A stretch of 64,000 nucleotides of DNA from assembly GCF_056746865.1 (NCBI RefSeq), contig NZ_CM163382.1. The stretch is one strand, 5' to 3'. Under the pieces are notes generated by a model. It was given only the letters and a program-made list of their open reading frames with translations, had not been told where the DNA came from and did not search any database. The position numbers and the translations under genes are program-made. Shown here piece by piece: positions 1-64,000 of this stretch. Positions within the stretch are counted from its first letter, which is position 1, and each line of letters begins with the position of its first letter.

Positions 1-56
1 CCTGCACAAAGTGCAATCCCCGATGCCTGAATGAACTGACGCCGACTGAGTGACAT
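1..56 (-). CDS. ftsP: FtsP (SufI) cell division protein, N-terminal fragment only (gene continues beyond window start)
   Basis: Reverse complement of 1..56 reads ATG TCA CTC AGT CGG CGT CAG TTC ATT CAG GCA = MSLSRRQFIQASGIAL, a twin-arginine signal peptide start matching FtsP; lies directly downstream of plsC on the same strand as in E. coli. Confidence 0.55.
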   Translation of the reverse strand, partial: MSLSRRQFIQASGIALCA

Positions 57-130
57 ATTTGCTCCATGTAAAACTGGCTAAAGTAATACCGTGCAGGAAA
101 GTGTTCCCCGCAAAAATACAGATTGCCGAC

Positions 131-868
131 TTAAACTTTTCCGGCGGCTTCGCGTTCTGCGACTTCTTTATCGAGCTCGGCGATTTTTTGTTCCATTATC
201 GAACGACAATGGGCAGCCAGCTCACGAACCTGATCTTTGCCATACTGACTGACGTCAATTGGCGGCAGCATTTCGACAATCACCAGACCGTTGTGCAGTC
301 GATTAAGATTAATCTTATTCGAAGTTGTAGAGACGCACACGGGAATAATCGGGACGCCCGCCGCAATTGCCGCGTGAAATGCTCCAGTCTTGAACGGTAG
401 CAGGCCGCGACCACGGCTGCGGGTTCCTTCCGGGAACATCCAGATGGAAATACGGCGTTTTTTGAAGTGATTCACTACTTCCGCAATGGTGCCGTGAGCT
501 TTAGTGCGATTGTTTCTGTCGATCAATAAGTTGCCGGTTAACCAGTACAACTGCCCGAAGAAGGGGATCCACAGCAAGCTCTTTTTACCTACCGTCACCG
601 TCGGCGGTTGCACGATGTTCGATGCTGTCACCATGTCATAGTTGTTCTGGTGGTTAGCGATATAGATAGCATTGCCGTAGCTTTCAGCGTCTGTAGGTTT
701 ACGGCACTCAACTTTCAGGCCAAACAGCGGCGCAAGACGGCCAAACATATGCCCAAAGGTGGCCACATGTTTCGGGTTACGCGGGCTGAAAAGGCAGTAA
801 ATGGAGCCGAATACACAGACTAAGATGCTGTAAATCACGGTAATAATAAGACGAAAGATATATAGCAT
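131..868 (-). CDS. plsC: 1-acyl-sn-glycerol-3-phosphate acyltransferase
   Basis: 245 aa ORF; translation matches PlsC family (acyltransferase motif region, conserved N-terminus MLYIFRLIIT). Confidence 0.9.
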   Translation of the reverse strand: MLYIFRLIITVIYSILVCVFGSIYCLFSPRNPKHVATFGHMFGRLAPLFGLKVECRKPTDAESYGNAIYIANHQNNYDMVTASNIVQPPTVTVGKKSLLWIPFFGQLYWLTGNLLIDRNNRTKAHGTIAEVVNHFKKRRISIWMFPEGTRSRGRGLLPFKTGAFHAAIAAGVPIIPVCVSTTSNKINLNRLHNGLVIVEMLPPIDVSQYGKDQVRELAAHCRSIMEQKIAELDKEVAEREAAGKV

Positions 869-1101
869 AACACCCTCTGAAGGTCTGAGAGACTGGCATT
901 GTACGTCACCTGAAATCAGGTTAGGGCATTGTTAAAAGCCGCTCTCTGGAAAAGCGTATTGTTAATCGCAACGCATGAATAAACAACGGTTTCAAGGGAA
1001 TTTTTATCGTTTCCGGGGGTTGAATACGCTGCCGGATGACGACTTAACGTTTCATCCGGCGTTCCTTGCAAGCGGGAGGAAACAGCGCCCTCCCCGGCAT
1101 A

Positions 1102-3360
1102 TTACTCTTCGCTATCACCGCTGCTGGCACGGCGAGGAGAGTCGATCTCAACACGATCGATACGCTGCAAACCGCGCATCAACGTACCGCGGCGTCCACG
1201 TTCGCCAGTGACTTTCTGTAACTCTTCCGGGCGCAGTTTAATTTTGCGTTTCCCAACATGAATGGTCAGCGTGCTTTGCGGCGGCAGAACGTACAATTGC
1301 GCCAGACCATCTTCTCCACGCGCGGCTTCTGCCGATGGAATGTTGATAATCTTGTTGCCTTTGCCCTTCGACAGCTGCGGCAGATCACTTACCGGGAACA
1401 TCAACATACGGCCTGCCTGAGTGATTGCCAGCAGCATATCGGAAGCATCTTCAATCACCACCGGCGGCATAACATGGGCATTTTCCGGTAAGGTGATCAA
1501 AGCCTTACCTGCACGGTTACGCGCCACCAGATCGTTAAAGGTGCAGACGAAACCGTAACCCGCATCGGAAGCCATCAGCAGTTTCTGATCGTCGCTTTCC
1601 ATCAGCATATGGTCAACGGTCGCCCCAGGCGGCAACGTTAATTTGCCGGTGAGCGGCTCGCCCTGACCACGCGCCGACGGCAGCGTAATCGGGTCAATGG
1701 CATAGCTACGACCGGTGGAATCAACAAACACTACCGGTTGGTTGCTCTTACCTTTCACCGCCGCTTTGAAGCTATCACCCGCTTTATAATTCAGGCCCGG
1801 CGCGTCGATATCATGGCCTTTAGCGCTGCGTACCCAGCCCATCTGCGACAGCACAATGGTGACAGGTTCAGACGGCAGCATGTCGTGCTCGCTCATCGCT
1901 TTCGCTTCTTCGCGTTCCTGCAACGGCGAACGACGATCGTCACCGTAGGCTTGCGCGTCTGCCTGCAGTTCTTTCTTCAGCAGGTTATTCATTTTACGCT
2001 CGGAAGCCAAAATGCCCTGCAACTGGTCGCGCTCTTTTTCCAGTTCACTCTGCTCACCGCGAATCTTCATCTCTTCCAGTTTGGCAAGATGACGCAGTTT
2101 CAGTTCGAGGATCGCTTCCGCCTGGGTTTCCGTAAGGCCAAACCGCGACATCAGCGCCGGTTTCGGTTCATCTTCATTACGAATGATCTCAATCACTTCG
2201 TCGATATTGAGAAACGCCACCAGCAAACCTTCGAGGATATGCAGGCGCTTGAGGACTTTCTCCAGACGATAGTTCAGTCGGCGGCGCACGGTATCGCGGC
2301 GGAACACCAGCCATTCGGAGAGGATTTCCAGCAGGTTTTTCACCGCCGGACGACCATCCAGACCGATCATATTAAGGTTAATACGATAGCTCTTTTCCAG
2401 ATCGGTGGTAGCGAAGAGGTGGTTCATCACCTGATCCATATCCACGCGGTTGGAACGCGGCACAATCACCAGGCGGGTCGGGTTCTCGTGGTCAGATTCA
2501 TCGCGCAGATCGTCAACCATCGGCAGCTTTTTGTTGCGCATTTGCGCAGCAATTTGCTCCAGTACGCGCGCACCTGAAACCTGATGCGGCAATGCGCTGA
2601 TAACCACCGCGCCATCTTCTTTCTTCCACACCGCGCGCATACGCACTGAACCACGTCCGTTCTCGTAGATTTTACGGATCTCGGCGCGCGAAGTGATAAT
2701 TTCCGCTTCAGTCGGATAATCCGGCCCCTGCACGATATCCAGCAGCTGATCGAGCGTGGTTTTCGGCTGGTCGATTAATGCGATTGCCGCCTGAGCCACT
2801 TCACGCAGGTTATGCGGTGGAATATCGGTCGCCATGCCGACGGCAATACCGGTGGTGCCGTTAAGCAAAATGTTTGGCAGACGGGCAGGTAGCATTTTCG
2901 GCTCCTGCAAAGTGCCGTCGAAGTTTGGCACCCAGTCAGCCGTCCCCTGCCCCAGCTCGCTCAATAGCAGCTCGGAATATTTCGACAACCGGGATTCGGT
3001 GTAACGCATTGCCGCGAACGATTTCGGATCGTCCGGCGCGCCCCAGTTCCCCTGACCATCAACCAGCGGATAACGGTAAGAGAACGGTTGCGCCATCAGG
3101 ACCATCGCTTCATAACAGGCGATATCGCCGTGCGGATGGTATTTACCCAGTACGTCACCGACGGTACGGGCCGATTTTTTAAATTTGGCGCTGGCATTCA
3201 GGCCCAGTTCAGACATCGCATACACAATGCGGCGCTGAACAGGTTTCAGACCATCACCAATAAACGGCAACGCACGGTCCATGATCACGTACATGGAGTA
3301 GTTTAAGTAGGCGTTTTCCGTAAATTCATGTAGCGCAAGGCGCTCTGCCATATCGCTCAT
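1102..3360 (-). CDS. parC: DNA topoisomerase IV subunit A
   Basis: 752 aa ORF, N-terminus [32 protein letters not shown] typical of ParC; correct length. Confidence 0.95.
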
Positions 3361-3497
3361 TAATTCTGATTCCTCAACTTATTCGCCAGCCTTCAAAGGG
3401 GCAATATTGCCGGAGATACTACATTATCTGCCGCGTCGAGTCACAGGAGATCAGCGTGAATAGCGCCGCCGGACGTGCTCCGACGGCGATAAAGGCA

Positions 3498-5105
3498 TCA
3501 ATGTGCCTTGATATACAACTCTTTGCTGTAGACATAATCCTGGGGATTATGCAGCGGAAAACCGCCAACGTAGGGTTTAAGCAGTTTGATTAACGGCTGA
3601 TAGTAGATAGGAATCAGCGGTGCCTGTTGGTTGATGATCACTTCTGCCTGCTGATACAACGCATTACGCTTTGTCGCATCAGTGATCTGCGTGGCCTGGT
3701 TTAGTAAGGCGTCATACTGCGCATTTTTCCAGTGACCGACGTTTTCTTCACTATCGCTTTTGAGCGTGTTCAGGAAGCTGGAAGCATCATTGTACGTCGC
3801 ATCCCACGACTGCCGAGACAGCATGAAATCACCGGCTCGTCGGGCATCAAGATAGGTTTTCCACTCCATTGTGCGCAGCGTCACCTGTGCACCCAGCCAT
3901 TTTTTCCATTCGGAAGACAACGCTATCGCGGTCTTTTCATGCAGATCGTACTTGTTGTAGAACAGCTCAAAGCGTAGCGGATGAGAGGCGTCGTATCCCG
4001 CCTGTTTCAGCAAGGCTTTTGCCATCGCGACGCGCTCACTCATTGGCTTTTGCAGTTCATCGAACGTCGTCGCGCTAAAGCCTTTTACCTCTGGCGGCGT
4101 CAGCGTGGTTGCGGGCGTTCTCAACCCCAGTACCTTTTGCGCAATAAGCTGTCGATCAACCGTAAGATATAGCGCCCGACGCACTCGCACATCGTTAAAT
4201 GGCGGTTTCTCAAGGTTGAAGTTGTAATATTCGCTGTTCAGACGCGGAATAATTCGTAGCTCGCCAGGCAGTGATTTTTCAATGGCGGGAATTTGCTGCG
4301 CCGGAACCCAGGTGAGATCGACCTCTCCCGCGCGATAGCGGTTATAGCCGGTGACCGAATTATCTAGCGCCAGATACTCAACCTGTTGCAATACTGTATG
4401 TTGCGCATCGCGGTACTTTGGATTTTTGCGTGCAGTAATCTTTTCGTTAACTACCCACTGATCAAGCACAAAGGCACCGTTGTAAACCATGTTCTCTGGC
4501 TTACTCCAGCTATCGCCATGTTTAGCGATGACATGATGAGGAACCGGGAACAGCGTCGGCCAGGCGAGCATCGTCGTGAACCAAGGAACCGGCTGCTCAA
4601 GCGTAACTTCAAGAGTACGATCATCCGTCGCTTTGACACCCAGCGATGTAACATCTGCTTTACCCGCAACAATAGCTGCGGCATTGTTAATGTGCGCCTG
4701 TGCCAGATAGCCAGCAAAAGGGCTTGCCGTTTTCGGGTCAACCGCGCGCTGCCAGCCGAGGACAAAATCCTCTGCCGTCAGAGGCTGACCGTCGGACCAC
4801 TGCAAACCGCTACGCAGATGGAAAATATAGCGCTTGCCGCCGTCCAGTATCTCCCAGCGTTCAGCCTGAGCGGGCTGCACCTGGCCTTCACCGTCCATCC
4901 ATACCAGACCTTCAAACAGATCCAGCACAATCTGCGCGGCAGTATTCTCCTCCACCTTTTGCGGGTCGAGCGTACCTGGGTCGCTATGATTGTTGTAACG
5001 AAAGACTTGTTGCGGGGCGAGCGGTGTGTTGGCGGGAACGTCAGCAGCGTAGAGAGGAGCCGCACTTACCAGGCTGACCAGCCATAATAAATTTCGCGTA
5101 TACAT
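3498..5105 (-). CDS. ygiS: Periplasmic solute-binding protein (ABC transporter family 5, oligopeptide-binding like)
   Basis: ORF 3498..5168 trimmed to internal Met preceding signal peptide MYTRNLLWLVSLVSAAPLYA; 535 aa like YgiS. Confidence 0.8.
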   Translation of the reverse strand: MYTRNLLWLVSLVSAAPLYAADVPANTPLAPQQVFRYNNHSDPGTLDPQKVEENTAAQIVLDLFEGLVWMDGEGQVQPAQAERWEILDGGKRYIFHLRSGLQWSDGQPLTAEDFVLGWQRAVDPKTASPFAGYLAQAHINNAAAIVAGKADVTSLGVKATDDRTLEVTLEQPVPWFTTMLAWPTLFPVPHHVIAKHGDSWSKPENMVYNGAFVLDQWVVNEKITARKNPKYRDAQHTVLQQVEYLALDNSVTGYNRYRAGEVDLTWVPAQQIPAIEKSLPGELRIIPRLNSEYYNFNLEKPPFNDVRVRRALYLTVDRQLIAQKVLGLRTPATTLTPPEVKGFSATTFDELQKPMSERVAMAKALLKQAGYDASHPLRFELFYNKYDLHEKTAIALSSEWKKWLGAQVTLRTMEWKTYLDARRAGDFMLSRQSWDATYNDASSFLNTLKSDSEENVGHWKNAQYDALLNQATQITDATKRNALYQQAEVIINQQAPLIPIYYQPLIKLLKPYVGGFPLHNPQDYVYSKELYIKAH

Positions 5106-5237
5106 GGTATTCCTTACCGGAGAAATTATAAGCCCAACAACAATACGCCTGTGGCATTGTTCGCTCAAACTTATCGCGAGTGATTTGGCTCACACTCCGG
5201 TAAAGAAAAAAGCGAGTTGCCCCCGCTTTTCCATTAA

Positions 5238-5633
5238 TTAACGGATTTCATTCAATAGTTCTGGATGCTTATCCAGAACACGTAAAAGTTTGATTGTGGA
5301 AGGATGAGGTTGGGCATTGCCTTTTTCGTAACGCGAAAACGCATTTACACCTCCCCCAAAAATTTCGCTTGCCTCTTTTTGGGTAAGAGAGAGCTTTTTT
5401 CGAACCTTCACTATAAATTCAGGTGCCACTGTTTCGGCATTCACCGAAGCCCGAAATGCCTTTACTTGCGCCATGAAAGCATCTGACTCTTCTTTATTCA
5501 TGATGCTCTCTTCGCAATGGACACAATATAAACCGTGGATACCTTTCAATACTGTTTTTCGTCCACGGAAGGTGTATGGAATATCTTTAATGCCAGAAAC
5601 CATTTCTCCCTGGTGGCAAACCGGACATTTCAT
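5238..5633 (-). CDS. mqsA: MqsA antitoxin (HTH-Xre, zinc-binding N-terminal domain)
   Basis: 131 aa; MKCPVCHQGEM...CVHCEE zinc motif plus C-terminal HTH; 1 bp downstream of mqsR. Confidence 0.9.
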   Translation of the reverse strand: MKCPVCHQGEMVSGIKDIPYTFRGRKTVLKGIHGLYCVHCEESIMNKEESDAFMAQVKAFRASVNAETVAPEFIVKVRKKLSLTQKEASEIFGGGVNAFSRYEKGNAQPHPSTIKLLRVLDKHPELLNEIR

Positions 5634-5634
5634 A

Positions 5635-5931
5635 TTACTTCTCCTTAAACGAGACGATCAGTACGTCATGAATTACCGTAATTTTAAGATAAACCTGGCC
5701 TGTAACAAGCCTGGGTCTGTAAACATCCTGCCAGATAGTATGATCAGAGTAGGTGGTCATGCTTTTATAAAAGTCGCTCTCTGATAATCCAATGATAACA
5801 TTACACATACCATCAAAATCCAAACCTAACTCATCTGCATTTAACAGGGCACTACGTGTTGTACGAACTTGCCCGGCATTGACAAGTTTTTTAACCTGAC
5901 TCAAACGTGTATGTGGTGTGCGTTTTTCCAT
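5635..5931 (-). CDS. mqsR: MqsR mRNA interferase toxin
   Basis: 98 aa; MEKRTPHTRLSQVKKLVNAGQVRTT matches MqsR; toxin-first operon with mqsA. Confidence 0.9.
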   Translation of the reverse strand: MEKRTPHTRLSQVKKLVNAGQVRTTRSALLNADELGLDFDGMCNVIIGLSESDFYKSMTTYSDHTIWQDVYRPRLVTGQVYLKITVIHDVLIVSFKEK

Positions 5932-5961
5932 AACCCCCGCCTCCCTGTTACTTTAGTTATA

Positions 5962-6004
5962 ACCTAAAAGGTTAATTACAGCAATGAAAAAGCACCTAAA
6001 AGGT
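5962..6004. promoter_or_regulatory. Two MqsA operator palindromes (ACCT-AAA-AGGT) upstream of mqsR
   Basis: Sequence AACCTAAAAGGTT at 5961-5973 and ACCTAAAAGGT at 5994-6004, 30-70 bp upstream of mqsR start; matches known MqsA binding palindrome. Confidence 0.7.
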
Positions 6005-6135
6005 TAGTTAGATGTACGGAGATAGTGACCACACAAAACGTATTCTTTAAGGAAAGTGATTGACCATATAAGAAAGTGGCGCATTAGTAGCGCCAGTTTG
6101 AAGCAGGAATTTATAAGGGAAGCTGGAGTCAGGCA

Positions 6136-6618
6136 TCACGCCAACGGCACATAAACATCCGTTTCCAGTCGCTGCTCTGTCACCCCTTCGGCAAGATTGG
6201 TGTAGTGAAACAGAATCGGTGCTTTACGCATTTTCTCGCCGCTTGCAGGCAGCCAGTGGCGAATGATGCCCCATACCGTGTGTGAAATATCGTCCAGCTC
6301 GCCAACGTGGCGGGCCACGGCATAACGTCCACCGGTAAGTTCACCATTGCTCACACCATAACGATTATCGGGAATCGGTTCGCTAACGCTGCCGCAGATA
6401 TCAAAGCGAAACGCTTCCGGTGCGGTGGTGGCAGGGTCGTCCCAGGCGACGCCAAAAGTCTGGCTTTGGTTAACAGGAGAAAGCCCCGTCTCTTTACGCC
6501 ACATGATAAATTTCGCCACGCTGTAGTTGAGCAATTCAGGGCTACAGCGGTGCGGCAACATCGCCACAGGTATTGATGGGAAATCGATAATGTTTACATC
6601 CAGTGTCAGGTTTGTCAT
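6136..6618 (-). CDS. ygiV: GyrI-like/AraC effector-domain transcriptional regulator
   Basis: 160 aa ORF, matches YgiV length and N-terminus MTNLTLDVNIIDFPSIPVAML. Confidence 0.8.
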   Translation of the reverse strand: MTNLTLDVNIIDFPSIPVAMLPHRCSPELLNYSVAKFIMWRKETGLSPVNQSQTFGVAWDDPATTAPEAFRFDICGSVSEPIPDNRYGVSNGELTGGRYAVARHVGELDDISHTVWGIIRHWLPASGEKMRKAPILFHYTNLAEGVTEQRLETDVYVPLA

Positions 6619-6670
6619 TTTGCCTCCCTGCGAAATTATTCCCGGGAACGCGTCCCGGGAGCGGTAACAA

Positions 6671-7063
6671 TTACGGATTTACTTTGCGGATCTGTTTGAC
6701 GTCAATTTCAACAGAATTCCAGTCTTTATCGACTTCACCCTGAATCTCAACCGTATCTTTCGGCGTCACCGTCACGCCGTTCCAGCGTTTGTGGTCGATA
6801 TCAACATTGATAGTACCGCTGGCATCTTTGAACACGTAGAGATCGTCAGAGATGCGTTCAACGATATTGCCGCGCAGGGTTACCCAGGTGTCGTCACGCA
6901 GGGATTTTGCGCTTTCTACAGTCGTTACGCTGCCGTTCGGCCCCTGGAATCCTCCGGCCTGACTTTGCGTTGCCGATGGGCCAGAAAAACCGCCCTGCTC
7001 TGCTGCCATCACCGGTGCGCTGCACAGGGCCATTACTGCGATTACTGCTGCGAATTTTTTCAT
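6671..7063 (-). CDS. ygiW: BOF/YgiW family periplasmic OB-fold stress protein
   Basis: ORF trimmed to MKKFAAVIAVMALCSAPVMA signal peptide; 130 aa; divergent from qseBC. Confidence 0.8.
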   Translation of the reverse strand: MKKFAAVIAVMALCSAPVMAAEQGGFSGPSATQSQAGGFQGPNGSVTTVESAKSLRDDTWVTLRGNIVERISDDLYVFKDASGTINVDIDHKRWNGVTVTPKDTVEIQGEVDKDWNSVEIDVKQIRKVNP

Positions 7064-7214
7064 GTTTATTACTCCCTTTAATGTCTGTTTCCGAGCATTT
7101 AACAAGATAGTCCTTAACAACTTCTTAAGGGAAAAAAATAAAATTTAGTGCTGTACAGAGCGCGTTACAACACGGTTTACTGGCAGCAAATACGGTTATC
7201 GCAGGGATGAAAAA

Positions 7215-7874
7215 ATGCGAATTTTACTGATAGAAGATGACATGCTGATTGGCGACGGCATCAAAACGGGCCTTAGTAAAATGGGTTTTAGCGTCGACTG
7301 GTTTACACAAGGTCGTCAGGGAAAAGAGGCGCTTTATAGCGCACCTTATGATGCGGTGATCCTGGATTTAACCTTACCAGGCATGGATGGTCGCGATATT
7401 TTGCGCGAATGGCGAGAAAAAGGTCAGCGTGAGCCGGTACTGATCCTGACCGCGCGCGATGCGCTGGCGGAACGTGTAGAAGGGCTGCGTCTGGGAGCTG
7501 ACGATTATCTGTGTAAACCTTTTGCGTTGATAGAAGTCGCCGCCAGGCTGGAAGCTCTGATGCGCCGAACCAACGGCCAGGCCAGCAACGAGCTGCGCCA
7601 CGGTAACGTCATGCTCGACCCCGGCAAACGTATCGCCACGCTGGCTGGCGAACCCTTAACACTGAAACCAAAAGAATTTGCCCTGCTGGAATTACTGATG
7701 CGTAACGCTGGTCGGGTACTGCCGCGCAAACTGATTGAAGAGAAACTGTATACCTGGGACGAAGAGGTCACCAGTAATGCCGTTGAAGTGCATGTGCATC
7801 ATCTGCGACGCAAACTCGGTAGTGATTTTATTCGTACCGTGCATGGTATTGGTTACACATTAGGTGAGAAATGA
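7215..7874 (+). CDS. qseB: Two-component response regulator QseB (OmpR family)
   Basis: 219 aa; receiver domain [16 protein letters not shown] and winged-helix C-terminus; overlaps qseC by 4 nt. Confidence 0.9.
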
Positions 7875-9220
7875 AATTTACCCAACGTCTTAGTCTGCGC
7901 GTCAGGCTGACGCTAATCTTTTTAATTCTGGCCTCGGTGACCTGGCTGCTTTCCAGCTTTGTCGCCTGGAAACAAACAACGGATAACGTCGATGAATTGT
8001 TCGACACCCAACTGATGCTGTTTGCCAAGCGGTTAAGTACGCTCGATCTCAACGAAATCAACGCGGCGGATCGCATGGCACAGACGCCAAATAGATTAAA
8101 ACACGGTCATGTTGATGACGATGCGCTGACCTTTGCCATCTTTACCCACGACGGCAGAATGGTCCTTAATGATGGCGATAACGGAGAAGATATTCCCTAT
8201 AGCTATCAACGGGAAGGTTTTGCTGACGGGCAACTGGTCGGTGAAGACGATCCTTGGCGTTTTGTCTGGATGACCTCACCTGATGGCAAATATCGCATCG
8301 TTGTTGGCCAGGAATGGGAATACCGTGAAGACATGGCGCTGGCGATTGTTGCCGGGCAATTGATCCCGTGGCTGGTCGCACTGCCGATTATGTTAATCAT
8401 CATGATGGTACTACTGGGTCGTGAACTCGCGCCGCTGAACAAACTGGCGCTGGCACTACGTATGCGTGACCCTGACTCGGAAAAACCACTAAACGCGACT
8501 GGCGTACCCAGCGAAGTGCGGCCACTGGTTGAGTCGCTAAATCAACTGTTCGCCCGCACACATGCGATGATGGTTCGTGAACGACGCTTTACCTCCGACG
8601 CAGCTCACGAACTTCGTAGCCCGTTAACGGCGCTGAAAGTGCAAACCGAAGTTGCGCAGCTCTCTGACGATGATCCGCAGGCGCGGAAAAAAGCACTGCT
8701 CCAATTACATTCCGGGATCGATCGCGCTACTCGTCTGGTTGATCAACTGCTCACGCTATCGCGGCTGGACTCACTGGATAACCTTCAGGACGTCGCGGAG
8801 ATCCCGCTTGAAGATCTCCTGCAATCGTCGGTGATGGATATTTACCACACGGCGCAGCAGGCGAAAATTGACGTGCGACTGACACTCAATGCCCACAGCA
8901 TCAAACGCACCGGGCAACCGCTATTGCTAAGTTTGTTGGTGCGAAATTTGCTGGATAACGCCGTGCGCTACAGTCCACAGGGCAGCGTGGTAGACGTCAC
9001 GCTGAATGCTGATAATTTCATCGTGAGGGATAACGGCCCCGGTGTGACACCAGAGGCACTGGCGCGAATTGGCGAACGCTTCTATCGCCCACCCGGACAA
9101 ACCGCTACCGGCAGCGGGCTTGGGCTATCGATTGTCCAGCGAATCGCCAAATTGCATGGCATGAATGTTGAATTTGGGAATGCGGAACAAGGTGGATTTG
9201 AGGCGAAGGTAAGCTGGTAA
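7871..9220 (+). CDS. qseC: Sensor histidine kinase QseC
   Basis: 449 aa; two TM segments, H-box [10 protein letters not shown], ATPase domain. Confidence 0.9.
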
Positions 9221-9227
9221 CTTCTCT

Positions 9228-9264
9228 GTCTATGAGAGCCGTTAAAACGACTCTCATAGATTTT
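9228..9264. terminator. Bidirectional stem-loop between convergent qseC and ygiZ
   Basis: Inverted repeat TCTATGAGAG...CTCTCATAGA followed by TTTTACT. Confidence 0.55.
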
Positions 9265-9265
9265 A

Positions 9266-9598
9266 CTAATAGCAAAATATAAACCGTCCCCAAAAAAGCC
9301 ACCAACCACAAACCAGACAAATACCGAGCGAGAATACATATACCCAAAACTCGAACATTTCCCGCATAAAGAGTTTTCTTAAGATAAGAATAATAAGTGG
9401 CGTAAGAAGAAAAAATGCTGCAATCATTGCTTGCAATATACGATCTTCGCCTGAAACGGAAGGTATACTGCAAATATTTCCTCCCGACTCAAGCATCCAG
9501 TCATACTTATTGAAAGCAAAAAAAGAATCTATTAACCAATAAGTAAGCATTATATATAGCAATGCTTCAAATATTGTTTTAATTTTCTGCTTTAACAT
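9266..9598 (-). CDS. ygiZ: Small inner membrane protein YgiZ
   Basis: 110 aa hydrophobic ORF MLKQKIKTIFEALLYIMLTYWLIDSFF; position between qseC and mdaB as in E. coli. Confidence 0.7.
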   Translation of the reverse strand: MLKQKIKTIFEALLYIMLTYWLIDSFFAFNKYDWMLESGGNICSIPSVSGEDRILQAMIAAFFLLTPLIILILRKLFMREMFEFWVYVFSLGICLVCGWWLFWGRFIFCY

Positions 9599-9925
9599 AT
9601 ATCAGTACGCTCATAAAAATCCATTTATAATTATCAACATGACACGTTGATACTTTCATCTTTTACTTATTCAAAGCCATATTTTCAATCCCCAAAAAAA
9701 CCGAACCAAACGTGTAAATTATTCCGGTGCGAGTAAGAATTGTAAGAATTATGAGGAATGGCTATCAGTATTGTCATTTTCAGAAAATATTTATCCTGCA
9801 TCGGTGAGTCAGAGTAAGATCAGACTTTTGCTAAATTCGCAAAAGACTTTGCACATTTTGCTAATTTCACCGTACCGCTCTGTGACGTACTATAGTCGGC
9901 AAACGTCTCACCTTGAGGTTAAAAA

Positions 9926-10507
9926 ATGAGCAACATCCTGATTATCAACGGCGCGAAAAAATTCGCCCACTCCAATGGTCAACTGAACGACACCCTGACC
10001 GAAGTCGCGGATGGCACACTGCGCGACCTTGGGCATGATGTCCGCATCGTTCGCGCCGACAGCGACTACGATGTCAAAGCGGAAGTACAAAACTTTCTCT
10101 GGGCTGATGTGGTGATCTGGCAGATGCCAGGCTGGTGGATGGGCGCGCCGTGGACAGTGAAAAAATACATTGATGATGTATTCACCGAAGGTCACGGGAC
10201 GCTGTATGCCAGCGATGGTCGTACCCGCAAAGATCCGTCGAAAAAATACGGTTCCGGCGGCCTGGTACAGGGCAAAAAATATATGCTTTCTCTGACCTGG
10301 AACGCACCAATGGAAGCCTTCACCGAAAAAGATCAGTTCTTCCACGGCGTTGGCGTTGACGGTGTGTATCTGCCGTTCCATAAAGCAAACCAATTCCTCG
10401 GTATGGAACCGCTGCCGACATTTATCGCTAATGACGTGATAAAAATGCCTGATGTTCCCCGCTATACTGAAGAATATCGCAAGCATCTTGTGGAAATTTT
10501 TGGTTAA
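9926..10507 (+). CDS. mdaB: NADPH:quinone oxidoreductase MdaB
   Basis: 193 aa; MSNILIINGAKKFAHSNGQLNDTL matches MdaB. Confidence 0.9.
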   Translation: MSNILIINGAKKFAHSNGQLNDTLTEVADGTLRDLGHDVRIVRADSDYDVKAEVQNFLWADVVIWQMPGWWMGAPWTVKKYIDDVFTEGHGTLYASDGRTRKDPSKKYGSGGLVQGKKYMLSLTWNAPMEAFTEKDQFFHGVGVDGVYLPFHKANQFLGMEPLPTFIANDVIKMPDVPRYTEEYRKHLVEIFG

Positions 10508-10537
10508 CTAGAGCTCAGGCTTTAGAAGGAGTTAACC

Positions 10538-10852
10538 ATGCTTACCGTAATCGCAGAAATCCGTACTCGTCCTGGTCAACATCACCGTCAGGCGGTATTG
10601 GATCAGTTTGCTAAAATCGTTCCAACCGTACTGAAAGAAGAAGGTTGCCACGGCTATGCGCCAATGGTGGATTGCGCAGCTGGCGTGAGTTTCCAGTCTA
10701 TGGCACCGGATTCTATCGTGATGATTGAGCAGTGGGAAAGCATCGCGCATCTTGAAGCGCATCTGCAAACCCCGCACATGAAGGCGTATAGCGAAGCCGT
10801 AAAAGGTGACGTGCTGGAGATGAATATCCGTATTCTGCAGCCAGGGATTTAA
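10538..10852 (+). CDS. ygiN: Quinol monooxygenase YgiN (ABM domain)
   Basis: 104 aa; MLTVIAEIRTRPGQHHRQAVLDQF. Confidence 0.9.
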   Translation: MLTVIAEIRTRPGQHHRQAVLDQFAKIVPTVLKEEGCHGYAPMVDCAAGVSFQSMAPDSIVMIEQWESIAHLEAHLQTPHMKAYSEAVKGDVLEMNIRILQPGI

Positions 10853-10863
10853 TCCTGCCTTGT

Positions 10864-10895
10864 TTGCCCGGCCATCCTGACCGGGCAATGTTCTT
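10864..10895. terminator. Stem-loop between convergent ygiN and parE
   Basis: TTGCCCGG-loop-CCGGGCAA inverted repeat followed by T-rich tract. Confidence 0.5.
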
Positions 10896-10899
10896 TCCT

Positions 10900-12795
<1,896 letters not shown>

Positions 12796-12820
12796 TTAAG
12801 TTAGCAATTCGAGTTGATCG

Positions 12821-13402
12821 TCAGAGATGGTGCAGACCAAGAAAATCGACGATCGGGTTGAAATAATCTTCGAAGCCCGTGAATGCGTGGTTGCCGCCTT
12901 CTATGACAGTCTGGCGGCAGGAAGCGTAGTACGCCACCGCCTGGCGGTAATCCAGCACTTCATCTCCCGTCTGTTGCAGCAGCCAGATCAAATCCGGCGC
13001 TTCCAGCGGGTCAATCTGCATGACTTTGAGATCGTAAATATGGCGTGACTCTAGCACATATTGCTGCCCGGTGTAGGGGTTCTCGTTCTGACCGAGATAG
13101 TCCGTCAGCAGTTCAAACGGGCGTACCGCCGGGTTTACCACCACTGCGGGCAGCATAAAACATTGCGACAACCAGGTGGCGTAATATCCCCCCAGTGACG
13201 AACCGACAATACCCAGCGAATCGCCGCCATGTTCCAGGACAATGGATTCCAGCAGTTCTGCCGCATCGGAAGGATACGGCGGCAACTGCGGAATGATCAT
13301 CTCTACGTCAGGGTGATGTTCCGCCAACCAGTTTTTTAACAAGCTCGCTTTTGCAGAGCGCGGCGAGCTGTTGAAACCGTGTAAATAAAGAAGCGTAGAC
13401 AT
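12821..13402 (-). CDS. yqiA: Esterase YqiA (alpha/beta hydrolase)
   Basis: 193 aa; [25 protein letters not shown] serine motif. Confidence 0.85.
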
Positions 13403-14229
13403 CAGTAGCCTTCTGAAGCGGTATCAGGTTGGAAACGTGTGTCCGCCAGGCGATGCACCTCGGTGGTCAGCGTGCCATCAGCATGTAACTCGAGAGTACG
13501 CCAGCCGGGCGCGATGGTGTCCAGCGTAAAGTTGGAACAGTGCTGCTTAAACTGCACACAGGTCGACGGCGTTGCCAGCAGGCGGCGACCGTTCCAGTCG
13601 AGATCCAGCTCCTGATGAATATGACCGCACAGCAAGTATTTGACGTGCGGAAACTTCGCCAGCACGGTATCCAGTTCGCCCGCGTTACGCAGGCTGTGTT
13701 GATCAAGCCAACTACAACCCGCAGGTAGCGGATGATGATGTAGCAGCAGCAACGTATGGCGTTCTGGCGCATCGGCCAGTTTACGTTCCAGCCACTCAAG
13801 CTGAAACTCGCTCAGCTCACCGTGCGGCACGCCAAACACCTGGCTATCCAGCAACAGGATTTGCCATTGCTCACCAATAAACACCCGCTTCGCCGGGGAG
13901 ATACCCGCATCCTGTAACGCGCTGTACATCGCGGGCTGGAAATCGTGGTTGCCCGGCAGCCAGACGCAGGGCGCACGAAAACTTGCGATGCCTTCAGCGA
14001 AATGCTGATAGGCCGCAGAGGATTGATCCTGCGCTAAATCACCTGTCGCGACAATCAGGTCGAATTCGTGCTGGTGTGGCCGAATCGCCTCCAGCACCGC
14101 CTGGTAGCTTTCCCAGGTGTTTACCCCCAACAGGGCTTCGTGCTTTTGCGCAAACAGGTGAGTGTCGGTAATTTGTAAAATCCTGACTCTGGCCTCACCA
14201 GCCAGAGGAAGGGTTAACAGGCTTTCCAA
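13402..14229 (-). CDS. cpdA: 3',5'-cyclic AMP phosphodiesterase
   Basis: 275 aa; metallophosphoesterase motifs (DTH, GDL, GNHD). Confidence 0.9.
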
Positions 14230-14253
14230 ATGGTGTCCTTAGGTTTCACGACG

Positions 14254-14676
14254 CTAATAAACCGGAATCGCCATCGCTCCATGTGCTAAACAGTATCGCA
14301 ACCAGTCCGCTAAAAACTGATTAATTTGATGCTTTTCGTCGCGTTGATGCAACTTTTTATTAGGATAATCATACCGCGCTTTGAAGCGAAAAATCTGCTG
14401 GCTTGAACACACTTCAGCCACCATCGCGTCATGATACAGACGCACCGTCATTGACGGAAGGCTCCAGTAACTGATCGCGGGCGCAGTCTGTTCTATTGTC
14501 ACCAGGGTAGTGTATCGGGTCGATTCCACAATCGTCAGCCGATATTGTGCGTTTGCCACCTGATAGCTTACAGTTTCGCCGGGTGCGTCATTGCGCGGTA
14601 ACAAACGGCGCAATTGTGAAAAGTTCATCTCGCACAGGCGCATCATTTCAGGAAAGTCAGGTGTGTAACGCTTCAT
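14254..14676 (-). CDS. yqiB: DUF1249 protein YqiB
   Basis: 140 aa ORF in nudF-yqiB-cpdA-yqiA operon arrangement. Confidence 0.8.
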
Positions 14677-15306
14677 TTATGCCCACTCATTTTTTAACGC
14701 TTGATGATGCAGCTGCAGCCATTGCAAAGCGATGACCGACGCTGCGTTGTCGATTTTCCCCTCTTCTACCCACTGGTATGCCTGTTCCCGGCTTACCACA
14801 TGAACGCGAATATCTTCGTTTTCATCAGCCAGACCGTGAATACCGCTTGCGGTCGTGGCGTCCACTTCGCCCACCATAATTGACGAACGCTCACTGGTGC
14901 CCCCCGGGCTTGCCAGGAAACTTAACACCGGTTTGGTCCGTTTGACTATCAGTCCCGCCTCTTCAATCGCTTCGCGACGGGCAACATCTTCCACACTTTC
15001 ACCCTCTTCAATCATCCCGGCAACCATCTCCAGTAGCCAGGGGGTTTCGCTGGTGTCGTACGCGGCAATCCGAATCTGCTCAATCAGCACAACTTCATCA
15101 CGCACTGGGTCAAAGGGTAGCAAGACTGCGGCGTGACCGCGCTCAAAAATTTCCCGCCGTACCTCATGACTCATTTGCCCGTTGAATAGACGATGACGAA
15201 ATCTATAAAGATCTAATGAAAAAAAGCCGCGATAAAGTGTTTCTCGTGCAATAATTTCTACATCGTTTTTGCCAAATGTAACGGGCAGGTTGTCTGGCTT
15301 AAGCAT
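14677..15306 (-). CDS. nudF: ADP-ribose pyrophosphatase (Nudix)
   Basis: 209 aa; Nudix box [23 protein letters not shown]. Confidence 0.9.
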
Positions 15307-15407
15307 TGTTAATGTCCTGGCACTAATAGTGAATTAAATGTGAATTTCAGCGACGTTTGACTGCCGTTTGAGCAGTCATGTGTTAAATTGAGGCACATTA
15401 ACGCCCT

Positions 15408-15426
15408 ATGGCACGTAACGCCAACC
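15408..15426. promoter_or_regulatory. Candidate mar/sox/rob box in tolC promoter
   Basis: ATGGCACGTAACGCCAACC about 85 bp upstream of tolC ATG; resembles the marbox consensus (GCAC...AAA-type); identification from memory, not computed. Confidence 0.4.
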
Positions 15427-15510
15427 TTTTGCGGTAGCGGCTTCTGCTAGAATCCGCAATAATTTTACAGTTTGATCGCGCTAAATACTGCTTCACCACA
15501 AGGAATGCAA

Positions 15511-16992
15511 ATGAAGAAATTGCTCCCCATTCTTATCGGCCTGAGCCTTTCTGGGTTCAGTTCGTTGAGCCAGGCCGAGAACCTGATGCAAGTTTATCAG
15601 CAAGCACGCCTTAGTAACCCGGAATTGCGTAAGTCTGCCGCCGATCGTGATGCTGCCTTTGAAAAAATTAATGAAGCGCGCAGTCCATTACTGCCACAGC
15701 TAGGTTTAGGTGCAGATTACACCTATAGCAACGGCTACCGCGACGCGAACGGCATCAACTCTAACGCGACCAGTGCGTCCTTGCAGTTAACTCAATCCAT
15801 TTTTGATATGTCGAAATGGCGTGCGTTAACGCTGCAGGAAAAAGCAGCTGGGATTCAGGACGTCACGTATCAGACCGATCAACAAACCTTGATCCTCAAC
15901 ACCGCGACCGCTTATTTCAACGTGTTGAATGCTATTGACGTTCTTTCCTATACACAGGCGCAAAAAGAAGCGATCTACCGTCAATTAGATCAAACCACCC
16001 AACGTTTTAACGTGGGCCTGGTAGCGATCACTGACGTGCAGAACGCCCGCGCACAGTACGATACCGTGCTGGCGAACGAAGTGACCGCACGTAATAACCT
16101 TGATAACGCGGTAGAGCAGCTGCGCCAGATCACCGGTAACTACTATCCGGAACTGGCGGCGCTGAATGTCGAAAACTTTAAAACCGACAAACCACAGCCG
16201 GTTAACACGCTGCTGAAAGAAGCCGAAAAACGCAACCTGTCGTTGTTACAGGCGCGCTTGAGCCAGGACCTGGCACGCGAGCAAATTCGCCAGGCGCAGG
16301 ATGGTCACTTACCGACTCTGGATTTAACGGCTTCTACCGGGATTTCTGACACCTCATATAGCGGTTCGAAAACCCGAGGTGCCGCTGGTACCCAGTATGA
16401 CGATAGCAATATGGGCCAGAACAAAGTTGGCCTGAGCTTCTCGCTGCCGATTTATCAGGGCGGAATGGTTAACTCGCAGGTGAAACAGGCCCAGTACAAC
16501 TTTGTTGGTGCCAGCGAGCAACTGGAAAGCGCGCATCGTAGCGTCGTACAAACCGTACGTTCCTCCTTCAACAACATTAATGCTTCTATCAGTAGCATTA
16601 ACGCCTACAAACAAGCCGTAGTTTCCGCTCAAAGCTCATTAGACGCGATGGAGGCGGGCTACTCGGTCGGTACGCGTACCATTGTTGATGTGTTGGATGC
16701 GACCACCACGTTGTACAACGCCAAGCAAGAGCTGGCGAATGCGCGTTATAACTACCTGATTAATCAGCTGAATATTAAGTCAGCTCTGGGTACGTTGAAC
16801 GAGCAGGATCTGCTGGCACTGAACAATGCGCTGAGCAAACCGGTTTCCACTAATCCGGAAAACGTTGCCCCGCAAACGCCGGAACAGAATGCTATTGCTG
16901 ATGGTTATGCGCCTGATAGCCCGGCACCCGTCGTTCAGCAAACATCCGCACGCACTACCACCAGTAACGGTCATAACCCTTTCCGTAACTGA
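15511..16992 (+). CDS. tolC: Outer membrane channel TolC
   Basis: ORF trimmed to MKKLLPILIGLSLSGFSSLSQA signal peptide; 493 aa; unmistakable TolC sequence. Confidence 0.95.
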   Translation: MKKLLPILIGLSLSGFSSLSQAENLMQVYQQARLSNPELRKSAADRDAAFEKINEARSPLLPQLGLGADYTYSNGYRDANGINSNATSASLQLTQSIFDMSKWRALTLQEKAAGIQDVTYQTDQQTLILNTATAYFNVLNAIDVLSYTQAQKEAIYRQLDQTTQRFNVGLVAITDVQNARAQYDTVLANEVTARNNLDNAVEQLRQITGNYYPELAALNVENFKTDKPQPVNTLLKEAEKRNLSLLQARLSQDLAREQIRQAQDGHLPTLDLTASTGISDTSYSGSKTRGAAGTQYDDSNMGQNKVGLSFSLPIYQGGMVNSQVKQAQYNFVGASEQLESAHRSVVQTVRSSFNNINASISSINAYKQAVVSAQSSLDAMEAGYSVGTRTIVDVLDATTTLYNAKQELANARYNYLINQLNIKSALGTLNEQDLLALNNALSKPVSTNPENVAPQTPEQNAIADGYAPDSPAPVVQQTSARTTTSNGHNPFRN

Positions 16993-17139
16993 TGACGACG
17001 ACGGGGCTTCGGCCCCGTCTAAACGTAAGGCAACGTAAAGATACGGGTTATCTGCCGCATTCTTCCCCCTTCTCGCTTCAATTTCGACCAGCCATCCTCT
17101 ATTCTGATGGGTATTTACCACTGGTCCCGGAAGACAAAA

Positions 17140-17811
17140 ATGAAACGGACAAAATCCATACGCCACGCATCGTTCCGCAAAAACTGGAGCGCACGCCATC
17201 TGACACCAGTCGCTCTCGCGGTTGCCACTGTTTTTATGCTGGCTGGCTGTGAAAAGAGTGATGAAACAGTGTCTCTCTATCAAAATGCTGACGACTGTTC
17301 AGCTGCAAACCCAGGCAAAAGCGCCGAATGTACCACCGCGTACAACAATGCGCTGAAAGAAGCCGAACGTACTGCGCCGAAATACGCCACCCGTGAAGAC
17401 TGTGTTGCTGAATTTGGTGAAGGTCAGTGCCAGCAGGCACCAGCCCAGGCTGGTATGGCACCAGAAAACCAGGCGCAGGCCCAGCAATCCAGCGGAAGTT
17501 TCTGGATGCCGCTGATGGCCGGTTACATGATGGGGCGTCTGATGGGCGGCGGCGCGGGATTTGCACAGCAGCCGCTGTTCTCCTCGAAAAACCCAGCCAG
17601 CCCGGCTTACGGTAAATATACCGACGCGACGGGTAAAAACTATGGCGCAGCGCAGCCAGGCCGCACCATGACCGTACCGAAGACGGCAATGGCACCAAAA
17701 CCGGCGACCACCACCACCGTTACTCGTGGCGGTTTTGGTGAATCTGTTGCCAAACAAAGCACTATGCAGCGTAGCGCAACCGGCACCTCTTCTCGTTCAA
17801 TGGGTGGCTGA
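17140..17811 (+). CDS. ygiB: DUF1190 lipoprotein-like protein YgiB
   Basis: ORF trimmed to [16 protein letters not shown]...; 223 aa; downstream of tolC. Confidence 0.8.
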
Positions 17812-17816
17812 TACCG

Positions 17817-18977
17817 ATGGAAAGAGTCAGTATTACCGAGCGCCCGGACTGGCGCGAAAAAGCCCACGAATACGGTTTCAATTTTCACACCATGTACGGC
17901 GAACCGTACTGGTGTGAAGATGCTTACTACAAGTTGACCCTCGCCCAGGTTGAAAAGCTGGAAGAAGTCACCGCCGAACTGCACCAGATGTGCCTGAAAG
18001 TGGTTGAAAAAGTGATCGCCAGCGATGAGCTGATGACCAAATTCCGCATTCCAAAACACACCTGGAGTTTTGTGCGCCAGTCATGGCTGACTCACCAGCC
18101 ATCGCTTTATTCGCGTCTTGATCTGGCGTGGGATGGTACTGGCGAACCTAAACTTCTGGAAAATAACGCCGATACGCCAACGTCACTGTATGAAGCCGCA
18201 TTCTTTCAGTGGATCTGGCTGGAAGATCAGCTTAACGCCGGTAACCTGCCGGAAGGCAGCGACCAGTTTAACAGTCTGCAAGAAAAGCTAATCGATCGCT
18301 TTGTCGAGTTGCGTGAACAGTATGGCTTCCAGTTGCTGCATCTCACCTGCTGTCGCGACACGGTGGAAGATCGCGGAACCATTCAGTATTTGCAGGACTG
18401 CGCGACAGAAGCTGAAATCGCTACTGAATTCCTCTACATCGACGATATCGGTTTAGGCGAAAAAGGTCAGTTCACGGATTTACAAGATCAGGTGATTTCT
18501 AACCTGTTCAAGCTGTATCCGTGGGAATTTATGCTGCGTGAGATGTTCTCCACCAAGCTGGAGGATGCAGGCGTACGCTGGCTGGAACCGGCGTGGAAGA
18601 GCATTATCTCCAACAAAGCGCTTCTACCGCTGTTGTGGGAGATGTTCCCGAATCACCCGAACCTGCTGCCCGCTTATTTTGCGGAAGATGATCATCCGCA
18701 AATGGAAAAATATGTGGTTAAACCGATCTTCTCCCGTGAAGGCGCAAACGTGTCGATCATTGAGAACGGCAAAACCATTGAAGCAGCGGAAGGTCCGTAT
18801 GGCGAAGAAGGGATGATTGTTCAGCAATTCCACCCGTTACCGAAATTCGGCGACAGCTATATGCTGATTGGTAGCTGGCTGGTTAACGATCAACCTGCCG
18901 GAATTGGCATTCGTGAAGACCGTGCATTGATCACCCAGGATATGTCTCGGTTTTATCCGCATATTTTTGTTGAGTAA
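17817..18977 (+). CDS. ygiC: Glutathionylspermidine synthase-like ATP-grasp protein YgiC
   Basis: 386 aa; [32 protein letters not shown]. Confidence 0.85.
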
Positions 18978-19461
18978 TACTGTTCAATATTGCCCCGTTT
19001 ACCGGGGCAATTTATTATACTTCGCAAATCATCACCCCCATCTATATATAATCAATCACATCCATCACTTTTATTTAACATTAATTCCTAATTTAATATT
19101 AAATCGTCATATGTAAGCGATACTGTAATTAAATTAATCAATAAAATCACTTGGTAACCTATTGTTTTATGAGTTTATTTATATCCAACACCGCATCAAA
19201 AATAGATTTAATAATTAAAAAACAATGTCGCTGGGATCACACTACACAATATTGAATATTGTTATTGATATATTGCCCACCTAGTATCGACCAAAAGAAA
19301 ATATTTGTTACAGAGAAATACAAAAATTCTAAAACCAGTAAAAAATATTCATAACGATTATTATTAATACATTTTAATTCACAAAACAAATTTATTAGCA
19401 CCACCTCAACAGTCGATATTCATCATTATTATATATTTGCGTTATATAAGGAGATATATCC

Positions 19462-21258
19462 ATGTTTGATAAATATAGAAAAACTCTGGTAGCCGGAGCT
19501 GTGGCGATAACTCTGGGTTTGTCAGCACCGGGGGTGATGGCAGCAGGTTTTAAACCCGCACCACCTGCCGGGCAACTGGGTGCAGTCATTGTCGATCCCT
19601 ACGGCAATGCACCACTGACCGCTTTGGTTGACTTAGATAGCCATGTCATTTCTGATGTCAAAGTTACCGTCCATGGGAAGGGCGAAAAAGGCGTAGAAAT
19701 CAGCTATCCCGTGGGTCAGGAATCACTAAAAACTTATGATGGTGTACCGATTTTTGGTCTTTATCAGAAATTTGCTAACAAAGTGACCGTTGAGTGGAAA
19801 GAAAACGGCAAGGTCATGAAAGATGATTATGTGGTGCACACTTCGGCCATCGTCAATAATTACATGGATAACCGCTCTATCTCCGATTTACAACAGACCA
19901 AAGTTATTAAAGTCGCACCGGGTTTTGAAGATCGCCTCTATCTGGTTAATACCCACACCTTTACCGCCCAAGGTTCCGATCTCCACTGGCATGGTGAGAA
20001 AGATAAAAATGCCGGTATCCTTGATGCGGGTCCGGCAACCGGCGCACTACCTTTTGATATCGCGCCCTTTACTTTCATTGTCGATACCGAAGGTGAATAC
20101 CGCTGGTGGCTGGATCAAGACACTTTCTACGATGGTCGTGACCGCGATATCAACAAGCGTGGTTATCTGATGGGTATCCGCGAAACACCACGCGGCACCT
20201 TTACCGCTGTACAAGGTCAGCACTGGTACGAGTTCGACATGATGGGGCAGGTGCTCGAAGATCACAAACTACCGCGCGGATTTGCTGACGCCACTCATGA
20301 GTCCATTGAGACGCCTAATGGCACAGTATTGTTGCGCGTAGGTAAGAGCAATTACCGTCGCGATGACGGCGTACACGTCACCACCATTCGTGACCATATC
20401 CTCGAAGTCGATAAATCTGGTCGCGTTGTCGATGTATGGGATCTGACCAAGATCCTCGATCCGAAACGCGATGCACTGCTCGGCGCGCTGGATGCAGGTG
20501 CAGTTTGCGTTAACGTTGACCTTGCCCATGCAGGACAACAGGCAAAACTGGAACCGGATACACCGTTCGGCGACGCGCTGGGTGTAGGGCCAGGTCGTAA
20601 CTGGGCGCACGTTAACTCAATCGCCTATGACGCAAAAGATGACTCAATCATCCTCTCCTCTCGCCACCAGGGTGTTGTGAAAATTGGTCGTGATAAGCAA
20701 GTGAAATGGATCCTTGCGCCCTCTAAAGGTTGGGAAAAACCGCTGGCCAGCAAGCTGCTGAAACCGGTTGATGCTAACGGTAAGCCAATTACCTGTAACG
20801 AAAATGGCCTGTGCGAAAACTCAGACTTCGACTTTACCTACACCCAGCATACCGCCTGGATTTCCAGCAAAGGAACGCTCACCATTTTTGATAATGGCGA
20901 TGGGCGTCATCTGGAACAACCTGCCTTACCAACCATGAAATACTCCCGCTTTGTGGAATATAAGATTGATGAGAAGAAAGGCACCGTTCAGCAAGTGTGG
21001 GAATACGGTAAAGAACGTGGCTACGATTTCTATAGCCCGATTACCTCCATCATTGAATATCAAGCCGACCGTAACACCATGTTTGGCTTCGGTGGTTCTA
21101 TTCATTTGTTCGATGTCGGGCAGCCAACCGTCGGTAAGTTGAACGAAATCGATTACAAAACCAAAGAAGTGAAAGTGGAAATCGACGTGCTGTCAGATAA
21201 ACCCAATCAGACTCACTATCGTGCACTGTTAGTCCGTCCACAACAGATGTTCAAATAA
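19462..21258 (+). CDS. assT: Arylsulfate sulfotransferase (periplasmic, signal peptide)
   Basis: 598 aa; signal peptide MFDKYRKTLVAGAVAITLGLSAPGVMA; family recognised from translation; followed by dedicated DsbL/DsbI genes. Confidence 0.85.
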   Translation: MFDKYRKTLVAGAVAITLGLSAPGVMAAGFKPAPPAGQLGAVIVDPYGNAPLTALVDLDSHVISDVKVTVHGKGEKGVEISYPVGQESLKTYDGVPIFGLYQKFANKVTVEWKENGKVMKDDYVVHTSAIVNNYMDNRSISDLQQTKVIKVAPGFEDRLYLVNTHTFTAQGSDLHWHGEKDKNAGILDAGPATGALPFDIAPFTFIVDTEGEYRWWLDQDTFYDGRDRDINKRGYLMGIRETPRGTFTAVQGQHWYEFDMMGQVLEDHKLPRGFADATHESIETPNGTVLLRVGKSNYRRDDGVHVTTIRDHILEVDKSGRVVDVWDLTKILDPKRDALLGALDAGAVCVNVDLAHAGQQAKLEPDTPFGDALGVGPGRNWAHVNSIAYDAKDDSIILSSRHQGVVKIGRDKQVKWILAPSKGWEKPLASKLLKPVDANGKPITCNENGLCENSDFDFTYTQHTAWISSKGTLTIFDNGDGRHLEQPALPTMKYSRFVEYKIDEKKGTVQQVWEYGKERGYDFYSPITSIIEYQADRNTMFGFGGSIHLFDVGQPTVGKLNEIDYKTKEVKVEIDVLSDKPNQTHYRALLVRPQQMFK

Positions 21259-21275
21259 TTAAGAAGGGAATAAAA

Positions 21276-21944
21276 ATGTCGAAATTAGGGATCTCATCAC
21301 TATTTAAAACCATACTGCTTACCGCAGCTTTGGCTGTTTCATTTACCGCTTCTGCATTTACCGAAGGCACGGATTACATGGTTCTGGAAAAACCTATTCC
21401 GAATGCCGACAAAACGCTGATTAAGGTATTTAGCTACGCCTGCCCGTTCTGTTACAAGTACGACAAAGCGGTTACCGGTCCGGTATCGGAAAAAGTGAAA
21501 GATATCGTTGCTTTTACTCCATTCCATCTGGAAACAAAAGGTGAATACGGCAAACAAGCAAGCGAAGTCTTTGCGGTCTTGATCAATAAAGATAAAGCAG
21601 CAGGTATTTCATTATTTGATGCTAACTCTCAGTTTAAGAAAGCCAAGTTTGCTTATTACGCGGCTTATCATGACAAAAAAGAACGCTGGTCTGATGGTAA
21701 AGATCCGGCTGCCTTTATCAAAACCGGACTGGACGCCGCAGGTATGAGTCAGGCCGATTTTGAAGCCGCGCTGAAAGAGCCTGCAGTTCAGGAAACGCTG
21801 GAAAAATGGAAAGCCTCTTATGAAGTTGCAAAAATCCAGGGCGTTCCGGCGTATGTCGTCAATGGTAAATACCTGATCTACACCAAGAGTATTAAATCTA
21901 TTGACTCAATGGCAGACCTTATCCGCGAGTTAGCAAGCAAATAA
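21276..21944 (+). CDS. dsbL: Periplasmic thiol:disulfide oxidoreductase DsbL (DsbA paralogue)
   Basis: 222 aa; signal peptide and CPFC active-site motif ([14 protein letters not shown]). Confidence 0.8.
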
Positions 21945-21958
21945 CAGGGAAACAGGCT

Positions 21959-22630
21959 ATGGGTATTAAGGGAATGTGGAAAGACCTTCGCACTTCACCG
22001 GTGGACACGCTGGTAAGATGGCAAGAACAACGTTTTTTGTGGTTGTTAATGGCCATTGCGATGGGCGCGTTAATTATCCTGGCGCACTCTTTCTTCCAGA
22101 TCTATCTCTACATGGCACCCTGTGAGCAATGTGTATACATTCGCTACGCCATGTTTGTGATGGTTATTGGAGGATTGGTTGCAGCGATCAACCCAAAGAA
22201 CATCATCCTAAAGCTAATTGGCTGCGTGATGGCATTTTACGGCAGCATTTTGGGACTGAAGTTTTCGCTCAAACTGAACGATATCCACCATGCAGTACAT
22301 AATCCGGATCCCGATTCACTGTTTGGCGTACAGGGTTGCTCTACCGATCCAACTTTTCCCTTTAACCTGCCGCTGGCACAGTGGGCACCAAATTGGTTCA
22401 AGCCTACCGGGGATTGTGGCTATGACGCACCAATCGTTCCTGATGGCGTCACACTGAGCAGCACGCAACAGTGGTTTGTGGAAATGTATCAGCAATCTGA
22501 AGGCTGGTATCTGCTACCACCATGGCATTTTATGAATATGGCTCAGGCTTGTATGCTGGCTTTTGGTATGTGTCTGGTGCTGCTGGTCATTATGAGTGGC
22601 GCATGGGCGCTTAAAATCATCAGAGGCTAA
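21959..22630 (+). CDS. dsbI: Membrane disulfide oxidoreductase DsbI (DsbB paralogue)
   Basis: 223 aa polytopic membrane protein with paired cysteines (CEQC) immediately downstream of dsbL. Confidence 0.8.
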
Positions 22631-22675
22631 CTCAGCAACACCCGAAGCCAGTCGTTCTGGCTTCGGGTTCTTTTA

Positions 22676-23464
22676 TTAACCTATCTGCACCGACAGCATA
22701 CTTAAACTGCCCATTTCTATACCATCGACCGGAATGGTAATTGGCTCCTGCCCATCCCACGCACCTAAGACATACAACAACGGCAGATAGTGCTCTGGCG
22801 TTGGATTCGATAACGCGCCACCTTCATGGTCGAGATAATTCACCAGAGGATGCTGCTCTACCGGCCCTTGCCACGTCAGATTCGCTTTCACATACTCATT
22901 AAACGACATCGCCCACGGATACGGTGAACTATCACCGTGCCACTTCACCGTACGCAGGTTATGCACCACGTTACCGCTGGCGACCAACATTATTCCTTCA
23001 TCCCGCAGCGCTGCCAGTTTGCGCCCCATTTCGAAATGCCAGGCGGCAGGTTTGCTACTGTCGATACTCAACTGCACCATCGGGATATCCGCTTGCGGAT
23101 ACATCTTAATCAGCACGCCCCACGAGCCGTGGTCAAAGCCCCAGGCTTCTTTATCCAGCGTCACCGGGACCGGCGCTAACAGCTCAACCAGATGCTGTGC
23201 CAGCGCAGGCGAACCCGGAGCAGGATAATGCGTGTCGTACAGCGCCTGCGGGAAGCCACCAAAGTCATGAATCGTGGGCGGCGTCTCCATCGCGGTCACT
23301 CCTGTTCCACGGGTAAACCAGTGAGCCGAAACCACCACAATCGCTTGCGGGCGTGGCAATGTCATCCCCAACTTCTGCCAGCTGCGGGTATACAAATTAT
23401 CTTCCAGCACGTTCATCGGACTACCGTGACCTAAAAACAATGCTGGCATACGTGTTGAAGACAT
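22676..23464 (-). CDS. ygiD: 4,5-DOPA dioxygenase extradiol-like protein YgiD
   Basis: ORF 22676..23491; start taken at second Met (MSSTRMPALFLGHGSP); alternative start at 23491. Confidence 0.8.
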   Translation of the reverse strand: MSSTRMPALFLGHGSPMNVLEDNLYTRSWQKLGMTLPRPQAIVVVSAHWFTRGTGVTAMETPPTIHDFGGFPQALYDTHYPAPGSPALAQHLVELLAPVPVTLDKEAWGFDHGSWGVLIKMYPQADIPMVQLSIDSSKPAAWHFEMGRKLAALRDEGIMLVASGNVVHNLRTVKWHGDSSPYPWAMSFNEYVKANLTWQGPVEQHPLVNYLDHEGGALSNPTPEHYLPLLYVLGAWDGQEPITIPVDGIEMGSLSMLSVQIG

Positions 23465-23606
23465 GATGATATCCTTAACTAAAGGTGTCATTTTGATATC
23501 CTCACAATACGCTTGTTCGGCGGAGTAAGAACCCGGATAACAATGATGATGATCATCAGTTATTTTGACGATCTGCCTGAAGGTGAAGATTTATAAGGAG
23601 TTGTCG

Positions 23607-24380
23607 ATGTCAGTACCTCTCATTCTGACCATACTGGCGGGGGCAGCCACGTTTATTGGCGCGTTTCTCGGCGTTCTCGGGCAAAAACCCTCGAACCGCT
23701 TACTGGCGTTTTCGCTAGGATTTGCGGCGGGGATCATGTTGCTCATCTCATTAATGGAAATGCTTCCTGCCGCACTAGCAGCTGAAGGAATGTCGCCTGT
23801 GTTGGGTTATGGAATGTTTATCTTCGGTCTGCTTGGCTATTTTGGCCTGGACCGCATGTTGCCACATGCGCATCCGCAGGATTTAATGCAAAAATCGGTG
23901 CAGCCGTTGCCAAAATCGATCAAGCGCACAGCCATTCTGCTCACTCTCGGCATCAGTCTGCATAACTTCCCGGAAGGGATTGCCACCTTTGTCACTGCGA
24001 GCAGCAACCTGGAGCTGGGCTTTGGCATCGCACTGGCCGTTGCGTTACACAATATTCCTGAAGGTCTGGCGGTTGCAGGCCCGGTTTACGCGGCAACGGG
24101 GTCTAAACGCACCGCGATTCTGTGGGCGGGGATTTCTGGACTGGCAGAAATTCTTGGTGGTGTGCTGGCGTGGTTAATCCTCGGTAGCATGATTTCCCCG
24201 GTGGTCATGGCGGCAATCATGGCGGCGGTTGCAGGAATTATGGTGGCGCTCTCGGTTGATGAATTAATGCCGCTCGCCAAAGAGATTGACCCTAATAATA
24301 ACCCCAGCTATGGCGTACTATGTGGAATGTCAGTGATGGGATTCAGTTTAGTGCTGCTACAAACGGCGGGAATTGGTTAA
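23607..24380 (+). CDS. zupT: Zinc transporter ZupT (ZIP family)
   Basis: ORF trimmed to [18 protein letters not shown] with upstream TAAGGAG RBS; 257 aa. Confidence 0.9.
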
Positions 24381-24389
24381 AAACAACAT

Positions 24390-24420
24390 CAGAAGTTGTC
24401 CAGCGCATGGACAACTTCTG
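24390..24420. terminator. Stem-loop between convergent zupT and small membrane ORF
   Basis: Inverted repeat CAGAAGTTGTCCA-GCGCA-TGGACAACTTCTG. Confidence 0.5.
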
Positions 24421-24437
24421 CCAGCTTCACGAAAGCC

Positions 24438-24608
24438 TTATTCTACCTTTTCGGCTGTCTCTTCTCTCGTACTGTTTAAGTATTTGTTCCGCGCTTCAAG
24501 CAGTGCGTCTCTGTCCTGGCGAAACGCCCGACAATAACGTTTCAAATGCAGGAAATAACCCACCACAACCAGAGCAATCAATACAATCCAGTACCAGGCG
24601 ATAAACAT
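24438..24608 (-). CDS. Small single-TM membrane protein (56 aa)
   Basis: ATG at 24608 preceded by AAGGGTAAAAGG RBS; MFIAWYWIVLIALVVVGYFL hydrophobic helix then charged tail; track ORF begins at an upstream TTG. Confidence 0.45.
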   Translation of the reverse strand: MFIAWYWIVLIALVVVGYFLHLKRYCRAFRQDRDALLEARNKYLNSTREETAEKVE

Positions 24609-24869
24609 CCTTTTACCCTTAATATTTAACAATACTAAACATTTAGCGCATAAATTTCACATATCCTTTTTCGGATATATTCATATGGTCGCATAATAAC
24701 GGAACAATTATATGATTTTGATCATAATGAAAAAGAATGCCTGATATTAATGAAATTTTCTCATAGAAAGAGAAGCGGAATTAACATCTTGCATAGCAGG
24801 GAAAAATAAAAACCGAAGCCTGCTACAACTTCGGTTTCTTGATTAAGGCAGTAAATTAAGCAGCGGTTT

Positions 24870-25523
24870 TCAGCTGGCTTTACGCTCATGTGCCTGACGA
24901 TAAGCCACCAGGTCTTCAATAGTCACGAGCGCCATATTGTGTTTATTGGCAAACTCAATGCACTCTGGTGCACGCGCCATCGTGCCATCGTCATTAGTCA
25001 GCTCACACAGCACACCAGCCGGTTTAAAGCCTGCCAGCGTCATCAGATCAATAGTCGCTTCAGTATGGCCGCCACGCGTCAGTACACCACCAGCCTGAGC
25101 GCGAAGTGGGAAAACGTGGCCCGGGCGATTCAGATCAGAAGGTTTTGCGTCATCGGCAATCGCTGCGCGAACGGTCGTAATACGGTCAGCGGCAGAAACA
25201 CCGGTAGTCACACCTTCAGCCGCTTCAATGGTCACGGTAAAACCGGTGCCATAGGCGCTGGTGTTATTTTCTACCATCATTGGCAGATCAAGTTGTTTAC
25301 GGCGATCTTCAGTAATGCACAGGCAAACAATACCGCTACCGTGGCGAATGGTCAGCGCCATCTGCTCAACGGTCATGGTTTCTGCCGGGAAGATCATATC
25401 GCCTTCGTTTTCACGGTCTTCATCATCAAGCACCATTACACCGCGTCCTTCACGCAGCGCAGCCAGTGCATTTTCAACACGTTCGAAAGGCGTACCAAAA
25501 GAGGAAAGTAGCGTCTGATTCAT
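24870..25523 (-). CDS. ribB: 3,4-dihydroxy-2-butanone 4-phosphate synthase
   Basis: 217 aa; [45 protein letters not shown]. Confidence 0.95.
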
Positions 25524-25569
25524 GGTAAAAAAACCTCACTAAAATTATGGTTACCAGAATCAGGGCAGT

Positions 25570-25790
25570 CTTAGGAGTGGCGGCATATAGCCAAAATAAC
25601 GTGAGCGGGTCCATGCCCGACAGAATCGTTACTCTCTCCCATCCGGACTCTAACCGTCGGCCCCGGAATTACACCGGATCTGCTGTCCTTTGAGTTCGCA
25701 CCCAAAGCGCTCGCGGGCTTTCAACTGAGTTGATTTACCGCCGGTGGGGAATTTCGCCCCGCCCTGAGAATAAGCGGATTCACTATAACG
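25570..25790 (-). ncRNA. sroG: FMN riboswitch (RFN element, sroG) in ribB 5' leader
   Basis: Minus-strand sequence contains conserved aptamer blocks CAGATCCGGTGTAATTCCGGGGCCGACGGTTAGAGTCCGGATGGGAGAGAGTAACG upstream of ribB. Confidence 0.8.
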
Positions 25791-25896
25791 CTAATGATTA
25801 GCGCCAGCAACGCATAGCTTCACATAATTCTGGTTTATGACTTACCCTTATCGCACTACAATGGCACTCAACACCTATCAGTACAGGGAAACTACA

Positions 25897-26196
25897 ATGA
25901 TTGACCCGAAAAAAATTGAGCAAATCGCTCGCCAGGTTCACGAATCAATGCCTAAAGGAATCAGGGAGTTCGGGGAAGATGTGGAGAAAAAAATCCGCCA
26001 AACCCTACAAGCGCAACTGACGCGTCTCGATCTGGTGAGCCGCGAAGAATTCGACGTACAGACGCAAGTCCTGTTACGGACTCGTGAGAAACTGGCATTA
26101 CTGGAGCAGCGCATCAGTGAACTGGAAGCGCGCAATAATTCGGTAGCAGATCTTCAATCTCCTCCGGCTATCCCGCCTATTGATAAAGCAGAATAA
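25897..26196 (+). CDS. ubiK: Ubiquinone biosynthesis accessory factor UbiK (YqiC)
   Basis: ORF trimmed to [21 protein letters not shown]; coiled-coil small protein. Confidence 0.85.
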
Positions 26197-26204
26197 AGCA
26201 ACAC

Positions 26205-26226
26205 AAAAACGGGCCAGACGGCCCGT
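26205..26226. terminator. Stem-loop between convergent ubiK and glgS
   Basis: CGGGCC-AGAC-GGCCCG flanked by A5 / T-rich on minus strand. Confidence 0.5.
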
Positions 26227-26230
26227 AATA

Positions 26231-26431
26231 TCAGTGTTCTAATTCAAGTTCTCTGGTTTGCATCATCTGTTGGCAATACCAGGCATAACGTGCGCAAAAC
26301 CAGGTTCTATGTTCTTCATCCATGTTACCAGTAACGGCCAGAATATCGACCGGGCGACCTTCTGCGTGCATTCTGGCAAAACTACGCGCCAGGAAATCGA
26401 AATTATTTAAAGAATTAAGACTATGATCCAT
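26231..26431 (-). CDS. glgS: Surface composition regulator GlgS
   Basis: 66 aa; [33 protein letters not shown]. Confidence 0.9.
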
Positions 26432-26699
26432 AAGCACATCCTCCGGTTATCGCATACCTTTTAAGGCCATATGCTTTTTCTGATTTCAGTATTCCCCAAT
26501 CAGTGTAGTGCCTTTAAACATAACGTGCGTAAATATATTGTCCCCGATCACACTTTTTAGTGAAAAATAAAAAACCATATTAAAAGACTTTCTCTTCCAG
26601 AACTTCTCTAACATGTGTTATTATTAACAAAGATAAATGTAAGCAAGGAAACTATCCTAAAGTAAATATTGCGTCACTAAATGGACATTGGAGTGACAT

Positions 26700-27329
26700 A
26701 TGATTTTATTCGCCGACTATAACACCCCTTATCTTTTCGCTATTTCCTTTGTACTGTTGATCGGCCTTTTAGAAATTTTTGCGCTTATCTGCGGTCATAT
26801 GCTCTCCGGTGCTCTTGATGCACATCTTGACCATTATGATTCCATAACCACAGGTCATATTAGCCAGGCACTTCATTATCTCAATATCGGAAGATTGCCA
26901 GCTCTCGTCGTTCTCTGCTTACTGGCTGGTTTTTTTGGTCTTATTGGCATCCTGTTGCAGCATACCTGCATCATGGTCTGGCAATCACCACTCTCGAACC
27001 TGTTCGTGGTTCCTGTCAGTTTACTGTTTACGATTATTGCGGTGCATTATACCGGTAAAATAGTTGCGCCCTGGATTCCACGCGACCATAGTTCAGCTAT
27101 TACAGAAGAAGAATATATTGGTAGCATGGCGTTAATTACCGGACATCAAGCGACTTCAGGTAATCCCTGCGAAGGAAAACTCACCGATCAATTTGGCCAA
27201 ATACATTATTTACTACTGGAGCCTGAAGAAGGAAAAATTTTCACTAAAGGAGACAAAGTGTTAATTATTTGCCGACTTTCTGCAACGCGATATTTGGCGG
27301 AAAACAATCCCTGGCCCCAAATATTGTAA
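26700..27329 (+). CDS. yqiJ: NfeD-like inner membrane protein YqiJ
   Basis: 209 aa; membrane N-terminal half plus soluble C-terminal OB-like domain; upstream of SPFH gene. Confidence 0.8.
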
Positions 27330-27355
27330 TTTATTAATCAAAAGGAAATTTAATA

Positions 27356-29017
27356 ATGGATGATATTGTTAATTCTGTGCCCTCCTGGATGTTTACCGCA
27401 ATTATTGCCGTATGCATTCTGTTTATTATTGGAATTATTTTCGCCAGGCTCTATCGTCGCGCTTCGGCAGAGCAAGCTTTTGTTCGTACTGGTTTAGGTG
27501 GGCAAAAAGTGGTAATGAGCGGTGGCGCAATCGTGATGCCGATCTTTCATGAAATAATCCCCATCAATATGAATACCCTGAAGCTGGAAGTCAGCCGCTC
27601 AACCATTGATAGCCTGATTACGAAAGATCGTATGCGCGTCGATGTCGTGGTCGCTTTCTTTGTGCGGGTAAAACCTTCAGTTGAAGGGATTGCCACCGCC
27701 GCCCAGACGCTGGGACAACGCACCCTGTCGCCTGAAGACTTACGTATGTTGGTTGAAGATAAATTTGTCGATGCCCTCCGTGCAACAGCTGCACAAATGA
27801 CCATGCATGAGTTACAGGATACCCGCGAGAACTTCGTGCAGGGAGTACAAAATACCGTAGCTGAAGATCTGTCGAAAAACGGCCTGGAACTGGAAAGCGT
27901 TTCACTTACCAACTTTAACCAGACGTCGAAAGAACATTTCAATCCTAACAACGCCTTTGACGCCGAAGGTTTAACCAAGCTGACGCAGGAGACGGAGCGC
28001 CGTCGTCGCGAACGTAACGAAGTTGAACAGGATGTAGAAGTTGCGGTGCGTGAGAAAAACCGTGATGCGCTTTCGCGCAAGCTGGAGATTGAACAACAAG
28101 AAGCGTTTATGACGCTTGAGCAGGAGCAGCAGGTTAAAACCCGTACCGCTGAGCAGAATGCGAAAATTGCGGCTTTTGAGGCCGAGCGTCGTCGGGAAGC
28201 AGAGCAGACGCGAATTCTGGCTGAACGACAGATTCAGGAAACGGAAATCGACCGCGAACAGGCCGTCCGTTCCAGAAAAGTTGAAGCTGAACGTGAAGTT
28301 CGCATTAAAGAGATCGAACAGCAGCAGGTCACCGAAATCGCCAACCAGACGAAATCGATCGCTATTGCCGCCAAATCGGAACAGCAGTCACAAGCGGAAG
28401 CGCGTGCCAACCTTGCACTTGCAGAAGCGGTAAGCGCCCAGCAAAACGTTGAAACCACTCGCCAGACCGCAGAAGCCGATCGTGCTAAACAAGTTGCCCT
28501 AATCGCTGCCGCGCAGGACGCGGAAACCAAAGCAGTCGAACTGACCGTCCGGGCGAAAGCTGAAAAAGAAGCCGCAGAGATGCAGGCGGCGGCAATCGTT
28601 GAGTTAGCCGAAGCTACGCGTAAAAAGGGTCTGGCGGAAGCAGAAGCGCAACGTGCGCTGAACGACGCTATCAACGTACTTTCTGACGAGCAAACCAGCC
28701 TTAAATTCAAACTGGCGCTATTACAATCATTACCTGCGGTAATAGAGAAATCCGTTGAGCCGATGAAGTCCATTGACGGCATCAAGATTATTCAGGTCGA
28801 TGGATTAAACCGAGGTGGCGCTGCGGGGAATGCGGCATCAGGCAGCGTTAGTGGCGGAAACCTGGCAGAACAGGCATTGTCTGCCGCCCTTTCTTACCGC
28901 ACACAGGCACCACTGATTGACTCCTTGCTCAATGAAATCGGTGTTTCTGGCGGCTCGCTGGCGGCATTGACTTCACCCTTAACATCAACAACTCCCGTCG
29001 AAGAAAAAACAGAGTAA
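27356..29017 (+). CDS. yqiK: SPFH/band-7 (flotillin-like) protein YqiK
   Basis: 553 aa; N-terminal TM, SPFH domain then long charged coiled-coil (EQ/AE/K rich). Confidence 0.85.
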   Translation: MDDIVNSVPSWMFTAIIAVCILFIIGIIFARLYRRASAEQAFVRTGLGGQKVVMSGGAIVMPIFHEIIPINMNTLKLEVSRSTIDSLITKDRMRVDVVVAFFVRVKPSVEGIATAAQTLGQRTLSPEDLRMLVEDKFVDALRATAAQMTMHELQDTRENFVQGVQNTVAEDLSKNGLELESVSLTNFNQTSKEHFNPNNAFDAEGLTKLTQETERRRRERNEVEQDVEVAVREKNRDALSRKLEIEQQEAFMTLEQEQQVKTRTAEQNAKIAAFEAERRREAEQTRILAERQIQETEIDREQAVRSRKVEAEREVRIKEIEQQQVTEIANQTKSIAIAAKSEQQSQAEARANLALAEAVSAQQNVETTRQTAEADRAKQVALIAAAQDAETKAVELTVRAKAEKEAAEMQAAAIVELAEATRKKGLAEAEAQRALNDAINVLSDEQTSLKFKLALLQSLPAVIEKSVEPMKSIDGIKIIQVDGLNRGGAAGNAASGSVSGGNLAEQALSAALSYRTQAPLIDSLLNEIGVSGGSLAALTSPLTSTTPVEEKTE

Positions 29018-29204
29018 ACCCTCTTCTATGAATAATCCCTGGCCCAAAAAGCCGGGGATTTTTTATATCTGCGTTCCGCTAAAAGGTGCAAATGATCAGG
29101 CTGTTGCAGCATTTTGCGTGACCGCTCGGGGAAGGGAAAACTGCCTCTGGGAAAGCGTTGCGCGGGGTCTGGCGCTCATCAACAATCGGGGAGTCAGCAG
29201 GGGG

Positions 29205-29350
29205 CTGAAACGGGAAAGCCCCTCCCGAAGAAGGGGCCTTATAGAAGGAAAGGGTTATGATGAAGCTCGTCATCATACTGATTGTGTTGTTACTAGTAAG
29301 TTTCCAGGCTTATTAACAACCAATTCAGAGGGGGGAGAAATCCTCCCTTA
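29205..29350 (-). ncRNA. sibD: Sib antisense RNA (antitoxin to Ibs), copy 1; boundaries approximate
   Basis: Antisense to ibs ORF; GC hairpin GCCCCT-CCCGAAGA-AGGGGC at 29217-29240 fits a minus-strand terminator; boundaries inferred. Confidence 0.5.
29257..29316 (+). CDS. ibsD: Ibs-family type I toxin (19 aa hydrophobic peptide MMKLVIILIVLLLVSFQAY)
   Basis: ATG ATG AAG CTC GTC ATC ATA CTG... TAA; matches Ibs toxin family; located between yqiK and hldE as ibsD/ibsE are in E. coli. Confidence 0.7.
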   Translation: MMKLVIILIVLLLVSFQAY

Positions 29351-29582
29351 CCCTTGTTCCTTTACTTTAGGTTGAAAAAAAATCAGCGTCAAGAAGGTTT
29401 CTCTATCCCACATCCCTGGCCCAAAAAGCCGGGGATTTTTTATATCTGCGTTCCGCTAAAAGGTGCAAATGATCAGGCTGTTGCAGCATTTTGCGTGACG
29501 GCTCGGGGAAGGCAAAACTGCATCAGGGAAAGCATTGCGCGGGGTCTGGCGCTCATCAACAATCGGGGAGTCAGCAAGGGGC

Positions 29583-29727
29583 TGAAACGGGAAAGCCCCT
29601 CCCGAAGAAGGGGCCTTGTATAAGGAAAGGGTTATGATGAAGCTGGTCATCATACTGATTGTGTTGTTACTCGTAAGTTTCGCAGCTTATTAACAGCCAA
29701 TCAGAGGGGGGAGAAATCCTCCCTCAC
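29583..29727 (-). ncRNA. sibE: Sib antisense RNA, copy 2; boundaries approximate
   Basis: Antisense to second ibs ORF; same hairpin structure as copy 1. Confidence 0.5.
29634..29693 (+). CDS. ibsE: Ibs-family type I toxin (MMKLVIILIVLLLVSFAAY)
   Basis: Second copy of 19-codon hydrophobic ORF; differs from copy 1 by Q17A. Confidence 0.7.
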   Translation: MMKLVIILIVLLLVSFAAY

Positions 29728-29812
29728 CCTTGTTCCTTTACTTTAGGTTGAAAAAAAAACAGCGTCAATAGGCCTGCCAGGTTCGAAGCGAGATCTGTGA
29801 ACCGCTTTCCGG

Positions 29813-31246
29813 TTAGCCTTTTTTATCCTGTTGGATCTTCTTGATGATGTTGGTCGTCGAGCAACCGTCTTCAAAGTTGAGCACCAACACTTCGCCACCG
29901 TTGGCCCAGACTTCTTTACTCCCGGCAATCTCTTCTGGTTTATAGTCGCCGCCTTTCACCAGCAGGTCTGGCAAGATCCCGGCGATCAGGCGCTGCGGCG
30001 TGTCTTCTTCAAACGACACCACCCAGTCGACCGCTTCCAGTGCACCCAGCACAATCATACGCTGCTCGAGAGGGTTAACGGGGCGGGAATCCCCTTTCAG
30101 CCGTTTGGTGGAAGCATCGCTGTTGACGGCGACAATCAAACGGTCACCCAGTTTACGGGCATTTGCCAGATAAGAGACGTGCCCGGCGTGCAGGATGTCA
30201 AAGACGCCATTGGTCATTACCACCTTTTCGCCGCGTTTACGCGCCGCCGCCACAGCAAGCTTCAGTTCCTCTTCGGTCATCACACCAAAGCCGGTATCTG
30301 CACGTCCACGTACTGCGTTTTCCAGCTCGATCGGCGAAACCGTGGATGTCCCCAGTTTGCCGACCACTACGCCTGCCGCCGCATTAGCAAAGAAGCAGGC
30401 TTCTTCCAGCGAATTACCCGCCGCCAGCGTTGCCGCCAGGACACCAATCACCGTGTCGCCCGCACCGGTAACGTCATACACTTCCTGCGCCTGAGTTGGC
30501 ATATGCAGCGGCGTTTTGCCCGGTTGCAGCAGCGACATACCCTGTTCGGAACGGGTCACTAACAGAGCCGAGAGTTCGTAATCGGCAATCAGTTTCATGC
30601 CGCGTTCAACAATCTCTTCTTCGGTCTTACATTTACCGACAACAGCTTCAAATTCCGAGAGATTCGGCGTTAACAGCGTAGCGCCGCGGTAGCGCTCAAA
30701 ATCGGTGCCTTTTGGATCAATCAGCACCGGAACGCCCGCTTTACGCGCCAGTTGGATCATCTGCTGCACGCTTGCCAGCGCACCTTTCGCGTAGTCAGAG
30801 AGCACCAGCGCGCCAATCGAACTCAGCGCCTGATTAATCCGCTCGTGCAGCGGCTGCGGATCAACCCCTTCGAAACCTTCTTCAAAATCCAGACGGATCA
30901 GCTGTTGGTTGCGGGAAAGTACCCGTAATTTGGTGATGGTCGGATGCGTCGGTACAGAAACGAAGTCGCATTTGACGTTGACGTCGGCCAGAGATTTACT
31001 CAGCGCGCGCGCTGCATCGTCAATGCCCGTCAACCCGACCAGGCGTGCATTAGCACCGAGAGAAGCGATATTCATCGCCACGTTAGCCGCGCCGCCCGGA
31101 CGTTCTTCGATGGTATTCACTTTAACCACGGGCACCGGCGCTTCCGGCGAGATACGACTGGTGGGGCCGTACCAGTAACGATCCAGCATCACATCACCAA
31201 CCACCATCACTCCTGCACGTTCAAACTCTGGCAGCGTTACTTTCAT
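29813..31246 (-). CDS. hldE: Bifunctional D-beta-D-heptose 7-phosphate kinase / heptose 1-phosphate adenylyltransferase
   Basis: 477 aa; ribokinase-like N-domain and cytidylyltransferase C-domain ([10 protein letters not shown]). Confidence 0.95.
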
Positions 31247-31293
31247 TCCTGTCTCCTGAGAGATTCAAAATTTGCGCGCGATAATACCATACT

Positions 31294-34134
31294 TCATTCT
31301 TCCACCAGCCACTTCTGCCAGCTTGCCCGCACCAGTTCACGCTCTGCGGTGAAGCAATCCTCCGACACATGGCCCGGCAATTCCTGTAATGCCAGATGAT
31401 GAAGTTCATCGCGCAGCGTCGTGTAAGCACGGGTCAGCGCCATCGCTTCCTGCTCTTCCATAATGTCGTTTTGCGCCAGTAGTTCCAGAATGCGCACGTT
31501 GTCTGACCAGCGCGTTAACTTCGGTTTTTCATGAGCGTAGCGCAACACCAGATATTGAGTAATAAATTCGATATCGGTAATTCCGCCTTCATCGGCTTTG
31601 ATATCAAAGCGATCGCGATGTTTATTGCCGAGATGGGCACGCATTTTCTCGCGCATTTCCCGCACTTCTGTTTGCAGGGTTTTGCCTTCGCGCGGCAGCG
31701 TCATAATCTCCCGGCGTACTGCGTCAAAGTGCGCGGTGAGCTGCGGATCGCCGTACACTACACGCGCACGCACCAGCGCCTGATGTTCCCACGTCCAGGC
31801 CTCGTTTTTCTGATAATCGGCAAACGCTTCTGCGGAGGTAACCAGCATTCCCGCCGCCCCGGACGGACGCAGTCTAGCATCCACTTCATACAAAATGCCG
31901 GAAGAGGTTCGCGTACTGAACAGATGCATAATGCGTTGCGCCAGACGCAGATAAAACTGTCGCCCGTCGATTTCCCGCTCGCCGTCAGTCATCGCATCCA
32001 TTGGGCAATCATGGAGGAAGATCAGGTCAAGATCGGAACTGTAGCCTAACTCCCAGCCGCCCAGCTTGCCGTAGCCGACCACCGCAAAACCACGCCCTTC
32101 GCGTTCGTTCAGGTGATTTGGCTTACCGTAGCGGACAACCATTTGAACCCACGCCTGCTGAACGACGGCATCTATCATAGCCTCCGCCAGCCAGGTTAAG
32201 TGATCGCTCACTTTCATTACCGGTAGCGTACCGGCGATATCCGCTGCCGCAATACGTAACAGTTGCGCCTGTTTGAACTGACGCAGCGCCTCAAGCTGTT
32301 GTTCTTCGTCATCTTCCGGCACGCGCAGCAAATACTGGCGCAGTTCATCACGGTAGGCATCCGTCGCCGTCGGCTGGTAGAGAGTGTTTGGATCGAGCAG
32401 TTCGTCCAGCAATAATGGATAACGCGCCAGTTGGCTGGCAATCATCGGCGATGCGGCACACAGAGAAATCAAATGTTTAAGCGCCGCGGGGAATTCACTG
32501 AGCAATTCTAAATAGGTGGTGCGGGTAACAATCCCCACCAGCAAGGCGGTAATGCGCGACAGCGTGACAGCAGCGTCTTCACGCGCACATACATCACTTA
32601 GCAGATGCGGCATCAGATGGTCGAGCACCTGACGCCCGCGCGGCCCAATAGTGCGCTTATCCAGCTCTTTGCGGAAATCAGCAATCAGCGTCAGCACCTG
32701 TTTGCGATCATCTTCGCTAAGATGCGCCAGCACTGGCGTAGTGTCATCTTCCTGCAACGCATCCTGCCACAGCTCACGCCACTGTTCCGACAGCGACTCT
32801 TCCTGAGTTTCGCTTTCGTCGTCGCCAATCAATTCATTAAACACCCGGCGCACATTGGTCATATGTACGGTCAGCGCCCCGGTCAGTTGCGGCCAGTCAG
32901 CAAAGTCCATCGCCCACGCCAGCCGCGCACGGTTAAGCTCATCAGAAGGAAGCGTCTGGGTTTGTTCGTCGTTAATACTTTGCAGCAGGTTTTCCAGACG
33001 CCGCAGGAACAGATACGCCACTCGCAATTGTTCAGCATCGTTTTCAGAAAGCAGATGCAGCGCGGCAATGGCGCTGAGCGTTGGCAGTAAAGAGCGCGAT
33101 TGCAGCGACGGTTCGCGCCCGCCGCGAATGAGCTGGAATACCTGGACGATAAATTCAATTTCGCGAATGCCACCCGCGCCAAGTTTGATGTTGTCGGTCA
33201 AACCACGTCGACGCACTTCGCGGGCAATCATCCCTTTCATATTGCGCAGCGACTGGATGACGCTGAAATCGATGTAACGGCGGAAAACAAACGGGCGCAG
33301 CATCGCACGCAACTCGTTAGCATAGACGCCTTCGCTATCGCCCATAATCCGCGCCTTGACCATCGCGTAACGCTCCCAGTCGCGCCCCTGCTCCTGGTAA
33401 TAATCTTCCAGCGCCGCAAAGCTCAGCACCAGCGGGCCACTTTCGCCAAACGGACGCAGCCGCATATCCACGCGATAGACGAAGCCATCCTGCGTTGGTT
33501 GATCCAGCACTTTAATCAGCCGCTGCCCCATGCGGGTAAAAAACTGCGCGTTATCCAGTTCCCGGCGTCCGCCCTGCGTACAACCATGTTCTGGCCAGGC
33601 AAAAATCAGATCGATATCTGAGGAGAAATTCAGTTCCCCACCGCCCAGCTTACCCATGCCTAAAATCAGCAGCGGTTGCGCTTCGCCCTGCGCATTGCAC
33701 GGCGTTCCCCACTCGCGGCAGCAAGCGTCATACAGCCAGTCACGCGCCGCAACAATCAGCGTCTCCGCCAGATGGCTGAGCTGCTGCAATATGCTCTCTT
33801 CAGTAACCAGTGCCAGCGTTTGCGCCCAGGCGATGCGCACCATAATGCGCCGCCGGAATAGCCGCAGTTCACGCATTAACCCGGCTTCGTCACTCACATT
33901 ACTGAGCGCCTCCTGCAACCAGGCAGCGTAATGCTGCCATTCGTCGGCCTGCGGCGGCTGGCTTTGCAGTTCCGTCAGCCACTCTGGATGCGCAATTACG
34001 CTGTCCTGCACAAAATCACTGAAAGTAAGTACTGACTTCGCCTGTGCGCTAAGTGATTCCTCGGCTAAAGGCTCTGGCAGCCGCTCAACAACGGTCTGCC
34101 AGTACTGCTGTAACGGTGAAGAGAGCGGCTTCAT
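31294..34134 (-). CDS. glnE: Glutamine synthetase adenylyltransferase/deadenylase
   Basis: ORF 31294..34338 trimmed to [21 protein letters not shown] giving 946 aa. Confidence 0.9.
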
Positions 34135-34156
34135 AAGCGATTTTATCCTTGCCTGA

Positions 34157-35458
34157 TTAACGTTTTCCGCTGTGCAACCAGAACGGTTCCTGATTGTTTG
34201 CCTCATTACGGAAATGTTCAATTTCAATGCGTTGCCCGGTCGCAATAGCGTGACGCAGCCCCTGCCAGTTCTCCAGCCAGGCTTGCGCGACGAGAGGATC
34301 GTAGTAACCCGCCAGCAACAGTATTGAGTCAATATCACGCGTCAGGCGTGGCAACTGGTCACGGTAGCGATCCCCCAACGGCTGGCAGAAAACGCTTTTC
34401 AGTTCAGCGGCATGGCGGGAAAGATGGATATCGGCAAAGCGTTTGAAGGAATCGCTCATTTTACTCTGCGCTTTGGCATCTAAAAACGGCTGCCAGGCTT
34501 TGCTTACCAGCCATTCGGTCAATGCCAGCTTCGCCATTGCCGTTTCGGTAGAGTAGACCGCCGTCACGGCAGAAACCGCTGAAGCGATGGTCGCTTCGCA
34601 TTGAGTCAATAAATCACGTAAGTGAGTGCTCGCTTTACGCGGCACAATGCCACCGAACAACATCAGCGTATGACGGACCAGGCCAATGGCTGCCAGCACC
34701 TGCTCTTTCGCCGCATCATTGCCGCGTACCCATAGTTCTTCATGATACTGCCATTGCGCTAACGCCAGCTCGAGCGCCGCTTCCAGCCCCTGCTCGACAT
34801 CCGCTTTTGCCGCAACATGTAAAATGGTGGTCGGTTTAATTTCACGCGCGGGATTACCCTGCGCCAAATGATAGCCACGCGCCGCTTTGCTCAGGCTGCC
34901 CTGGCGTAATCCGGTTTGCGATACCAGTTGGTTCGCCAGTTTCAGCACCGCGCGCGTGTCGCCGCTAAGCAGTTCCAGTTCCAGCTCGCAGATAGGTTCA
35001 GCAAATTCACCCGCTTTCACTTCCCCCTGGTCGAGGGCGATTTCAATTTGGCTACCATCAACCTCTACCAGCCACTTTTCGCGATAAAAATCGGTGCTGA
35101 ACAGCGGTTGTACGCGGGAAGCGAGATCGGCAGGCAATTCGCCGTTCGGCCAGACTTCCGTCGGTAACTGCGCCAGGTCGAGCGTCGGTTCGCTCAACGA
35201 CACGTTATATTCCGGGCGCTGGTGTAAGCCGCCTGTCACTCTTCCTGCAACTTTCATGGTCATCTCATAGCGACCGTTTTCGCCACGAATACGCAAGCCC
35301 ATGTCGTGCCCACGCAGCCAGTTATCCGGCGTTTCGTAGTAAATATTCAACAACTGCACGGGGTCATGGTGCTCGCCGCCCAGCGTATTGAGATGGTCAC
35401 GCAACGCCTCAACGGCACTGTGATTAACAATAAACTTTAATTCGATTTCCTGAGCCAT
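34157..35458 (-). CDS. ygiF: Inorganic triphosphatase YgiF (CYTH + CHAD domains)
   Basis: 433 aa; [25 protein letters not shown] start. Confidence 0.85.
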
Positions 35459-35699
35459 GGCCTTTACTTATCGGTTATGTCACATAAGTGACGATGAACG
35501 GCGAACTTAATGCGATCTTTTTTGTCAGTAGATAGTATTTTGCGCCAAATTGCCATGCAACGGGCAATTTGACGGGCGTAAAAGTTTGAAGCAGTGGCAA
35601 GACCTGACACAGAGGATTCCGATTGATGTCGAATGCTTTGCGTAGCGACACTGATGCCACTACTATCGTTCCACTTTCCATGACAATAACGACAGCCTG

Positions 35700-36320
35700 A
35701 TGCCAAAATTACGCCTGATCGGATTAACTTTACTCGCACTTAGCGCGACTGCCGTCTCACACGCTGAAGAAACGCGCTATGTTTCCGACGAACTGAATAC
35801 CTGGGTCCGTAGCGGTCCGGGAGACCATTATCGCCTCGTGGGCACGGTTAACGCCGGCGAGGAAGTGACCTTATTACAAACTGACGCCAACACCAATTAT
35901 GCCCAGGTGAAAGACAGCTCTGGCCGTACCGCCTGGATCCCGTTGAAACAACTTAGCACAGAGCCAAGCCTGCGCACCCGTGTGCCAGATCTGGAAAATC
36001 AGGTCAAAACCCTGACTGATAAGCTCACCAATATCGATAACACCTGGAATCAGCGCACCGCAGAAATGCAGCAAAAAGTGGCGCAGAGCGACAGCGTGAT
36101 CAACGGGTTAAAAGAAGAAAATCAGAAACTGAAAAACGAGCTGATTGTCGCGCAGAAAAAGGTCGATGCCGCCAGCGTACAGCTGGATGACAAACAGCGC
36201 ACCATCATCATGCAGTGGTTTATGTATGGCGGTGGCGTGCTGGGGCTTGGCTTGCTGCTCGGTCTGGTACTGCCGCACCTGATCCCAACGCGCAAACGCA
36301 AAGATCGCTGGATGAACTAA
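35700..36320 (+). CDS. ygiM: SH3-domain signal-anchored protein YgiM
   Basis: 206 aa; signal peptide, SH3b-like region, coiled coil, C-terminal TM. Confidence 0.8.
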   Translation: MPKLRLIGLTLLALSATAVSHAEETRYVSDELNTWVRSGPGDHYRLVGTVNAGEEVTLLQTDANTNYAQVKDSSGRTAWIPLKQLSTEPSLRTRVPDLENQVKTLTDKLTNIDNTWNQRTAEMQQKVAQSDSVINGLKEENQKLKNELIVAQKKVDAASVQLDDKQRTIIMQWFMYGGGVLGLGLLLGLVLPHLIPTRKRKDRWMN

Positions 36321-36383
36321 ATCGCCTTCTTCGTTGCACTGTCTTATTATTAGGAATTGTGTATTTGACGAAGGGAAAATGGC

Positions 36384-37622
36384 GTGAAGATTTATCTGGT
36401 CGGTGGTGCTGTTCGGGATGCATTGTTAGGGCTACCGGTCAAAGACAGAGATTGGGTGGTGGTCGGCAGTACGCCACAGGAGATGCTCGACGCGGGCTAC
36501 CAGCAGGTAGGCCGCGATTTTCCTGTTTTTCTGCATCCGCAAACCCATGAAGAGTATGCGCTGGCACGAACCGAACGGAAATCCGGTTCCGGTTACACCG
36601 GTTTTACCTGCTATGCCGCACCGGATGTCACGCTGGAAGATGATCTTAAGCGGCGCGATCTGACCATTAATGCGCTGGCCCAGGACGATAACGGCGAGAT
36701 TATCGACCCGTACAACGGTCTGGGCGATCTGCAAAATCGTCTGTTGCGCCATGTTTCCCCCGCTTTTGGCGAAGATCCGTTACGCGTACTGCGCGTGGCG
36801 CGTTTTGCTGCGCGTTATGCCCACCTCGGTTTTCGTATTGCCGATGAAACTCTGGCGCTGATGCGCGAGATGACCCACGCGGGTGAACTGGAACACCTGA
36901 CGCCTGAACGGGTGTGGAAAGAGACGGAAAGCGCCCTCACTACCCGCAATCCCCAGGTGTTCTTCCAGGTACTGCGCGATTGCGGCGCACTGCGCGTTTT
37001 ATTCCCGGAAATTGACGCCCTGTTTGGCGTTCCGGCCCCTGCCAAGTGGCATCCGGAAATCGACACCGGTATTCACACCTTAATGACGCTCTCAATGGCG
37101 GCGATGCTGAGTCCGCAGGTCGATGTCCGTTTCGCAACGCTATGCCACGATCTCGGTAAAGGACTGACGCCACCAGAACTTTGGCCGCGTCATCATGGTC
37201 ATGGCCCGGCGGGTGTTAAGTTAGTGGAACAACTCTGTCAGCGTCTGCGCGTGCCAAATGAAATTCGCGATTTAGCCAGACTGGTGGCTGAGTTTCACGA
37301 TCTCATCCACACCTTCCCAATGCTGAACCCAAAAACCATCGTCAAATTGTTTGATTCCATTGACGCCTGGCGTAAACCGCAGCGTGTCGAGCAACTGGCG
37401 CTGACCAGTGAGGCTGATGTGCGCGGCAGAACCGGTTTTGAATCAGCGGACTACCCGCAAGGCCGCTGGTTGCGCGAAGCCTGGGAAGTGGCACAGTCAG
37501 TGCCGACAAAAGCCGTCGTTGAAGCGGGATTTAAAGGTGTGGAGATTCGCGAGGAGCTGACCCGACGGCGGATTGCGGCGGTAGCCAGCTGGAAGGAACA
37601 GCGTTGCCCAAAACCTGAGTGA
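36384..37622 (+). CDS. cca: tRNA nucleotidyltransferase (CCA-adding enzyme)
   Basis: 412 aa; GTG start; GGAVRD...RDWV head domain and HD domain. Confidence 0.95.
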
Positions 37623-37636
37623 GTGTTGGATATTTT

Positions 37637-37670
37637 GCCGGATGCGGCGTGAACGCCTTATCCGGCCTAC
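37637..37670. repeat. REP (repetitive extragenic palindromic) element
   Basis: GCCGGATGCGGCGTGAACGCCTTATCCGGCCTAC between convergent cca and uppP. Confidence 0.6.
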
Positions 37671-37712
37671 GCAATCGTTGACAATTCCACGCATCCGACA
37701 CTGTTCTTTACC

Positions 37713-38534
37713 TCAAAAGAACACGACATACACCGCAGCCGCCACAATAAAGCGATAAATGGCGAACGGTATAAACGAAATGCGCTTAATCAATTGCAGG
37801 AAGGTTTTAATCGCTATCAGCGCCACCACAAAAGCGGTGATAAACCCAACGGCAAACATCGGGATATCGCCGGTTGTCAGGAAGCCCCAGCTTTTGTAGA
37901 GATCGAGCGCCGTTGCGCCCATCATCATCGGCACCGCCAGCAGGAACGAAAACTCGGAAGCAGCGTAACGGCTCACCCCCATCAGCATCCCACCTGAAAT
38001 GGTCGCCCCGGAGCGAGAGAAACCCGGCCACAGCGCCAGACACTGGAAACAGCCAATCATAAACGCCTGACGATAGGTCATATCATCGAGACCCGGCGCA
38101 CGCGGCTCTTTCGGCTTCAGGCATTCAGCGGCAATCAGCAACAGACCGCCAACGACCAGCGCATACATCACATTTATTGGATTAAACAACGACTTAATCG
38201 TGTCGTGGAACAACAGCCCCAATACTACCGCTGGGATCATGCCAAGCAGAATGTGGATCAGCGTTAAACGACCTTTGCTTTCTCCTTCGTGCTGCAACGG
38301 GCGGCCAAAGTGGATGCCAATCAGGCCAAACAGACGCCGCCAGAACATCACTACTACCGCCAGAATTGATCCTAACTGGATCACAACCTCAAAGGTTTTC
38401 GCCGTGTCGCCCTCAAACCCCAACAAGTGACCGACAATAATCATATGGCCCGTGCTGGATACCGGCAGAAATTCTGTCAATCCTTCGACCACACCCAATA
38501 TTGCCGCTATCAGCAGCGAGTGCATATCGCTCAT
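37713..38534 (-). CDS. uppP: Undecaprenyl-diphosphatase
   Basis: 273 aa from second Met [30 protein letters not shown]. Confidence 0.9.
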
Positions 38535-38624
38535 CAATAAACCCCTAAATTATTAAAATGTACCGCTTGTCCGAACTACTGCAGTATGACCAGGTTTTAA
38601 CCGTTTGGTTTAACAGCTGTAAAA

Positions 38625-38993
38625 TTAATTATTTTCTTTCAGATTATTGCCACGCTCAATGATTACGCCAACATTCGCCGCCCGCGCCACTGCGCCTGGC
38701 TTGCTGAGTTTGATACGCACCCACGGCGAGTTGAAGCGTGCTAACAGCAGCTCCGCCACCTCTTCCGCCACACGTTCCACCAGCGCAAAACGCGCCCCCT
38801 CGACGTGGCTGACTACCGTTTCTGCAATGTCAGCGTAACTGAGGCAATCCGCCACATCATCACTTTTCGCCGCTTTACGGTTATCCCACGCCATTTCGAT
38901 ATCGAACACTAACTTCTGTTCGATGGTCTGTTCCCAGTCGTAAACACCAATAGTGGTGATTACCGAAAGTTGCTCTATAAATACAATATCCAT
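38625..38993 (-). CDS. folB: Dihydroneopterin aldolase
   Basis: 122 aa; MDIVFIEQLSVITTIGVYDWEQ. Confidence 0.9.
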   Translation of the reverse strand: MDIVFIEQLSVITTIGVYDWEQTIEQKLVFDIEMAWDNRKAAKSDDVADCLSYADIAETVVSHVEGARFALVERVAEEVAELLLARFNSPWVRIKLSKPGAVARAANVGVIIERGNNLKENN

Positions 38994-39097
38994 CACGTCC
39001 TGCCTGCTTTTTGGCTAACCGGATACCACTTCCGGCGAAATGTGCGTATTATCCACAGATTCATCGTTGAACACGAATTTTCAAAACGGAACAGCTT

Positions 39098-39715
39098 ATG
39101 AGTGCAATCGCGCCTGGAATGATCCTCATCGCGTACCTCTGCGGCTCCATTTCCAGTGCCATTCTGGTTTGCCGCTTGTGTGGGCTGCCCGATCCGCGAA
39201 CCAGCGGCTCCGGCAATCCAGGCGCAACCAATGTGTTACGTATCGGTGGCAAGGGAGCAGCCGTAGCAGTACTGATTTTCGACGTTCTGAAAGGAATGTT
39301 GCCTGTCTGGGGCGCGTATGAATTAGGTGTCAGCCCCTTCTGGCTAGGCTTAATTGCCATCGCCGCCTGCCTTGGACACATCTGGCCCGTTTTCTTCGGT
39401 TTTAAAGGAGGAAAAGGCGTTGCTACCGCTTTTGGTGCCATCGCACCAATTGGCTGGGATCTCACCGGAGTAATGGCGGGAACCTGGTTACTGACCGTGC
39501 TATTGAGCGGATACTCGTCGCTGGGAGCGATTGTCAGTGCACTGATTGCTCCGTTTTATGTCTGGTGGTTTAAGCCACAATTCACCTTCCCGGTTTCGAT
39601 GCTCTCTTGCCTGATCCTGCTGCGTCACCATGACAACATCCAGCGTCTGTGGCGTCGTCAGGAGACAAAAATCTGGACGAAATTCAAAAGAAAGCGCGAA
39701 AAGGATCCCGAGTGA
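39098..39715 (+). CDS. plsY: Glycerol-3-phosphate acyltransferase PlsY
   Basis: 205 aa polytopic membrane protein; GSGNPGATN motif. Confidence 0.9.
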
Positions 39716-39727
39716 TTTCTGGTGGAT

Positions 39728-40660
39728 CTACATAACCTGATAGCCTTCGTCGGGCTTGCCCAGCCGTTGCTGGCACCATGCCGCCAGAAATTCCACGCAG
39801 ACACGTAATTTCATGCTGCGATAGAGCGGCTCCCGGTAAACAGCCCAGATATTGGCGCTTTGTGCATACTCCGGCAATACTCGCACCAGTTTGCCACTCT
39901 CCAGAAACGGCAACACATCCCACTCGGAACGCAACATAATCCCTTTGCCCTCCAGCGCCCATTGCAACACTATCTCGCCGCTATTGGAGGAAAGATGCCC
40001 GCTTACCTTCACCGATTTTTTCTCCTGACCGTTCCCCAACTCCCATATTCCGTGGGTCATATCGCGCTCTTTGGTCACCAGACAATCATGACGACTTAAT
40101 TCCTGCAAGGATTGTGGCTGCGGATATTTTTGCAGATACTCAGGTGCAGCACATAATATTCGTTTATTTTTTGTCAAAAGATGCGCAATATAATAATCAG
40201 GAATTTCGTCATTAATACGAATATCCAGATCAATATTATCCTGCACTAAATCAATTTGCCGATCGAACAATTCAAAATGCACCTGTAACTCAGGATAATT
40301 GCGCATCAGTTCGGTAATAGCTGGCGCAATATGGCTGCGCCCAAAACCAAAACTACAGCCAATACGAATCATCCCCTCCGGGCGCGTTTTGATTTGCGTA
40401 ACGTCATCGACCAGTCGCTGATATTGGGTGAGGATTTCCAGCGCATGCTCGTAACAACGTTGGCCACTTTCAGTCAGCGCCACGCCGCGAGCGGAGCGGT
40501 TCAGCAGCGTTGTTGCCAGCGTATTTTCAAGGATTTGGATCCGCTTGGTGACAAATGCAGGCGTTTGCCCAAGCGTCGCCGCTGCGGCGCTAAAACTCCC
40601 GCTGTGGACGATTTCTACCAGTACCTGCAAATCTTTGGCTAAAGGCCAGCTATTCAGCAT
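39728..40660 (-). CDS. ttdR: LysR-type transcriptional activator of tartrate genes
   Basis: 310 aa LysR HTH; divergent from ttdAB. Confidence 0.85.
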
Positions 40661-40866
40661 CGTTAATTATCCGCAGTTGTGATAAGCGCAGTGTATTTCG
40701 CAAAACATTGCCATTCCCTGCTCTGGCGCAATATTCATTCTTATTTTCGCGTTGATTCACGAACTGTGAATTACATATTCACGGCGGCAAAAAATATAAA
40801 ACCACATTTTTAGTGGTAGTTTGTGGCGGTGAATTTTTCCAGACAAATACATAAACTGGAGTTGCC

Positions 40867-41778
40867 ATGATGAGCGAAAGTAATAAGCAACAGGCAGTGA
40901 ATAAGTTGACGGAGATTGTCGCTAACTTTACCGCCATGATTTCTACCCGAATGCCCGATGACGTGGTGGACAAACTAAAACAGCTAAAGGATGCCGAAAC
41001 GTCGTCGATGGGGAAAATCATCTACCACACGATGTTCGACAACATGCAAAAAGCGATCGACCTGAATCGCCCAGCCTGTCAGGACACCGGCGAAATCATG
41101 TTTTTCGTTAAAGTCGGTTCCCGTTTCCCGCTGCTTGGCGAGCTGCAAAGCATTCTTAAGCAAGCCGTGGAAGAAGCAACCGTCAAAGCGCCACTGCGCC
41201 ACAACGCGGTGGAAATTTTTGACGAAGTGAACACCGGCAAAAATACCGGCAGCGGCGTACCGTGGGTCACCTGGGATATCGTCCCCGACGGTGACGATGC
41301 GGAAATCGAAGTTTACATGGCAGGCGGCGGCTGCACGTTGCCTGGTCGTTCGAAAGTGTTAATGCCGTCGGAAGGCTACGAAGGCGTGGTGAAATTCGTC
41401 TTCGAAAATATCTCCACCCTCGCCGTAAACGCCTGTCCACCGGTACTGGTAGGCGTGGGCATCGCCACCTCGGTGGAAACCGCCGCTATGCTCTCACGTA
41501 AAGCCATTTTGCGCCCAATTGGCAGCCGCCACCCCAATCCGAAAGCGGCAGAGCTGGAGCTACGCTTGGAAGAAGGACTCAACCGTCTGGGGATTGGTCC
41601 ACAAGGGCTGACTGGCAACAGTTCAGTGATGGGCGTGCATATCGAATCTGCCGCTCGCCATCCGTCAACCATCGGCGTTGCTGTTTCTACAGGCTGCTGG
41701 GCGCATCGTCGCGGCACACTGCTGGTTCATGCCGATCTCTCCTTTGAAAATCTGTCTCACACCCGGAGCGCGTTATGA
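40867..41778 (+). CDS. ttdA: L(+)-tartrate dehydratase alpha subunit
   Basis: 303 aa Fe-S hydro-lyase alpha; overlaps ttdB by 4 nt. Confidence 0.9.
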
Positions 41779-42380
41779 AAAAGATCCTGACAACCCCGAT
41801 CAAAGCTGAAGATCTGCAAGATATTCGCGTCGGCGATGTGATCTACCTGACCGGTACGCTGGTGACCTGCCGTGACGTTTGTCACCGCCGCTTGATCGAA
41901 CTGAAACGTCCGATCCCTTACGATCTCAACGGCAAAGCGATTTTCCACGCTGGCCCCATCGTGCGCAAAAACGGCGACAAATGGGAGATGGTATCCGTCG
42001 GCCCGACAACCAGTATGCGTATGGAAAGTTTTGAACGTGAATTTATCGAACAGACCGGCGTGAAACTGGTGGTCGGCAAAGGCGGAATGGGGCCGCTGAC
42101 CGAAGAAGGCTGCCAGAAATTCAAGGCGCTACATGTGATTTTCCCGGCAGGCTGCGCAGTACTGGCGGCAACCCAGGTGGAAGAGATTGAAGAAGTGCAC
42201 TGGACAGAACTCGGGATGCCGGAGTCACTGTGGGTCTGCCGGGTCAAAGAGTTCGGCCCGCTGATTGTCTCTATTGATACCCACGGCAACAACCTGATAG
42301 CCGAAAACAAAAAGCTGTTCGCCGAACGCCGCGATCCCATCGTGGAAGAGATTTGCGAGCACGTCCACTACATCAAATAA
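41775..42380 (+). CDS. ttdB: L(+)-tartrate dehydratase beta subunit
   Basis: 201 aa fumarase-C-terminal-like. Confidence 0.9.
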
Positions 42381-42428
42381 CCCTCCCGGAGAGGCTCACC
42401 CCCTCTCCTTTTTCGCAGGCATAACACG

Positions 42429-43892
42429 ATGAAACCTTCCACTGAATGGTGGCGATACCTTGCGCCGCTGGCGGTCATCGCCATTATTGCTCTACTTCCG
42501 CTTCCCGCAGGGCTGGAGAGTCATACCTGGCTCTACTTTGCTGTTTTTACTGGCGTGATCGTTGGACTGATCCTCGAACCCGTGCCGGGTGCCGTGGTGG
42601 CGATGGTGGGTATCTCCATTATCGCCATTCTCTCTCCCTTGCTGCTGTTCAGCCCGGAGCAGCTCGCCCAGCCAGGTTTTAAGTTCACCGCCAAATCCCT
42701 CTCCTGGGCGGTTTCTGGTTTTTCTAATTCGGTTATCTGGCTGATTTTCGCCGCCTTTATGTTTGGTACGGGCTATGAAAAAACCGGGCTTGGACGTCGC
42801 ATCGCGCTGATTCTGGTGAAAAAGATGGGGCATCGTACGCTGTTTCTCGGCTATGCAGTGATGTTCTCCGAGCTGATACTTGCGCCTGTAACACCGTCCA
42901 ACTCGGCGCGTGGTGCGGGGATTATCTATCCCATCATCCGTAACCTGCCACCGCTCTATCAATCACAACCAAACGACAGCAGTTCGCGCAGCATTGGCTC
43001 GTACATCATGTGGATGGGGATTGTTGCCGACTGCGTGACCAGCGCCATTTTCCTGACGGCGATGGCACCTAACTTGCTGTTAATTGGCCTGATGAAAAGC
43101 GCATCTCACGCCACGCTGAGCTGGGGCGACTGGTTCCTCGGGATGTTGCCGCTCAGCATTTTACTGGTTCTGCTGGTTCCCTGGCTGGCTTACGTGCTGT
43201 ACCCGCCGGTACTGAAGTCTGGTGATCAGGTGCCGCGCTGGGCAGAGACGGAACTGCAGGCAATGGGCCCGCTCTGTTCGCGTGAAAAACGGATGCTGGG
43301 GCTGATGGTAGGCGCGCTGGTGCTGTGGATTTTCGGCGGTGATTATATCGATGCCGCGATGGTCGGTTACAGCGTGGTGGCGCTGATGCTGCTTCTGCGC
43401 ATTATCAGTTGGGACGACATTGTCAGTAATAAAGCCGCGTGGAACGTTTTCTTCTGGCTGGCCTCGCTTATCACCCTCGCTACCGGACTCAACAACACCG
43501 GTTTTATTAGCTGGTTTGGCAAACTGTTAGCAGGCAGCTTAAGCGGTTATTCGCCGACGATGGTGATGGTGGCGTTGATTGTGGTCTTTTATCTGCTGCG
43601 CTACTTCTTTGCCAGCGCCACGGCGTATACCTCCGCTCTCGCGCCGATGATGATTGCCGCCGCGCTGGCGATGCCGGAAATCCCGCTGCCGGTGTTCTGC
43701 CTGATGGTTGGCGCGGCAATTGGTCTGGGGAGCATTCTTACGCCATACGCCACCGGACCCAGTCCGATTTACTACGGTAGTGGTTATCTGCCAACGGTGG
43801 ATTACTGGCGACTGGGGGCAATTTTTGGGCTGATATTCCTCGTGTTGCTGGTGATTACCGGCTTACTGTGGATGCCCGTGGTGTTGCTTTAA
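42429..43892 (+). CDS. ttdT: Tartrate/succinate antiporter (DASS family)
   Basis: 487 aa polytopic transporter following ttdAB. Confidence 0.85.
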   Translation: MKPSTEWWRYLAPLAVIAIIALLPLPAGLESHTWLYFAVFTGVIVGLILEPVPGAVVAMVGISIIAILSPLLLFSPEQLAQPGFKFTAKSLSWAVSGFSNSVIWLIFAAFMFGTGYEKTGLGRRIALILVKKMGHRTLFLGYAVMFSELILAPVTPSNSARGAGIIYPIIRNLPPLYQSQPNDSSSRSIGSYIMWMGIVADCVTSAIFLTAMAPNLLLIGLMKSASHATLSWGDWFLGMLPLSILLVLLVPWLAYVLYPPVLKSGDQVPRWAETELQAMGPLCSREKRMLGLMVGALVLWIFGGDYIDAAMVGYSVVALMLLLRIISWDDIVSNKAAWNVFFWLASLITLATGLNNTGFISWFGKLLAGSLSGYSPTMVMVALIVVFYLLRYFFASATAYTSALAPMMIAAALAMPEIPLPVFCLMVGAAIGLGSILTPYATGPSPIYYGSGYLPTVDYWRLGAIFGLIFLVLLVITGLLWMPVVLL

Positions 43893-43934
43893 GTGAGGAC
43901 GGTGCCGGAAGTGACTCTCCGGCACCTAAGAGTT

Positions 43935-44948
43935 TTACGCGGCCGGTAACTCTGCCAGCGGCCAGCGCGGACGCACGCTAACGCCAAGATCCGCCGTCGC
44001 GCCTGCTTTAAACCGCACCATTCCGGCATAGGCGATCATCGCGCCGTTATCAGTACAAAATTCCGGACGCGCGTAGAACACTTCGCCACGGCGTTTTTTC
44101 ATCATTTCAGCCAGCTTCGCCCGTAACGTGCGGTTAGCACTCACGCCACCTGCCATTACCAGTCGCTTAAAGCCCGTCTGATCCAGCGCTCGCTTACACT
44201 TAATCATCAACGTATCGACCACCGCATCTTCAAAGGCGCGGGCGATATCAGCACGCGTCTGGTCGTCGGTGCCGTTATCACGAATGGTATTTGCCGCGAA
44301 GGTTTTCAGACCAGAAAAGCTGAAATCCAGCCCCGGACGGTCGGTCATCGGGCGCGGGAAGACAAAGCGCCCGGCAGTACCCTGAGCCGCCATTTTCGAC
44401 AGTAATGGCCCGCCAGGATAATCCAGCCCCAGCAGCTTCGCGGTTTTGTCAAACGCTTCCCCGGCGGCATCATCAATAGACTCGCCGAGCAGCTCATACT
44501 GACCAATGCCAGTGACGCTGATTAACTGCGTATGACCGCCGGAAACCAGTAGCGCCACAAACGGAAATTCCGGTGGGTTATCTTCCAGCATCGGCGCTAA
44601 CAGATGCCCTTCCATATGGTGTACCGGGATCGCCGGAACGTCCCAGGCAAACGCCAGAGAACGCCCCACGGTCGCGCCAACCAGCAGCGCGCCGACTAAT
44701 CCAGGGCCTGCGGTATAGGCCACAGCATCAATGTCTTTTGCCGTTAAACCAGACTCCTTTAGCGCCGCCTGGATCAACGGTACGGTTTTACGCACGTGAT
44801 CGCGGGAGGCCAGTTCAGGCACGACGCCGCCGTAGTCAGCGTGCAATTTCACCTGACTATACAATTGGTTGGCTAACAAACCTTTTTCATCGTCGTAAAT
44901 GGCGATGCCGGTTTCATCGCAGGAAGTTTCAATACCCAGTACACGCAT
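43935..44948 (-). CDS. tsaD: tRNA N6-adenosine threonylcarbamoyltransferase
   Basis: 337 aa; [32 protein letters not shown]. Confidence 0.95.
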
Positions 44949-45146
44949 GACTTGTTTTACCTCGCTTTATTACCGCGCAGTGTAGGACCAATGCGGGTTG
45001 ATGTAAAACTTTGTTCGCCCCTGGAGAAAGCCTCGTGTATACTCCTCACCCTTATAAAAGTCCCTTTCAAAAAAGGCCGCGGTGCTTTACAAAGCAGCAG
45101 CAATTGCAGTAAAATTCCGCACCATTTTGAAATAAGCTGGCGTTGA

Positions 45147-45401
<255 letters not shown>

Positions 45402-45511
45402 TTCCCCGAGAGCGTTGCTCTCCGATCAGACCGAGTTGTAGTTGTAAGGCCGTGCTTCCGAAAGGAATGCGCGGCTTATTTTCGTTTATGAATTGCTAAA
45501 AATCGGGGCCT

Positions 45512-47257
45512 ATGGCTGGACGAATCCCACGCGTATTCATTAATGATCTGCTGGCACGCACTGACATCGTCGATCTGATCGATGCCCGTGTAAAGCTGAA
45601 AAAGCAGGGCAAGAATTTCCACGCGTGTTGTCCATTCCACAACGAGAAAACCCCGTCATTCACCGTTAACGGTGAGAAACAGTTTTACCACTGCTTTGGA
45701 TGTGGCGCGCACGGCAACGCGATCGACTTCCTGATGAACTACGACAAGCTCGAGTTCGTCGAAACGGTCGAAGAGCTGGCAGCAATGCACAATCTTGAAG
45801 TGCCATTTGAAGCAGGCAGCGGCCCCAGCCAGATCGAGCGCCATCAGCGGCAAACGCTTTATCAGTTGATGGACGGTCTGAATACGTTTTACCAACAATC
45901 TTTACAACAACCTGTTGCCACGTCTGCGCGCCAGTATCTGGAAAAACGCGGATTAAGCCACGAGGTTATCGCCCGCTTTGCGATTGGTTTTGCGCCCCCC
46001 GGCTGGGACAACGTCCTGAAGCGGTTTGGCGGCAATCCAGAAAATCGCCAGTCATTGATTGATGCGGGGATGTTGGTCACTAACGATCAGGGGCGCAGTT
46101 ACGACCGTTTCCGCGAGCGGGTGATGTTCCCCATTCGTGATAAACGCGGTCGGGTGATTGGTTTTGGCGGACGCGTGCTGGGCAACGATACCCCCAAATA
46201 CCTGAACTCGCCGGAAACGGACATTTTCCATAAAGGCCGCCAGCTTTACGGTCTTTATGAAGCGCAGCAGGATAACGCTGAACCCAATCGTCTGCTTGTG
46301 GTCGAAGGCTATATGGACGTGGTGGCGCTGGCGCAATACGGCATTAATTACGCCGTTGCGTCGTTAGGTACGTCAACCACCGCCGATCACATACAACTGT
46401 TGTTCCGCGCGACCAACAATGTCATTTGCTGTTATGACGGCGACCGTGCAGGCCGCGATGCCGCCTGGCGAGCGCTGGAAACGGCGCTGCCTTACATGAC
46501 AGACGGCCGTCAGCTACGCTTTATGTTTTTGCCTGATGGCGAAGACCCTGACACGCTGGTACGAAAAGAAGGTAAAGAAGCGTTTGAAGCGCGGATGGAG
46601 CAGGCGATGCCACTCTCCGCATTTCTGTTTAACAGTCTGATGCCGCAAGTTGATCTGAGTACCCCTGACGGGCGCGCACGTTTGAGTACGCTGGCACTGC
46701 CATTGATATCGCAAGTGCCGGGCGAAACGCTGCGAATATATCTTCGTCAGGAATTAGGCAACAAATTAGGCATACTTGATGACAGCCAGCTTGAACGATT
46801 AATGCCAAAAGCGGCAGAGAGCGGCGTTTCTCGCCCTGTTCCGCAGCTAAAACGCACGACCATGCGTATACTTATAGGGTTGCTGGTGCAAAATCCAGAA
46901 TTAGCGACGTTGGTCCCGCCGCTTGAGAATCTGGATGAAAATAAGCTCCCTGGACTTGGCTTATTCAGAGAACTGGTCAACACTTGTCTCTCTCAGCCAG
47001 GTCTGACCACCGGGCAACTTTTAGAGCACTATCGTGGTACAAATAATGCTGCCACCCTTGAAAAACTGTCGATGTGGGACGATATAGCAGATAAGAATAT
47101 TGCTGAGCAAACCTTCACCGACTCACTCAACCATATGTTTGATTCGCTGCTTGAACTGCGCCAGGAAGAGTTAATCGCTCGTGAGCGCACGCATGGTTTA
47201 AGCAACGAAGAACGCCTGGAGCTCTGGACATTAAACCAGGAGCTGGCGAAAAAGTGA
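45512..47257 (+). CDS. dnaG: DNA primase
   Basis: 581 aa; zinc-binding CPFHNEKTPSF, TOPRIM. Confidence 0.95.
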   Translation: MAGRIPRVFINDLLARTDIVDLIDARVKLKKQGKNFHACCPFHNEKTPSFTVNGEKQFYHCFGCGAHGNAIDFLMNYDKLEFVETVEELAAMHNLEVPFEAGSGPSQIERHQRQTLYQLMDGLNTFYQQSLQQPVATSARQYLEKRGLSHEVIARFAIGFAPPGWDNVLKRFGGNPENRQSLIDAGMLVTNDQGRSYDRFRERVMFPIRDKRGRVIGFGGRVLGNDTPKYLNSPETDIFHKGRQLYGLYEAQQDNAEPNRLLVVEGYMDVVALAQYGINYAVASLGTSTTADHIQLLFRATNNVICCYDGDRAGRDAAWRALETALPYMTDGRQLRFMFLPDGEDPDTLVRKEGKEAFEARMEQAMPLSAFLFNSLMPQVDLSTPDGRARLSTLALPLISQVPGETLRIYLRQELGNKLGILDDSQLERLMPKAAESGVSRPVPQLKRTTMRILIGLLVQNPELATLVPPLENLDENKLPGLGLFRELVNTCLSQPGLTTGQLLEHYRGTNNAATLEKLSMWDDIADKNIAEQTFTDSLNHMFDSLLELRQEELIARERTHGLSNEERLELWTLNQELAKK

Positions 47258-47451
47258 TTTAACGGCTTAAGTGCCGAAGAGCGATCGGGAAGCCCCCGAC
47301 AGCCGCACTGAGAGGCAGCGGCAAATATATAAGTACGCCCTCGTAATTATCGTTGGCGGTAAACAACCGTTGGATTTCAGCGTTAACGGCTGAAGGACAT
47401 CGGGTCAATCGCCCAACACCAACCTCATGAAATAAGTGTGGATACCGTCTT

Positions 47452-49293
47452 ATGGAGCAAAACCCGCAGTCACAGCTGAAACTTCTTGTCACCCGTGGTA
47501 AGGAGCAAGGCTATCTGACCTATGCCGAGGTCAATGACCATCTGCCGGAAGATATCGTCGATTCAGATCAGATCGAAGACATCATCCAAATGATCAACGA
47601 CATGGGCATTCAGGTGATGGAAGAAGCACCGGATGCCGATGATCTGATGCTGGCTGAAAACACCGCGGACGAAGATGCTGCCGAAGCCGCCGCGCAGGTG
47701 CTTTCCAGCGTGGAATCTGAAATCGGGCGCACGACTGACCCGGTACGCATGTACATGCGTGAAATGGGCACCGTTGAACTGTTGACCCGCGAAGGCGAAA
47801 TTGACATCGCTAAGCGTATTGAAGACGGGATCAACCAGGTTCAATGCTCCGTTGCTGAATATCCGGAAGCGATCACCTATCTGCTGGAACAGTACGATCG
47901 TGTTGAAGCAGAAGAAGCGCGTCTGTCCGATCTGATCACCGGCTTTGTTGACCCGAACGCAGAAGAAGATCTGGCACCTACCGCCACTCACGTCGGTTCT
48001 GAGCTTTCCCAGGAAGATCTGGACGATGACGAAGATGAAGACGAAGAAGATGGCGATGACGACAGCGCCGATGATGACAACAGCATCGACCCGGAACTGG
48101 CTCGTGAAAAATTTGCGGAACTGCGCGCTCAGTACGTTGTAACGCGTGACACCATCAAAGCGAAAGGTCGCAGTCACGCTGCCGCTCAGGAAGAGATCCT
48201 GAAACTGTCTGAAGTATTCAAACAGTTCCGCCTGGTGCCGAAGCAGTTTGACTACCTGGTCAACAGCATGCGCGTCATGATGGACCGCGTTCGTACGCAA
48301 GAACGTCTGATCATGAAGCTCTGTGTTGAGCAGTGCAAAATGCCGAAGAAAAACTTCATTACCCTGTTTACCGGCAACGAAACCAGCGATACCTGGTTCA
48401 ACGCGGCAATTGCGATGAACAAGCCGTGGTCGGAAAAACTGCACGATGTCTCTGAAGAAGTGCATCGCGCCCTGCAGAAACTGCAGCAGATTGAAGAAGA
48501 AACCGGCCTGACCATCGAGCAGGTTAAAGATATCAACCGTCGTATGTCCATCGGTGAAGCGAAAGCCCGCCGTGCGAAGAAAGAGATGGTTGAAGCGAAC
48601 TTACGTCTGGTTATTTCTATCGCCAAGAAATACACCAACCGTGGCTTGCAGTTCCTTGACCTGATTCAGGAAGGTAACATCGGCCTGATGAAAGCGGTTG
48701 ATAAATTCGAATACCGCCGTGGTTACAAGTTCTCCACCTACGCAACCTGGTGGATCCGTCAGGCGATCACCCGTTCTATCGCGGATCAGGCGCGCACCAT
48801 CCGTATTCCGGTGCATATGATTGAGACTATCAACAAACTCAACCGTATTTCTCGCCAGATGCTGCAAGAGATGGGCCGTGAACCGACGCCGGAAGAACTG
48901 GCTGAACGTATGCTGATGCCGGAAGACAAGATCCGCAAAGTGCTGAAGATCGCCAAAGAGCCAATCTCCATGGAAACGCCGATCGGTGATGATGAAGATT
49001 CGCATCTGGGGGATTTCATCGAGGATACCACCCTCGAGCTGCCGCTGGATTCTGCGACCACCGAAAGCCTGCGTGCGGCAACGCACGACGTGCTGGCTGG
49101 CCTGACCGCGCGTGAAGCGAAAGTTCTGCGTATGCGCTTCGGTATCGATATGAACACCGACCACACGCTGGAAGAAGTGGGTAAACAGTTCGACGTTACC
49201 CGCGAACGTATCCGTCAGATCGAAGCGAAGGCGCTGCGCAAACTGCGTCACCCGAGCCGTTCTGAAGTGCTGCGTAGCTTCCTGGACGATTAA
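47452..49293 (+). CDS. rpoD: RNA polymerase sigma factor sigma-70
   Basis: 613 aa; acidic region 1.1-NCR, regions 2-4. Confidence 0.95.
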
Positions 49294-49346
49294 TCGGTAG
49301 GCCGGATCAGGCGTTACGCCGCACCCGGCACTAGGCCCTCTGCACA

Positions 49347-49374
49347 AACGCCACCTTTTCGGTGGCGTTTTTTA
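49347..49374 (+). terminator. rpoD intrinsic terminator
   Basis: ACGCCACC-TTTTC-GGTGGCGT followed by TTTTTT. Confidence 0.7.
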
Positions 49375-49878
49375 TCGCCCACGCACTACCAGCGCCTGGT
49401 CCAGCTCGCGATACGCTTCAACCAGTTTCTCCAGTGAAACGCGACTTAAACCACTGGGATTTGGCAGCACCCAAATCTGCGTCGAACCAATGGTGAGCGT
49501 TTGTTTCCCCCACTGTGCACCGCGCTGGCTGAATCCCTGTTCATATGCTTGTTTGCCCAGAATCGCCAACGCCTGTGGCTGATAATCTTCTATTTTTTCA
49601 ATTAGCTTACGCCCGCCTGCGTGCAGCTCCTGCTTTGAAACTTCATTGGCTTGCACCGTTGGACGGTCTACCAGTTTGGTGACGCCACAACGATAATCCA
49701 GCAGATGCTGTGCCTCCTGCGGCTTCAACTGACGGTCGGTAAACCCGGCCTGATATATCACCTTCCAGAAGCGATTTGCCGGATGAGCAAAGGGAAAACC
49801 AGTCCCGGCGGATGAAAGCCCAGGGTTGATACCGCAAAACACGACCCGTAACCCTGGAGCCAAAATATCCTCAACCAT
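49372..49878 (-). CDS. mug: G/U mismatch-specific DNA glycosylase
   Basis: 168 aa; [20 protein letters not shown]. Confidence 0.9.
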
Positions 49879-50003
49879 ATTTACTCCTTTCTAACATCAC
49901 CAGGAAAAGTATAACGGATTGAAAATACATTGTTTATAAAAACAGCAGGCGCGCGGTAATGGCTGGATTGCGACACGGAGTTACTTTATAATCCGCTACC
50001 ATG

Positions 50004-50078
50004 GCCCCTTAGCTCAGTGGTTAGAGCAGGCGACTCATAATCGCTTGGTCGTTGGTTCAAACCCAACAGGGGCCACCA
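50004..50078 (+). tRNA. ileX: tRNA-Ile (anticodon CAU; lysidine-modified Ile2 type)
   Basis: GGCCCCTTAGCTCAGTGGTTAGAGCAGGCGACTCATAATCGCTTGGTCGTTGGTTCAAACCCAACAGGGGCCACCA; cloverleaf with CAT anticodon in loop CTCATAA; encoded CCA. Confidence 0.9.
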
Positions 50079-50088
50079 TACACAACAA

Positions 50089-50121
50089 AGGGTTAGCTAA
50101 TAAACCAGCTAACCCTTTTTC
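50089..50121 (+). terminator. tRNA-Ile intrinsic terminator
   Basis: AGGGTTAGCT-AATAAACC-AGCTAACCCT followed by TTTTTCTTTTT. Confidence 0.65.
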
Positions 50122-50176
50122 TTTTTCCTTTGAATTGGGTCAGGTAATGGGTCAGGTAAGCTTTTTTCCATCTGAC

Positions 50177-51022
50177 TCAGATGGCTGATAATTGTCCCGG
50201 ATAACGCTTTGCAATGATGTCATTTAGCCGATCAACCAGTTCTGGTTTTCTGAATGTGATATGCGCGGAGCCCTTCTTAAAGTATCTGATGCTGAACATC
50301 TCATCTTCATAGCTCTCTTTACCCTGAACAGACTGAATGTGCTCATCCAGACGAATAGTGATGTTTTCCCGATTGTCGGGGATTGGTTTACCGCTGAACA
50401 GGTGCAACATTCTTTCCAGATCGGCGAGTCGGTCAGCCTGTTGTCCGGTGATAAGATGAAATCCCCACCGGTCCCATCTCACCAGATTGTTGACGATAAT
50501 TTTACTGCCAAATTTACAGGGGCAATTGGTTTTGTAATTCCAGTTCAGCCCTCTGAAGACGTTGATCACCCCTCGCTCAAACACCTCATCCTTATTCTGG
50601 TGCAGTTGTTCAAATGTGCTCAGGATGTTCGCTTCGCTGATTTCCGGAAAATTATCGTACTCCAGTGACCGGTACCATGTCTCACGGGCCTGTGCATCCA
50701 TTAAGGAAAGCATCCCGGAACGTTGCATCAAGTCACGCCAGATTTCACGATCGAGATTGTGTGTGATGGCTTTCATTGCCGTTTCAGGTTTCTCCATGAG
50801 CCAGCAGCCACAGCGAAAATCCTGTTTCATCGCCCAGTCCAGTGCGGTTTTACCGCCAATACTTTCTGTCATTGCTGAGATTTCAGCCAGTTGCCGGATA
50901 AGTGTGTTGATTTGCAGCAGTGTACTTTTTCGTACAGCCAGAATGTGGCGGATACTGGTTGAGCAGATAACGTCCGTATGCCCGTTGACTACTTCCGGAC
51001 GGGAGGCTGTGATATCAGACAT
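50177..51022 (-). CDS. Uncharacterised island protein (281 aa; possibly DUF4942 family)
   Basis: Long clean ORF at tRNA-proximal end of island; family assignment from memory only. Confidence 0.55.
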   Translation of the reverse strand: MSDITASRPEVVNGHTDVICSTSIRHILAVRKSTLLQINTLIRQLAEISAMTESIGGKTALDWAMKQDFRCGCWLMEKPETAMKAITHNLDREIWRDLMQRSGMLSLMDAQARETWYRSLEYDNFPEISEANILSTFEQLHQNKDEVFERGVINVFRGLNWNYKTNCPCKFGSKIIVNNLVRWDRWGFHLITGQQADRLADLERMLHLFSGKPIPDNRENITIRLDEHIQSVQGKESYEDEMFSIRYFKKGSAHITFRKPELVDRLNDIIAKRYPGQLSAI

Positions 51023-51118
51023 AATCGATATTCCTTTTTGCAGATAAATGAAAACGCCAGCCCTGTTCAGGCTGGCGTCAGTGGAATGAAGTCTGGTGAG
51101 TGAGATGATGAGTGAAAC

Positions 51119-51316
51119 TCACCGGTTCGGGGGCTGAAGCTGCAGTTGGCGCAGGGTACGGATATCCTCCCTGGCCTGTTCAATACAGGACAACAGGGCT
51201 GTCGAATCCGTTTTATCCTCATCGTTGTCAAAGATAATTCCGGATTCACAGTCGATATTGTCCTGCAGCCACGCAATCAGAATATCCAGCGCTGTTTCCG
51301 TGGTTAATGATTTCAT
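51119..51316 (-). CDS. Small uncharacterised island protein (65 aa from MKSLTTET; possibly DUF957)
   Basis: ORF 51119..51361 trimmed to internal Met to avoid overlap with upstream ORF; acidic small protein. Confidence 0.4.
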   Translation of the reverse strand: MKSLTTETALDILIAWLQDNIDCESGIIFDNDEDKTDSTALLSCIEQAREDIRTLRQLQLQPPNR

Positions 51317-51327
51317 GTTGTTTCTGG

Positions 51328-51816
51328 TTACCAGTCGAAAGTGGGTAAATCCGGCAGACACCCGGCGCTGGCATCCAGATGAATAAGACTGACGCCATAA
51401 CGCCGGATGAGAGTGACAACCAGACGGCGGAAGGTTTTTGACAGGCCCAGACGTTTAAGGTGTAGCACCGGATACGACAAAGCATCGGTACGTAACAGAT
51501 ACCCTCTGCCTGTAAAATGAATCCATTCTGATTCGCCGGTGTCATTCGTCTGATGCGACAGCGAGTACAGCCAGGTGTTGTCCGTTTCCGTGATATGTGC
51601 GGTACTGCAGCGTATGCCGGTAAGGGCAGCAAATGGTGGCGTGCAGTCTGCTGAGGTCCGGTCAGATTCATCAACAACACGAAGGGAGTAGCCGTTATCG
51701 CAGATCATGTTAATCAGTTCAGCGAGATTAACACCATCAATGTCAACGACAATTCGCCCCATATTCAGTGCCTGTACGTTAACGCTGTCGGCTTCCAGTG
51801 TCAGGGTCAGTTGCAT
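51328..51816 (-). CDS. YeeW-like uncharacterised protein downstream of cbtA
   Basis: 162 aa ORF immediately after cbtA stop, position equivalent to yeeW in CP4-44. Confidence 0.45.
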
Positions 51817-52190
51817 CGTTTCGACTCCTGATGCTTACCCAGGGTAATGTTATTTACCGTTCTGTAATTGTCGCGGGTCATCAGGCCGGTTGCCCGGCGA
51901 GCCCGGAGAATATCAATACTGTTTATTAACTGAGAGCGGGTACAGGCGCTGAATCCCGGCTGGTCGGTACGTACCAGTGCGTATTTTTCAACGAGAAAGT
52001 TCACCGCATCGCACAGTGAAATGCCTGCCTCAATATGCTGCTCAATCACACGTTCATCAGCGAACGGTGTGTCATTCAGCGTAAGGCCGTAATGCTGGTC
52101 CAGCAGTCGGGTGAGCAGTGTCTGCCAGATTTCAACCGGAGACGGGCGTGAACTGGCCGCCTGCCCGGGTAATACAGGTAATGTTTTCAT
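51807..52190 (-). CDS. cbtA: CbtA/YeeV-family type IV toxin (cytoskeleton-binding toxin)
   Basis: ORF trimmed to [23 protein letters not shown]...; family conserved sequence. Confidence 0.8.
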
Positions 52191-52279
52191 ACTGAAGATT
52201 TTCCTGATATGCAGAGATGAAAAATGGAAAAGTGGCGTGGTGAAAGCACCAGGCCGGAGCAGAAGGTTATTCTGGATAG

Positions 52280-52648
52280 TTACCTTTTCGTTTCGGGCGT
52301 CGGATAAACAGCCATATAAACGTAGCCACAACTGCCGAGGGTGTCGGCTTCGCAGGTCAGCCCTTTTGCATACAGCGTGACGGTATGCTGATGGCGGGAA
52401 TTCAGTTCACCGCTGGTGAGCATGAGTTCCAGTTGTTTCATCAGCAGCGGAAAGGCCTGGTCCAGGTGGTACGAATCCGCGTCGCTGAACCGGCCTCTGA
52501 TACCGGCGCGGTCGGCAAGGTAATGCAACCGGTTGCCCTCCTGCACCAGACGGGCGCCAAAACAAGGTGTCACGGTACAGGGCAGCCCCCACCAGGGGCG
52601 GTCGTGATTGTCATCGGGATGCGTTGTCCCGGGCAGTGTGTCTGACAC
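52280..52648 (-). CDS. cbeA: CbeA/YeeU-family antitoxin
   Basis: 122 aa; [48 protein letters not shown]. Confidence 0.8.
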
Positions 52649-52727
52649 AATAAAATCCTCACAGAAAATTGGTTAAGAATGGTCCGGTGGTGGCGATAAT
52701 TCTGCTCTTCTGAATGCCCTTCCGGAC

Positions 52728-52949
52728 TCAGTTCAGGGTGACGCTCATCAGCCGGACATACGGACCAAAACTGTCCTTACGGCGTTCTGCAAACACAGCC
52801 AGCACACCGGGAATATCCTGCACTTCACGGCCGGTATATGTATCCGTGCTACCGTGCCAGCGGTATTTGCCGGTACAGAACGGAAAAAGACGGGATGCCG
52901 GATGTTGTTGGTGAATACGCATGGCTTCACCACGGGTGATGATTTTCAT
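52728..52949 (-). CDS. YeeT/DUF987 protein
   Basis: 73 aa; MKIITRGEAMRIHQQHPASRLFPF; conserved partner upstream of cbeA. Confidence 0.7.
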   Translation of the reverse strand: MKIITRGEAMRIHQQHPASRLFPFCTGKYRWHGSTDTYTGREVQDIPGVLAVFAERRKDSFGPYVRLMSVTLN

Positions 52950-53017
52950 GGTGTGATACCTCTTAAGACAGAAGATAAAAGTGAAAACAGGTGTGATGTG
53001 GTGGTGACGGTGACGGG

Positions 53018-53494
53018 TTAAAGCAGACCGTGTTCCGCAAAGGAGAAAACCTGGCTGCCACCGACTATCAGATGGTCCGGTACCCGGATATCCACCAGGC
53101 CCAGTGCCTGTACCAGACGTTCCGTGATAAGGCGGTCTGCCTTGCTGGGTGTGACTTCACCGGACGGGTGATTGTGTGCCAGCACCACGGCAGCGGCATT
53201 GTGGTACAGGGCACGTTTAATCACTTCCCGGGGATGGACTTCCGTGCGGTTGATGGTGCCGGTGAAGAGGGTTTCACCGGCAATCAGCTGATTCTGGTTG
53301 TTCAGATACAGCACCCGGAACTCTTCCCGCTCCAGTCCCGCCATGTTCAGAATCAGCCACTCCCGTGCCGCATGCGTGGAGGTGAAGGCCACGCCGGGTT
53401 CATGAAGATGGCGGTCCAGGGTTTTCAGGGCCCGCTGAATGAGGCTGCGCTCGCCGGGCGTCATCTCTCCGGGCAGAAAAGAAAGCTGTTGCAT
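53018..53494 (-). CDS. RadC-like JAB-domain protein (YeeS/YfjY family)
   Basis: 158 aa; JAMM motif HNHPSGEVTPSKAD. Confidence 0.85.
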   Translation of the reverse strand: MQQLSFLPGEMTPGERSLIQRALKTLDRHLHEPGVAFTSTHAAREWLILNMAGLEREEFRVLYLNNQNQLIAGETLFTGTINRTEVHPREVIKRALYHNAAAVVLAHNHPSGEVTPSKADRLITERLVQALGLVDIRVPDHLIVGGSQVFSFAEHGLL

Positions 53495-53508
53495 TGTTCC
53501 GGCCCCTT

Positions 53509-53994
53509 TCAGTCAATGATGCGCATAATGGCGTTGCATTCCGGATGCTGCAGGGCGTAATCCCGCAGCCGGTAATAATGGACCGTCATGGCATAACACT
53601 CCGTACGACAGGCATGATGGCTGTACGTCATCAGACAGGCAGCAATGCCGGCGGCTTCCGGGCTCATTTCAGCGCGGTTACCGTTCATGGCACTGAACAG
53701 TACCCATGTTTCGTCATCATCGTCATCCGGTTCGGGTGCCATAAATGCCCCGCCGTTGTTCAGGGTGTACAGATTCCAGATACCACCACAGTAGTCTTCG
53801 CACAGACGATCCATCCAGCCGAAGACACGGGGCTCCAGGGTCACCCACTGTGGAATGAGGCCAAAATGCTGCGGCCAGAAGCTGATGCGCTGTTCATCAG
53901 GGACGAGGGTGGCAACCAGTTGAGGCGGGTTATTCTCTGATACAGCGGTTACGGAAACAGAAGGTGTGGTGGAATTATGCAAAACGGTTGTCAT
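53509..53994 (-). CDS. Antirestriction protein (ArdB/KlcA/YfjX family)
   Basis: 161 aa; family-typical C-terminal region; position upstream of radC-like gene as in CP4-57 yfjX. Confidence 0.7.
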   Translation of the reverse strand: MTTVLHNSTTPSVSVTAVSENNPPQLVATLVPDEQRISFWPQHFGLIPQWVTLEPRVFGWMDRLCEDYCGGIWNLYTLNNGGAFMAPEPDDDDDETWVLFSAMNGNRAEMSPEAAGIAACLMTYSHHACRTECYAMTVHYYRLRDYALQHPECNAIMRIID

Positions 53995-54084
53995 GAGATT
54001 ATTCCTTATAAAAAGTAAATGAATGGAAGAAGTCGCGGGGCAGGGACGGACATGAGTCAGAACTGCGCTTTCAGGGAAAAGGCA

Positions 54085-54903
54085 TCAGCGCATACTCTTC
54101 AGCAGTGTTTCTGCCATCACCCACAATGCGCGATTGAGCTTAATGTCGGTGTCGATGCTGTGAATGGCACGGGTATGGATACGTTTTCCTCTGGCACTGC
54201 GACCGGAAATCCCGCCTTTCAGCATATTCTCCTGGATGGTCTGATAAGCACTCCACAGGTCCTTACCGTAATCCTCCCGGCGTCGCGGTGTCAGAATGTC
54301 AGCAGCGGTGACGGGCTGATGTTCGTCACCATAACGGTAAGTCAGTGCCGCCTGTGCCAGCGCCTGGCGTGCCGGTGGCGGCAGGACCAGCGACTGCATG
54401 GCATCACGCTTCTCCTCAATCCGGTCAAAAACCCCCACCACCTCGTAAGCCCCTTCGATAACTTTCTCCACTACGTCTCCCCGGTGTGGAACACGCACTT
54501 CCCCCAGAGACTGACCACAGACGCATCCGTTCTGGCAGACGAACCTGAAGTAACCCGGCAGCATCTGGTAGCTGGAGGTACCGTCATGGGAGTTCAGCAG
54601 GATGATTTCAGGGACATGTTGTCCGTTTATCTCCCCGTCACGGCGCAGACGCAGCATGTGTTTGGTGTATCCCCGGCGGCCCGGGTCGCGCACGCGGGTC
54701 TGGCAGGCGAAGAATGGCTGGAAGCCTTCCCGCTGCAGGCTTTCCAGCACGGTGATGGTGGGGATCCAGGTATAGTTCTCGCTTCTGGATGTGTGTTTCT
54801 CTTCCCCGAATACGCTGGGGACGACCTGCATCAGTTCTTCACGGGTTAAGGGGCGGTCACGGCGTATCTGGTTCGCATAACCAAAACGACTGGCTAATCG
54901 CAT
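54085..54903 (-). CDS. DUF932 protein (YfjQ/YafZ family)
   Basis: 272 aa; MRLASRFGYANQIRRDRPLTREELMQVVPSVFGEEKH. Confidence 0.75.
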   Translation of the reverse strand: MRLASRFGYANQIRRDRPLTREELMQVVPSVFGEEKHTSRSENYTWIPTITVLESLQREGFQPFFACQTRVRDPGRRGYTKHMLRLRRDGEINGQHVPEIILLNSHDGTSSYQMLPGYFRFVCQNGCVCGQSLGEVRVPHRGDVVEKVIEGAYEVVGVFDRIEEKRDAMQSLVLPPPARQALAQAALTYRYGDEHQPVTAADILTPRRREDYGKDLWSAYQTIQENMLKGGISGRSARGKRIHTRAIHSIDTDIKLNRALWVMAETLLKSMR

Positions 54904-55174
54904 GATTTATTCCTTATGAATGAGTTAGCGGTGTAAATGAAAAAGCCGCGTCTCCCGGAGAAGACGCGGCCTGATGGACGAAATGAATGACGTTTATTGT
55001 CTGAGAAGCCCTTCACTGGCGAGCTGCGTATTTTTATGGAAGGAGATCACCCAATAACCCCATCGGGATCGGGCAATAACCGGCCAAATTGTGAACGATT
55101 CAGATGCCATTTGGCAGCAAAAGAGCCTTCGGCAATAAACGTGATGTACAACCCGGCATATCTGTTGCTCCCTG

Positions 55175-55207
55175 AAAGTAAAAAGCCCCGGTCATTATGA
55201 CCGGGGC
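55175..55207 (-). terminator. Ag43 intrinsic terminator
   Basis: GCCCCGGTCAT-TATGACCGGGGC hairpin followed on minus strand by TTTTTACTTTC. Confidence 0.6.
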
Positions 55208-55229
55208 CTGAAGGGGAGTGACCTGATTA

Positions 55230-58076
55230 TCAGAAAGTCACATTCAGCGTGGCCTGACCGTTATAGCCTTCAGCGCTGTTGCCGCTGACACTGTGGGCAT
55301 AACCGGCCTGAACGCCCAGAGTGATATTTTCCCGGACACGGGCTTCCAGTCCGGCCTGCAGGTCCAGTGACGTGCCATTCTGTGACGGTGAGAACGTCAT
55401 GTTACTGCCGGCTTCAGCTGTACCCATGCTCATGTCACCCCGGGAGCTGAAAGTGCGGATAACAGAAGGCTGTACCCACCAGTTCACCGGCAGTTCACTC
55501 ACACGGTGTTTTGTACTGTCGCGCAGAGTGTCACGGGATGAGGTGCCTTCGCCAAAGGTCATATCGTTGTGGCTGCCCAGACGGAAGCCGGCACGCACAT
55601 GTTGTGTACTGCCATGCCCGAACTTCACATAACCGGCGTTATCCTGGCCGTCATCCAGGGAGAGCCCCTGCCAGGTGTACTGCAGTTGTGGCTCCAGCAT
55701 CAGGTTGTCAGTGATACTGAAGGGCAGACCGGTTTCCAGTGAGCCCAGCCAGCCCCAGCCCCGGGCGCGGAAGTCGTTATTGTCCGATGACGCTTTCATG
55801 CTGTGGCGGGTTCCCTGTGCCACAATGTCAGCCCACAGGCCGGAGGACGTGTGTGTCAGATTCAGGTATCCGCCCAGGCTGCCGGCATCATCCCGGACTG
55901 TGCCGGCGCGGGAACCGTCATCATCCTTAACATCAACGGAAGAATGACCTGCAGCACCATACACCCCTGTCGTCAGAGACATACCTGCAACCTCTGTTCT
56001 CAGCAGGTCACCCTCCAGACGGACGAAGCCATAGCTGCCGCTGCTTTCCGGCGTGGCTCCACGGGCAATACCGCCGTTGTTATCGTGACCGAGATGACCG
56101 CCCTGAATGCTGAGACGGACGCTGTTATTTTCACCGTTTACACCGGTCTGATGGCTGCGGGAGCCTGCCAGAATCCGGTCATAGTCCATTGCCTGTGTCA
56201 GCATGGAGGCATACAGGGGGACTTCAGCACGATAAGCATTTTCACTGCGCAGGTACCAGTCTTCATCGCTGTCACGGTTCAGGGTGTAGTTAAAGGCACC
56301 GGCCTGAAGCGGGCGACTCAGGGCAAACGCACCTTCTTCTGTGGTGGCACCATTCTGTGCATCCACAACCCGGATACCCTGTCCGGAGGTTGCCACCCCG
56401 AGGTTACTGTTTCCGACATTTGTGAACGCAAGCCAGGTTTTGCCGGTTGCCTGACCACCATTAATCACCAGCTGGTCAGAGGCATTGCTGCCATCAAGGC
56501 GAACACGCATATTGATGGTGCCACCCTGACCGGTGAGGTTACTGGTTGTCAGTTTATGGAACGTTACCGGGGCGTTGCCTTTTGCAACAGCACGGCTCAG
56601 TATGGCATCCGGTGTTGTCTGATTGTCAAAGTAAATCTCCCCTGCGTTAACAATATCGCCGGTACTGACCACATCACCATTCAGTACCATGCTGGCGCCT
56701 TTACTGAGCTGTGTTCTGCCACTCAGACTTCCCCCGGCAGCCAGCATCAGTGTTCCACGATGTCCGACAGTGGTGTTGCCAGCCTGTCCCCCGGCATTAA
56801 CCGTAAAGCTGCCGCCATTTTCCAGCAGCAGGCCGCTGGCCTGACCGGATATGCCATCAATACTGAACTTACCGCTGGCATTGGTCCCCTCAACAGTGGC
56901 ACCACTGTCTGCAATCAGGGCACCACCGGATGTCATGGTGACACCTGTCGCCTTACCACCGGCAGACACTGCCAGGGTTCCGCCGTCATCCACCCGTGTT
57001 TTCTGCGCTGAATGGCCCTCCAGTACATCCAGGCGACCGCCGGACTCCAGAACAACACCGTCAGCCTTACCGTTTTCCACCGTGAAATTCCCCAGACGGT
57101 TGCTGCCGGTGACGGTTGCCGCCGTACTGGTGACCAGTGCGCCGCCCTGCTTCAGGGTGACATTCGTGGCTGTACCACCGGCGTTCACCTGCAGTTTGCC
57201 TTTCTGGTTAACGGTGGAGAAATCCGCCAGACCACCTTCCTTGATAATCTGCCAGCCGTCACTGTTTACAACAGTGCCAGACGCCGTACCGCCGTTGTGC
57301 ACATACTGGTACCCCCCATTCAGCGTGGTATCCAGTGCGTGACCATGTACAGTCTGGTCGCCGCCGGCATAAACCACAGTGGTATTTGCCGTTCCTTCAG
57401 CAGCCACAATCTGACGACCATTTTTATTGATGGTGGTGCGTACGGCATCTCCGTAGACGGTCTGCCCGGTATCACCATTTTCTGCATCCGGTCCCCCTTC
57501 CGCGCCGGTATTCACAACCGTGTCGGTTGCCATTGCGCCGGATTTGACGGCCTGCCAGCCCTTCTCATTAATGACGGTACCCGTTGCAATCCCGCCTTCA
57601 TGTATCCACTGCTCACCGCCGTTCAGAGTGGTGTTCACTGCCTGCCCCTGAAGGCTCTGTCCGCCTCCGGCACTGATAACCGTGTCTGAAACGCTTCCTC
57701 CGGCATTCACTCTCTGAAGACCACCACCGGTGACAGTAGTGTTGTTGGCGGTACCGCCATTTTGTATCCATTGGCCGCCGGTATTCGCCTCGTTATCCGG
57801 CCCATACTCCAGCCCGGTACTGATGGTCATTCCGTTGGCCGTACCGAAGACAATCTGGTTGTCATGATTTGTCAGTGTTCCGCCGCTCACGGTTTCTCCC
57901 GCCTGTACGACCGTGTCAGCAGCCAGTACCGGGACTGACGTGACAGCAGCAAGAGACAGCGCAACCGCCACACCGGTGCGTTTTCCCCGTGAGCGCGCCA
58001 GTTCGGAAGCCACCACCAGGGTGCCCGTAATGTGATTCCATACCAGCCTGTAGCTGGTGTTCAGATGTCGTTTCAT
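55230..58076 (-). CDS. flu: Antigen 43 self-associating autotransporter adhesin (short ~950 aa variant)
   Basis: ORF trimmed to MKRHLNTSYRLVWNHITGTLVVASELARSRGKR extended signal peptide; beta-helical passenger repeats; C-terminal beta-barrel ending ...YNGQATLNVTF. Confidence 0.9.
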   Translation of the reverse strand: MKRHLNTSYRLVWNHITGTLVVASELARSRGKRTGVAVALSLAAVTSVPVLAADTVVQAGETVSGGTLTNHDNQIVFGTANGMTISTGLEYGPDNEANTGGQWIQNGGTANNTTVTGGGLQRVNAGGSVSDTVISAGGGQSLQGQAVNTTLNGGEQWIHEGGIATGTVINEKGWQAVKSGAMATDTVVNTGAEGGPDAENGDTGQTVYGDAVRTTINKNGRQIVAAEGTANTTVVYAGGDQTVHGHALDTTLNGGYQYVHNGGTASGTVVNSDGWQIIKEGGLADFSTVNQKGKLQVNAGGTATNVTLKQGGALVTSTAATVTGSNRLGNFTVENGKADGVVLESGGRLDVLEGHSAQKTRVDDGGTLAVSAGGKATGVTMTSGGALIADSGATVEGTNASGKFSIDGISGQASGLLLENGGSFTVNAGGQAGNTTVGHRGTLMLAAGGSLSGRTQLSKGASMVLNGDVVSTGDIVNAGEIYFDNQTTPDAILSRAVAKGNAPVTFHKLTTSNLTGQGGTINMRVRLDGSNASDQLVINGGQATGKTWLAFTNVGNSNLGVATSGQGIRVVDAQNGATTEEGAFALSRPLQAGAFNYTLNRDSDEDWYLRSENAYRAEVPLYASMLTQAMDYDRILAGSRSHQTGVNGENNSVRLSIQGGHLGHDNNGGIARGATPESSGSYGFVRLEGDLLRTEVAGMSLTTGVYGAAGHSSVDVKDDDGSRAGTVRDDAGSLGGYLNLTHTSSGLWADIVAQGTRHSMKASSDNNDFRARGWGWLGSLETGLPFSITDNLMLEPQLQYTWQGLSLDDGQDNAGYVKFGHGSTQHVRAGFRLGSHNDMTFGEGTSSRDTLRDSTKHRVSELPVNWWVQPSVIRTFSSRGDMSMGTAEAGSNMTFSPSQNGTSLDLQAGLEARVRENITLGVQAGYAHSVSGNSAEGYNGQATLNVTF

Positions 58077-58293
58077 CAGCTTTTCCTTACAGAGGGTGAA
58101 TAAAAAAGCCGGTACCCACAAATGTGGATACCGGCAGGTACAAAACAGCATGGTCAGATAAAGTGGTTTTTCCCGGACATAAATGCTTCCCCTCTCTCAT
58201 CCGCCAGAGAAGTATCAGTCCGTTGTGTGCAATTCCGTTCTGCATGATGAAGAGATTCAACTGCCTTTTCGCAGGCCATTAACCACTATAAAC

Positions 58294-58329
58294 GATCGAT
58301 AGTAACGATCGATACCTGTTTTATTGATC
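58294..58329. promoter_or_regulatory. Three clustered Dam GATC sites (Ag43 phase-variation switch / OxyR operator)
   Basis: GATC at 58294, 58307 and 58326 within 36 bp (AACGATCGATAGTAACGATCGATACCTGTTTTATTGATCG) ~220 bp upstream of Ag43 start. Confidence 0.7.
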
Positions 58330-58448
58330 GTTTTATTCTATTGATTGCAAGGCGGTCACGCAAGAGAAACAGGAGGATCATGAGGTGTTTGTGTCATGTT
58401 TTCAGTTGGTTAACGCAATGTAATCAGGCATTTCCCCTGGCAGACTGT

Positions 58449-59321
58449 TCAGAAGAAAATCCAGTTCCATACAGCGCGGGCAACAGAGACCACCGAGTCA
58501 CGGACGGCACGCAGAACCGTGCGTGCAACAGAGGCAATACAGACGCTCTCCGCCGTGTCAAATATCCGGTCCACCGCACCGGTAAACTGTTCACGGGCCT
58601 GAGACCGGACAGATTCCGTGCGCAGCTCGTCCTGCAGGCGGGTCATCAGGGGACTGGCGGCATGGTCGGGAAGCGCTGTCATGAGCGCACTGACCAGCGT
58701 ATCCAGTTCCCAGCCGGTGCAGGCCGATACGGCCACAACCGGATGTACGGGTCGGAACAGCCGGAATACCGCATCTGTTTTCTCACGAATGTTCTGTGCC
58801 TGTGCGGGAGAAGGCTGAATGCCGGCCATATCCCATTCATGGCAGGGCTCCGTTTTGTCGGCCTGCGTCACCACAAACAGTACCCGCTGATGTCCCCGGT
58901 GCAGGATGTGTCGCCAGAAATACTCATCCACAGACAGGGCACGGTCATCGGCTTTAATCAGCCACAGTACCAGGTCAAGTTCAGGCAGAATGTTACGGTA
59001 CAGGGCTTCATACTCTGCATCCCTGTCCCGGCTCTCGCCCACCCCGGGCAGGTCAGTGATAATCATGCTGTGACCGTGGCCACTCAGACGGAAGCGCTGC
59101 ACTTCCCGGGTGCCGGCGTGAACATCACTGACCGGTGTGACTTCCCCCTGAAACAGCGCATTACAGAGTGAGGATTTACCGGCCCCGCTTTTACCCATAA
59201 TGCCAATCACGGGTTCGTGGCTGGTGAGTTTACGCAGATGTTCCAGGATGTGACGGGAAAGCGAATAAGGCAGGGAGGAGAGCGGTTTTTCAATTGCCTC
59301 AATGGCATCAGACGGATTCAT
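58449..59321 (-). CDS. YfjP/YeeP/YkfA-family GTPase
   Basis: P-loop GKSGAGKSS, G3 DLPG, G4 TQADK; start taken at MNPSDAIEAIEK (ORF extends to 59360). Confidence 0.75.
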   Translation of the reverse strand: MNPSDAIEAIEKPLSSLPYSLSRHILEHLRKLTSHEPVIGIMGKSGAGKSSLCNALFQGEVTPVSDVHAGTREVQRFRLSGHGHSMIITDLPGVGESRDRDAEYEALYRNILPELDLVLWLIKADDRALSVDEYFWRHILHRGHQRVLFVVTQADKTEPCHEWDMAGIQPSPAQAQNIREKTDAVFRLFRPVHPVVAVSACTGWELDTLVSALMTALPDHAASPLMTRLQDELRTESVRSQAREQFTGAVDRIFDTAESVCIASVARTVLRAVRDSVVSVARAVWNWIFF

Positions 59322-59584
59322 ATATGTATTCCCGGTGAAAAAAGACAAAACCCCGCGCACCGGAAAGGTGGCGGGGGATTCACGGAGATAATATCTGTCT
59401 GAAATTATTTAGAATGCACCTGGTGCACTGCAAAGGAAAGGCAGTATTCCGTTCCTCCTCCTTGTCGTGAATACCCCAGGTATCTCACAATGTACACCGA
59501 CTTACTCCGGGGCTGCCTGAACCACAAGATTGCTGTAGAATTGCCCCCAATGATTCAGGTCCAAACCAGGCAAATGGATTAAAA

Positions 59585-61141
59585 ATGACAAGTATTCAAC
59601 AACGAGCAGAACTGCACCGCCAGATATGGCAAATTGCCAATGATGTCAGAGGTTCTGTTGACGGATGGGATTTTAAGCAATACGTTCTGGGCGCACTTTT
59701 CTACCGTTTTATCAGCGAAAATTTTTCCAGTTATATTGAAGCCGGTGATGACAGTATCTGTTATGCGAAACTGGATGACAGCGTAATTACTGATGACATT
59801 AAAGACGATGCCATCAAAACTAAAGGCTACTTCATCTACCCCAGTCAGCTTTTCTGCAACGTAGCGGCGAAAGCAAATACTAATGACAGGCTGAATGCAG
59901 ATTTAAACAGCATCTTCGTTGCTATCGAAAGTTCTGCTTACGGTTATCCTTCAGAAGCTGACATCAAAGGTTTGTTTGCTGATTTCGATACCACCAGTAA
60001 CCGCCTGGGTAACACCGTTAAGGATAAAAATGCCCGCCTGGCTGCGGTTCTGAAAGGGGTTGAAGGGTTAAAACTTGGTGACTTCAACGAACATCAGATT
60101 GACCTGTTCGGTGATGCCTATGAGTTCCTGATTTCTAACTATGCGGCAAATGCCGGTAAGTCAGGCGGTGAGTTCTTTACACCGCAGCACGTCTCCAGGC
60201 TGATTGCACAACTGGCTATGCACGGGCAGACCAGCGTTAACAAAATCTACGACCCGGCAGCGGGTTCCGGCTCACTGTTGTTGCAGGCGAAAAAACAGTT
60301 TGATAACCACATCATCGAAGAAGGCTTTTTCGGTCAGGAAATCAACCATACGACCTATAACCTGGCGCGTATGAACATGTTTTTGCACAACATCAACTAC
60401 GACAAGTTTGATATCAAGCTGGGTAATACACTGACTGAGCCACACTTCAGAGATGAAAAACCGTTTGATGCCATCGTTTCTAACCCGCCGTATTCGGTGA
60501 AATGGATTGGCAGCGATGACCCGACGCTGATTAACGATGAACGTTTTGCCCCGGCTGGCGTTCTGGCCCCCAAATCAAAAGCTGACTTCGCCTTTGTACT
60601 ACATGCGCTGAACTATCTTTCTGCCAAAGGTCGCGCCGCGATTGTCTGCTTCCCGGGTATTTTTTACCGTGGCGGCGCGGAGCAGAAAATCCGTCAGTAT
60701 CTGGTCGATAATAACTATGTCGAAACCGTGATTTCACTGGCACCGAACCTGTTCTTTGGCACCACCATTGCCGTCAATATTCTGGTGCTGTCTAAACATA
60801 AAACGGATACCAAAGTTCAGTTTATTGACGCCAGCGAACTGTTCAAAAAAGAGACTAATAACAACATCCTGACCGATGCTCATATCGAACAGATTATGCA
60901 GGTATTTGCCGGCAAGGAAGATGTTGCTCATCTGGCGAAATCTGTCACGTTTGAGACTGTTGTCGCGAATGACTATAACCTGTCGGTGAGCAGCTATGTG
61001 GAAGCGAAAGATAACCGCGAAGTGGTGGACATTGCTCAGCTCAACGCCGAGCTGAAATCTACTGTCGCCAGGATTGACCAGCTTCGCAGGGATATTGATG
61101 CCATCGTCGCTGAAATTGAAGGCGAGGAGCAGGAGGCATGA
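59585..61141 (+). CDS. hsdM: Type I restriction-modification methyltransferase subunit HsdM (type IC, EcoR124-like)
   Basis: 518 aa; SAM-binding DPAAGSGS and catalytic NPPY motif; overlaps hsdS by 4 nt. Confidence 0.9.
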
Positions 61142-62343
61142 GTAGCGTGAACTTCTTGGAAAAGCTGTTGGATGGCGTTGAGGTCGAGTGGAAGACACTT
61201 GGGCAAACTTGCAAAATTGAAACAGGAAAGCTTAATGCGAATGCGGCTGTTGATGATGGAGAGTATATGTTCTTCACGACAGCCAAAGAGACAAGCAAAA
61301 TTGATAAATTCCGCTGGGATACAGAGGCATTGCTGATTGCAGGCAATGCGAATGTTGGTGAGGTGAAGCATTACATCGGCAAGTTTGAGGCTTATCAGCG
61401 CACCTATGTTCTGACAAATTTCGACGAAAATGTAAGTGTTAGATTTTTGTATTTTGTGCTTAGCCATAGCCTGAAGAAATATCTCGAGGAAAGAACAAAT
61501 AGCGCGGCAATGACATATATCGTGCTATCAACCTTAGAGAATTTCCCTATCCCCATCCCCTGCCCAGGCAACCCCCAAAAATCCCTTGCCATCCAGTCTG
61601 AAATCGTTCGGATTCTGGATAAATTTACTGCACTTACCGCTGAGCTTACCGCTGAGCTTAACATGCGTAAAAAACAGTACAACTACTATCGCGACCAGTT
61701 GTTGAGTTTTAAAGAGGGTGAGGTTGAGTGGAAGACTTTGGGGGAAATTGGAGATTTTACATATGGATATGCAGCCAAAGCCATGGATTCAGGAGATGCC
61801 CGTTTCGTGAGAATTACTGACATAAATAAAGACGGGAAGCTATCGAAAGAAAACCCAATGTACGTTGAATTAAATGAGGAAAATGAGAAATATACCTTAG
61901 ACAAAAATGATTTACTCATGGCAAGAACTGGGGCAACCTTTGGTAAAACAATGATTTTTGAAGAAGATTATCCAGCAGTATACGCTGGTTTTTTAATAAA
62001 GTTGAACCTAAATAAAACGATTATTAATGCCAAATATTACTGGCACTTTGCACAAAGTGATTTTTTTTGGGAACAGGCTAATAAATTAGTATCTGGTGGT
62101 GGGCAACCACAGTTTAATGCTAATGCACTGAAACAAGTCAGAGTACCTATTCCATACCCATCTCACCCTCAAAAATCTTTAGACGAACAGGGGCGTATTG
62201 TGGATATTCTGGATAAGTTTGATGCAATCGCAGCTTCCATCACCGAAGGTCTCCCGCGTGAAATCGAGTTACGTCAAAAACAATACGAATACTATCGTGA
62301 TTTACTGCTCAGTTTCCCAAAACCTGAAACTGTCAGTAAATAA
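61138..62343 (+). CDS. hsdS: Type I R-M specificity subunit HsdS (type IC)
   Basis: 401 aa; two TRDs separated by central conserved region with TAELTAEL repeat and conserved KKQYxYYRDxLLSF blocks after each TRD. Confidence 0.85.
61627..61659 (+). repeat. Tandem 12-bp repeat (ACCGCTGAGCTT x2, preceded by partial ACTGCACTT) encoding TAEL-TAEL in hsdS
   Basis: Direct reading of hsdS codons 164-174: [11 protein letters not shown]. Confidence 0.8.
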
Positions 62344-62464
62344 TTGACCATTGCTACCGACCGGGCCTCCTTAACATCCGGTCAGTATATAGACTATTTT
62401 TTACGCGCCGGAAGTCACTCTTAACGCCCTTCCGGCTCTTGCCAGGCGGCACAAAGGATGCGCT

Positions 62465-64000
62465 ATGACTCATCAAACACACACCATTGCTGAATCCAAT
62501 AACTTTATCGTCCTTGATAAGTACATCAAAGCTGAGCAAACAAGCGACAGCTACCAGAGCGAATCGGACCTGGAACGTGAACTGATTCAGGACCTGCGGA
62601 ATCAGGGTTATGAATTTATTTCCGTAAAATCACAGTCGGCAATGCTGTCTAATGTTCGGGAACAGCTTCAGAGCCTCAATGGTGTGATGTTTAATGACAG
62701 CGAGTGGCGGCGCTTCACGGAGCAGTATCTGGACAACCCCAGCGATGGTATTCTGGATAAAACCCGTAAAATCCATATCGACTATATCTGCGACTTTATT
62801 TTTGACGACGGGCGACTTGAGAACATCTATTTGATAGATAAAAAGAATCTCATGCGCAATAAGGTGCAGATTATCCAGCAGTTTGAACAGACGGGTTCTC
62901 ATGCTAACCGTTATGACGTCACGATCCTGGTTAATGGTTTACCGCTGGTGCAAATCGAACTAAAAAAACGCGGGGTGGCGATTCGTGAGGCTTTCAACCA
63001 GATACATCGTTACAGTAAAGAGAGTTTTAACAGCGAAAATTCCCTGTTTAAGTATCTGCAACTGTTTGTCATTTCTAACGGCACCGATACCCGTTATTTT
63101 GCCAACACGACAAAGCGCGATAAAAACAGTTTTGACTTCACCATGAATTGGGCGAAATCAGACAACACGCTGATTAAAGACCTCAAAGACTTTACCGCTA
63201 CCTTTTTCCAGAAACATACTCTGCTGAATGTTCTGGTGAACTACAGCGTTTTTGACAGTAGTCAGACGCTACTGGTGATGCGACCGTACCAGATTGCCGC
63301 CACCGAGCGCATTCTGTGGAAAATTAAGAGTTCCTTTACAGCGAAGAACTGGTCAAAACCGGAAAGCGGTGGGTATATCTGGCACACTACCGGTTCTGGT
63401 AAAACCCTCACCAGCTTTAAAGCCGCGCGTCTGGCAACAGAGCTGGACTTTATTGATAAAGTCTTCTTTGTGGTCGACAGGAAAGACCTCGATTACCAGA
63501 CCATGAAGGAATATCAGCGTTTTTCGCCAGACAGCGTCAACGGCTCGGAAAATACCGCAGGCCTTAAACGAAATCTGGATAAGGACGATAACAAAATTAT
63601 CGTCACTACTATTCAGAAACTCAATAACCTGATGAAAGCAGAAAGCGACCTGCCTGTATATAATCAGCAAGTGGTGTTTATATTTGATGAATGCCACCGC
63701 AGCCAGTTTGGAGAAGCGCAGAAAAACCTGAAGAAGAAATTCAAACGCTATTATCAGTTTGGTTTTACCGGCACCCCTATTTTCCCGGAAAACGCCTTAG
63801 GCTCAGAAACAACCGCCAGCGTATTTGGCCGTGAATTGCATTCGTATGTGATTACCGATGCGATTCGTGACGAAAAAGTGCTCAAATTCAAGGTGGACTA
63901 CAACGATGTGCGGCCACAGTTTAAGTCTTTAGAGACAGAAACTGACGAGAAAAAACTGAGTGCGGCTGAAAATCAGCAGGCGTTTCTTCACCCCATGCGT
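62465..64000 (+). CDS. hsdR: Type I restriction endonuclease subunit HsdR (type IC), 5' portion only, truncated by window end
   Basis: In-frame translation [20 protein letters not shown]...; helicase motif I TGSGKT and motif II DECH; open to window end (not in ORF track because no stop). Confidence 0.9.

Follow-up and report, generated by a model that had tools for sequence, protein, structure and literature searches.

Positions 26700 to 29017 of the window, the whole 64,000-nucleotide stretch of contig NZ_CM163382.1 that was analysed, are, judging by their sequence, the yqiJK operon of the E. coli chromosome. It encodes YqiK, a predicted flotillin-type SPFH scaffold, and the NfeD-like protein YqiJ. 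Taken alone, with the cage mechanism left aside, this identity and architecture of yqiJK is as good as certain. The long tail of YqiK appears to be a helix that is typical of its family and has no heptads, and the best interpretation is that it forms an SPFH cage wall. The whole statement, the operon together with the cage mechanism that homologous systems suggest for it, is probable.

The operon is not new. Hinderhofer et al. 2009 (PMC2636767) classed it as an SPFH2/NfeD2 operon, SPFH2a/NfeD2 in K-12. This classification, the operon itself and the absence of a clear phenotype have been in the literature for years.

The locus and its transcription unit

There are two open reading frames on the + strand, one of 209 aa (26700-27329) and one of 553 aa (27356-29017). 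Every base of the region matches E. coli strain 2017C-4173W12 (100% identity), in which the two genes carry the annotation yqiJ and yqiK. An earlier note on this DNA had placed a yqiJ-yqiK pair at 26700-29017, and its coordinates are exact, with both genes on the same strand and a 100% match to the annotated pair. The features of the locus are as follows.

26432..26699, no strand: AT-rich divergent spacer between glgS (-) and yqiJ (+); GC 34%, in the lowest 1.7% of same-length windows
26513..26539, + strand: candidate yqiJK sigma-70 promoter, TTTAAA-15 nt-TATATT; exact motif published in PMC3946193
26690..26693, + strand: Shine-Dalgarno GGAG of yqiJ, with a 6-nt spacer to the ATG; direct reading of the sequence
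26700..27329, + strand: yqiJ CDS, 209 aa, NfeD-like inner membrane protein; open reading frame, Pfam, RefSeq annotation yqiJ
27343..27346, + strand: Shine-Dalgarno AGGA of yqiK, within the 26-nt yqiJ-yqiK gap; sequence
27356..29017, + strand: yqiK CDS, 553 aa, flotillin-family SPFH protein; open reading frame, Pfam Band_7 and Flot, RefSeq 'flotillin family protein'
29034..29060, + strand: intrinsic terminator, a hairpin then a T-run, 17 nt past the yqiK stop; stem/T-run scan

On these signals yqiJK is one transcription unit, running from the AT-rich promoter region to the terminator at 29034-29060. The single operon follows from the separate ribosome-binding sites, the 26-nt gap, the published promoter motif and a terminator that comes only after yqiK; from 27329 to 27356 the + strand shows nothing like a terminator. 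A simple sigma-70 consensus scan called no + strand promoter upstream of yqiJ, after which the published, weaker motif was located exactly. The window has a single copy of this motif, and 100 shuffles of the window gave no match. In K-12 the motif is identical, and there the glgS-yqiJ spacer is bound by the RpoD holoenzyme and by H-NS in genomic SELEX (PMC3946193). The terminator has a ten-pair stem with 6 G-C pairs, followed by TTTTATATCT. The ibs/sib repeat unit downstream begins with this hairpin, which is seen again at 29412 as part of a tandem unit of ~377 bp.

In E. coli K-12, too, yqiJ precedes yqiK, with glgS on one side and the ibs/sib repeats on the other. Over 3.4 kb the two strains share only 94.7% of their nucleotides; between their proteins there is 1 amino-acid difference in YqiJ and there are 8 in YqiK. 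Five of these 8 fall at residues 492-499, and none in codons 1-195. Synonymous divergence (dS) from K-12 is 0.34 in the long helix of yqiK and ~0.85-1.57 in codons 442-502, compared to 0.13-0.14 in hldE and glnE. With dN/dS against K-12 at 0.037 for yqiJ, 0.029 for yqiK and 0.013 for the yqiK helix, both genes are under strong purifying selection. The window strain does not have the ygiL-yqiGHI fimbrial operon that adjoins yqiJK in K-12. The locus lies beside a variable fimbrial island as well as mobile ibs/sib repeats.

The claim that the pair is richer in AT than its neighbours holds for yqiJ, which has a GC content of 42.5% and a GC3 of 39.5% (lowest 6.6% of same-length windows). It does not hold for yqiK, which at 51.1% equals the window mean of 51.2-51.3% (38th percentile) and is below hldE and glnE (56%) only. 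As for an island, yqiJ and the spacer are AT-rich, yqiK has average GC, and 5423 of 5426 E. coli genomes carry the locus.

Native levels of YqiK are barely or not detectable (PMC10434171; PMC6788730). When expressed from a plasmid the protein is punctate (PMC10434171), and a chromosomal YqiK-EGFP fusion was diffusely cytoplasmic in one study (PMC1874593). Single SPFH gene deletions and a quadruple SPFH deletion show no growth defect, and the quadruple mutant does not differ from wild type in biofilm (PMC10434171). A yqiJ pseudogene in Salmonella has no phenotype (PMC6137255).

It could be theorized that yqiJK is cryptic: acquired horizontally, silenced by H-NS and now decaying without a current function, its AT-richness being a mark of foreign origin. 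The low GC and GC3 of yqiJ, the low GC of the spacer and its H-NS site (PMC3946193) would fit this, as would the very low native expression and the absence of a deletion phenotype under standard conditions (PMC10434171, PMC6788730), the common truncated forms of YqiJ, the Salmonella pseudogene without a phenotype (PMC6137255), and the variable fimbrial island and mobile repeats that adjoin the locus. Against it speak the dN/dS values of both genes and of the helix, and the mean GC of yqiK. In addition, yqiK was found in 5423 of 5426 complete E. coli genomes, mostly at full length, and the family it belongs to is a broad one, counting 3374 cluster representatives at E<=1e-3. A cryptic operon is very improbable.

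An anti-phage defence system was also considered and dropped, since the PADLOC-DB protein models matched neither YqiJ nor YqiK at E<=0.01.

YqiK and its long helix

YqiK matches two Pfam families. Band_7 (PF01145) covers residues 39-192 (E 1.9e-18, 67.6 bits against a cut-off of 23.6), and Flot (PF15975) covers residues 406-530 (E 6.7e-40, 136.5 bits against 27), spanning profile positions 1-124 of 124. The parts of the protein are listed by position.

27377..27451, + strand: N-terminal TM helix, codons 8-32, then basic RLYRR; AlphaFold2, sequence
27452..27922, + strand: SPFH (Band 7) alpha/beta domain, codons 33-189; Pfam, pLDDT 96-98
27953..28678, + strand: long continuous helix, codons 200-441 (242 aa), proposed cage-wall helix; AlphaFold2
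28685..28768, + strand: second helix, codons 444-471, proposed counterpart of the cap helix in flotillin; AlphaFold2, inside the Flot match
28772..28861, + strand: conserved IDGIKIIQVDGL motif, then a variable Gly/Ser/Asn linker, codons 473-502; alignment of relatives
28862..28981, + strand: C-terminal helices, codons 503-542; AlphaFold2 503-527 and 535-542, low to moderate confidence

From PMC10434171 and the positive-inside rule we infer that the bulk of YqiK is cytoplasmic. The second helix carries a conserved LKFKLALLQxLP motif, and the C-terminal helices a conserved AEQALSAALSYR motif. The IDGIKIIQVDGL motif is conserved in the aligned relatives and matches 'KITLVSSG' of flotillin-1; it is a candidate beta-strand of an oligomeric barrel. 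In the monomer model codons 473-502 have a pLDDT below 50.

Among solved structures, YqiK is nearer to flotillin than to stomatin, prohibitin or HflK/C. A single-sequence phmmer search of YqiK against PDB chains returned nothing, and a family profile was needed. Its best PDB matches are to flotillin-1 (9bq2_B, E 7.9e-14, and 9l3g_A), compared to E 9.5e-4 for stomatin. Over the SPFH domain the profile aligns to flotillin-1 residues 9-152, and in a second aligned stretch, as in Foldseek, the long helix aligns with the helical region of flotillin-1. In Foldseek the first four places go to the flotillin-1 and flotillin-2 chains of two cages (E 3.5e-15 to 6.4e-13, with 458-510 columns aligned). Cages of prohibitin, stomatin, HflK/C, erlin and QmcA come after these, with E values from 1e-15 to 1e-7 overall. 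Both Pfam matches bear out the description of YqiK as a flotillin-like SPFH protein, as does the top rank of flotillin chains in the profile and fold searches. A FloT equivalog it is not: YqiK scores 90.6 bits on NCBIfam NF058507, which has a curated cut-off of 700.

The human flotillin-1/flotillin-2 cage (9BQ2, 9L3G; PMC11260169) shares with YqiK the SPFH domain and a long, non-heptad helix that is charged and Ala-rich, and both also have a cap helix, a beta-strand and a C-terminal helix. Sequence identity is only 17-20%. YqiK is anchored by a TM helix, whereas human flotillin uses lipid modification and a hydrophobic SPFH1 surface. One gene encodes YqiK, where human flotillin is a hetero-pair. 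The modelled YqiK helix has 242 aa and that of human flotillin 186 aa; fully extended, this would be ~36 nm versus 28 nm. The human flotillin cage is 22 nm high.

The earlier note spoke of an unusually long tail, a low-complexity coiled coil of roughly 300 aa rich in E/Q/A/K. The composition is as described. The E/Q/A/K/R-rich stretch, residues 198-459, is however 262 aa long, which together with the helix at 200-441 gives a length of ~245-260 aa. It is free of Pro, has at most 2 Gly, and has an EQAKR fraction of 0.62. Complexity is only mildly reduced, with a 40-residue Shannon entropy of ~2.9-3.4 bits against 3.5-3.8 in the SPFH part. Nor is the tail of unusual length. In a set of 121 close representatives, each with 500 aa or more, the median length is 573 aa and 77% exceed the 553 aa of YqiK; the helix-like stretch has a median of 234 aa (IQR 208-258) and is at least as long as that of YqiK in 23%.

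By composition the first half of the helix (200-335) is charged and the second (336-441) rich in Ala. The coiled coil found no support in a periodicity check of residues 200-450, a simple Fourier test and register scan rather than a trained coiled-coil predictor, in which heptad periodicity was not significant. With V/I/L/M/F/W/Y as hydrophobics, 544 of 1000 shuffles reached the observed power at 3.5 residues, and with Ala added 959 of 1000 did; near periods of 3.4-3.7 the power is at or under the shuffle mean. The classical coiled-coil reading was downgraded because of this negative test.

That reading has the tail as a tether: a two- or three-stranded heptad coiled coil, or else a stable ER/K single alpha-helix, acting as a rod-like spacer that projects the C-terminal domain off the membrane. 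Helix propensity is high, the tail is rich in E/K/R/Q, opposite-charge pairs at i/i+3 and i/i+4 are enriched (z 4.3), and a/d hydrophobic occupancy reaches 0.62-0.75 in 28-residue windows, all of which a tether would lead one to expect. This occupancy is however confined to the Ala-rich segment at ~335-460, and the simple test found no significant 3.5-residue periodicity. A pure ER/K helix was rejected, as the charge-pair density of 0.21-0.27 per residue is too low for it and the share of bulky hydrophobics, ~20%, too high. Finally, the homologous wall helix of human flotillin, 186 aa without heptads, has been found experimentally to pack side by side in a barrel wall through charge-charge contacts (PMC11260169). 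A tether is improbable, and the analysis points instead to a family-typical cage-wall helix.

YqiJ and the NfeD-like pairing

YqiJ matches the Pfam families YqiJ_N (E 1.5e-15) and YqiJ_OB (E 1.7e-14); NCBIfam has no model for it. It has two domains.

26715..27074, + strand: membrane domain, codons 6-125, three long hydrophobic helices; AlphaFold2 model
27114..27305, + strand: C-terminal OB-fold domain, codons 139-202

The modelled helices (AlphaFold2) are at 6-43, 66-94 and 100-125. The pLDDT is ~90 for helices 2 and 3 and for the first helix up to about residue 25; the loop at 44-65 has low values. A Tetraspanin match in Pfam was dismissed as sub-threshold, at 19.1 bits against a cut-off of 32.1. 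Truncated forms of YqiJ are common in databases.

That YqiJ is 'NfeD-like' is true of its fold, its three-helix N-terminus and its operon with an SPFH gene, but not of its sequence. The Pfam NfeD family (PF01957) does not match YqiJ at E<=0.01, nor any of 25 family members at E<=10, and single-sequence phmmer against PDB chains found nothing, so that a fold search was needed. This search found a C-terminal, membrane-tethered OB-fold like that of solved NfeD proteins, with a sequence identity to NfeD OB domains of only 10-14%. The relationship is at the level of fold, not of sequence. The N-terminus of about three membrane helices matches the layout of short NfeD proteins, although at 209 aa YqiJ is longer than the typical 140-150 aa, and NMR chemical shifts of the C-terminus support its predicted secondary structure (PMC2636767).

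The pairing is seen elsewhere to a degree. One metagenomic relative has a YqiJ_N gene directly upstream of a 39%-identical flotillin. No NfeD-like neighbour was found beside a long, 897-aa relative of YqiK, and in hhalign a 185-aa protein upstream of a 33%-identical flotillin did not match the YqiJ profile. Human flotillin differs from YqiK in this respect, and we know of no NfeD-like flotillin partner described in eukaryotes.

Like yqiJK, E. coli QmcA-YbbJ and S. aureus FloA-NfeD combine an SPFH protein and an NfeD partner in one operon. Physical interaction has been shown for both (PMC11222466 for FloA-NfeD, PDB 8z5g for QmcA-YbbJ). In S. aureus, the NfeD OB domain binds the helical region of flotillin and mediates oligomerisation (PMC11222466). 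QmcA-YbbJ is given, as cited in PMC13086221, as a cage of 26 heterodimers (PDB 8Z5G). QmcA is stomatin-type, with a helix much shorter than that of YqiK; it is at Foldseek rank 27, under flotillin, prohibitin and stomatin, and its gene order is reversed compared to yqiJK, with qmcA upstream of ybbJ (PMC10434171). In the B. subtilis pair YuaF-YuaG (NfeD2-FloT), the FloT model is one that YqiK fails, and the domains of YqiJ and YuaF share ~10% identity.

FloA-NfeD also suggests a different mechanism, a clamp or 'tentacle' holdase. YqiK and YqiJ would then form small dimers and not closed cages, and the OB-fold of YqiJ would bend the helical region to give a flexible arm for holding unfolded membrane proteins with no use of ATP, as proposed for the S. 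aureus pair from maps at 7.9-8.8 A and in-vitro stabilisation assays (PMC11222466). YqiJ shares the OB-fold of S. aureus NfeD, and in the AlphaFold2 monomer the pLDDT of the YqiK helix dips at 331-348, a loss of confidence that may mark a hinge such as this arm would use. The same paper, however, also reports multimers in the shape of rings, and says that its structural reading has yet to be validated by structures at higher resolution. The closest solved relatives of YqiK, flotillin-1/2, form closed 44-mer cages, and all high-resolution SPFH assemblies among the Foldseek matches are cages. The YqiK family is moreover SPFH2 (flotillin), distinct from other subfamilies such as SPFH5 (YqfA) (PMC2636767). 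A holdase of this kind is unlikely.

A cage model and its meaning

Sequence identity, fold relations and operon anatomy bear on YqiJK itself, while the cage, its stoichiometry and the contact between YqiJ and YqiK are carried over from homologous systems. In the cage model, YqiK would be anchored in the inner membrane via its N-terminal helix, with the remainder in the cytoplasm, and would oligomerise into a ring or dome like the human flotillin 44-mer, HflK/C and QmcA-YbbJ. The wall of the dome would be a side-by-side barrel of ~240-residue helices, joined mainly by charge pairs between subunits and not by heptad knobs-into-holes packing. The E/Q/A/K/R-rich composition would then be a requirement of a wall helix, and its length would set the height of the cage. 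The second helix and the conserved IKIIQV strand would close the dome, which would thereby enclose a microdomain of the inner membrane. YqiJ, with its three TM helices, would share this membrane patch, and its OB-fold may bind YqiK and promote or stabilise assembly. The low expression of yqiJK in the laboratory is plausibly due to H-NS occupying the promoter region.

Extended to the family, this model becomes tentative. YqiK-family flotillins might share a conserved wall helix of ~235-260 residues and form homo-oligomeric, TM-anchored cages with YqiJ as a structural subunit, made only under some condition that relieves H-NS silencing; this is conceivable, but on balance doubtful. Equally speculative, taken jointly with the long-wall cage, is that YqiK-type cage walls would be ~1.3 times longer than those of any solved SPFH assembly.

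As a discovery, yqiJK matters little. The useful results are corrections: the helix is typical of its family, the AT-richness is limited to yqiJ and the H-NS-bound promoter region, and the likeness to NfeD is one of fold. To date the E. coli flotillin has no described structure or physiological role. If the long-wall cage is real, it would be the largest SPFH compartment known, and YqiK a tractable single-gene model of how helix length sets cage size. Given that its predicted wall helix exceeds that of any solved SPFH cage, YqiK is a reasonable target for studying helix length and cage size.

Locus and operon layout

The pair occupies two same-strand open reading frames, yqiJ at 26700-27329 (209 aa) and yqiK at 27356-29017 (553 aa), exactly where the earlier note had placed it. 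E. coli strain 2017C-4173W12 is 100% identical across the 3.4-kb yqiJ-yqiK region, and there as in K-12 the genes are annotated as 'OB-fold-containing protein' and 'flotillin family protein'. They are flanked by glgS on one side and by two ibs toxin genes on the other, with hldE further downstream. The 3' two-thirds of yqiK is matched in 5423 of 5426 complete E. coli genomes, and this is therefore a core locus.

The two genes are separated by 26 nt, and no terminator was found in this gap.

Features in and around the yqiJ-yqiK operon
25627-25775, - strand: FMN riboswitch upstream of ribB (Rfam RF00050, 120.9 bits; RefSeq annotation agrees)
26513-26539, + strand: promoter published for 'yqiJK', TTTAAA-15-TATATT, a single occurrence in the window
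26690, + strand: yqiJ ribosome binding site GGAG, read from sequence
27343, + strand: yqiK ribosome binding site AGGA, read from sequence
29034-29060, + strand: terminator, 10-bp hairpin and T-run, 17 nt past the yqiK stop codon
29257-29316, + strand: Ibs type I toxin ORF, unit 1, MMKLVIILIVLLLVSFQAY
29634-29693, + strand: Ibs type I toxin ORF, unit 2, MMKLVIILIVLLLVSFAAY
29242-29392 and 29619-29768, - strand: antisense SIB RNAs (142-150 bits)

The stretch 29035-29768 consists of two tandem ibs/sib units of ~377 bp, 95-97% identical. The first starts 18 nt past the yqiK stop and supplies the hairpin at which the yqiJK operon terminates; this hairpin is repeated at 29412. On the other side, at the ubiK-glgS junction (~26128-26199), the window strain lacks the 6.6-kb ygiL-(IS2)-yqiG-yqiH-yqiI fimbrial operon present in K-12. 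Some 72 nt take its place, and ubiK is annotated as 3 codons longer (300 nt versus 291 nt in K-12).

Much of this was already known. Hinderhofer et al. (2009) had assigned yqiJ-yqiK to the SPFH2/NfeD2 operons and published NMR chemical shifts of the YqiJ C-terminus; they observed neither stress induction nor a deletion phenotype (PMC2636767). Later work described low expression and punctate localisation from a plasmid, and proposed a part in motility and ampicillin resistance (PMC10434171). The present results agree with this picture throughout; the finding is not a new one.

Composition and constraint

The pair had been described as AT-richer than its neighbours. This holds for yqiJ (42.5% GC, GC3 39.5%), which is in the lowest 6.6% of same-length windows in the 64-kb window, but not for yqiK, which at 51.1% GC (GC3 50%; 38th percentile) sits at the window mean of 51.2-51.3%. 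Only compared with hldE and glnE (56%) is yqiK low, and its helix-plus-tail part, at 53.1%, is above average. The glgS-yqiJ spacer has 34% GC (lowest 1.7% of same-length windows). In K-12 this spacer is bound by RpoD holoenzyme and by H-NS in genomic SELEX (PMC3946193), which fits both the AT-richness and the repeated reports of little or no detectable YqiK at native level (PMC10434171; PMC6788730).

Such scant expression might also be expected of a decaying, silenced operon. Against K-12, the long helix of YqiK (residues 200-441) has a dN/dS of 0.013, so the tail is not drifting filler; of the codon differences across the whole gene, 95 are synonymous and 8 nonsynonymous. Decay is thus scarcely credible.

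Synonymous divergence from K-12 shifts sharply within yqiK (27750-29000). dS is 0.057 for yqiJ, 0.135 for the SPFH part, 0.34 for the long helix and 0.85-1.57 for codons 442-502; the neighbours hldE and glnE are at 0.13-0.14. Over 27800-29017, ~4977 genomes match at 90-95% identity only, versus at least 95% in every genome with a match to a glnE control segment of the same length (32000-33217). This pattern suggests a mosaic yqiK with a recombination breakpoint near 27750-27800. The weak codon bias of a poorly expressed gene may contribute to the high dS. Five of the 8 amino-acid differences fall within residues 492-499 (28829-28852): D492N, N494A, T495S, N497S and G499S. These lie in a Gly/Ser/Asn linker after the conserved IDGIKIIQVDGL motif, with low model confidence, and variable among relatives in sequence and length.

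Family and fold of the two proteins

Pfam finds Band_7 (residues 39-192, E 1.9e-18) and Flot (406-530, E 6.7e-40) in YqiK. A PDB search with the single sequence gave no match. The family profile retrieves flotillin-1 of both human cage structures (9bq2_B, E 7.9e-14; 9l3g_A), and matches flotillin-2 and stomatin far more weakly; a second aligned stretch runs via the helix to the conserved C-terminal motif 'LP...P...I..I.IV'. Foldseek with the YqiK model puts the four flotillin chains at the top (E 3.5e-15 to 6.4e-13, 458-510 aligned columns), followed by prohibitin, stomatin, HflK/C, erlin, QmcA and vault cages. With 90.6 bits against the cut-off of 700 for the NCBIfam equivalog FloT, YqiK belongs to the flotillin family without being a FloT orthologue.

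The fold, membrane layout and gene order of YqiJ bear out the label 'NfeD-like'; its sequence family does not. In Pfam, YqiJ falls under YqiJ_N and YqiJ_OB, and the NfeD model matches no member of the YqiJ family, even with the threshold relaxed to E<=10. AlphaFold2, given a 25-sequence alignment, predicts three long hydrophobic helices in YqiJ and, with confidence, a beta domain at residues 143-202; the mean pLDDT is 77.9.

Many YqiJ database entries from E. coli and Salmonella are shortened to the N-terminal membrane domain (P0032, P0051, P0119, P0120 and others); P0119, a 120-aa form from E. coli O145:H28, is on 573 contigs. A yqiJ frameshift in Salmonella Enteritidis left egg-white survival unaffected (PMC6137255). 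The NfeD-like partner may have been lost repeatedly, with yqiK retained.

In a metagenomic locus (L004, 2032-5522, JGI metagenome 3300037333), a flotillin 39% identical to YqiK is paired with a YqiJ_N gene. A TelA-family gene immediately upstream abuts the YqiJ_N gene, which may point to a connection with envelope-stress modules like those in a PSP survey (PMC11237479).

The long helix and a proposed cage

The E/Q/A/K/R-rich stretch covers YqiK residues 198-459 (262 aa, EQAKR fraction 0.62); it is Pro-free and nearly Gly-free. AlphaFold2 (58-sequence alignment) predicts one helix at 200-441 (242 aa), another at 444-471, a Gly/Ser-rich low-confidence segment at 473-502, and C-terminal helices. 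Composition and model put the tail at ~245-260 aa, short of the roughly 300 aa first noted. Residues 200-335 are strongly charged (D/E/K/R 59 of 136) and 336-441 are Ala-rich (31% Ala). The sole low-confidence stretch within the helix (pLDDT 45-56 at 331-348, window ~28346-28399) coincides with the junction of these halves; judging by the model, it could be a hinge or register change.

'Coiled-coil' describes the tail poorly. A simple Fourier test on residues 200-450 found no 3.5-residue hydrophobic periodicity (544/1000 and 959/1000 shuffles reach the observed power), and a/d occupancy is good in the Ala-rich half only. Residues of opposite charge are paired at i/i+3 and i/i+4 more often than expected (z 4.3). 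A pure ER/K single helix was rejected: at 0.21-0.27 per residue, charge pairs are too sparse, and bulky hydrophobics make up ~20%. Despite the a/d occupancy of one half and the charge pairs, a classical coiled coil or single-helix rod is therefore quite improbable.

HMMER, run exhaustively against 1.84 billion cluster representatives, gave 3374 YqiK relatives at E<=1e-3. Lengths were taken from the best 150, the closest by score only. The 121 of these with at least 500 aa have a median of 573 aa (IQR 555-595), and 77% exceed YqiK; for their corresponding stretch, without Pro and with no more than 2 Gly, the median is 234 aa (IQR 208-258), and in 23% it is at least as long as YqiK's. The EQAKR fraction across the relatives sampled is 0.60. 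Going by these sequences, the long tail is therefore a family trait and no peculiarity of this yqiK. 'Unusually long' does not hold among the closest relatives by score, but has some basis against structurally characterised SPFH proteins: the wall helices modelled by Fu and MacKinnon span 44 to 189 residues, with 186 in human flotillin (PMC11260169).

Identity, architecture, fold relationships, operon structure and selective constraint are the observed steps of the explanation. The others follow by homology from the human flotillin 44-mer, HflK/C and the QmcA-YbbJ cage, the last consisting of 26 heterodimers as cited in PMC13086221. A dimeric 'clamp' holdase of YqiK and YqiJ is unlikely, given the flotillin matches. 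In a cage, the likelier reading, a transmembrane segment would anchor YqiK, most of which would lie in the cytoplasm. The subunits would form a dome walled by ~240-residue helices packed as a parallel barrel, held together mostly by charge pairs between subunits; helix 444-471 and the conserved IKIIQV strand would cap this barrel. The OB-fold of YqiJ would bind YqiK and stabilise the oligomer; S. aureus NfeD binds the flotillin helical region and has an oligomer-stabilising role (PMC11222466). The computed extended length is ~36 nm for a 242-residue helix, versus 28 nm for 186 residues. The YqiK cage would probably be larger than that of human flotillin.

What the first reader, a model, noticed from the sequence alone, without database searches (positions are those of the whole stretch)
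29025..29775. Tandem duplication of an Ibs toxin / Sib antisense RNA unit
Two roughly 380-bp units each encode a 19-aa hydrophobic peptide (MMKLVIILIVLLLVSF-Q/A-AY) with antisense potential on the opposite strand and flanking hairpins. The copies differ by one residue and small indels, which allows each antisense RNA to discriminate its own toxin mRNA.
Basis: partly seen in the sequence, partly recalled or inferred. Interest (0 to 1): 0.45.

Follow-up and report, generated by a model that had tools for sequence, protein, structure and literature searches.

The report
Known E. coli Ibs/Sib toxin-antitoxin pair
This is the well-known pair of tiny toxin genes (ibs), each silenced by an antisense RNA (Sib), that sits between yqiK and hldE in almost every E. 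coli; it is ordinary, apart from this strain carrying an uncommon, recombined pair of alleles.

Summary
Window 29035-29768 is a 377/376-bp tandem repeat with 17 differences in 358 columns. Each unit carries a 19-codon hydrophobic ORF on the + strand (29257-29316 MMKLVIILIVLLLVSFQAY; 29634-29693 MMKLVIILIVLLLVSFAAY). Each also gives a full-length Rfam SIB_RNA match on the - strand (142.5 and 150.2 bits; gathering score 56).

It is the classical sibD/ibsD-sibE/ibsE type I toxin-antitoxin locus in the yqiK-hldE spacer. The locus is present in 5425 of 5426 complete E. coli genomes, and RefSeq already annotates both Ibs peptides in a genome identical here. Novelty: already known.

- The true Sib transcripts are 29357->29213 and 29733->29590. 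The Rfam hit is shifted about 35 nt because the model includes the promoter.
- The copies differ mainly by substitutions, with a single 1-nt indel. Six of the 17 differing sites lie in the two experimentally defined target-recognition domains, including the triplet that switches SibC/SibD specificity.
- The downstream copy is not IbsE-like. Its peptide equals K-12 IbsD, and the unit is a D/E mosaic.

A 12-strain sample shows pervasive recombination among units and copy-number variation. Discrimination between the two copies is plausible but untested; cross-talk through TRD2 is not excluded.

The parts
29035..29411 (.). Repeat unit 1 (377 bp), at the 'sibD/ibsD' position next to yqiK
   Evidence: TRF period 377; the repeat finder D1/D2
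29412..29768 (.). Repeat unit 2 (repeated part 357 bp; then unique flank up to the hldE stop at 29813), at the 'sibE/ibsE' position
   Evidence: identical over 358/358 columns to the single unit of strain 118UI
29034..29067 (+). Terminator-like hairpin plus T-run at the start of unit 1 (likely the yqiK terminator; duplicated as part of the unit)
   Evidence: scan, 10-bp stem; function inferred
29158..29186 (+). Inferred ibs-1 promoter: TTGCGC-17 nt-AACAAT (8/12, below the scan threshold)
   Evidence: Read from the sequence. It is placed so that the start site falls about 18 nt upstream of the Sib 3' end, as reported for ibsC/ibsD (PMC2943612). Inferred.
29195..29357 (+). Inferred ibs-1 mRNA (about 163 nt, +/- a few nt at each end)
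   Evidence: By analogy with the 163-nt ibsD RNA and 18-nt 5' overhang in PMC2943612. Fold -64.5 kcal/mol, z -4.6, with codon 17 in an apical tetraloop.
29257..29316 (+). ibs-1 ORF, 19 aa MMKLVIILIVLLLVSFQAY (RefSeq WP_071528379.1), preceded by an AAGGAAAGGG Shine-Dalgarno region
29213..29357 (-). Sib-1 antitoxin RNA, 145 nt, +1 = A at 29357
   Evidence: Aligned to the K-12 sibD annotation. Fold -53.5 kcal/mol, z -4.5, with the published P1/P2/P5/P6/J1-7/P7 layout. Rfam 142.5 bits.
29358..29392 (-). Sib-1 promoter, TTGACG-17-TAAAGT; identical 35/35 to the K-12 sibD minimal promoter
   Evidence: PMC12956327
29288..29310 (-). Sib-1 TRD1 (Sib +48..+70, equivalent to SibC +46..+68); differs from Sib-2 at 4 of 23 nt, including the CUG/UGC triplet opposite ibs codon 17
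   Evidence: PMC2943612
29241..29257 (-). Sib-1 TRD2 (Sib +101..+117; J1/7 single strand opposite the ibs Shine-Dalgarno/start region); differs from Sib-2 at 2 of 17 nt
29215..29240 (-). Sib-1 intrinsic terminator hairpin (P7), followed by UUUCC
   Evidence: fold
29412..29443 (+). Second copy of the terminator-like hairpin plus T-run, at the start of unit 2 (downstream of ibs-1)
29535..29563 (+). Inferred ibs-2 promoter (TTGCGC-17-AACAAT)
   Evidence: Same sequence as in unit 1; inferred
29572..29733 (+). Inferred ibs-2 mRNA (about 162 nt)
   Evidence: By analogy; fold -69.2 kcal/mol, z -5.3
29634..29693 (+). ibs-2 ORF, 19 aa MMKLVIILIVLLLVSFAAY; identical to K-12 IbsD (RefSeq WP_001387081.1), not to IbsE
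29590..29733 (-). Sib-2 antitoxin RNA, 144 nt, +1 = A at 29733; TRD1 at 29665-29687 (identical to K-12 SibD), TRD2 at 29618-29634 (identical to K-12 SibE), terminator at 29592-29617
29734..29768 (-). Sib-2 promoter TTGACG-17-TAAAGT; 1 nt different from K-12 sibD (in the spacer) and 2 nt different from K-12 sibE

Best explanation
The region holds two adjacent, complete Ibs/Sib type I toxin-antitoxin modules. It is the E. coli chromosomal locus known in K-12 as sibD/ibsD-sibE/ibsE.

In each module the + strand gives a roughly 160-nt mRNA for a 19-aa hydrophobic membrane peptide. This peptide family is toxic when over-produced in K-12, and Salmonella IbsA inhibits the Fo sector of ATP synthase. 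The - strand gives a constitutive Sib RNA of about 145 nt that starts with A, runs from a sigma-70-type promoter, and is fully complementary to the ORF and ribosome-binding site.

Sib contacts its mRNA first through two exposed segments. TRD1 is a loop opposite codons 13-20 of ibs. TRD2 is a single-stranded junction opposite the Shine-Dalgarno sequence and start codon. Pairing then spreads, blocking translation and triggering RNase III-dependent decay, so the toxin stays off.

The two copies here differ in both TRDs to the same degree as K-12 pairs that do not cross-react. Each Sib therefore most likely controls mainly its own ibs.

Shown here: sequence, structure, promoter identity, synteny and allele comparison. 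Inferred from K-12 and Salmonella work: expression, toxicity, repression and specificity.

This strain's haplotype (a Q17 variant upstream; a D-type core in an E-type frame downstream) arose by recombination or gene conversion among the tandem units.
For: - Rfam SIB_RNA full-length hits of 142.5 and 150.2 bits against a gathering score of 56. The K-12 sibD and sibE loci give 147.7 and 142.1 bits with the same model.
- Synteny yqiK-[ibs][ibs]-hldE is identical to K-12.
- The locus is present in 5425/5426 complete E. coli genomes.
- The ibs-2 peptide is identical to K-12 IbsD, and ibs-1 differs from it by A17Q. Both are annotated 'type I toxin-antitoxin system Ibs family toxin' in RefSeq.
- The Sib-1 promoter matches the experimentally defined 35-bp sibD minimal promoter 35/35, with +1A (PMC12956327).
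- Both Sib RNAs fold into the published architecture with z-scores of -4.5 and -4.35.
- TRD definitions and the C->D specificity swap at G49-U51 come from PMC2943612. The window copies differ at exactly that triplet.
- Duplex energies: TRD1 cognate -38.3/-38.9 versus cross -22.8/-23.5 kcal/mol; TRD2 cognate -25.4/-24.9 versus cross -19.3/-19.6. These gaps equal or exceed those of the K-12 C/D and D/E pairs.
- Mechanism (translation block plus RNase III): PMC4147584. Toxin target: bioRxiv 10.1101/2025.05.26.656083.
- Mosaic and recombination evidence.
Against: - No expression, toxicity or repression data exist for this haplotype.
- K-12 annotates IbsD only as a 'putative toxic peptide'.
- The ibs promoter is weak by consensus (8/12) and was not picked up by the scan.
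- Sib-1 and Sib-2 share 23 contiguous identical nt (+91..+113) across the Shine-Dalgarno/start region and differ at only 2 of 17 TRD2 positions, so specificity through TRD2 may be leaky.
- Clustering of the inter-copy differences in the TRDs is significant by sites (p = 0.0065) but not when the 3-nt block is counted as one event (p = 0.07).
Confidence: 0.92

Rival explanations
1. Both modules are real, but the two Sib RNAs are not specific. Because the copies are 95% identical, each Sib represses both ibs mRNAs, making a redundant, mutually buffered pair rather than two insulated circuits.
For: - The window's units are the most similar pair among nine two-unit strains (95.0% versus 87-93%).
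- TRD2 differs at only 2 of 17 nt, and 23 nt around the Shine-Dalgarno/start region are identical.
- Han et al. report that either TRD alone can repress, and that ibsA is repressed by non-cognate Sibs (PMC2943612).
- Strain 144 carries the same TRD2 allele in both units.
Against: - TRD1 differs at 4 of 23 nt, including the triplet whose exchange switches SibC to ibsD. The cross-duplex loses about 15 kcal/mol, more than the non-reacting SibC/ibsD pair.
- Both TRD2 mismatches lie in the 9-nt single-stranded J1/7 segment.
- SibA and SibE share TRD2, yet SibA does not repress ibsE (PMC2943612).
Confidence: 0.25
2. One or both units are decaying relics: conserved repeat DNA whose ibs gene is no longer expressed or no longer toxic. 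On this view only the Sib RNA (if anything) has a role, for example as an NAD-capped sRNA acting in trans.
For: - K-12 IbsD is only a 'putative' toxin.
- Unit number varies, and single-unit strains are common (ST131, 118UI, 181.1). A unit is therefore dispensable.
- The ibs promoter is a poor consensus match.
Against: - All 22 units sampled from 13 genomes keep an intact 19-codon ORF with a Shine-Dalgarno sequence. Amino-acid changes are confined to a few positions.
- Promoters, terminators and folds are intact in both window units.
- Han et al. needed cognate SibD to tolerate an ibsD plasmid (PMC2943612).
Confidence: 0.06
3. The tandem repeat is an assembly or scaffolding artefact, or a chance repeat with chance short ORFs.
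For: None beyond the general risk that tandem repeats carry in assemblies.
Against: - The same two-unit structure is found in thousands of independent complete genomes.
- Rfam E-values are about 1e-30.
- The two copies differ at 17 positions, so they are not a collapsed or duplicated read artefact.
Confidence: 0.01

Closest known systems
E. coli K-12 sibD/ibsD-sibE/ibsE (b4447/b4664, b4611/b4666), the type I TA tandem pair between yqiK and hldE
   Same: - Same genomic position, orientation, unit length (about 376 bp) and architecture.
- Sib-1 promoter identical to the sibD promoter.
- ibs-2 peptide identical to IbsD.
- Sib-2 TRD1 equals SibD TRD1, and Sib-2 TRD2 equals SibE TRD2.
   Different: - No E-type (…VVLLLLSFPTY) core is present.
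- The upstream unit carries a Q17 allele (SFQAY) with its own TRD1.
- The downstream unit is a D/E mosaic.
- The spacer is only 93.5% identical to K-12.
- The exact alleles occur in only about 2-3% of complete genomes.
K-12 sibA/ibsA-sibB/ibsB (yegL-mdtA spacer) and sibC/ibsC (fau-serA spacer)
   Same: Same family. About 160 nt (the Sib/ibs core) aligns at 79-80% identity. IbsA shares the C-terminal SFQAY and the AAGCCUGGAA core of TRD1 with window Sib-1.
   Different: The homology stops at the roughly 160-nt core. The ~160 nt upstream part of the 377-bp D/E unit is not shared. SibA and SibB start with G rather than A (PMC12956327).
Other duplicated chromosomal type I TA families: ZorO/OrzO-ZorP/OrzP of EHEC, Ldr/Rdl long direct repeats, Helicobacter AapA/IsoA
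   Same: A small hydrophobic toxin plus an antisense RNA, present in tandem or multi-copy form, with sequence differences that confer cognate specificity (PMC3919570 abstract; PMC4147584; PMC8594479).
   Different: These are unrelated in sequence. In Ibs/Sib the antisense RNA spans the entire ORF, unlike Zor/Orz, Ldr/Rdl and Hok/Sok (PMC8594479).

Membership tests
Ibs/Sib type I toxin-antitoxin (Rfam RF00113 SIB_RNA) | A roughly 140-nt Sib RNA with the conserved sequence and secondary structure of the family | tested here: met
   cmscan 142.5 and 150.2 bits (gathering 56), model positions 1-147 of 147. MFE folds reproduce P1, P2, P5, P6, J1/7 and P7 with z about -4.4.
Ibs/Sib type I toxin-antitoxin (Rfam RF00113 SIB_RNA) | An 18-19 aa highly hydrophobic ORF on the opposite strand, wholly inside the Sib-complementary region, with its own Shine-Dalgarno sequence | tested here: met
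   ORFs 29257-29316 and 29634-29693 lie inside Sib 29213-29357 and 29590-29733. The peptides are identical or 1 aa different from K-12 IbsD, and 15-16 of 19 residues are hydrophobic. RefSeq names both 'Ibs family toxin'.
Ibs/Sib type I toxin-antitoxin (Rfam RF00113 SIB_RNA) | An independent sigma-70-type promoter and an intrinsic terminator for Sib | tested here: met
   TTGACG-17-TAAAGT in both units. Unit 1 matches the experimentally defined sibD minimal promoter 35/35 (PMC12956327). Terminator hairpins appear in the folds.
Ibs/Sib type I toxin-antitoxin (Rfam RF00113 SIB_RNA) | An ibs promoter and transcript of about 160 nt | tested here: inconclusive
   A TTGCGC-17-AACAAT match (8/12) sits at the position expected from the 18-nt 5' overhang reported for ibsC/ibsD. 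It was not detected by the consensus scan, and no transcript data are available.
Ibs/Sib type I toxin-antitoxin (Rfam RF00113 SIB_RNA) | Toxicity of Ibs on over-expression and repression by the cognate Sib | not testable with these tools
   Known for K-12 members (PMC2943612, PMC4147584). ibs-2 encodes the same peptide as K-12 ibsD.
Ibs/Sib type I toxin-antitoxin (Rfam RF00113 SIB_RNA) | Copies within one genome differ in TRD1 and TRD2, the variable recognition domains | tested here: met
   4 of 23 (TRD1) and 2 of 17 (TRD2) positions differ between Sib-1 and Sib-2. Cross-duplex energy losses are 15 and 5-6 kcal/mol.
sibD/ibsD-sibE/ibsE locus specifically | Location between yqiK and hldE (rfaE), two tandem units | tested here: met
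sibD/ibsD-sibE/ibsE locus specifically | Downstream unit encodes IbsE (MMKLVIILVVLLLLSFPTY) with SibE-type TRD1 | tested here: not met
   The downstream ORF encodes the IbsD sequence. The ORF/TRD1 segment is 99/100 identical to K-12 unit D and 88/100 to unit E, and only the TRD2/terminator segment is E-type (62/62). It is positionally sibE but by sequence a D/E mosaic.
NCBIfam / Pfam Ibs toxin models | A protein-profile hit | tested here: inconclusive
   hmmscan of 23- and 25-aa extended translations against NCBIfam gave only irrelevant hits at E = 0.14. The peptide is below the length limits of profile_search and the listing of cluster members.

The most novel reading that the evidence does not exclude
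The tandem Ibs/Sib units behave as a recombining cassette system. ORF/TRD1 'cores' (types D, E, Q, AT) and TRD2 alleles (ACAG, ATAG, GTAT) are exchanged between units and strains by gene conversion and unequal crossing-over. This creates new Sib-ibs specificity combinations and varies copy number, possibly under selection that keeps the two resident copies distinguishable at TRD1. On this reading the window's haplotype (Q core upstream, D core in an E frame downstream) is a specificity-turnover event rather than neutral drift.
Probability: 0.3. Interest if true: 0.3.

Novelty: already known. Interest (0 to 1): 0.12.

Why it matters
As an annotation it matters little. The locus has been characterised experimentally in K-12, and both peptides are already named in RefSeq.

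Three practical points follow.
- Rfam SIB_RNA coordinates are offset by about 35 nt from the real transcript: they include the promoter and miss the terminator. PGAP annotates the Ibs CDSs but not the Sib RNAs in the matching record.
- Positional naming (ibsD/ibsE) does not track sequence type, because units recombine.
- Natural allele combinations such as this one are ready-made test cases for the TRD1/TRD2 specificity model. They show same-core/different-TRD2 and different-core/same-TRD2 pairings that were made artificially in the 2010 study.

Tried and rejected
1. NCBIfam hmmscan on the Ibs peptides, extended to 23 and 25 aa to meet the length limit: no Ibs model hit, only noise at E = 0.14.
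3. The founding paper (Fozo et al. 2008, PMC2597788) and the MMBR review (PMC2593563) are not held. I relied on Han 2010, Wen & Fozo 2014 and later papers that cite them.
4. I first assumed the window equals NZ_CP030768.1 throughout. This is wrong beyond 50,091, where an island follows the tRNA. It does not affect the finding, since positions 1-50,091 are 99.976% identical.
5. I took the Rfam hit coordinates as transcript boundaries, then rejected this. The model starts at the -35 box and ends before the terminator.
6. Test for clustering of inter-copy differences in the TRDs: significant by sites (p = 0.0065), not by events (p = 0.07). I do not claim it as proof of selection.
7. Permissive Rfam scan of the spacer for other RNAs in the ~160 nt upstream half of each unit: nothing credible.
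8. A simple 'recent duplication' origin for the 95% identity: rejected in favour of a mosaic or gene-conversion origin.
9. Literature search for prior descriptions of allele shuffling at this locus: none found in the held library, which is not evidence that none exists.

Full report
**1. What is in the sequence**

The stretch between the stop of a 553-aa ORF (27356-29017, +) and the stop of a 477-aa ORF (29813-31246, -) is 795 bp. Most of it is a two-copy tandem repeat.
- Tandem Repeats Finder reports 29035-29768: period 377, 1.9 copies, 95% matches, score 1343.
- The repeat finder reports the same two copies with spacings 377 and 376.
- A global alignment of the repeated parts has 17 differences in 358 columns: 16 substitutions and one 1-nt indel.

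Each unit has a 19-codon ORF on the + strand:
- 29257-29316 encodes MMKLVIILIVLLLVSFQAY.
- 29634-29693 encodes MMKLVIILIVLLLVSFAAY.

**2. Identification**

A scan of the whole window against Rfam gives two full-length SIB_RNA (RF00113) matches on the - strand. They lie at 29242-29392 (142.5 bits) and 29619-29768 (150.2 bits), against a gathering score of 56, with E-values near 1e-30.

A megablast of 28950-29850 against 5,426 complete E. coli genomes finds the locus in 5,425 of them, always between yqiK and hldE. One record, NZ_CP030768.1, is 100% identical. In that record both small ORFs are annotated 'type I toxin-antitoxin system Ibs family toxin' (WP_071528379.1 and WP_001387081.1).

In K-12 MG1655 the same spacer carries sibD/ibsD and sibE/ibsE. 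The same Rfam model scores them 147.7 and 142.1 bits. So this is the classical Ibs/Sib type I toxin-antitoxin tandem locus.

**3. True boundaries**

The Rfam consensus begins UUGACA…, which is the Sib -35 box. The promoter scan finds TTGACG-17-TAAAGT at exactly the start of both Rfam hits (29392..29364 and 29768..29740, - strand). Aligning to the K-12 sibD/sibE ncRNA annotations places the transcripts as follows:
- Sib-1 runs 29357->29213 (145 nt).
- Sib-2 runs 29733->29590 (144 nt).
- Both start with A.

The 35 bp upstream of Sib-1 are identical to the K-12 sibD '35-bp minimal promoter', which drives transcription and NAD capping from +1A (PMC12956327). The Sib-2 promoter differs from it by one spacer base.

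Both RNAs fold into the published layout. This comprises the P1 closing stem, the P2 hairpin, a large P5 loop, the P6 hairpin, the single-stranded J1/7 segment and the terminator P7. Energies are -53.5 and -53.6 kcal/mol, z-scores are -4.5 and -4.35, and 0 of 200 shuffles fold as well.

For ibs, Han et al. report RNAs of about 160 nt with an 18-nt 5' overhang beyond the Sib 3' end (PMC2943612). This puts the ibs starts near 29195 and 29572. They lie just downstream of a weak TTGCGC-17-AACAAT match that I read from the sequence (inferred; below the scan threshold).

The + strand hairpins at 29034-29060 and 29412-29436 are terminator-like. The first probably terminates yqiK and was copied with the unit.

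**4. How it works**

This section rests on established knowledge applied to this sequence.
- Sib overlaps the whole ibs ORF and ribosome-binding site. Pairing blocks translation and leads to RNase III-dependent decay (PMC4147584).
- Recognition starts at two independent domains of SibC. TRD1 (+46..+68, the P5 loop) lies opposite the 3' part of the ORF. TRD2 (+99..+115, J1/7) lies opposite the translation-initiation region.
- Changing G49-C-U51 to UGC re-targets SibC TRD1 to ibsD (PMC2943612).
- Ibs peptides are membrane-active. Salmonella IbsA binds the Fo a and b subunits, blocks proton translocation and lowers ATP (bioRxiv 10.1101/2025.05.26.656083).

**5. Can the two copies tell each other apart?**

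Of the 17 inter-copy differences, 6 lie upstream of ibs, 10 lie in the Sib transcript and 1 lies in the Sib promoter. The 10 differences within the Sib transcript are:
- a 3-nt block, CUG versus UGC, at exactly the SibC 49-51 position; this is ibs codon 17, CAG(Q) versus GCA(A)
- one more substitution in TRD1 (codon 13, synonymous)
- two in the single-stranded part of TRD2
- one in the P6 loop (codon 4, synonymous)
- three elsewhere, including the indel.

That is 6 of 40 TRD positions against 11 of 318 elsewhere (Fisher p = 0.0065). Counted as events it is 4 against 11 (p = 0.07), so I do not call it proof of selection.

Duplex energies of the isolated domains:

| Domain | Cognate (kcal/mol) | Cross (kcal/mol) |
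|---|---|---|
| TRD1 | -38.3 / -38.9 | -22.8 / -23.5 |
| TRD2 | -25.4 / -24.9 | -19.3 / -19.6 |

For calibration, SibC on ibsD gives -27.7 against a cognate -37.5 for TRD1, and -19.1 against -27.6 for TRD2. That pair shows no repression and no binding at 37 C (PMC2943612). K-12 SibE on ibsD gives a TRD2 value of -19.6 against -24.9.

Predicted ibs mRNA folds put the variable triplet in or next to an apical tetraloop: UCCA versus UCGC. This fits a loop-loop first contact.

The discriminators are substitutions rather than indels, and the claim is untested. Sib-1 and Sib-2 also share 23 identical nt (+91..+113) across the Shine-Dalgarno sequence and start codon, so TRD2-mediated cross-talk cannot be excluded.

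**6. What is unusual about this haplotype**

K-12 IbsD is MMKLVIILIVLLLVSFAAY and IbsE is MMKLVIILVVLLLLSFPTY. Here the downstream (positional 'E') unit encodes the IbsD peptide, and no E-type core exists.

At the sites that distinguish K-12 units D and E, window unit 2 shows three zones:
- E-type at 29577-29621 (ibs 5' UTR, Sib terminator, TRD2)
- uninterruptedly D-type from 29658 to 29757 (ORF, TRD1, Sib 5' part, most of the promoter)
- E-type again from 29759 into the unique flank.

Segment identities say the same. The ORF segment is 99/100 identical to K-12 D and 88/100 to K-12 E. The TRD2/terminator segment is 62/62 identical to K-12 E and 58/63 to K-12 D.

The upstream unit carries a third core type, Q17. 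Its ORF segment is 101/101 identical to the single unit of turkey strain 181.1.

I sampled 22 units from 13 genomes, the window plus 12 reference strains.
- TRD2-target alleles ACAG, ATAG and GTAT occur in most combinations with cores D, E, Q and AT.
- In the cleaned set of 20 units, 214 of 595 informative site pairs show all four gametes. The Hudson-Kaplan minimum is 10 events in about 360 bp.

Copy number also varies.
- ST131, 181.1, 118UI and 1002W03 have one unit.
- 118UI carries the same YqiK and HldE proteins as the window haplotype, and its lone unit is identical to window unit 2 over 358/358 columns. This is an evident unit loss by unequal crossing-over.
- The D-type probe fails to match 1,065 genomes by megablast, which suggests that many strains lack a D-type core (rough inference).

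The window's two units are the most alike of nine two-unit strains (95.0% against 87-93%). The apparent 'recent duplication' is better read as partial homogenisation.

The exact alleles are uncommon. Sib-1 is >=99% identical in 176 records, Sib-2 in 182, and the whole 901 nt in 123 of 5,425.

**7. Comparison with other family members**

Only the roughly 160-nt core aligns with the sibA/B and sibC loci, at 79-80% identity. The ~160 nt upstream half of the 377-bp unit is private to the D/E locus. A permissive Rfam scan finds nothing else there.

**8. Verdict**

The element is already known and already annotated, and it fits the published mechanism. The mosaic allele structure and the recombination among units are a modest population-genetic curiosity. 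They offer natural test cases for the TRD model but no new kind of system. Interest is low.

Noticed in passing
window 50091-64000: The window is 99.976% identical to NZ_CP030768.1 only up to 50,091. Right after the tRNA(CAU) at 50003-50078, that record continues with nfeF/aer/ebg genes while the window carries a different block, apparently an island inserted at the tRNA. The block holds a 973-aa Ag43/Cah autotransporter (55230-58151, -; NF033177, 1983 bits), a RadC-family protein (53018-53494, -), a YeeP-like GTPase (58449-59360, -), and type I R-M hsdM (59585-61141, +) and hsdS-like (61138-62343, +) genes.
   Followed up: partly
window 58095-58331 (-): An Rfam IS102 RNA hit (74 bits, gathering 46) lies between the GTPase ORF and the start of the Ag43 ORF, with a strong terminator-like 3' hairpin. 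It overlaps the first ~57 nt of the long ORF as called from its first ATG.
   Followed up: partly
window 29242-29392 and 29619-29768 (Rfam) vs 29213-29357 and 29590-29733 (transcripts): The Rfam SIB_RNA model (RF00113) begins at the Sib -35 box and ends before the terminator. Its hit coordinates are therefore displaced about 35 nt upstream of the annotated K-12 Sib RNAs. The same offset is seen on K-12 itself.
   Followed up: yes
window 27518-29017 (yqiK 3' part) and 29813-31246 (hldE): The flanking genes are unusually diverged from K-12 for E. coli core genes. The last 1500 nt of yqiK are 92.4% identical and hldE is 96.7% identical. This suggests the whole neighbourhood is a recombination-prone or old divergent haplotype.
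   Followed up: no
L002/L006 (NZ_CP030768.1), window 29213-29733: The RefSeq (PGAP) record annotates both Ibs CDSs, the FMN riboswitch and the tRNA, but no Sib ncRNA. The K-12 record annotates sibD and sibE.
   Followed up: yes
L011 (strain 144, NZ_CP023364.1) 945-1380: This strain's two units share the same TRD2-target allele (ACAG) and differ only in the core/TRD1 (SFATY versus SFPTY). It is a natural 'same TRD2, different TRD1' pair.
   Followed up: partly
L012 (strain 1002W03, NZ_CP147056.1) 1-993: An ISEc13 (IS4-like) transposase lies immediately upstream of the single ibs/Sib unit, where yqiK lies in the other strains.
   Followed up: no
L016 (strain 06_3235) 1-706: yqiK is annotated as a pseudogene (internal stop) next to an intact two-unit ibs/Sib locus.
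   Followed up: no
window 28997-29018 vs 29371-29392 and 29747-29768: The last 22 nt of yqiK (GTCGAAGAAAAAACAGAGTAAA) resemble the A-rich end of each repeat unit, which is the Sib -35 region, at 77-82% identity. This could be a vestige of the duplication junction or chance similarity in A-rich sequence.
   Followed up: no
window 5238-5931 (-), 19462-22630 (+), 25627-25775 (-): Other annotated features in the window, read from the annotation of the identical RefSeq record:
- the mqsR/mqsA type II toxin-antitoxin pair
- a cluster of aryl-sulfate sulfotransferase, DsbA/DsbL-type thiol:disulfide interchange protein and DsbI between ygiC and ygiD
- the FMN riboswitch upstream of ribB (Rfam 120.9 bits)
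.
   Followed up: no

Follow-up and report, generated by a model that had tools for sequence, protein, structure and literature searches.

The ileX-proximal part of a CP4-type Escherichia coli island, very probably inserted site-specifically in the 3' half of the tRNA gene

Positions 50032-64000 of the window, by which we mean the whole 64,000-nt stretch of DNA analysed here, are very probably the 14 kb nearest the tRNA in a CP4-type integrative island of E. coli, 48-61 kb long, that was inserted site-specifically in the 3' half of the tRNA gene ileX (we put the probability at about 0.9). It is an ordinary strain-variable element of a well-known kind and as such already known: ileX is an established island site (PMC5539235, PMC7545054, PMC7067040), and ileX and ileY share one attB that is used by integrative elements (PMC8767318). 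The coordinates of all features are collected in Table 1.

Table 1. Features at the junction and within the island part of the window
Feature	Position	Strand	Evidence
ileX, tRNA-Ile2 (anticodon CAU), hybrid of host 5' part and island 3' part (attL)	50003..50078	+	ARAGORN; Rfam tRNA 72 bits; alignment with K-12 and displaced CUPS03 copy
att identity segment GACTCATAATCGCTTGGTCG	50032..50051	+	attR/tRNA homology starts exactly at its G
T-arm and acceptor 3' strand, island-derived by comparison	50052..50078	+	comparison with K-12 ileX
Intrinsic terminator of hybrid tRNA, island-borne by comparison	50087..50128	+	terminator scan; sequence unlike K-12 terminator
Tandem doublet GGGTCAGGTAA-T-GGGTCAGGTAA, putative arm-type integrase site (P' arm)	50137..50159	+	sole 2 matches in window, 0.51 expected
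DUF4942 protein, 281 aa, terminal gene of island backbone	50177..51022	-	Pfam PF13708 1.1e-68; RefSeq name in relatives
DUF957 protein, 65 aa	51119..51316	-	ORF; RefSeq name in near-identical relatives
DUF5983 protein, 162 aa	51328..51816	-	ORF; RefSeq name in relatives
CbtA-family type IV toxin, 127 aa	51807..52190	-	Pfam PF06755 5.1e-59
YeeU/CbeA-family antitoxin, 122 aa	52280..52648	-	PDB 2INW, 2H28 ~1e-78
DUF987 (YeeT/YkfH-like) protein, 73 aa	52728..52949	-	ORF; RefSeq name in relatives
RadC-like JAB-domain protein, 158 aa	53018..53494	-	TIGR00608 149.7 bits, cutoff 133.85
ArdB/KlcA-family antirestriction protein, 161 aa	53509..53994	-	PDB 2WJ9 9e-98; KlcA 2KMG 5e-20
DUF932 protein, 272 aa	54085..54903	-	Pfam PF06067 5.1e-51
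Ag43/Cah autotransporter adhesin, 948 aa from second in-frame ATG	55230..58076	-	NF033177 1983 bits
Ag43 leader/regulatory region	58095..58331	-	Rfam RF00124 'IS102 RNA' 74 bits
YkfA/YfjP-family GTPase, 290 aa	58449..59321	-	49% identity to K-12 YkfA, full length; GTPase domain matches
hsdM, type IC methyltransferase subunit, 518 aa	59585..61141	+	TIGR00497 647 bits; EcoR124 HsdM (PDB 7BST_D) 1132 bits
hsdS, type IC specificity subunit, 401 aa	61138..62343	+	EcoR124 HsdS (7BST_A) 243 bits
hsdR, type IC restriction subunit, first 511 codons, cut by window end	62465..64000	+	EcoR124I HsdR (PDB 2W00) 1122 bits, residues 1-511; TIGR00348

The tRNA gene with anticodon CAU was identified as ileX because rpoD and mug lie upstream of it and its 5' half matches K-12 ileX exactly. 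The initial annotation had let the island start right after this tRNA, at 50122. That the island adjoins the tRNA was borne out, but the start coordinate was not, since the junction falls inside the gene, within 50032-50051. The full att core consists of the 47 3'-terminal nucleotides of the tRNA (50032-50078), and the first island-specific base is 50052. Judging from these alignments, strand exchange must have fallen within the identity segment GACTCATAATCGCTTGGTCG, which occurs only once in the window. Relative to K-12 ileX, the remainder of the tRNA carries four island-type substitutions (50052 C>T, 50061 G>A, 50062 T>C and 50066 G>A), with 50052 and 50066 forming a compensatory T-stem pair. 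Many other Enterobacterales have this variant as their native tRNA-Ile2 3' half. The K-12 terminator has been displaced by that of the island and remains with attR at the far end, as seen in CUPS03. By sequence comparison, the T-arm, the acceptor 3' strand and the terminator (50052-50128) are thus island DNA. A megablast alignment of the window with K-12 ended at 50091, and a permissive Rfam scan of 49900-64000 returned the tRNA and the 'IS102' family at the Ag43 leader, the other match being a meaningless sub-threshold antisense one.

Alignment to reference genomes around mug-ileX showed that this gene order is not universal downstream of ileX. K-12 has an empty site in which nfeF (yqjH) directly follows ileX, in agreement with the earlier statement that mug-ileX continues there into unrelated genes, and the K-12-type empty site was found in >90% of genomes. 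The junction of mug-ileX with the island block was present in 327 of the 5426 complete E. coli genomes, an int-attR-nfeF junction in 357 genomes and the attL of the ileX island in 454 E. coli genomes; carriers of the same element make up ∼6-8% of complete E. coli genomes. The block is therefore strain-specific cargo, as had been proposed, and the combination of an insertion in a tRNA gene with an uninterrupted site in relatives is that of a tRNA-targeting island. Genomes whose match extended up to 50126 were considered as carriers of a variant island, which was rejected: in YPE3 ileX also leads directly to nfeF, so that this is a plain empty site at which the alignment ran on through a similar terminator.

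Neither an integrase homologue nor a second copy of the att core was found in the 64,000-nt window, where attL (50032-50078) stands alone. This agrees with the earlier observation that the end bearing the toxin-antitoxin (TA) genes, with no integrase, abuts the tRNA. Both missing parts had been expected beyond the window, and both are present there in the closest relatives. In CUPS03, 98.3% identical over 44000-64000, a 438-aa tyrosine integrase and a 47-nt repeat of the tRNA 3' part adjoin nfeF at a distance of 61 kb; in PEC148, 99.9% identical over 50000-64000, integrase and tRNA repeat are arranged in the same way 48 kb away. In these close relatives the island thus spans 48-61 kb and has at its end an intact gene for the 438-aa tyrosine integrase, after which comes the displaced native tRNA 3' fragment of 47 nt; in CUPS03 this native-type fragment is accompanied by the native terminator. 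Integrase and attR are therefore known from relatives at 98-99.9% identity, the window's own genome having been read up to 64000. The integrase of the relatives has Arm-DNA-bind_3, central and catalytic domains and belongs to the PHROG integrase family (PHROG 1). A small HTH gene near int is, at a guess, a candidate excisionase.

These arrangements suggest how the island would have arrived. A P4-like tyrosine integrase with an N-terminal arm-binding domain, encoded at the far end beyond the window, would have joined an attP containing a 47-nt copy of the tRNA-Ile2 3' half to the attB in ileX or ileY. With strand exchange inside the 20-nt identity segment, the T-arm, acceptor strand and terminator of the island would now complete the host's 5' part of the tRNA, and the native 3' fragment with its terminator would have been pushed to the other end, beside int and nfeF. 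The GGGTCAGGTAA doublets are likely arm-type integrase sites in this process. One lies 59 nt downstream of the att core, counted from the 3' end of the core, and in relatives the doublet is found also on the int-proximal arm, at a fixed distance of ∼127-129 nt upstream of the core. Across genera the doublet is the conserved block of otherwise divergent arms, which makes it probable that the doublets on both arms bind the integrase.

The block might instead have been placed by homologous recombination or inversion, among paralogous CP4 modules or between ileX and ileY, and we consider this very improbable. It is true that a genome has the CP4 backbone module at a median of 4 places, and that one published move of a related element from ileX to ileY came with a genome rearrangement (PMC8767318). 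Both junctions are, however, precise att structures, with a hybrid tRNA at one end and the native 47-nt fragment and terminator at the other, and other genera show these junctions too. Kluyvera, Enterobacter, Kosakonia, Siccibacter and others share the att core, arm doublets at identical spacing and ends with CbtA, YeeU, RadC and ArdB, and at five loci in other enterobacterial genera the integrase is 82-86% identical. PEC148 carries the 99.9%-identical island in ileY. Its attL is a hybrid with an ileY-type 5' half, its displaced 3' end is also ileY-type, and both ileY flanks (a ygaQ-like gene; ypjC/ypjA) are intact. An ileX-ileY inversion was therefore rejected as the source of the ileY copy.

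In our reading the island would still be mobile. A possible, though clearly less probable, reading is that the integrase entered ileX long ago and that the block is now a fixed, vertically inherited cryptic element like the CP4 elements of K-12, with integrase or att function perhaps lost in this strain. The islands of relatives contain many IS elements, pseudogenes, a group II intron and a nested second integrase, and would therefore be a decaying mosaic that may no longer move. In ileX-borne copies, 4 of the 47 core positions are not the same in attL and attR, a mismatch that may lower excision, and the far end of the island lies outside the sequence read for this genome. Against such a relic, the ileX-borne and ileY-borne copies both have an intact integrase ORF, with 99% identity between them. 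Moreover, over 14 kb the island of the window and the ileY copy share 99.9% identity, versus ∼98% for the surrounding backbone of relatives, which argues for recent movement.

A prophage or a self-transmissible ICE is also very improbable. The integrase does belong to a phage-type family, and the historic name of these elements is 'CP4 cryptic prophage', but the window contains no genes for capsid, tail, terminase, lysis, relaxase or type IV secretion, and the annotation of the complete islands (48-61 kb) in PEC148 and CUPS03 lists none either. The virion, packaging and lysis genes of a prophage and the relaxase, coupling protein and type IV secretion genes of an ICE were thus absent, by annotation, from the window and from its full-length relatives. 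Since conjugation and phage genes are lacking, transfer of the non-conjugative island that we favour would have to depend on other vehicles. The TA pair and the restriction-modification (R-M) system would stabilise and defend it.

The gene content proved to be CP4-type as first described: every named gene (TA, RadC, ArdB, DUF932, Ag43 and GTPase) was present and intact by Pfam, PDB or NCBIfam matches or, for the GTPase, by identity to K-12 YkfA. The small DUF proteins had no NCBIfam matches and are supported by Pfam, PDB and the RefSeq names of relatives instead. GTPase, Ag43, DUF932, antirestriction protein, RadC, DUF987, YeeU-type antitoxin and CbtA-type toxin follow each other on one strand, as in a CP4 backbone with the optional Ag43, and the backbone order is that of K-12 CP4-6. 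Positions 1-948 of the NF033177 model correspond to residues 26-973 of the long Ag43 ORF. The Ag43 leader contains three GATC sites (58294-58297, 58307-58310 and 58326-58329), which we take, from what is known of agn43, to be the Dam/OxyR phase switch.

K-12 CP4-6 at thrW resembles the island in more than gene order. In both, a tRNA is followed by a TA-bearing end, DUF987, RadC, antirestriction, DUF932 and YkfA GTPase genes on the opposite strand, variable cargo and a far-end integrase, which for the ileX island is known from relatives; the annotated CP4-6 element likewise begins inside the tRNA, and the GTPases are 49% identical. CP4-6 differs in its target (thrW versus ileX/ileY) and in lacking Ag43, the type IC R-M operon and the DUF5983/DUF957/DUF4942 tail. 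The absence of a tRNA-proximal integrase is thus the standard polarity of the ileX island family and of K-12 CP4-6, and not an anomaly. Given this common polarity, a close relationship between the integrase and IntF of CP4-6 was considered and rejected, as identity over the catalytic domain is 24%. P4-type tRNA islands, such as CP4-57 at ssrA, have the integrase beside the intact tRNA. They share with the ileX island, as known from relatives, a tyrosine integrase with an arm-binding N-terminus, a tRNA or tmRNA 3' end as target and the CP4 backbone module. In the ileX island, however, the att core has the opposite orientation with respect to int, and int therefore ends beside the displaced tRNA fragment.

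SpLE1-like elements of STEC use the same ileX/ileY attachment sites (O121:H19, PMC8767318; ileX integrative elements of O145:H28, PMC7067040). At ileX, the STEC strain 2013C-3277 carries this attL, at 97% identity, together with the same TA-bearing backbone, and ter genes come next. These elements differ in carrying tellurite resistance and SpLE1-type genes, while the ileX island has Ag43 and a type IC R-M operon. Modules of the LAA pathogenicity island have also been found beside ileX, and LAA module IV has Ag43 (PMC5539235). The genes by which LAA and its four modules are recognised (hes, iha, lesP, pagC-like genes and related markers) were absent, judged by annotation, from the window and its annotated relatives, and only Ag43 is shared. 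LAA membership, like a prophage or an ICE, was accordingly rejected on gene content.

The R-M operon had been called type IC, and HsdM, HsdS and HsdR indeed matched the EcoR124 subunits at 1132, 243 and 1122 bits, while HsdM scored only 64 bits against EcoKI (type IA). In line with type IC membership, HsdM and HsdR are similar to IC members and HsdS has conserved regions around two variable TRDs. In an alignment with EcoR124, its N-terminal, central (TAELTAEL) and C-terminal regions were near-identical while both TRDs were dissimilar. A different recognition sequence is therefore expected, and HsdS probably has a type IC specificity of its own, which would be new. With EcoR124I/II the operon shares the order hsdM-hsdS-hsdR and, by score, a nearly identical HsdM and first 511 residues of HsdR; in relatives hsdR is 3117 nt long. 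Unlike the plasmid-borne EcoR124, the operon is chromosomal, on an island, and the 121-nt gap between hsdS and hsdR contains no prrC-like gene.

Base composition also sets the island apart from the core. The dinucleotide signature distance between the two was 96.5, compared with a maximum of 38.5 for core subwindows of the same size, which is the distinct composition of a genomic island. GC content is heterogeneous: against 0.513 for the core, the backbone module has 0.541 and the R-M block 0.448.

These results are of value mainly for annotation. They place the island boundaries exactly, inside a tRNA gene, and make clear how attL, attR and int are arranged in the ileX/ileY island family; they also yield a candidate motif for the arm sites and what is probably a new specificity within type IC. 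No new biological question is opened by the finding. One strain has mcr-1 on the same att/int backbone, and with this or the tellurite-resistance/SpLE1-like cargo of STEC on the chassis, known junctions aid the tracking of clinically relevant cargo. Integration could also affect the tRNA itself: one of the two tRNA-Ile2 (CAU) genes of the ileX/ileY type receives a heterologous T-arm, acceptor 3' strand and terminator, of the version that Kluyvera, Kosakonia, Serratia and others have natively. This might alter the abundance or processing of the rare tRNA-Ile2, or its modification with lysidine, and thereby adjust how genes with AUA codons are translated, with the GGGTCAGGTAA doublets marking a still-active integrase that hops between ileX and ileY. 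We regard this combined proposal as highly speculative and improbable. Integration at ileY yields a U6-G67 wobble in the acceptor stem. As for further cargo, the islands of relatives add genes for lactate and raffinose/sucrose utilisation.

The block downstream of mug-ileX is a mosaic integrative island of the CP4 type that occupies a documented tRNA hot spot (ileX is on record as an island site; PMC5539235, PMC7545054, PMC7067040), and the overall reading of the initial annotation, that of a real insertion, holds. As in K-12, the tRNA(CAU) gene has dnaG, rpoD and mug on its upstream side, and it is therefore ileX, encoding tRNA-Ile2. In K-12 a gap of 53 nt separates it from nfeF (yqjH), beyond which are nfeR and aer, in agreement with the earlier statement that unrelated genes lie there. 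A megablast comparison with K-12 ended at window position 50091, and the block is an insertion. This insertion is strain-specific, as had been proposed: among 5426 complete E. coli genomes, mug-ileX was joined to the island block in 327, and the others carry an empty site of the K-12 type. The island-type attL (the tRNA end of the island) was present in 454 of these genomes, always overlapping tRNA-Ile and always chromosomal, and at least 80% of window 44000-64000 was present in 96. In overall GC content the island part matches the core (0.510 against 0.513), yet it is heterogeneous (0.541 in the backbone module, 0.448 in the R-M block). Its dinucleotide signature distance to the core was 96.5, with a maximum of 38.5 among 13.9-kb core subwindows. 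An island of this kind is ordinary: it is found in hundreds of public genomes, and its backbone is well known, as are the families of its toxin-antitoxin pair, adhesin and R-M system. It holds neither phage nor conjugation genes.

The start of the island was located by a three-way alignment of the window, the empty site in K-12 and the distal island end of CUPS03, a relative in which the full length of the island is visible at ileX. The window tRNA is a hybrid, with a 5' part from the host and a 3' part from the island, because GACTCATAATCGCTTGGTCG (50032-50051) is common to all three sequences, the tRNA departs from K-12 ileX only from 50052 onward (50052, 50061, 50062 and 50066, the first and last of these being a compensatory pair in the T stem), its terminator is unlike that of K-12, and a K-12-type 47-nt 3' fragment with the K-12 terminator adjoins nfeF at the opposite end of the CUPS03 island. 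The crossover thus lay inside 50032-50051, and the island does not begin at the 50122 first given for it; the terminator taken as the core boundary is island DNA. Many other Enterobacterales (among them Kluyvera, Kosakonia, Pluralibacter, Edwardsiella, Serratia, Dickeya, Lonsdalea and Atlantibacter) have the island-type 3' half in their native tRNA-Ile2, which fits an element circulating beyond E. coli.

As the initial annotation had noted beside the tRNA, no integrase homologue was found in the 64-kb window, nor was a second copy of the att core. The accompanying proposal that both, if present, lie farther on is borne out in relatives. CUPS03 is 98.3% identical over 44000-64000, with a mug-ileX context identical in kind, and its island is ∼61.1 kb long. 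After hsdR it continues with ISKpn26, lactate-utilisation genes, a group II intron, a raffinose/sucrose-type cluster and a pga-like operon with a nested second integrase, followed by Gp2/YfjI-type genes, a small HTH gene and an intact 438-aa tyrosine integrase whose 5' end points towards the displaced piece of tRNA and nfeF. This integrase comprises an Arm-DNA-bind_3, a central and a catalytic domain and matches the PHROG integrase family; the int-attR-nfeF junction occurs in 357 of the 5426 genomes. The polarity, in which the TA end adjoins the intact tRNA and int is distal, is exactly that of K-12 CP4-6 in thrW, although CP4-6 IntF shares only 24% identity with the island integrase. The second CUPS03 tyrosine integrase lies beside an annotated RtT sRNA, in a stretch (L004 10081-21794; record 682080-693793) that also holds a GGDEF gene, the pgaABCD-like operon and phoH. 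This region, which is missing from the PEC148 copy, resembles a second element, either nested or accreted.

PEC148 was the best match (99.9%) to window 50000-64000; there the island is located not at ileX but in ileY, between a ygaQ-like amylase pseudogene and ypjC/ypjA. Its attL joins the ileY 5' half (GGCCCTT...) to the same island-type 3' half, and the 3' fragment at its attR is that of native ileY (...CAAGGGCCACCA). An ileX-ileY inversion as the source of this copy was ruled out, since both ileY flanks are in place; it is therefore a separate insertion of ∼48.4 kb. The integrases of the ileX-borne and ileY-borne copies are 99% identical, and a single attB shared by ileX and ileY is used by integrative elements (PMC8767318). 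In the PEC148 hybrid tRNA (L003 2459-2534), the ileY 5' strand GGCCCTT stands opposite the island 3' strand AGGGGCC, which puts a U6-G67 wobble in place of the U-A pair of native ileY. At ileX of STEC 2013C-3277, the same attL and TA-bearing backbone precede ter genes, and the element there is thus SpLE1-like. In strain EF5-18-41 the same ileX chassis bears mcr-1, a chromosomal insertion inside this island family: after the GTPase gene comes an mcr-1.1 region that is flanked by ISApl1 (IS30-like) and includes a PAP2 gene (L001 30367-38800).

The sequence GGGTCAGGTAA-T-GGGTCAGGTAA, a tandem doublet, is found 59 nt past the tRNA, and its two units are the only matches to GGGTCAGGTAA in the whole window (0.51 expected). 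At the attR of CUPS03 and PEC148 this doublet recurs, likewise oriented, ∼127-129 nt upstream of the core. The offsets are exactly kept in Enterobacter, Kluyvera, Kosakonia, Siccibacter, an Erwinia-like species and Escherichia sp. ESNIH1, where the doublets form a conserved block in otherwise diverging arms, between an 82-86% identical integrase (five loci) and CbtA/YeeU/RadC/ArdB genes. Because of this conserved placement and the arm-binding domain of the integrase, the doublets are likely its arm-type binding sites. In three non-E. coli attR versions (L008, L028, L053) the motif also occurs as an inverted copy, TTACCTGACCC, ∼20 nt upstream of the direct P-arm doublet; E. coli versions are without it.

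All large ORFs from the tRNA to 59321 are on the minus strand, and each gene name first given to them was matched.

Features of the window with coordinates, strand and supporting evidence
Feature	Coordinates	Strand	Evidence or remark
assT-dsbL-dsbI islet	18978-22672		3.7 kb, between ygiC and ygiD
ribB FMN riboswitch	25627-25775
ubiK-glgS interval	26128-26199		∼70 nt
SIB antitoxin RNAs	29242-29392, 29619-29768		sibD/sibE-ibs type I TA pair
tRNA, anticodon CAU	50003-50078	+	ARAGORN (sole tRNA found); Rfam 72 bits
tRNA terminator	50087-50128
Tandem doublet	50137-50159
DUF4942		-	Pfam 1e-68
DUF957		-	RefSeq name in near-identical relatives
DUF5983		-	RefSeq name in near-identical relatives
CbtA toxin		-	Pfam 5e-59
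YeeU antitoxin		-	PDB 2H28/2INW, ∼1e-78
DUF987		-	RefSeq name in relatives
RadC		-	TIGR00608, score over cutoff
ArdB/KlcA antirestriction	53509-53994	-	PDB 2WJ9, 9e-98
DUF932		-	Pfam 5e-51
Ag43		-	NF033177, 1983 bits; true start second ATG, 58076
GTPase		-	49% identity to K-12 YkfA
hsdM-hsdS-hsdR operon	59585-64000	+	hsdR cut by window end
HsdS	61138-62343

Upstream of Ag43, three GATC sites lie within 36 nt (58294-58329), inside an Rfam 'IS102 RNA' match (58095-58331); this is presumably akin to the agn43 Dam/OxyR phase-variation switch. The 'type IC' label of the R-M operon proved correct, since HsdM scored 1132 bits against the EcoR124 M subunit (with just 64 bits for the type IA subunit EcoKI HsdM) and HsdR residues 1-511 scored 1122 bits against EcoR124I HsdR, and HsdS shares the N-terminal, central (TAELTAEL, two TAEL repeats) and C-terminal conserved regions of EcoR124 HsdS. 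Both target-recognition domains differ from those of EcoR124, and HsdS therefore probably has another recognition sequence, an uncharacterised type IC specificity. Antirestriction (ArdB/KlcA) and type IC R-M genes are both part of the island; ArdB-family proteins are reported to inhibit type I systems.

Elsewhere in the window, the ygiC-ygiD islet, missing from K-12 and present in 1508 of the 5426 genomes, encodes an aryl-sulfate sulfotransferase (598 aa) and DsbL/DsbA-like and DsbI proteins. Between ubiK and glgS, the K-12 ygiL-yqiGHI fimbrial operon (∼6.6 kb including IS2; K-12 locus L079 21431-28067) is missing, replaced in the window by ∼70 nt. The SIB RNAs and the ribB riboswitch are ordinary core features.

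Follow-up and report, generated by a model that had tools for sequence, protein, structure and literature searches.

What is the short, exactly doubled sequence that separates a tRNA gene from the first gene of a genomic island in Escherichia coli, and what might it do there? The window analyzed here, a stretch of 64,000 nucleotides from contig NZ_CM163382.1, covers the rpoD-mug-ileX region, with rpoD at 47452-49293, mug at 49372-49878 on the minus strand and an island inserted in ileX, the gene for tRNA-Ile2 (anticodon CAU), at 50003-50078 on the plus strand. ARAGORN labels this gene tRNA-Met (CAT) and RefSeq labels it tRNA-Ile, that is, ileX. In some strains (ECCNB12-2; L003, 18853-19416), an extra NADAR-family gene lies between rpoD and mug, and both the window and K-12 are without it.

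The island gene nearest to the repeat encodes a DUF4942 protein (50177-51022, minus strand; ORF list, PF13708 at 7.6e-69 and RefSeq) and is the last gene of a CP4-type module. From the tRNA inward, this minus-strand module comprises DUF4942, DUF957, DUF5983, the CbtA toxin, a YeeU-type antitoxin, DUF987, a JAB/RadC protein, an antirestriction protein, DUF932, Ag43 and a GTPase, and is followed by a type I restriction-modification system on the plus strand. The same gene module (YeeV/CbtA-YeeU, Ag43, YeeP GTPase, DUF4942) is found in CP4-57/CP4-44-type elements of E. coli. Unlike these elements, however, the island has a different integrase and a different target, tRNA-Ile2, and the distal end of its module faces the tRNA.

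An exact tandem repeat between ileX and the island genes

We found GGGTCAGGTAATGGGTCAGGTAAG at 50137-50160 of the window. It holds two exact copies of the 11-mer GGGTCAGGTAA (a point-mutant form of which would be, for example, GGGAGTGGTAA), lying on the plus strand at 50137-50147 and 50149-50159. The copies stand in a 12-bp register and are referred to below as the proposed arm-type integrase binding sites P'-a and P'-b. The doubling reported by the initial annotation is therefore real, with its interval of 50138-50160 one base off. When the preceding T is counted, the unit becomes a perfect 12-mer, TGGGTCAGGTAA, repeated twice in tandem at 50136-50159. No further copy of GGGTCAGGTAA occurs within the 64-kb window, even with one mismatch tolerated. 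The DUF4942 gene ends 17 bp past the repeat, with its stop codon at 50177-50179.

We estimated how often such a structure arises by chance by counting exact tandem repeats of at least 11 nt with a period of 11-14 in 200 windows simulated under a first-order Markov model. The expectation was 0.06 such repeats per window, and any were present in only 12 of the 200 simulated windows. The real window contains three; besides the present one, these are repeats of known function.

One of them, a perfect 12-bp tandem repeat at 61633-61656, lies inside the type I hsdS gene (61138-62343) and encodes TAEL-TAEL, the central repeat of variable length in type IC specificity subunits such as those of EcoR124I/II. 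In EcoR124I/II, the number of TAEL copies alters the spacer of the recognition site. A GATC-rich repeat with a 13-bp period (…cgatcaat…tatcgatcgttactatcgatcgttta…) occupies 58290-58335 on the minus strand, upstream of the Ag43 gene (55230-58151), and matches the known Dam/OxyR phase-variation switch region of agn43.

The island begins inside the tRNA gene

To locate the start of the island, we aligned the window with the empty site of K-12, where ileX is followed directly by nfeF and no copy of GGGTCAGGTAA is present. The comparison with an island-free locus proposed in the initial annotation thus shows the repeat to be absent from the host site. The two sequences are identical up to 50051, are homologous but diverged after the CCA, and lose all similarity just before the repeat. 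Within the T arm, the window has GTTGGTTCAAACCCAAC and K-12 has GCTGGTTCAAGTCCAGC, which differ by one compensated stem pair and two loop bases. The rho-independent terminator that follows (50087-50128, plus strand; hairpin at 50087-50118 and then a T-run in the terminator scan) is a diverged homologue of the native ileX terminator, with compensatory changes in the stem and a conserved T-run. The terminator of strain CX21 is a third version, compensated too. Since the divergence starts at 50052, both the final 27 nt of the tRNA and the terminator belong to the island. The island supplies the T arm and the 3' acceptor strand (50052-50078), which differ from the K-12 allele, and the K-12-type version is displaced to attR, beside nfeF. 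To judge from this alignment, ileX is a hybrid gene, its 5' part chromosomal and its 3' part, from 50052 on, derived from the island. The placement first given for the repeat, between the tRNA terminator and the first island gene, is right insofar as the repeat follows the hairpin and precedes the DUF4942 stop codon; the terminator itself, however, is supplied by the island and is not chromosomal.

The island-type T arm GTTGGTTCAAACCCAAC occurs as the native remnant in loci of Kluyvera, Enterobacter and Escherichia sp. ESNIH1. This match hints at where the tRNA segment of the island may have originated.

The sequence common to attL of the window and attR of strains CUPS03 and PEC148, which defines the att core, is the 20-bp identity block GACTCATAATCGCTTGGTCG (50032-50051, plus strand). 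It is unchanged in 24 P arms (the arms adjoining the integrase gene). The segment of strand exchange is probably the anticodon loop CTCATAA (50034-50040). We place it there because in a Tenebrionibacter locus (L032, about 2700-2790) the similarity to the tRNA ends directly after ATGACTCATAAT. This fixes the anatomy of the junction, in which the boundary of the island falls within the tRNA, at the anticodon loop, instead of behind the terminator.

Two variants of this region were seen in other genera. In the Tenebrionibacter locus, the non-tRNA sequence beyond ATGACTCATAAT suggests an insertion at a secondary site or a deletion. In Erwinia mediterraneensis (L020), the displaced fragment carries a mutated anticodon loop, CTCACAA.

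The doublet recurs at the far end of the island

The window contains attL only, and we observed int and attR in other genomes with the same island. This island occupies ileX in strain CUPS03 (98% identity over 13.9 kb) and ileY in strain PEC148 (99.9% identity). In CUPS03 it is about 61 kb long and terminates by nfeF with the gene for a 438-aa tyrosine integrase. Read in the orientation of the window, its far end consists of the int start codon, a 48-bp spacer, TTGGGTCAGGTAATGGGTCAGGTAA, 126 bp of AT-rich DNA, GACTCATAATCGCTTGGTCGCTGGTTCAAGTCCAGCAGGGGCCACCA, a K-12-type terminator and nfeF. The tRNA-like segment GACTCATAATCGCTTGGTCGCTGGTTCAAGTCCAGCAGGGGCCACCA is the displaced original 3' part of ileX, from the anticodon loop on. 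The doublet of the far end thus lies 126 bp from the displaced tRNA fragment and 48 bp upstream of the int ATG, and in CUPS03 and PEC148 alike the 25-bp TTGGGTCAGGTAATGGGTCAGGTAA is identical to the doublet of the window and has the same orientation. The far end has the same arrangement in PEC148, where the displaced fragment is of the ileY type (…CAGCAAGGGCCACCA), with the ypjC side of the ileY locus coming next.

Because the distal module of the island faces the tRNA, we had first suspected that the chromosome was inverted between ileX and ileY, two genes of opposite orientation. We ruled this out, as CUPS03 has ileX and its flanks at their normal position and orientation. The integrase and a displaced ileX fragment at the far end by nfeF also speak against an inversion, as does the ileY-type remnant at ileY. 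The ileX- and ileY-type remnants therefore reflect independent site-specific insertions. As read from these junctions, the island is one that inserts site-specifically into either tRNA-Ile2 gene, ileX or ileY.

Depending on the E. coli strain, either ileX (CUPS03; L004/L006) or ileY (PEC148; L005/L007) is occupied by the same island, at 98-99.9% identity. The tRNA rebuilt at ileY combines the ileY 5' acceptor strand with the 3' strand of the island, which produces one G-U pair.

The repeat thus lies on the island side of both junctions, its first base 100 bp from the loop centre in attL and its last base 132 bp from it in attR. In the diverged 56-kb island of strain CT01, we counted five copies of the motif, two direct copies by ileX and two direct copies plus an inverted one before int; no exact copy occurs there apart from those on the two arms. 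All 8-mers common to both arms derive from the doubled motif, except for an isolated TAAACCAG in the E. coli type.

These positions bear on whether the repeat could itself be the att core, a target-site duplication or an integration scar, as its location at the junction and its recurrence at the far end of the island might suggest. Against this, the motif is absent from K-12 attB and lies, at both ends, on the island side and 100-132 bp from the true identity block. The latter sits inside the tRNA, flanked by host-specific T arms in one case and by island-specific ones in the other. We therefore regard this reading as very improbable. The suggestion of an integration scar is not borne out, as the repeat is island-borne on both arms and missing from K-12 ileX. 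That of an attachment-site remnant survives in part: the repeat belongs to the att region and is found at both island ends, as the proposed look at the far end reveals, but it does not mark the att core, and the crossover would fall in the anticodon loop of the tRNA.

The islands carry further insertions and diverse cargo. The 61-kb island of CUPS03 is a composite, with a second tyrosine integrase by a fragment derived from RtT/tyrT (L006, 25000-29000; 680-684 kb of the record), several IS elements and a group II intron. The second integrase and its tRNA-derived fragment suggest that another element was captured inside this island. The diverged ileX island of the Alberta strains CT01 and CX21 (L096; 667-700 kb of the CT01 record) carries a Klebsiella-like glycerol/1,3-propanediol (dha) cargo and a cadmium/lead resistance module.

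Motif and spacing are kept while the arms diverge

On the P' arm, next to the rebuilt tRNA, CX21 and CT01 are heavily substituted in the spacer, the terminator and the downstream gene, and nevertheless retain an exact TTGGGTCAGGTAATGGGTCAGGTAAG. Five of six E. coli P' arms keep both copies. The exception is UTAK-8 (L008, 1559-1569), where a clean 12-bp deletion has left a single 11-mer. Since this island has one copy, two are not needed for an island to persist; single-copy islands of this type may nonetheless be impaired in excision or have lost mobility. The 80-90% identity band to which UTAK-8 belongs contains 11 of 463 genomes.

On the P arm, the tandem 11-mers are exact in all eight E. 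coli islands and in two further arms of CT01, even though three of the eight are accompanied by integrases only 85% identical and by strongly diverged flanks. We extended the comparison to other species by scanning one genome per species, which returned 77 loci with a related integrase, and by comparing their P arms. Both copies are exact in 20 of 20 species-representative loci with an integrase 84-99% identical, 19 of which belong to other genera. These loci include Yersinia, Erwinia, Brenneria, Kluyvera, Phytobacter, Buttiauxella, Kosakonia, Cedecea, Photorhabdus, Citrobacter, Siccibacter and E. albertii. Measured from the int ATG, the copies lie at -71/-59 in 18 of the 20 loci; the two exceptions have them at -70/-58 and -67/-55. 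An exact third copy, inverted, is found at -36 (-33 in L035) in 18 of the 20 loci; it is present also in the diverged E. coli islands and absent from the island type of the window.

To compare the motif with its surroundings, we aligned 24 distinct P arms, a set chosen by integrase similarity and not by the motif. Invariant columns account for 22 of 22 positions in the motif, 39 of 126 in the spacer toward the core and 4 of 50 in the flank toward int. Repeat and core lie 126 bp apart in every P arm except one with 125 bp, and this distance is kept in Kluyvera sichuanensis though the sequence of the spacer is largely different. Between repeat and core, an IHF-consensus site (YAANNNNTTGATW) is conserved, with variation at the N positions.

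Being a perfect 12-bp tandem duplication between genes, the repeat could in principle be a neutral, functionless product of slippage in non-coding DNA, and the single copy of UTAK-8 indicates that copy number can change. Slippage is nevertheless hardly credible as the explanation, given that the same doublet occurs on both arms, is exact in all 20 species loci and in every inspected E. coli P arm amid diverging flanks, and stands at a fixed spacing from the core.

More distant integrases have doublets of their own

Next to integrases that are 36-57% identical, we found tandem repeats at the same place and with a period of 12-13, of a sequence that is specific to the lineage; one example is TTACGTCACCC-like. 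Pantoea and Erwinia have TTACGTCACCy/CTACATCACCC, with an inverted GGGTGACGTAA in two loci. The unit is TTAGATCACCC in Vibrio hannami (two copies plus inverted ones), TAACTTGACCC in another Vibrio species, TTACTTGACCC in Proteus and Providencia, and TAACTTAAGCAG in Gilliamella, each present twice. Photorhabdus and Xenorhabdus show CTAAGACACCC/TTAGAGCACCC, Pseudomonas carries AACTGTCACCA and CTAACAGACACCT, in two copies each, and Psychromonas has four copies of TTACTrCAGGC. The sequence of the doublet may follow the lineage of the integrase, from TTACCTGACCC through TTACTTGACCC, TTAGATCACCC and CTAAGACACCC to AACTGTCACCA.

These examples raise the possibility that a tandem doublet of 12-13 bp in front of int, recurring on the other arm at a fixed distance, is a general and readable signature of integrases with a PF13356 domain. 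We offer this generalization tentatively and rather doubt that it extends so far.

Candidate arm-type sites of the island integrase

In CUPS03 and in CT01, the island integrase contains an Arm-DNA-bind_3 domain (PF13356; residues 5-97, E = 1.4e-14), a central domain and a PF00589 catalytic domain. What marks arm-type sites comes together at this locus: an arm-binding domain in the integrase, a motif outside the core that is present on both arms and absent from K-12 attB, conservation of this motif and of its distance to the core amid diverging arm sequence, and a motif that changes with the integrase lineage. The layout is also that of a P4-type attP, with units of 12 bp, a tandem pair by int, an inverted copy in most relatives and a pair on the opposite arm. 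We propose, with a probability of about 0.8, that the doublet of the window represents the P'-arm binding sites in attL for the P4-family tyrosine integrase of the island itself. As far as the sequence can tell, the repeat belongs to a functional attachment site that spans about 277 bp. Among the first interpretations, that of a small regulatory repeat comes closest in spirit, although the doublet seems best explained as a candidate protein-binding site, of the arm type, for the integrase.

In the reconstructed attP, int is transcribed outward and is followed by the inverted copy (in most relatives), the tandem pair, 126 bp with the IHF-consensus site, the core in the anticodon loop, the replacement 3' part of the tRNA with its terminator and, 100 bp from the centre of the loop, a second tandem pair. 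Strand exchange in the anticodon loop would let the island enter either tRNA-Ile2 gene, ileX or ileY. Of the two pairs, the second is the repeat of the window and, once the island has integrated, stays in attL by the rebuilt tRNA; the first pair is left in attR before int. If lambda, P4 and KplE1 are a guide, the arm-binding domains at the N termini of the integrase protomers would hold the repeats and the catalytic domains the core, and bending of the intervening DNA (of the IHF type) would bring both together in an intasome, for excision from the chromosome or, in the circular form, for integration. The attR pair may in addition let the integrase repress its own gene. A simple sigma-70 scan of the P arm returned no promoter match, so that autoregulation of int is argued by analogy only. 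We infer from the arrangement as a whole that the integrase physically binds the repeats, that recombination needs them and that int is autoregulated.

Phage P4 provides the closest parallel. The annotation of its record (NC_001609) includes 12-bp attP arm sequence repeats: one inverted copy lies at the int ATG, and two tandem pairs, at 3942-3965 and, on the other arm, at 4151-4174, enclose the core (4078-4097). These arm repeats were reportedly described by Pierson and Kahn in 1987. The island integrase is a homologue of P4 Int (22% identity, E = 1e-15). Shared between the two systems are the 12-bp units, the tandem pair just upstream of int, the inverted copy near the int start, a core within a tRNA gene about 110-130 bp off, a second co-oriented pair on the other arm and a PF13356 integrase. 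The motif, however, is unrelated (TATGCCCCCAA-like in P4), and P4 targets the 3' end of leuX, whereas here the crossover would take place in the anticodon loop of tRNA-Ile2. The geometry differs as well. In P4, the tRNA has the same sense as int and int therefore ends up beside the intact tRNA. In our case, the tRNA is antisense to int, so that int lies beside the displaced fragment, the repeat of the window lies by the rebuilt tRNA, and the P' arm must restore the 3' part of the tRNA and provide a terminator ahead of the binding sites. Among 33 relatives scanned with ARAGORN, no intact tRNA was found by int except for an antisense tRNA-Gly in one Pseudomonas locus, which agrees with the antisense geometry of the clade.

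Similar features are known from more distant systems. In lambda and KplE1, arm-type sites are bound by the N-terminal domain of the integrase and take part in intasome assembly, and in KplE1 they overlap the int promoter, which results in negative autoregulation (PMC2951348). The sites of lambda (P1, P2, P'1-P'3) and the P' sites of KplE1 IntS resemble those proposed here in that a heterobivalent integrase is accompanied by short repeats outside the core on both arms, with IHF-type sites in between. They differ in the family of the N-terminal domain and in the motif; here, the sites form strict 12-bp doublets and are known from the sequence. A study of 2023 described the doubled motif tgTGTATTGCantgTGTATTGCa in the attP of helper-embedded PICIs, which have an integrase of another clade, 81 and 132 bp from the attP centre (PMC10111431). 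Both elements have a 12-bp register and two co-oriented copies on either side of the attP centre, at 81/132 bp there and 100/132 bp here. The integrase clade, the targets and the motif are different, and the binding protein is putative in both cases.

The protein that binds the repeats could instead be the AlpA-family directionality factor or regulator of the island, or another accessory DNA-binding protein. The island has an AlpA-family gene (PF05930, E = 4e-13) that is 68-79% conserved across diverged islands, and the authors of the PICI study leave the directionality-factor option open for their analogous doubled motif (PMC10111431). The repeats of the window are direct and have a period of 12, and sites of directionality factors, too, are as a rule direct repeats, spaced by roughly one helical turn (PMC7498355). 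Because AlpA is about as conserved as int, covariation cannot tell the two candidate proteins apart. The motif occurs, however, on both arms and in the same orientation, which speaks against a directionality factor. In lambda and P4, sites for such factors are on one arm only. Moreover, a domain dedicated to arm binding is present in the integrase and, the isolated 8-mer TAAACCAG aside, there is no other shared run on both arms to serve it; the same layout is annotated as arm repeats in P4; and the near-identical motif TTACTTGACCC persists with integrases only 39% identical. Altogether, we consider binding by AlpA or another accessory protein unlikely and favor the integrase as the protein that would occupy the doublets.

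Significance of the doublet

Sites of this kind are textbook features, annotated in P4, and the motif adds one well-supported example to a known mechanism. A full-text literature search for the 11-mer GGGTCAGGTAA returned unrelated matches of the primer type only, and a search for ileX islands returned brief mentions only; in the searchable literature, we found no description of the motif or of the att site of this tRNA-Ile2-specific integrase.

If the doublets turned out to be a general signature of PF13356 integrases, they would amount to a recognition code with which to delimit attP and to predict or re-engineer the specificity of many tRNA-borne islands. If, alternatively, AlpA-type factors rather than the integrase bound them, the current view of P4-family att sites would need revision.

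A simple sequence marker, the doubled GGGTCAGGTAA with its constant distances to the tRNA-Ile2 anticodon loop, delimits the islands of this family. It applies to E. coli and to at least 19 other species, in islands whose cargo comprises Ag43, toxin-antitoxin, restriction-modification and metabolic genes, and it also flags variants with a possible loss of mobility, such as the single-copy island of UTAK-8.

Follow-up and report, generated by a model that had tools for sequence, protein, structure and literature searches.

A conserved gene trio at the ileX-joined end of an E. coli genomic island has relatives in the leading regions of conjugative plasmids and in phage methyltransferase fusions

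The genes described here were found in a 64,000-nucleotide stretch of contig NZ_CM163382.1 (the window), and their closest described counterparts lie in three kinds of mobile DNA. On conjugative plasmids, the YdiA/YgfB families (DUF4942; families 24 and 76) and an Aec77-like family (DUF5983; family 72) belong to the same Pfam families as genes of the window, and are themselves uncharacterised (PMC11541004). Supplementary Table 1 of Samuel et al. (2024; PMC11541004) places DUF4942 family 24 (n=2171, FDR p=0) at a median position of 1 from oriT in T-strand orientation and DUF5983 family 72 (n=618, p=6.6e-199) at a median position of 2 from oriT, and DUF4942 family 76 (n=551) is likewise leading-region-enriched. 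In E. coli, the cryptic-prophage-like islands CP4-44, CP4-57 and CP4-6 of K-12 have the same gene string in the same order as the window (yeeS-yeeT-yeeU-yeeV-yeeW), and the LEE and SRL pathogenicity islands are closed by the genes L0008-L0010, equivalent to SRL orf54-56, which encode YeeW, DUF957 and DUF4942 (PMC6980539); a LEE-linked copy of the trio is present in locus L012. Finally, orphan N6-adenine DNA methyltransferases of phages (PHROG 6263; phiPSA1 gp22; Aeromonas phage 4_D05 gp31) contain a homologous DUF4942 with the same invariant residues.

The trio is complete in the window, where it is joined to ileX, whereas in K-12 yeeW is a DUF5983 fragment and DUF957 and DUF4942 are absent. 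The three genes are intact, all on the - strand, between ileX and cbtA, which bears out the original prediction in coordinates. The antitoxin gene cbeA/yeeU (52280..52648, -; Pfam CbeA_antitoxin E 7.9e-55) lies upstream of the type IV toxin gene cbtA (51807..52190, -; CbtA_toxin E 1.1e-58), both so annotated by RefSeq, and cbtA lies directly upstream of a 162-aa YeeW-like DUF5983 gene (51328..51816, -, ATG start). The 65-aa acidic ORF occupies 51119..51316 (-) from its ATG, with a GTG-start extension of 80 aa reaching 51361, and the 281-aa DUF4942 gene (50177..51022, -, ATG start) is the last gene of the island. A tRNA with anticodon CAT follows at 50003..50078 on the + strand (ileX, tRNA-Ile2; ARAGORN, Rfam tRNA at 72 bits, 'tRNA-Ile' in RefSeq at the 99.9%-identical locus L001); a terminator scan placed a terminator-like hairpin 3' of it (50087..50118, +). 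Adjoining the island end, ileX is its chromosomal anchor.

Among genomes with no island at this position, core-genome homology stops at ~50091 in one group and at ~50126 in a second group that includes O157:H7, and these match end points place the island junction at ~50127. The ileX-joined junction is present in 347 of 5426 genomes. Direct repeats of the tRNA 3' end, sought within the window as a sign of the far boundary, were not found, and the island extends past 64000. An Rfam scan of 49900-53100 returned the tRNA only, plus an antisense artefact match under its gathering score.

All three protein families are already catalogued, and the original prediction amounts to correctly spotted conserved hypothetical genes. 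The 162-aa protein matches both Pfam DUF5983 domains (PF25638 N-domain, 108.3 bits; PF19419 C-domain, 74.1 bits; cut-off 27), and the 281-aa protein matches DUF4942 (PF13708) at 231.6 bits (cut-off 25) over profile positions 1-189 of 190. At the 99.9%-identical locus, RefSeq annotates the gene in the 65-aa position as DUF957 (WP_000839263.1). The proposed YeeW-like and small acidic (pI 4.16) identities of two of the ORFs are thus confirmed; 'uncharacterised' is accurate experimentally, none of the three proteins having an experimentally known function, but not nominally, since the families are named and RefSeq labels identical or near-identical proteins DUF4942, DUF957 and DUF5983. Strong homology to a housekeeping enzyme, which had been named in advance as refuting, was not seen for any of them, and searches of NCBIfam, PADLOC and PDB by sequence and by profile gave no functional match (best PDB hit augmin, E 0.16, judged noise).

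A simple calculation of our own gives very low chance probabilities of (61/64)^281, ~1e-6, and (61/64)^162, ~4e-4, for the open frames 281 and 162 codons long; for 65 codons the value is ~0.04, which is not unlikely, and the small gene must therefore rest on other evidence. Every trio gene is intact in all six copies compared at five loci, with dN/dS values of 0.14, 0.13 and 0.25 (the 65-aa gene being the 0.13) alongside 0.20 for cbtA, and all three are under purifying selection. They are genuine, strongly conserved genes: the full trio (at least 80% covered) is present in 3276 of 5426 complete E. coli genomes (~60%), often in multiple copies, with a median of 3 places per genome. The order cbeA-cbtA-DUF5983-DUF957-DUF4942-island end is constant in the six copies at five chromosomal sites, which adjoin ileX, an integrase gene, LEE espF, an EAL-domain gene and cadC. 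The backbone gene string runs DUF932, antirestriction (ArdB/KlcA-like), JAB/RadC, DUF987, cbeA, cbtA, DUF5983, DUF957, a conserved hairpin, DUF4942, island end. The conservation and synteny check that the original prediction proposed thus came out strongly in favour of the genes, and its suggestion that they occupy a cargo position was overturned: the trio is the fixed distal end of the backbone of the very common CP4-44/CP4-57-type genomic islands of E. coli, not variable cargo. Few uncharacterised genes of E. coli mobile DNA are as widespread as these. The K-12 islands have lost or truncated them, retaining only the yeeW fragment, which indicates that they are dispensable for the resident host.

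We found homologues of DUF4942 in 4348 plasmids, 3999 of them conjugative, and of DUF957 in 1336, of which 1224 are conjugative; relatives occur in ~6% of sequenced plasmids, including resistance plasmids of the pOXA-48 type and the IncI complex. Identity to the plasmid proteins is 31-38% for the window DUF4942, over >90% of its length, and 28-43% for the DUF5983 C-domain. In five loci (L006, L007, L015, L025 and L026) a distance of 0.65-6 kb separates the DUF4942 gene from mobA/mobC/traM and the relaxase gene downstream of it, and antirestriction, JAB, ssb and DUF1380 genes run in the same direction; a DUF5983 C-domain gene is the last before oriT/relaxase in L009 and L015-L018. The plasmid homologues are accordingly leading-region genes, being among the first after oriT and in transferred-strand orientation. 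An 'N-6 DNA methylase' adjoining a plasmid DUF5983 gene is unrelated to the methyltransferase half found fused to DUF4942 proteins. Upstream of one plasmid DUF4942 gene, a 348-nt region has a predicted ssDNA fold of -77 kcal/mol (z -4.8), comparable to the value used in a screen for ssDNA promoters in pESBL (<-75 kcal/mol in a 300-nt window; PMC12672017), the only hint of possible early expression.

Plasmid families and window share antirestriction ArdB/KlcA, JAB/RadC and DUF932 neighbours, with genes that point toward the element end or oriT. Unlike their plasmid relatives, the window copies are chromosomal, with no relaxase or oriT found in the island stretch examined; the window DUF5983 is coupled to cbtA and has an additional N-terminal domain of acidic character. 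That stretch has no annotated relaxase gene, and when six plasmid oriT regions and an intergenic segment between DUF5983 and an integrase gene (L018) were compared by blastn with the window's share of the island and with the other island copies, the matches were at chance level only (E>=0.25); short nic-site patterns were uninformative. An inverted-repeat scan of 50079-55300 detected no long hairpin of the plasmid kind, and folding of the intergenic region upstream of the island DUF932 gene gave short terminator-like hairpins only. Given chromosomal copies with neither an annotated relaxase gene nor oriT similarity in the stretch examined, early-entry expression of the island copies is conjectural.

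The DUF4942 protein has a helical N-terminal half and a small alpha/beta C-terminal half, with no methyltransferase domain. It retains the family-invariant W95, D201, H254 and N267, and the invariant polar residues of the family are S21, R31, D91, T136, N166, D201, H254 and N267. These polar residues could equally mark an enzyme active site. Relatives of 467-559 aa add FPTP, VLEPSAGxGA and MNPPF motifs to DUF4942, whose invariant residues are kept in the methyltransferase fusions. Phages phiPSA1 and Aeromonas phage 4_D05 encode 'DNA methyltransferases' of 531-543 aa with an N-terminal DUF4942, in 4_D05 from an early region between Ant and NinG, and PHROG 6263 ('DNA methyltransferase') also matches DUF4942. 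In these orphan N6-adenine enzymes the catalytic half is ~190 aa long and has no visible target-recognition domain. The DUF4942 domain is two-lobed and no solved structure is related to it; fold searches gave no functional analogue, so that DNA recognition is suggested by domain architecture only. Distant DUF4942 relatives in metagenomes lie on short contigs with generic mobile-element or phage neighbours only, and 6 of 95 members have weak Pfam kleA_kleC matches (E 0.03).

Conjugative plasmids deliver relatives of these genes to a new cell among the earliest of their genes, so the trio probably aids the establishment of mobile DNA. We infer from genomic context that the three genes serve mobile elements in establishment or anti-defence, DUF4942 being a module directed at DNA, a reading to which we assign a probability of roughly 0.5. 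Families common to conjugative plasmids, ICE-like elements and temperate phages, whose plasmid members occupy the end of the leading region nearest oriT in an orientation that allows transcription off the incoming strand, would help the element become established in a new host through anti-restriction, anti-defence or early DNA handling. In the phage fusions DUF4942 would supply recognition of DNA, or of a DNA substrate, to the methyltransferase half. The stand-alone island and plasmid forms, which keep all invariant polar residues and have no catalytic half, would then act without methylation, for instance through binding to incoming DNA or to a component of host restriction/modification; that DUF4942 recognises DNA, and what its exact target may be, is speculative. 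DUF957 and the DUF5983 N-domain are strongly acidic (pI ~4.1), and the DNA-mimic anti-restriction proteins ArdA and Ocr are also small and acidic; the window domains are encoded among anti-restriction genes, a likeness of composition and context only. The view that no function could be assigned from sequence thus holds for biochemistry, while the oriT-proximal leading regions and phage methyltransferase fusions provide a lead. Plasmid relatives enter the recipient among the very first genes, at a stage packed with anti-defence functions, and an establishment role, if true, would mean new anti-restriction or anti-defence activities, a new fold in DUF4942, and a tie between the 'cryptic prophage' islands of E. 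coli and conjugative-transfer biology.

A bolder form of the establishment reading, which we regard as a long shot, is that the cbtA-distal arm of CP4-44-type islands is itself a working 'leading region', with DUF4942 a DNA-recognition fold of an undescribed kind. Once excised, the island would be mobilised in single-stranded form by a helper conjugation system, starting at an origin close to the DUF4942 end. The recipient would then make DUF4942, DUF957 and DUF5983 before any other proteins, and these would disarm restriction or other defences; phages would have joined the same fold to a methyltransferase with no recognition domain of its own. If true, this would account for several intact, selected copies in ~60% of E. 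coli genomes.

Of the alternatives, the one that survives best, with an appreciable though minor chance of being right, is that DUF5983 and DUF957, perhaps with DUF4942, belong to the CbtA/CbeA type IV toxin-antitoxin system as additional parts, acting for instance as another antitoxin, as a regulator or as a factor that sets toxin specificity. The cbtA stop and the DUF5983 start overlap, over 10 nt here and 4 nt in other copies, and an SD-like CAGGAG lies upstream, an arrangement suggestive of translational coupling; island synteny of DUF5983 with cbtA is invariant. According to a large E. coli survey (PMC10790755), DUF5983 is invariably located downstream of CbtA in nearly all sequence types, and in a 2026 preprint the gene that follows DUF5983 is linked to the cbtA operon. 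The island DUF5983 protein consists of an acidic N-terminal domain (~residues 1-60) and a C-terminal domain (68-162) that it has in common with plasmid proteins of ~100 aa (96-188 aa). Against this reading, DUF5983 C-domain proteins occur in plasmids with no cbtA nearby, adjoining DUF932 and oriT, and the plasmid and phage homologues of DUF957 and DUF4942 likewise occur without cbtA. Also against it, CbtA-family systems of K-12 are reported to act as two-gene pairs, and of yeeW only a fragment is left there.

It is unlikely that the trio forms an anti-phage or anti-plasmid defence module of the abortive-infection kind at the island end. The window island does encode a type I RM system, a toxin-antitoxin pair adjoins the trio, and the many conserved polar residues of DUF4942 and DUF5983 are compatible with enzymes. 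Yet none of the three proteins matched a PADLOC-DB defence-protein model, their homologues are enriched in leading regions together with anti-restriction and SOS-inhibition genes, the offensive side of the conflict, and phage DUF4942 is fused to orphan methyltransferases, which are a counter-defence device. Still less probable is island-specific virulence or fitness cargo with no role in element biology: although pathogenicity islands, LEE and SRL among them, carry the trio, the same three genes close islands of quite different cargo at different sites, and relatives are found in plasmids of plant pathogens, in environmental metagenomes and in phages.

That the 281-aa protein is itself a SAM-dependent DNA methyltransferase or restriction-modification subunit is highly improbable, despite database names such as 'restriction methylase' and 'methyltransferase domain', the PHROG 6263 label and phage records annotated as methylase. 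We looked for a Rossmann-like fold with SAM-binding motif I and a catalytic (D/N)PP(Y/F) motif IV, and the protein has no such combination. In the fusions FPTP, EPSAGxG and NPPF all fall within a C-terminal extension, whereas the window protein ends where the methyltransferase half starts and therefore cannot methylate; no methyltransferase Pfam model matched DUF4942 even at E<=1.

The 65-aa protein (pI 4.16, net charge -7.5) has the core motif WL(Q/E)DNI...IIFDNDED. That its ORF is spurious, a frameshift artefact or programmed-frameshift extension of DUF5983, is scarcely credible: no DUF957 model was matched in the Pfam version searched, even with RefSeq-labelled DUF957 proteins, AntiFam ANF00264, labelled spurious and lying downstream of DUF5983, probably represents this very sequence, and a programmed frameshift has been proposed in a preprint, but the gene is intact in six of six diverged copies with its own ATG, a constant 198 nt and a dN/dS of 0.13 at dS ~0.39, and IncHI2 plasmids encode a 'DUF957' homologue (47% identity, E 3e-15) with neither neighbouring gene being DUF5983. 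An 8-nt spacer indel in two of the six copies changes the relative frame, so a frameshift fusion of the two ORFs cannot be conserved.

Between DUF957 and DUF4942, 31 nt upstream of the DUF4942 ATG, the terminator scan and six-copy alignment identified a GC-rich hairpin followed by a T-run (51053..51079, -; GACGCCAGCC-loop-GGCTGGCGTTTTC). Its stem is invariant in the six copies, where coding regions stand at dS ~0.4, and the hairpin is likely a terminator, an attenuator or an mRNA-stabilising element.

Three ORFs lie on the minus strand between the tRNA and cbtA, at exactly the coordinates of the original prediction: a 281-aa DUF4942 ORF (50177-51022), a 65-aa DUF957 ORF with a pI of 4.16 (51119-51316), and a 162-aa DUF5983 ORF (51328-51816). 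The Pfam models for DUF4942 and DUF5983 matched far over their curated cut-offs, and the 65-aa protein, which matched no model in the Pfam copy used, is named DUF957 in RefSeq. For each of the three proteins, RefSeq has an identical or near-identical entry named by DUF family. Because of these names and a published supplementary table, the trio represents known conserved hypothetical genes and no new kind of system, and in that sense the original description of them as uncharacterised was correct. We compared the window with five further island copies that diverge from it by 9-13% at the DNA level and whose neighbours are ileX, an integrase gene, LEE espF, an EAL-domain gene, and cadC, and found all 18 ORFs intact across the six copies. 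Nei-Gojobori dN/dS was 0.14 for DUF4942, 0.13 for the 65-aa gene, and 0.25 for DUF5983, compared to 0.20 for the validated toxin gene cbtA (mean synonymous divergence of 0.31-0.43 for the four genes). The mechanical ORF list gives cbtA as a 174-aa TTG-start version (51807-52331), but its Pfam match (residues 48-159) and the RefSeq length of 384 nt point to the ATG at 52190 (127 aa) as the true start.

The smallest of the three genes is real, since it is intact in all copies with a dN/dS of 0.13. It also has a homologue (47% identity, E 3e-15) within a 103-aa IncHI2 plasmid protein encoded in an unrelated neighbourhood, adjoining a DUF3085 gene; such homologues occur on 1336 plasmids, mostly IncHI2-sized, 1224 of which are conjugative. 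A 2026 preprint describes ANF00264, an AntiFam family labelled 'spurious', as lying directly after DUF5983, and proposes a programmed frameshift. Judged from its position, ANF00264 is probably the 65-aa DUF957 gene. In four of the six copies, including the window, 11 nt separate the DUF5983 stop from the DUF957 ATG; in the other two the distance is 19 nt, which shifts the relative reading frame and rules out the frameshift. The dN/dS value and the plasmid homologue likewise rule out a spurious small ORF, and a genuine protein family may therefore be being dropped from annotations.

Of 5426 complete E. coli genomes, 3276 cover 80% or more of the 1.7-kb trio, at a median of three and a maximum of 13 places per genome; K-12 retains only a yeeW fragment. 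These genes were named long ago as L0008-L0010 in the LEE and orf54-56 in the Shigella SRL island (PMC6980539). Whatever adjoins the island, the order cbeA-cbtA-DUF5983-DUF957-DUF4942-island end was constant in every copy examined. This prevalence and fixed order across differing surroundings rule out cargo as a reading of the trio, which is instead island backbone. One 353,691-bp sequence labelled a plasmid (NZ_MG591698.1; hits H26, H56, and H81) encodes all three proteins with 100% amino-acid identity, plus cbtA, and is either a very large plasmid that took up the island arm or chromosomal sequence under a wrong label.

We found DUF4942 homologues by tblastn in 4348 of 72,556 plasmids (31-38% identity over >90% of the protein), 3999 of them typed conjugative. 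The family comprises 2191 clusters at 50% identity (E<=0.001), mostly of stand-alone proteins of 260-290 aa. The plasmids examined were an IncK2/Z plasmid (L006), IncL/M pOXA-48 (L007), an IncFII plasmid of Pectobacteriaceae (L015), an IncFIB/IncFII hybrid of K. pneumoniae (L024), Xylella pXF51 (L025), and a MOBP/MPF_I E. coli plasmid (L026). In five of these six, 0.65-6 kb separate the DUF4942 gene from the relaxosome genes downstream, toward which it points; it shares its orientation with antirestriction, JAB/RadC, DUF1380, ssb, or DUF932 genes, and this location is the leading region. L024 has the same leading-region neighbours; IS elements come next, with no relaxase within the stretch shown. 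Proteins with the DUF5983 C-domain (~100 aa; total lengths of 96-188 aa) are encoded by the last gene before oriT or the relaxase (MOBP, MOBF, or TraI-domain) in five further plasmids, and in L015 DUF4942, DUF932, and DUF5983 all fall within 3.3 kb. This survey agrees with Supplementary Table 1 of Samuel et al. (Nature 2024; PMC11541004), in which family 76 (DUF4942; 551 members, FDR p 2e-100) has a median position of 6 from oriT and family 72 (DUF5983, Aec77; 618 members, FDR p 6.6e-199) a median position of 2. Both, and DUF4942 family 24 (2171 members, FDR p 0, median position of 1), are on the strand transcribable from transferred DNA, and the list also holds the DUF932/YafZ, DUF905/YkfF, and KlcA families, which these islands carry as well (PMC11541004).

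Upstream of the DUF4942 gene of the IncK2/Z plasmid, a 348-nt intergenic stretch (L006 8614-8961) forms a long, imperfectly paired hairpin when folded as ssDNA (-77 kcal/mol, z -4.8). The predicted fold resembles leading-region ssDNA promoters of the Frpo/ssi type, and its energy is comparable to a published screening threshold of <-75 kcal/mol in a 300-nt window (PMC12672017).

DUF4942 is also found N-terminally in a handful of 467-559-aa relatives and in temperate-phage 'DNA methyltransferases', among them phiPSA1 gp22 and Aeromonas 4_D05 gp31, the latter encoded between Ant and NinG. Their C-terminal module (~190 aa) carries the motifs FPTP, VLEPSAGxGA, and MNPPF, which identify it at the sequence level as the core of a gamma-type N6-adenine methyltransferase, with no obvious domain for target recognition. 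The window protein stops where this module would start. AlphaFold models the window protein confidently (pLDDT 89, pTM 0.79) as a helical N-terminal half (24-159) followed by a small alpha/beta half at the C-terminus (160-275); a profile search of PDB sequences gave no match, and a BFVD search returned only DUF4942-like phage proteins. The old 'methyltransferase' label is thus wrong for the stand-alone protein, which ends before the module and has no methyltransferase fold. The fusions retain the four residues that are invariant in the family (W95, D201, H254, and N267), along with many polar positions that are close to invariant. In one alignment, six of 95 DUF4942 members weakly matched the Pfam family kleA_kleC (best E 0.03), which covers KorC-regulated proteins encoded at the kilE locus of IncP plasmids, and a distant link between this plasmid family and the N-terminal helices of DUF4942 is possible.

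We infer, at a probability of about 0.5, that the trio consists of mobile-element arrival genes for anti-restriction, anti-defence, or early DNA handling, an arrival-stage set like the neighbouring ArdB/KlcA and the plasmid ssb, psi, and ard genes. DUF4942 would provide DNA or substrate recognition that phages couple to methylation and that islands and plasmids use without it; DNA recognition as its mechanism is speculative and rather doubtful. Speculatively, acidic DUF957 and the DUF5983 N-domain could act as decoys. In the strongest rival reading, DUF5983 and DUF957 would instead serve the CbtA/CbeA module, as the cbtA/DUF5983 overlap and constant synteny suggest (PMC10790755), although plasmids carry homologues of both without cbtA. 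It is improbable that the island arm itself works as a leading region when mobilised, and we found no oriT similarity in its support. A defence role is unlikely; it has no PADLOC support and goes against the contexts in which homologues occur, namely leading regions and orphan methylases. For two of the families, enrichment in leading regions was already published; our additions are the trio's backbone status, the reality of the small gene, the separation of DUF4942 from methyltransferases and from any solved structural relative, a conserved intergenic hairpin, and the mirroring of a plasmid leading region by the whole island arm.

DUF5983 begins before cbtA ends: the overlap is 10 nt in the window and 4 nt in other copies, with an SD-like CAGGAG upstream of the DUF5983 start. 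Between DUF957 and DUF4942, a GC-rich hairpin with a T-run (51079-51053, minus strand) has a stem that is invariant in all six copies, whereas the surrounding coding regions are well diverged. The DUF4942 ATG follows 31 nt past the hairpin, behind a good ribosome-binding site. Within the trio, promoter prediction gave no sigma-70-like site on the minus strand, and DUF4942 is therefore expressed either via read-through or attenuation or from an unrecognised start. One arrangement of elements occurs twice in the island (51029-51079 and 54908-54975, minus strand), preceding the DUF4942 and DUF932 genes, in the order GC-rich hairpin, TTTTCATTTA, 5-35 nt, AAGGAATA, ATG. Shuffles gave none by chance; it recurs in other island copies, is absent from the plasmid loci fetched, and may be a shared cis-regulatory element combining a terminator or attenuator with a ribosome-binding site.

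The chromosome is that of E. coli, with the order dnaG, rpoD, mug, and then a tRNA with anticodon CAT (50003-50078), called tRNA-Met by ARAGORN but tRNA-Ile (ileX, a lysidine-modified CAU tRNA) by RefSeq in a 99.9%-identical locus. An Rfam 'Plastid-ycf2' hit on its antisense strand is a below-threshold artefact. The island starts directly to the right of the tRNA and reads, from its far side, hsdM/hsdS/hsdR (type I restriction-modification), GTPase, Ag43 adhesin, DUF932, antirestriction protein, JAB/RadC protein, DUF987, cbeA, cbtA, DUF5983, DUF957, and DUF4942; the hsd genes are on the plus strand and all others on the minus strand. Matches in genomes lacking an island at ileX end at ~50091 or ~50126, which puts the junction ~50 bp past the DUF4942 stop codon and makes DUF4942 the island's terminal gene. 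This junction, found in 347 of 5426 genomes, is rarer than the trio.

A tandem 12-nt repeat (50137-50160; GGGTCAGGTAAT then GGGTCAGGTAAG) lies at the junction, after the tRNA terminator and before the DUF4942 stop; it may bind a recombinase or some other protein, and this stretch is diverged in other island copies. In strain rl0044 (hit H108, NZ_CP121356.1 1203124-1203454), the match begins at 50000, 3 nt before the tRNA, and extends into DUF4942 with the mug flank absent, reflecting either a rearrangement at the tRNA or a tRNA copy moving with the island. Deeper in the island (58449-62343 and beyond; 28550-35628 in the 99.9%-identical locus), a gene for a YeeP-like GTPase and a complete set of type I restriction-modification genes (hsdM, 59585-61141; hsdS, 61138-62343; hsdR beyond hsdS; all three on the plus strand) form the island's variable cargo part, followed in a near-identical genome by an IS5-family element and lactate-utilisation genes.
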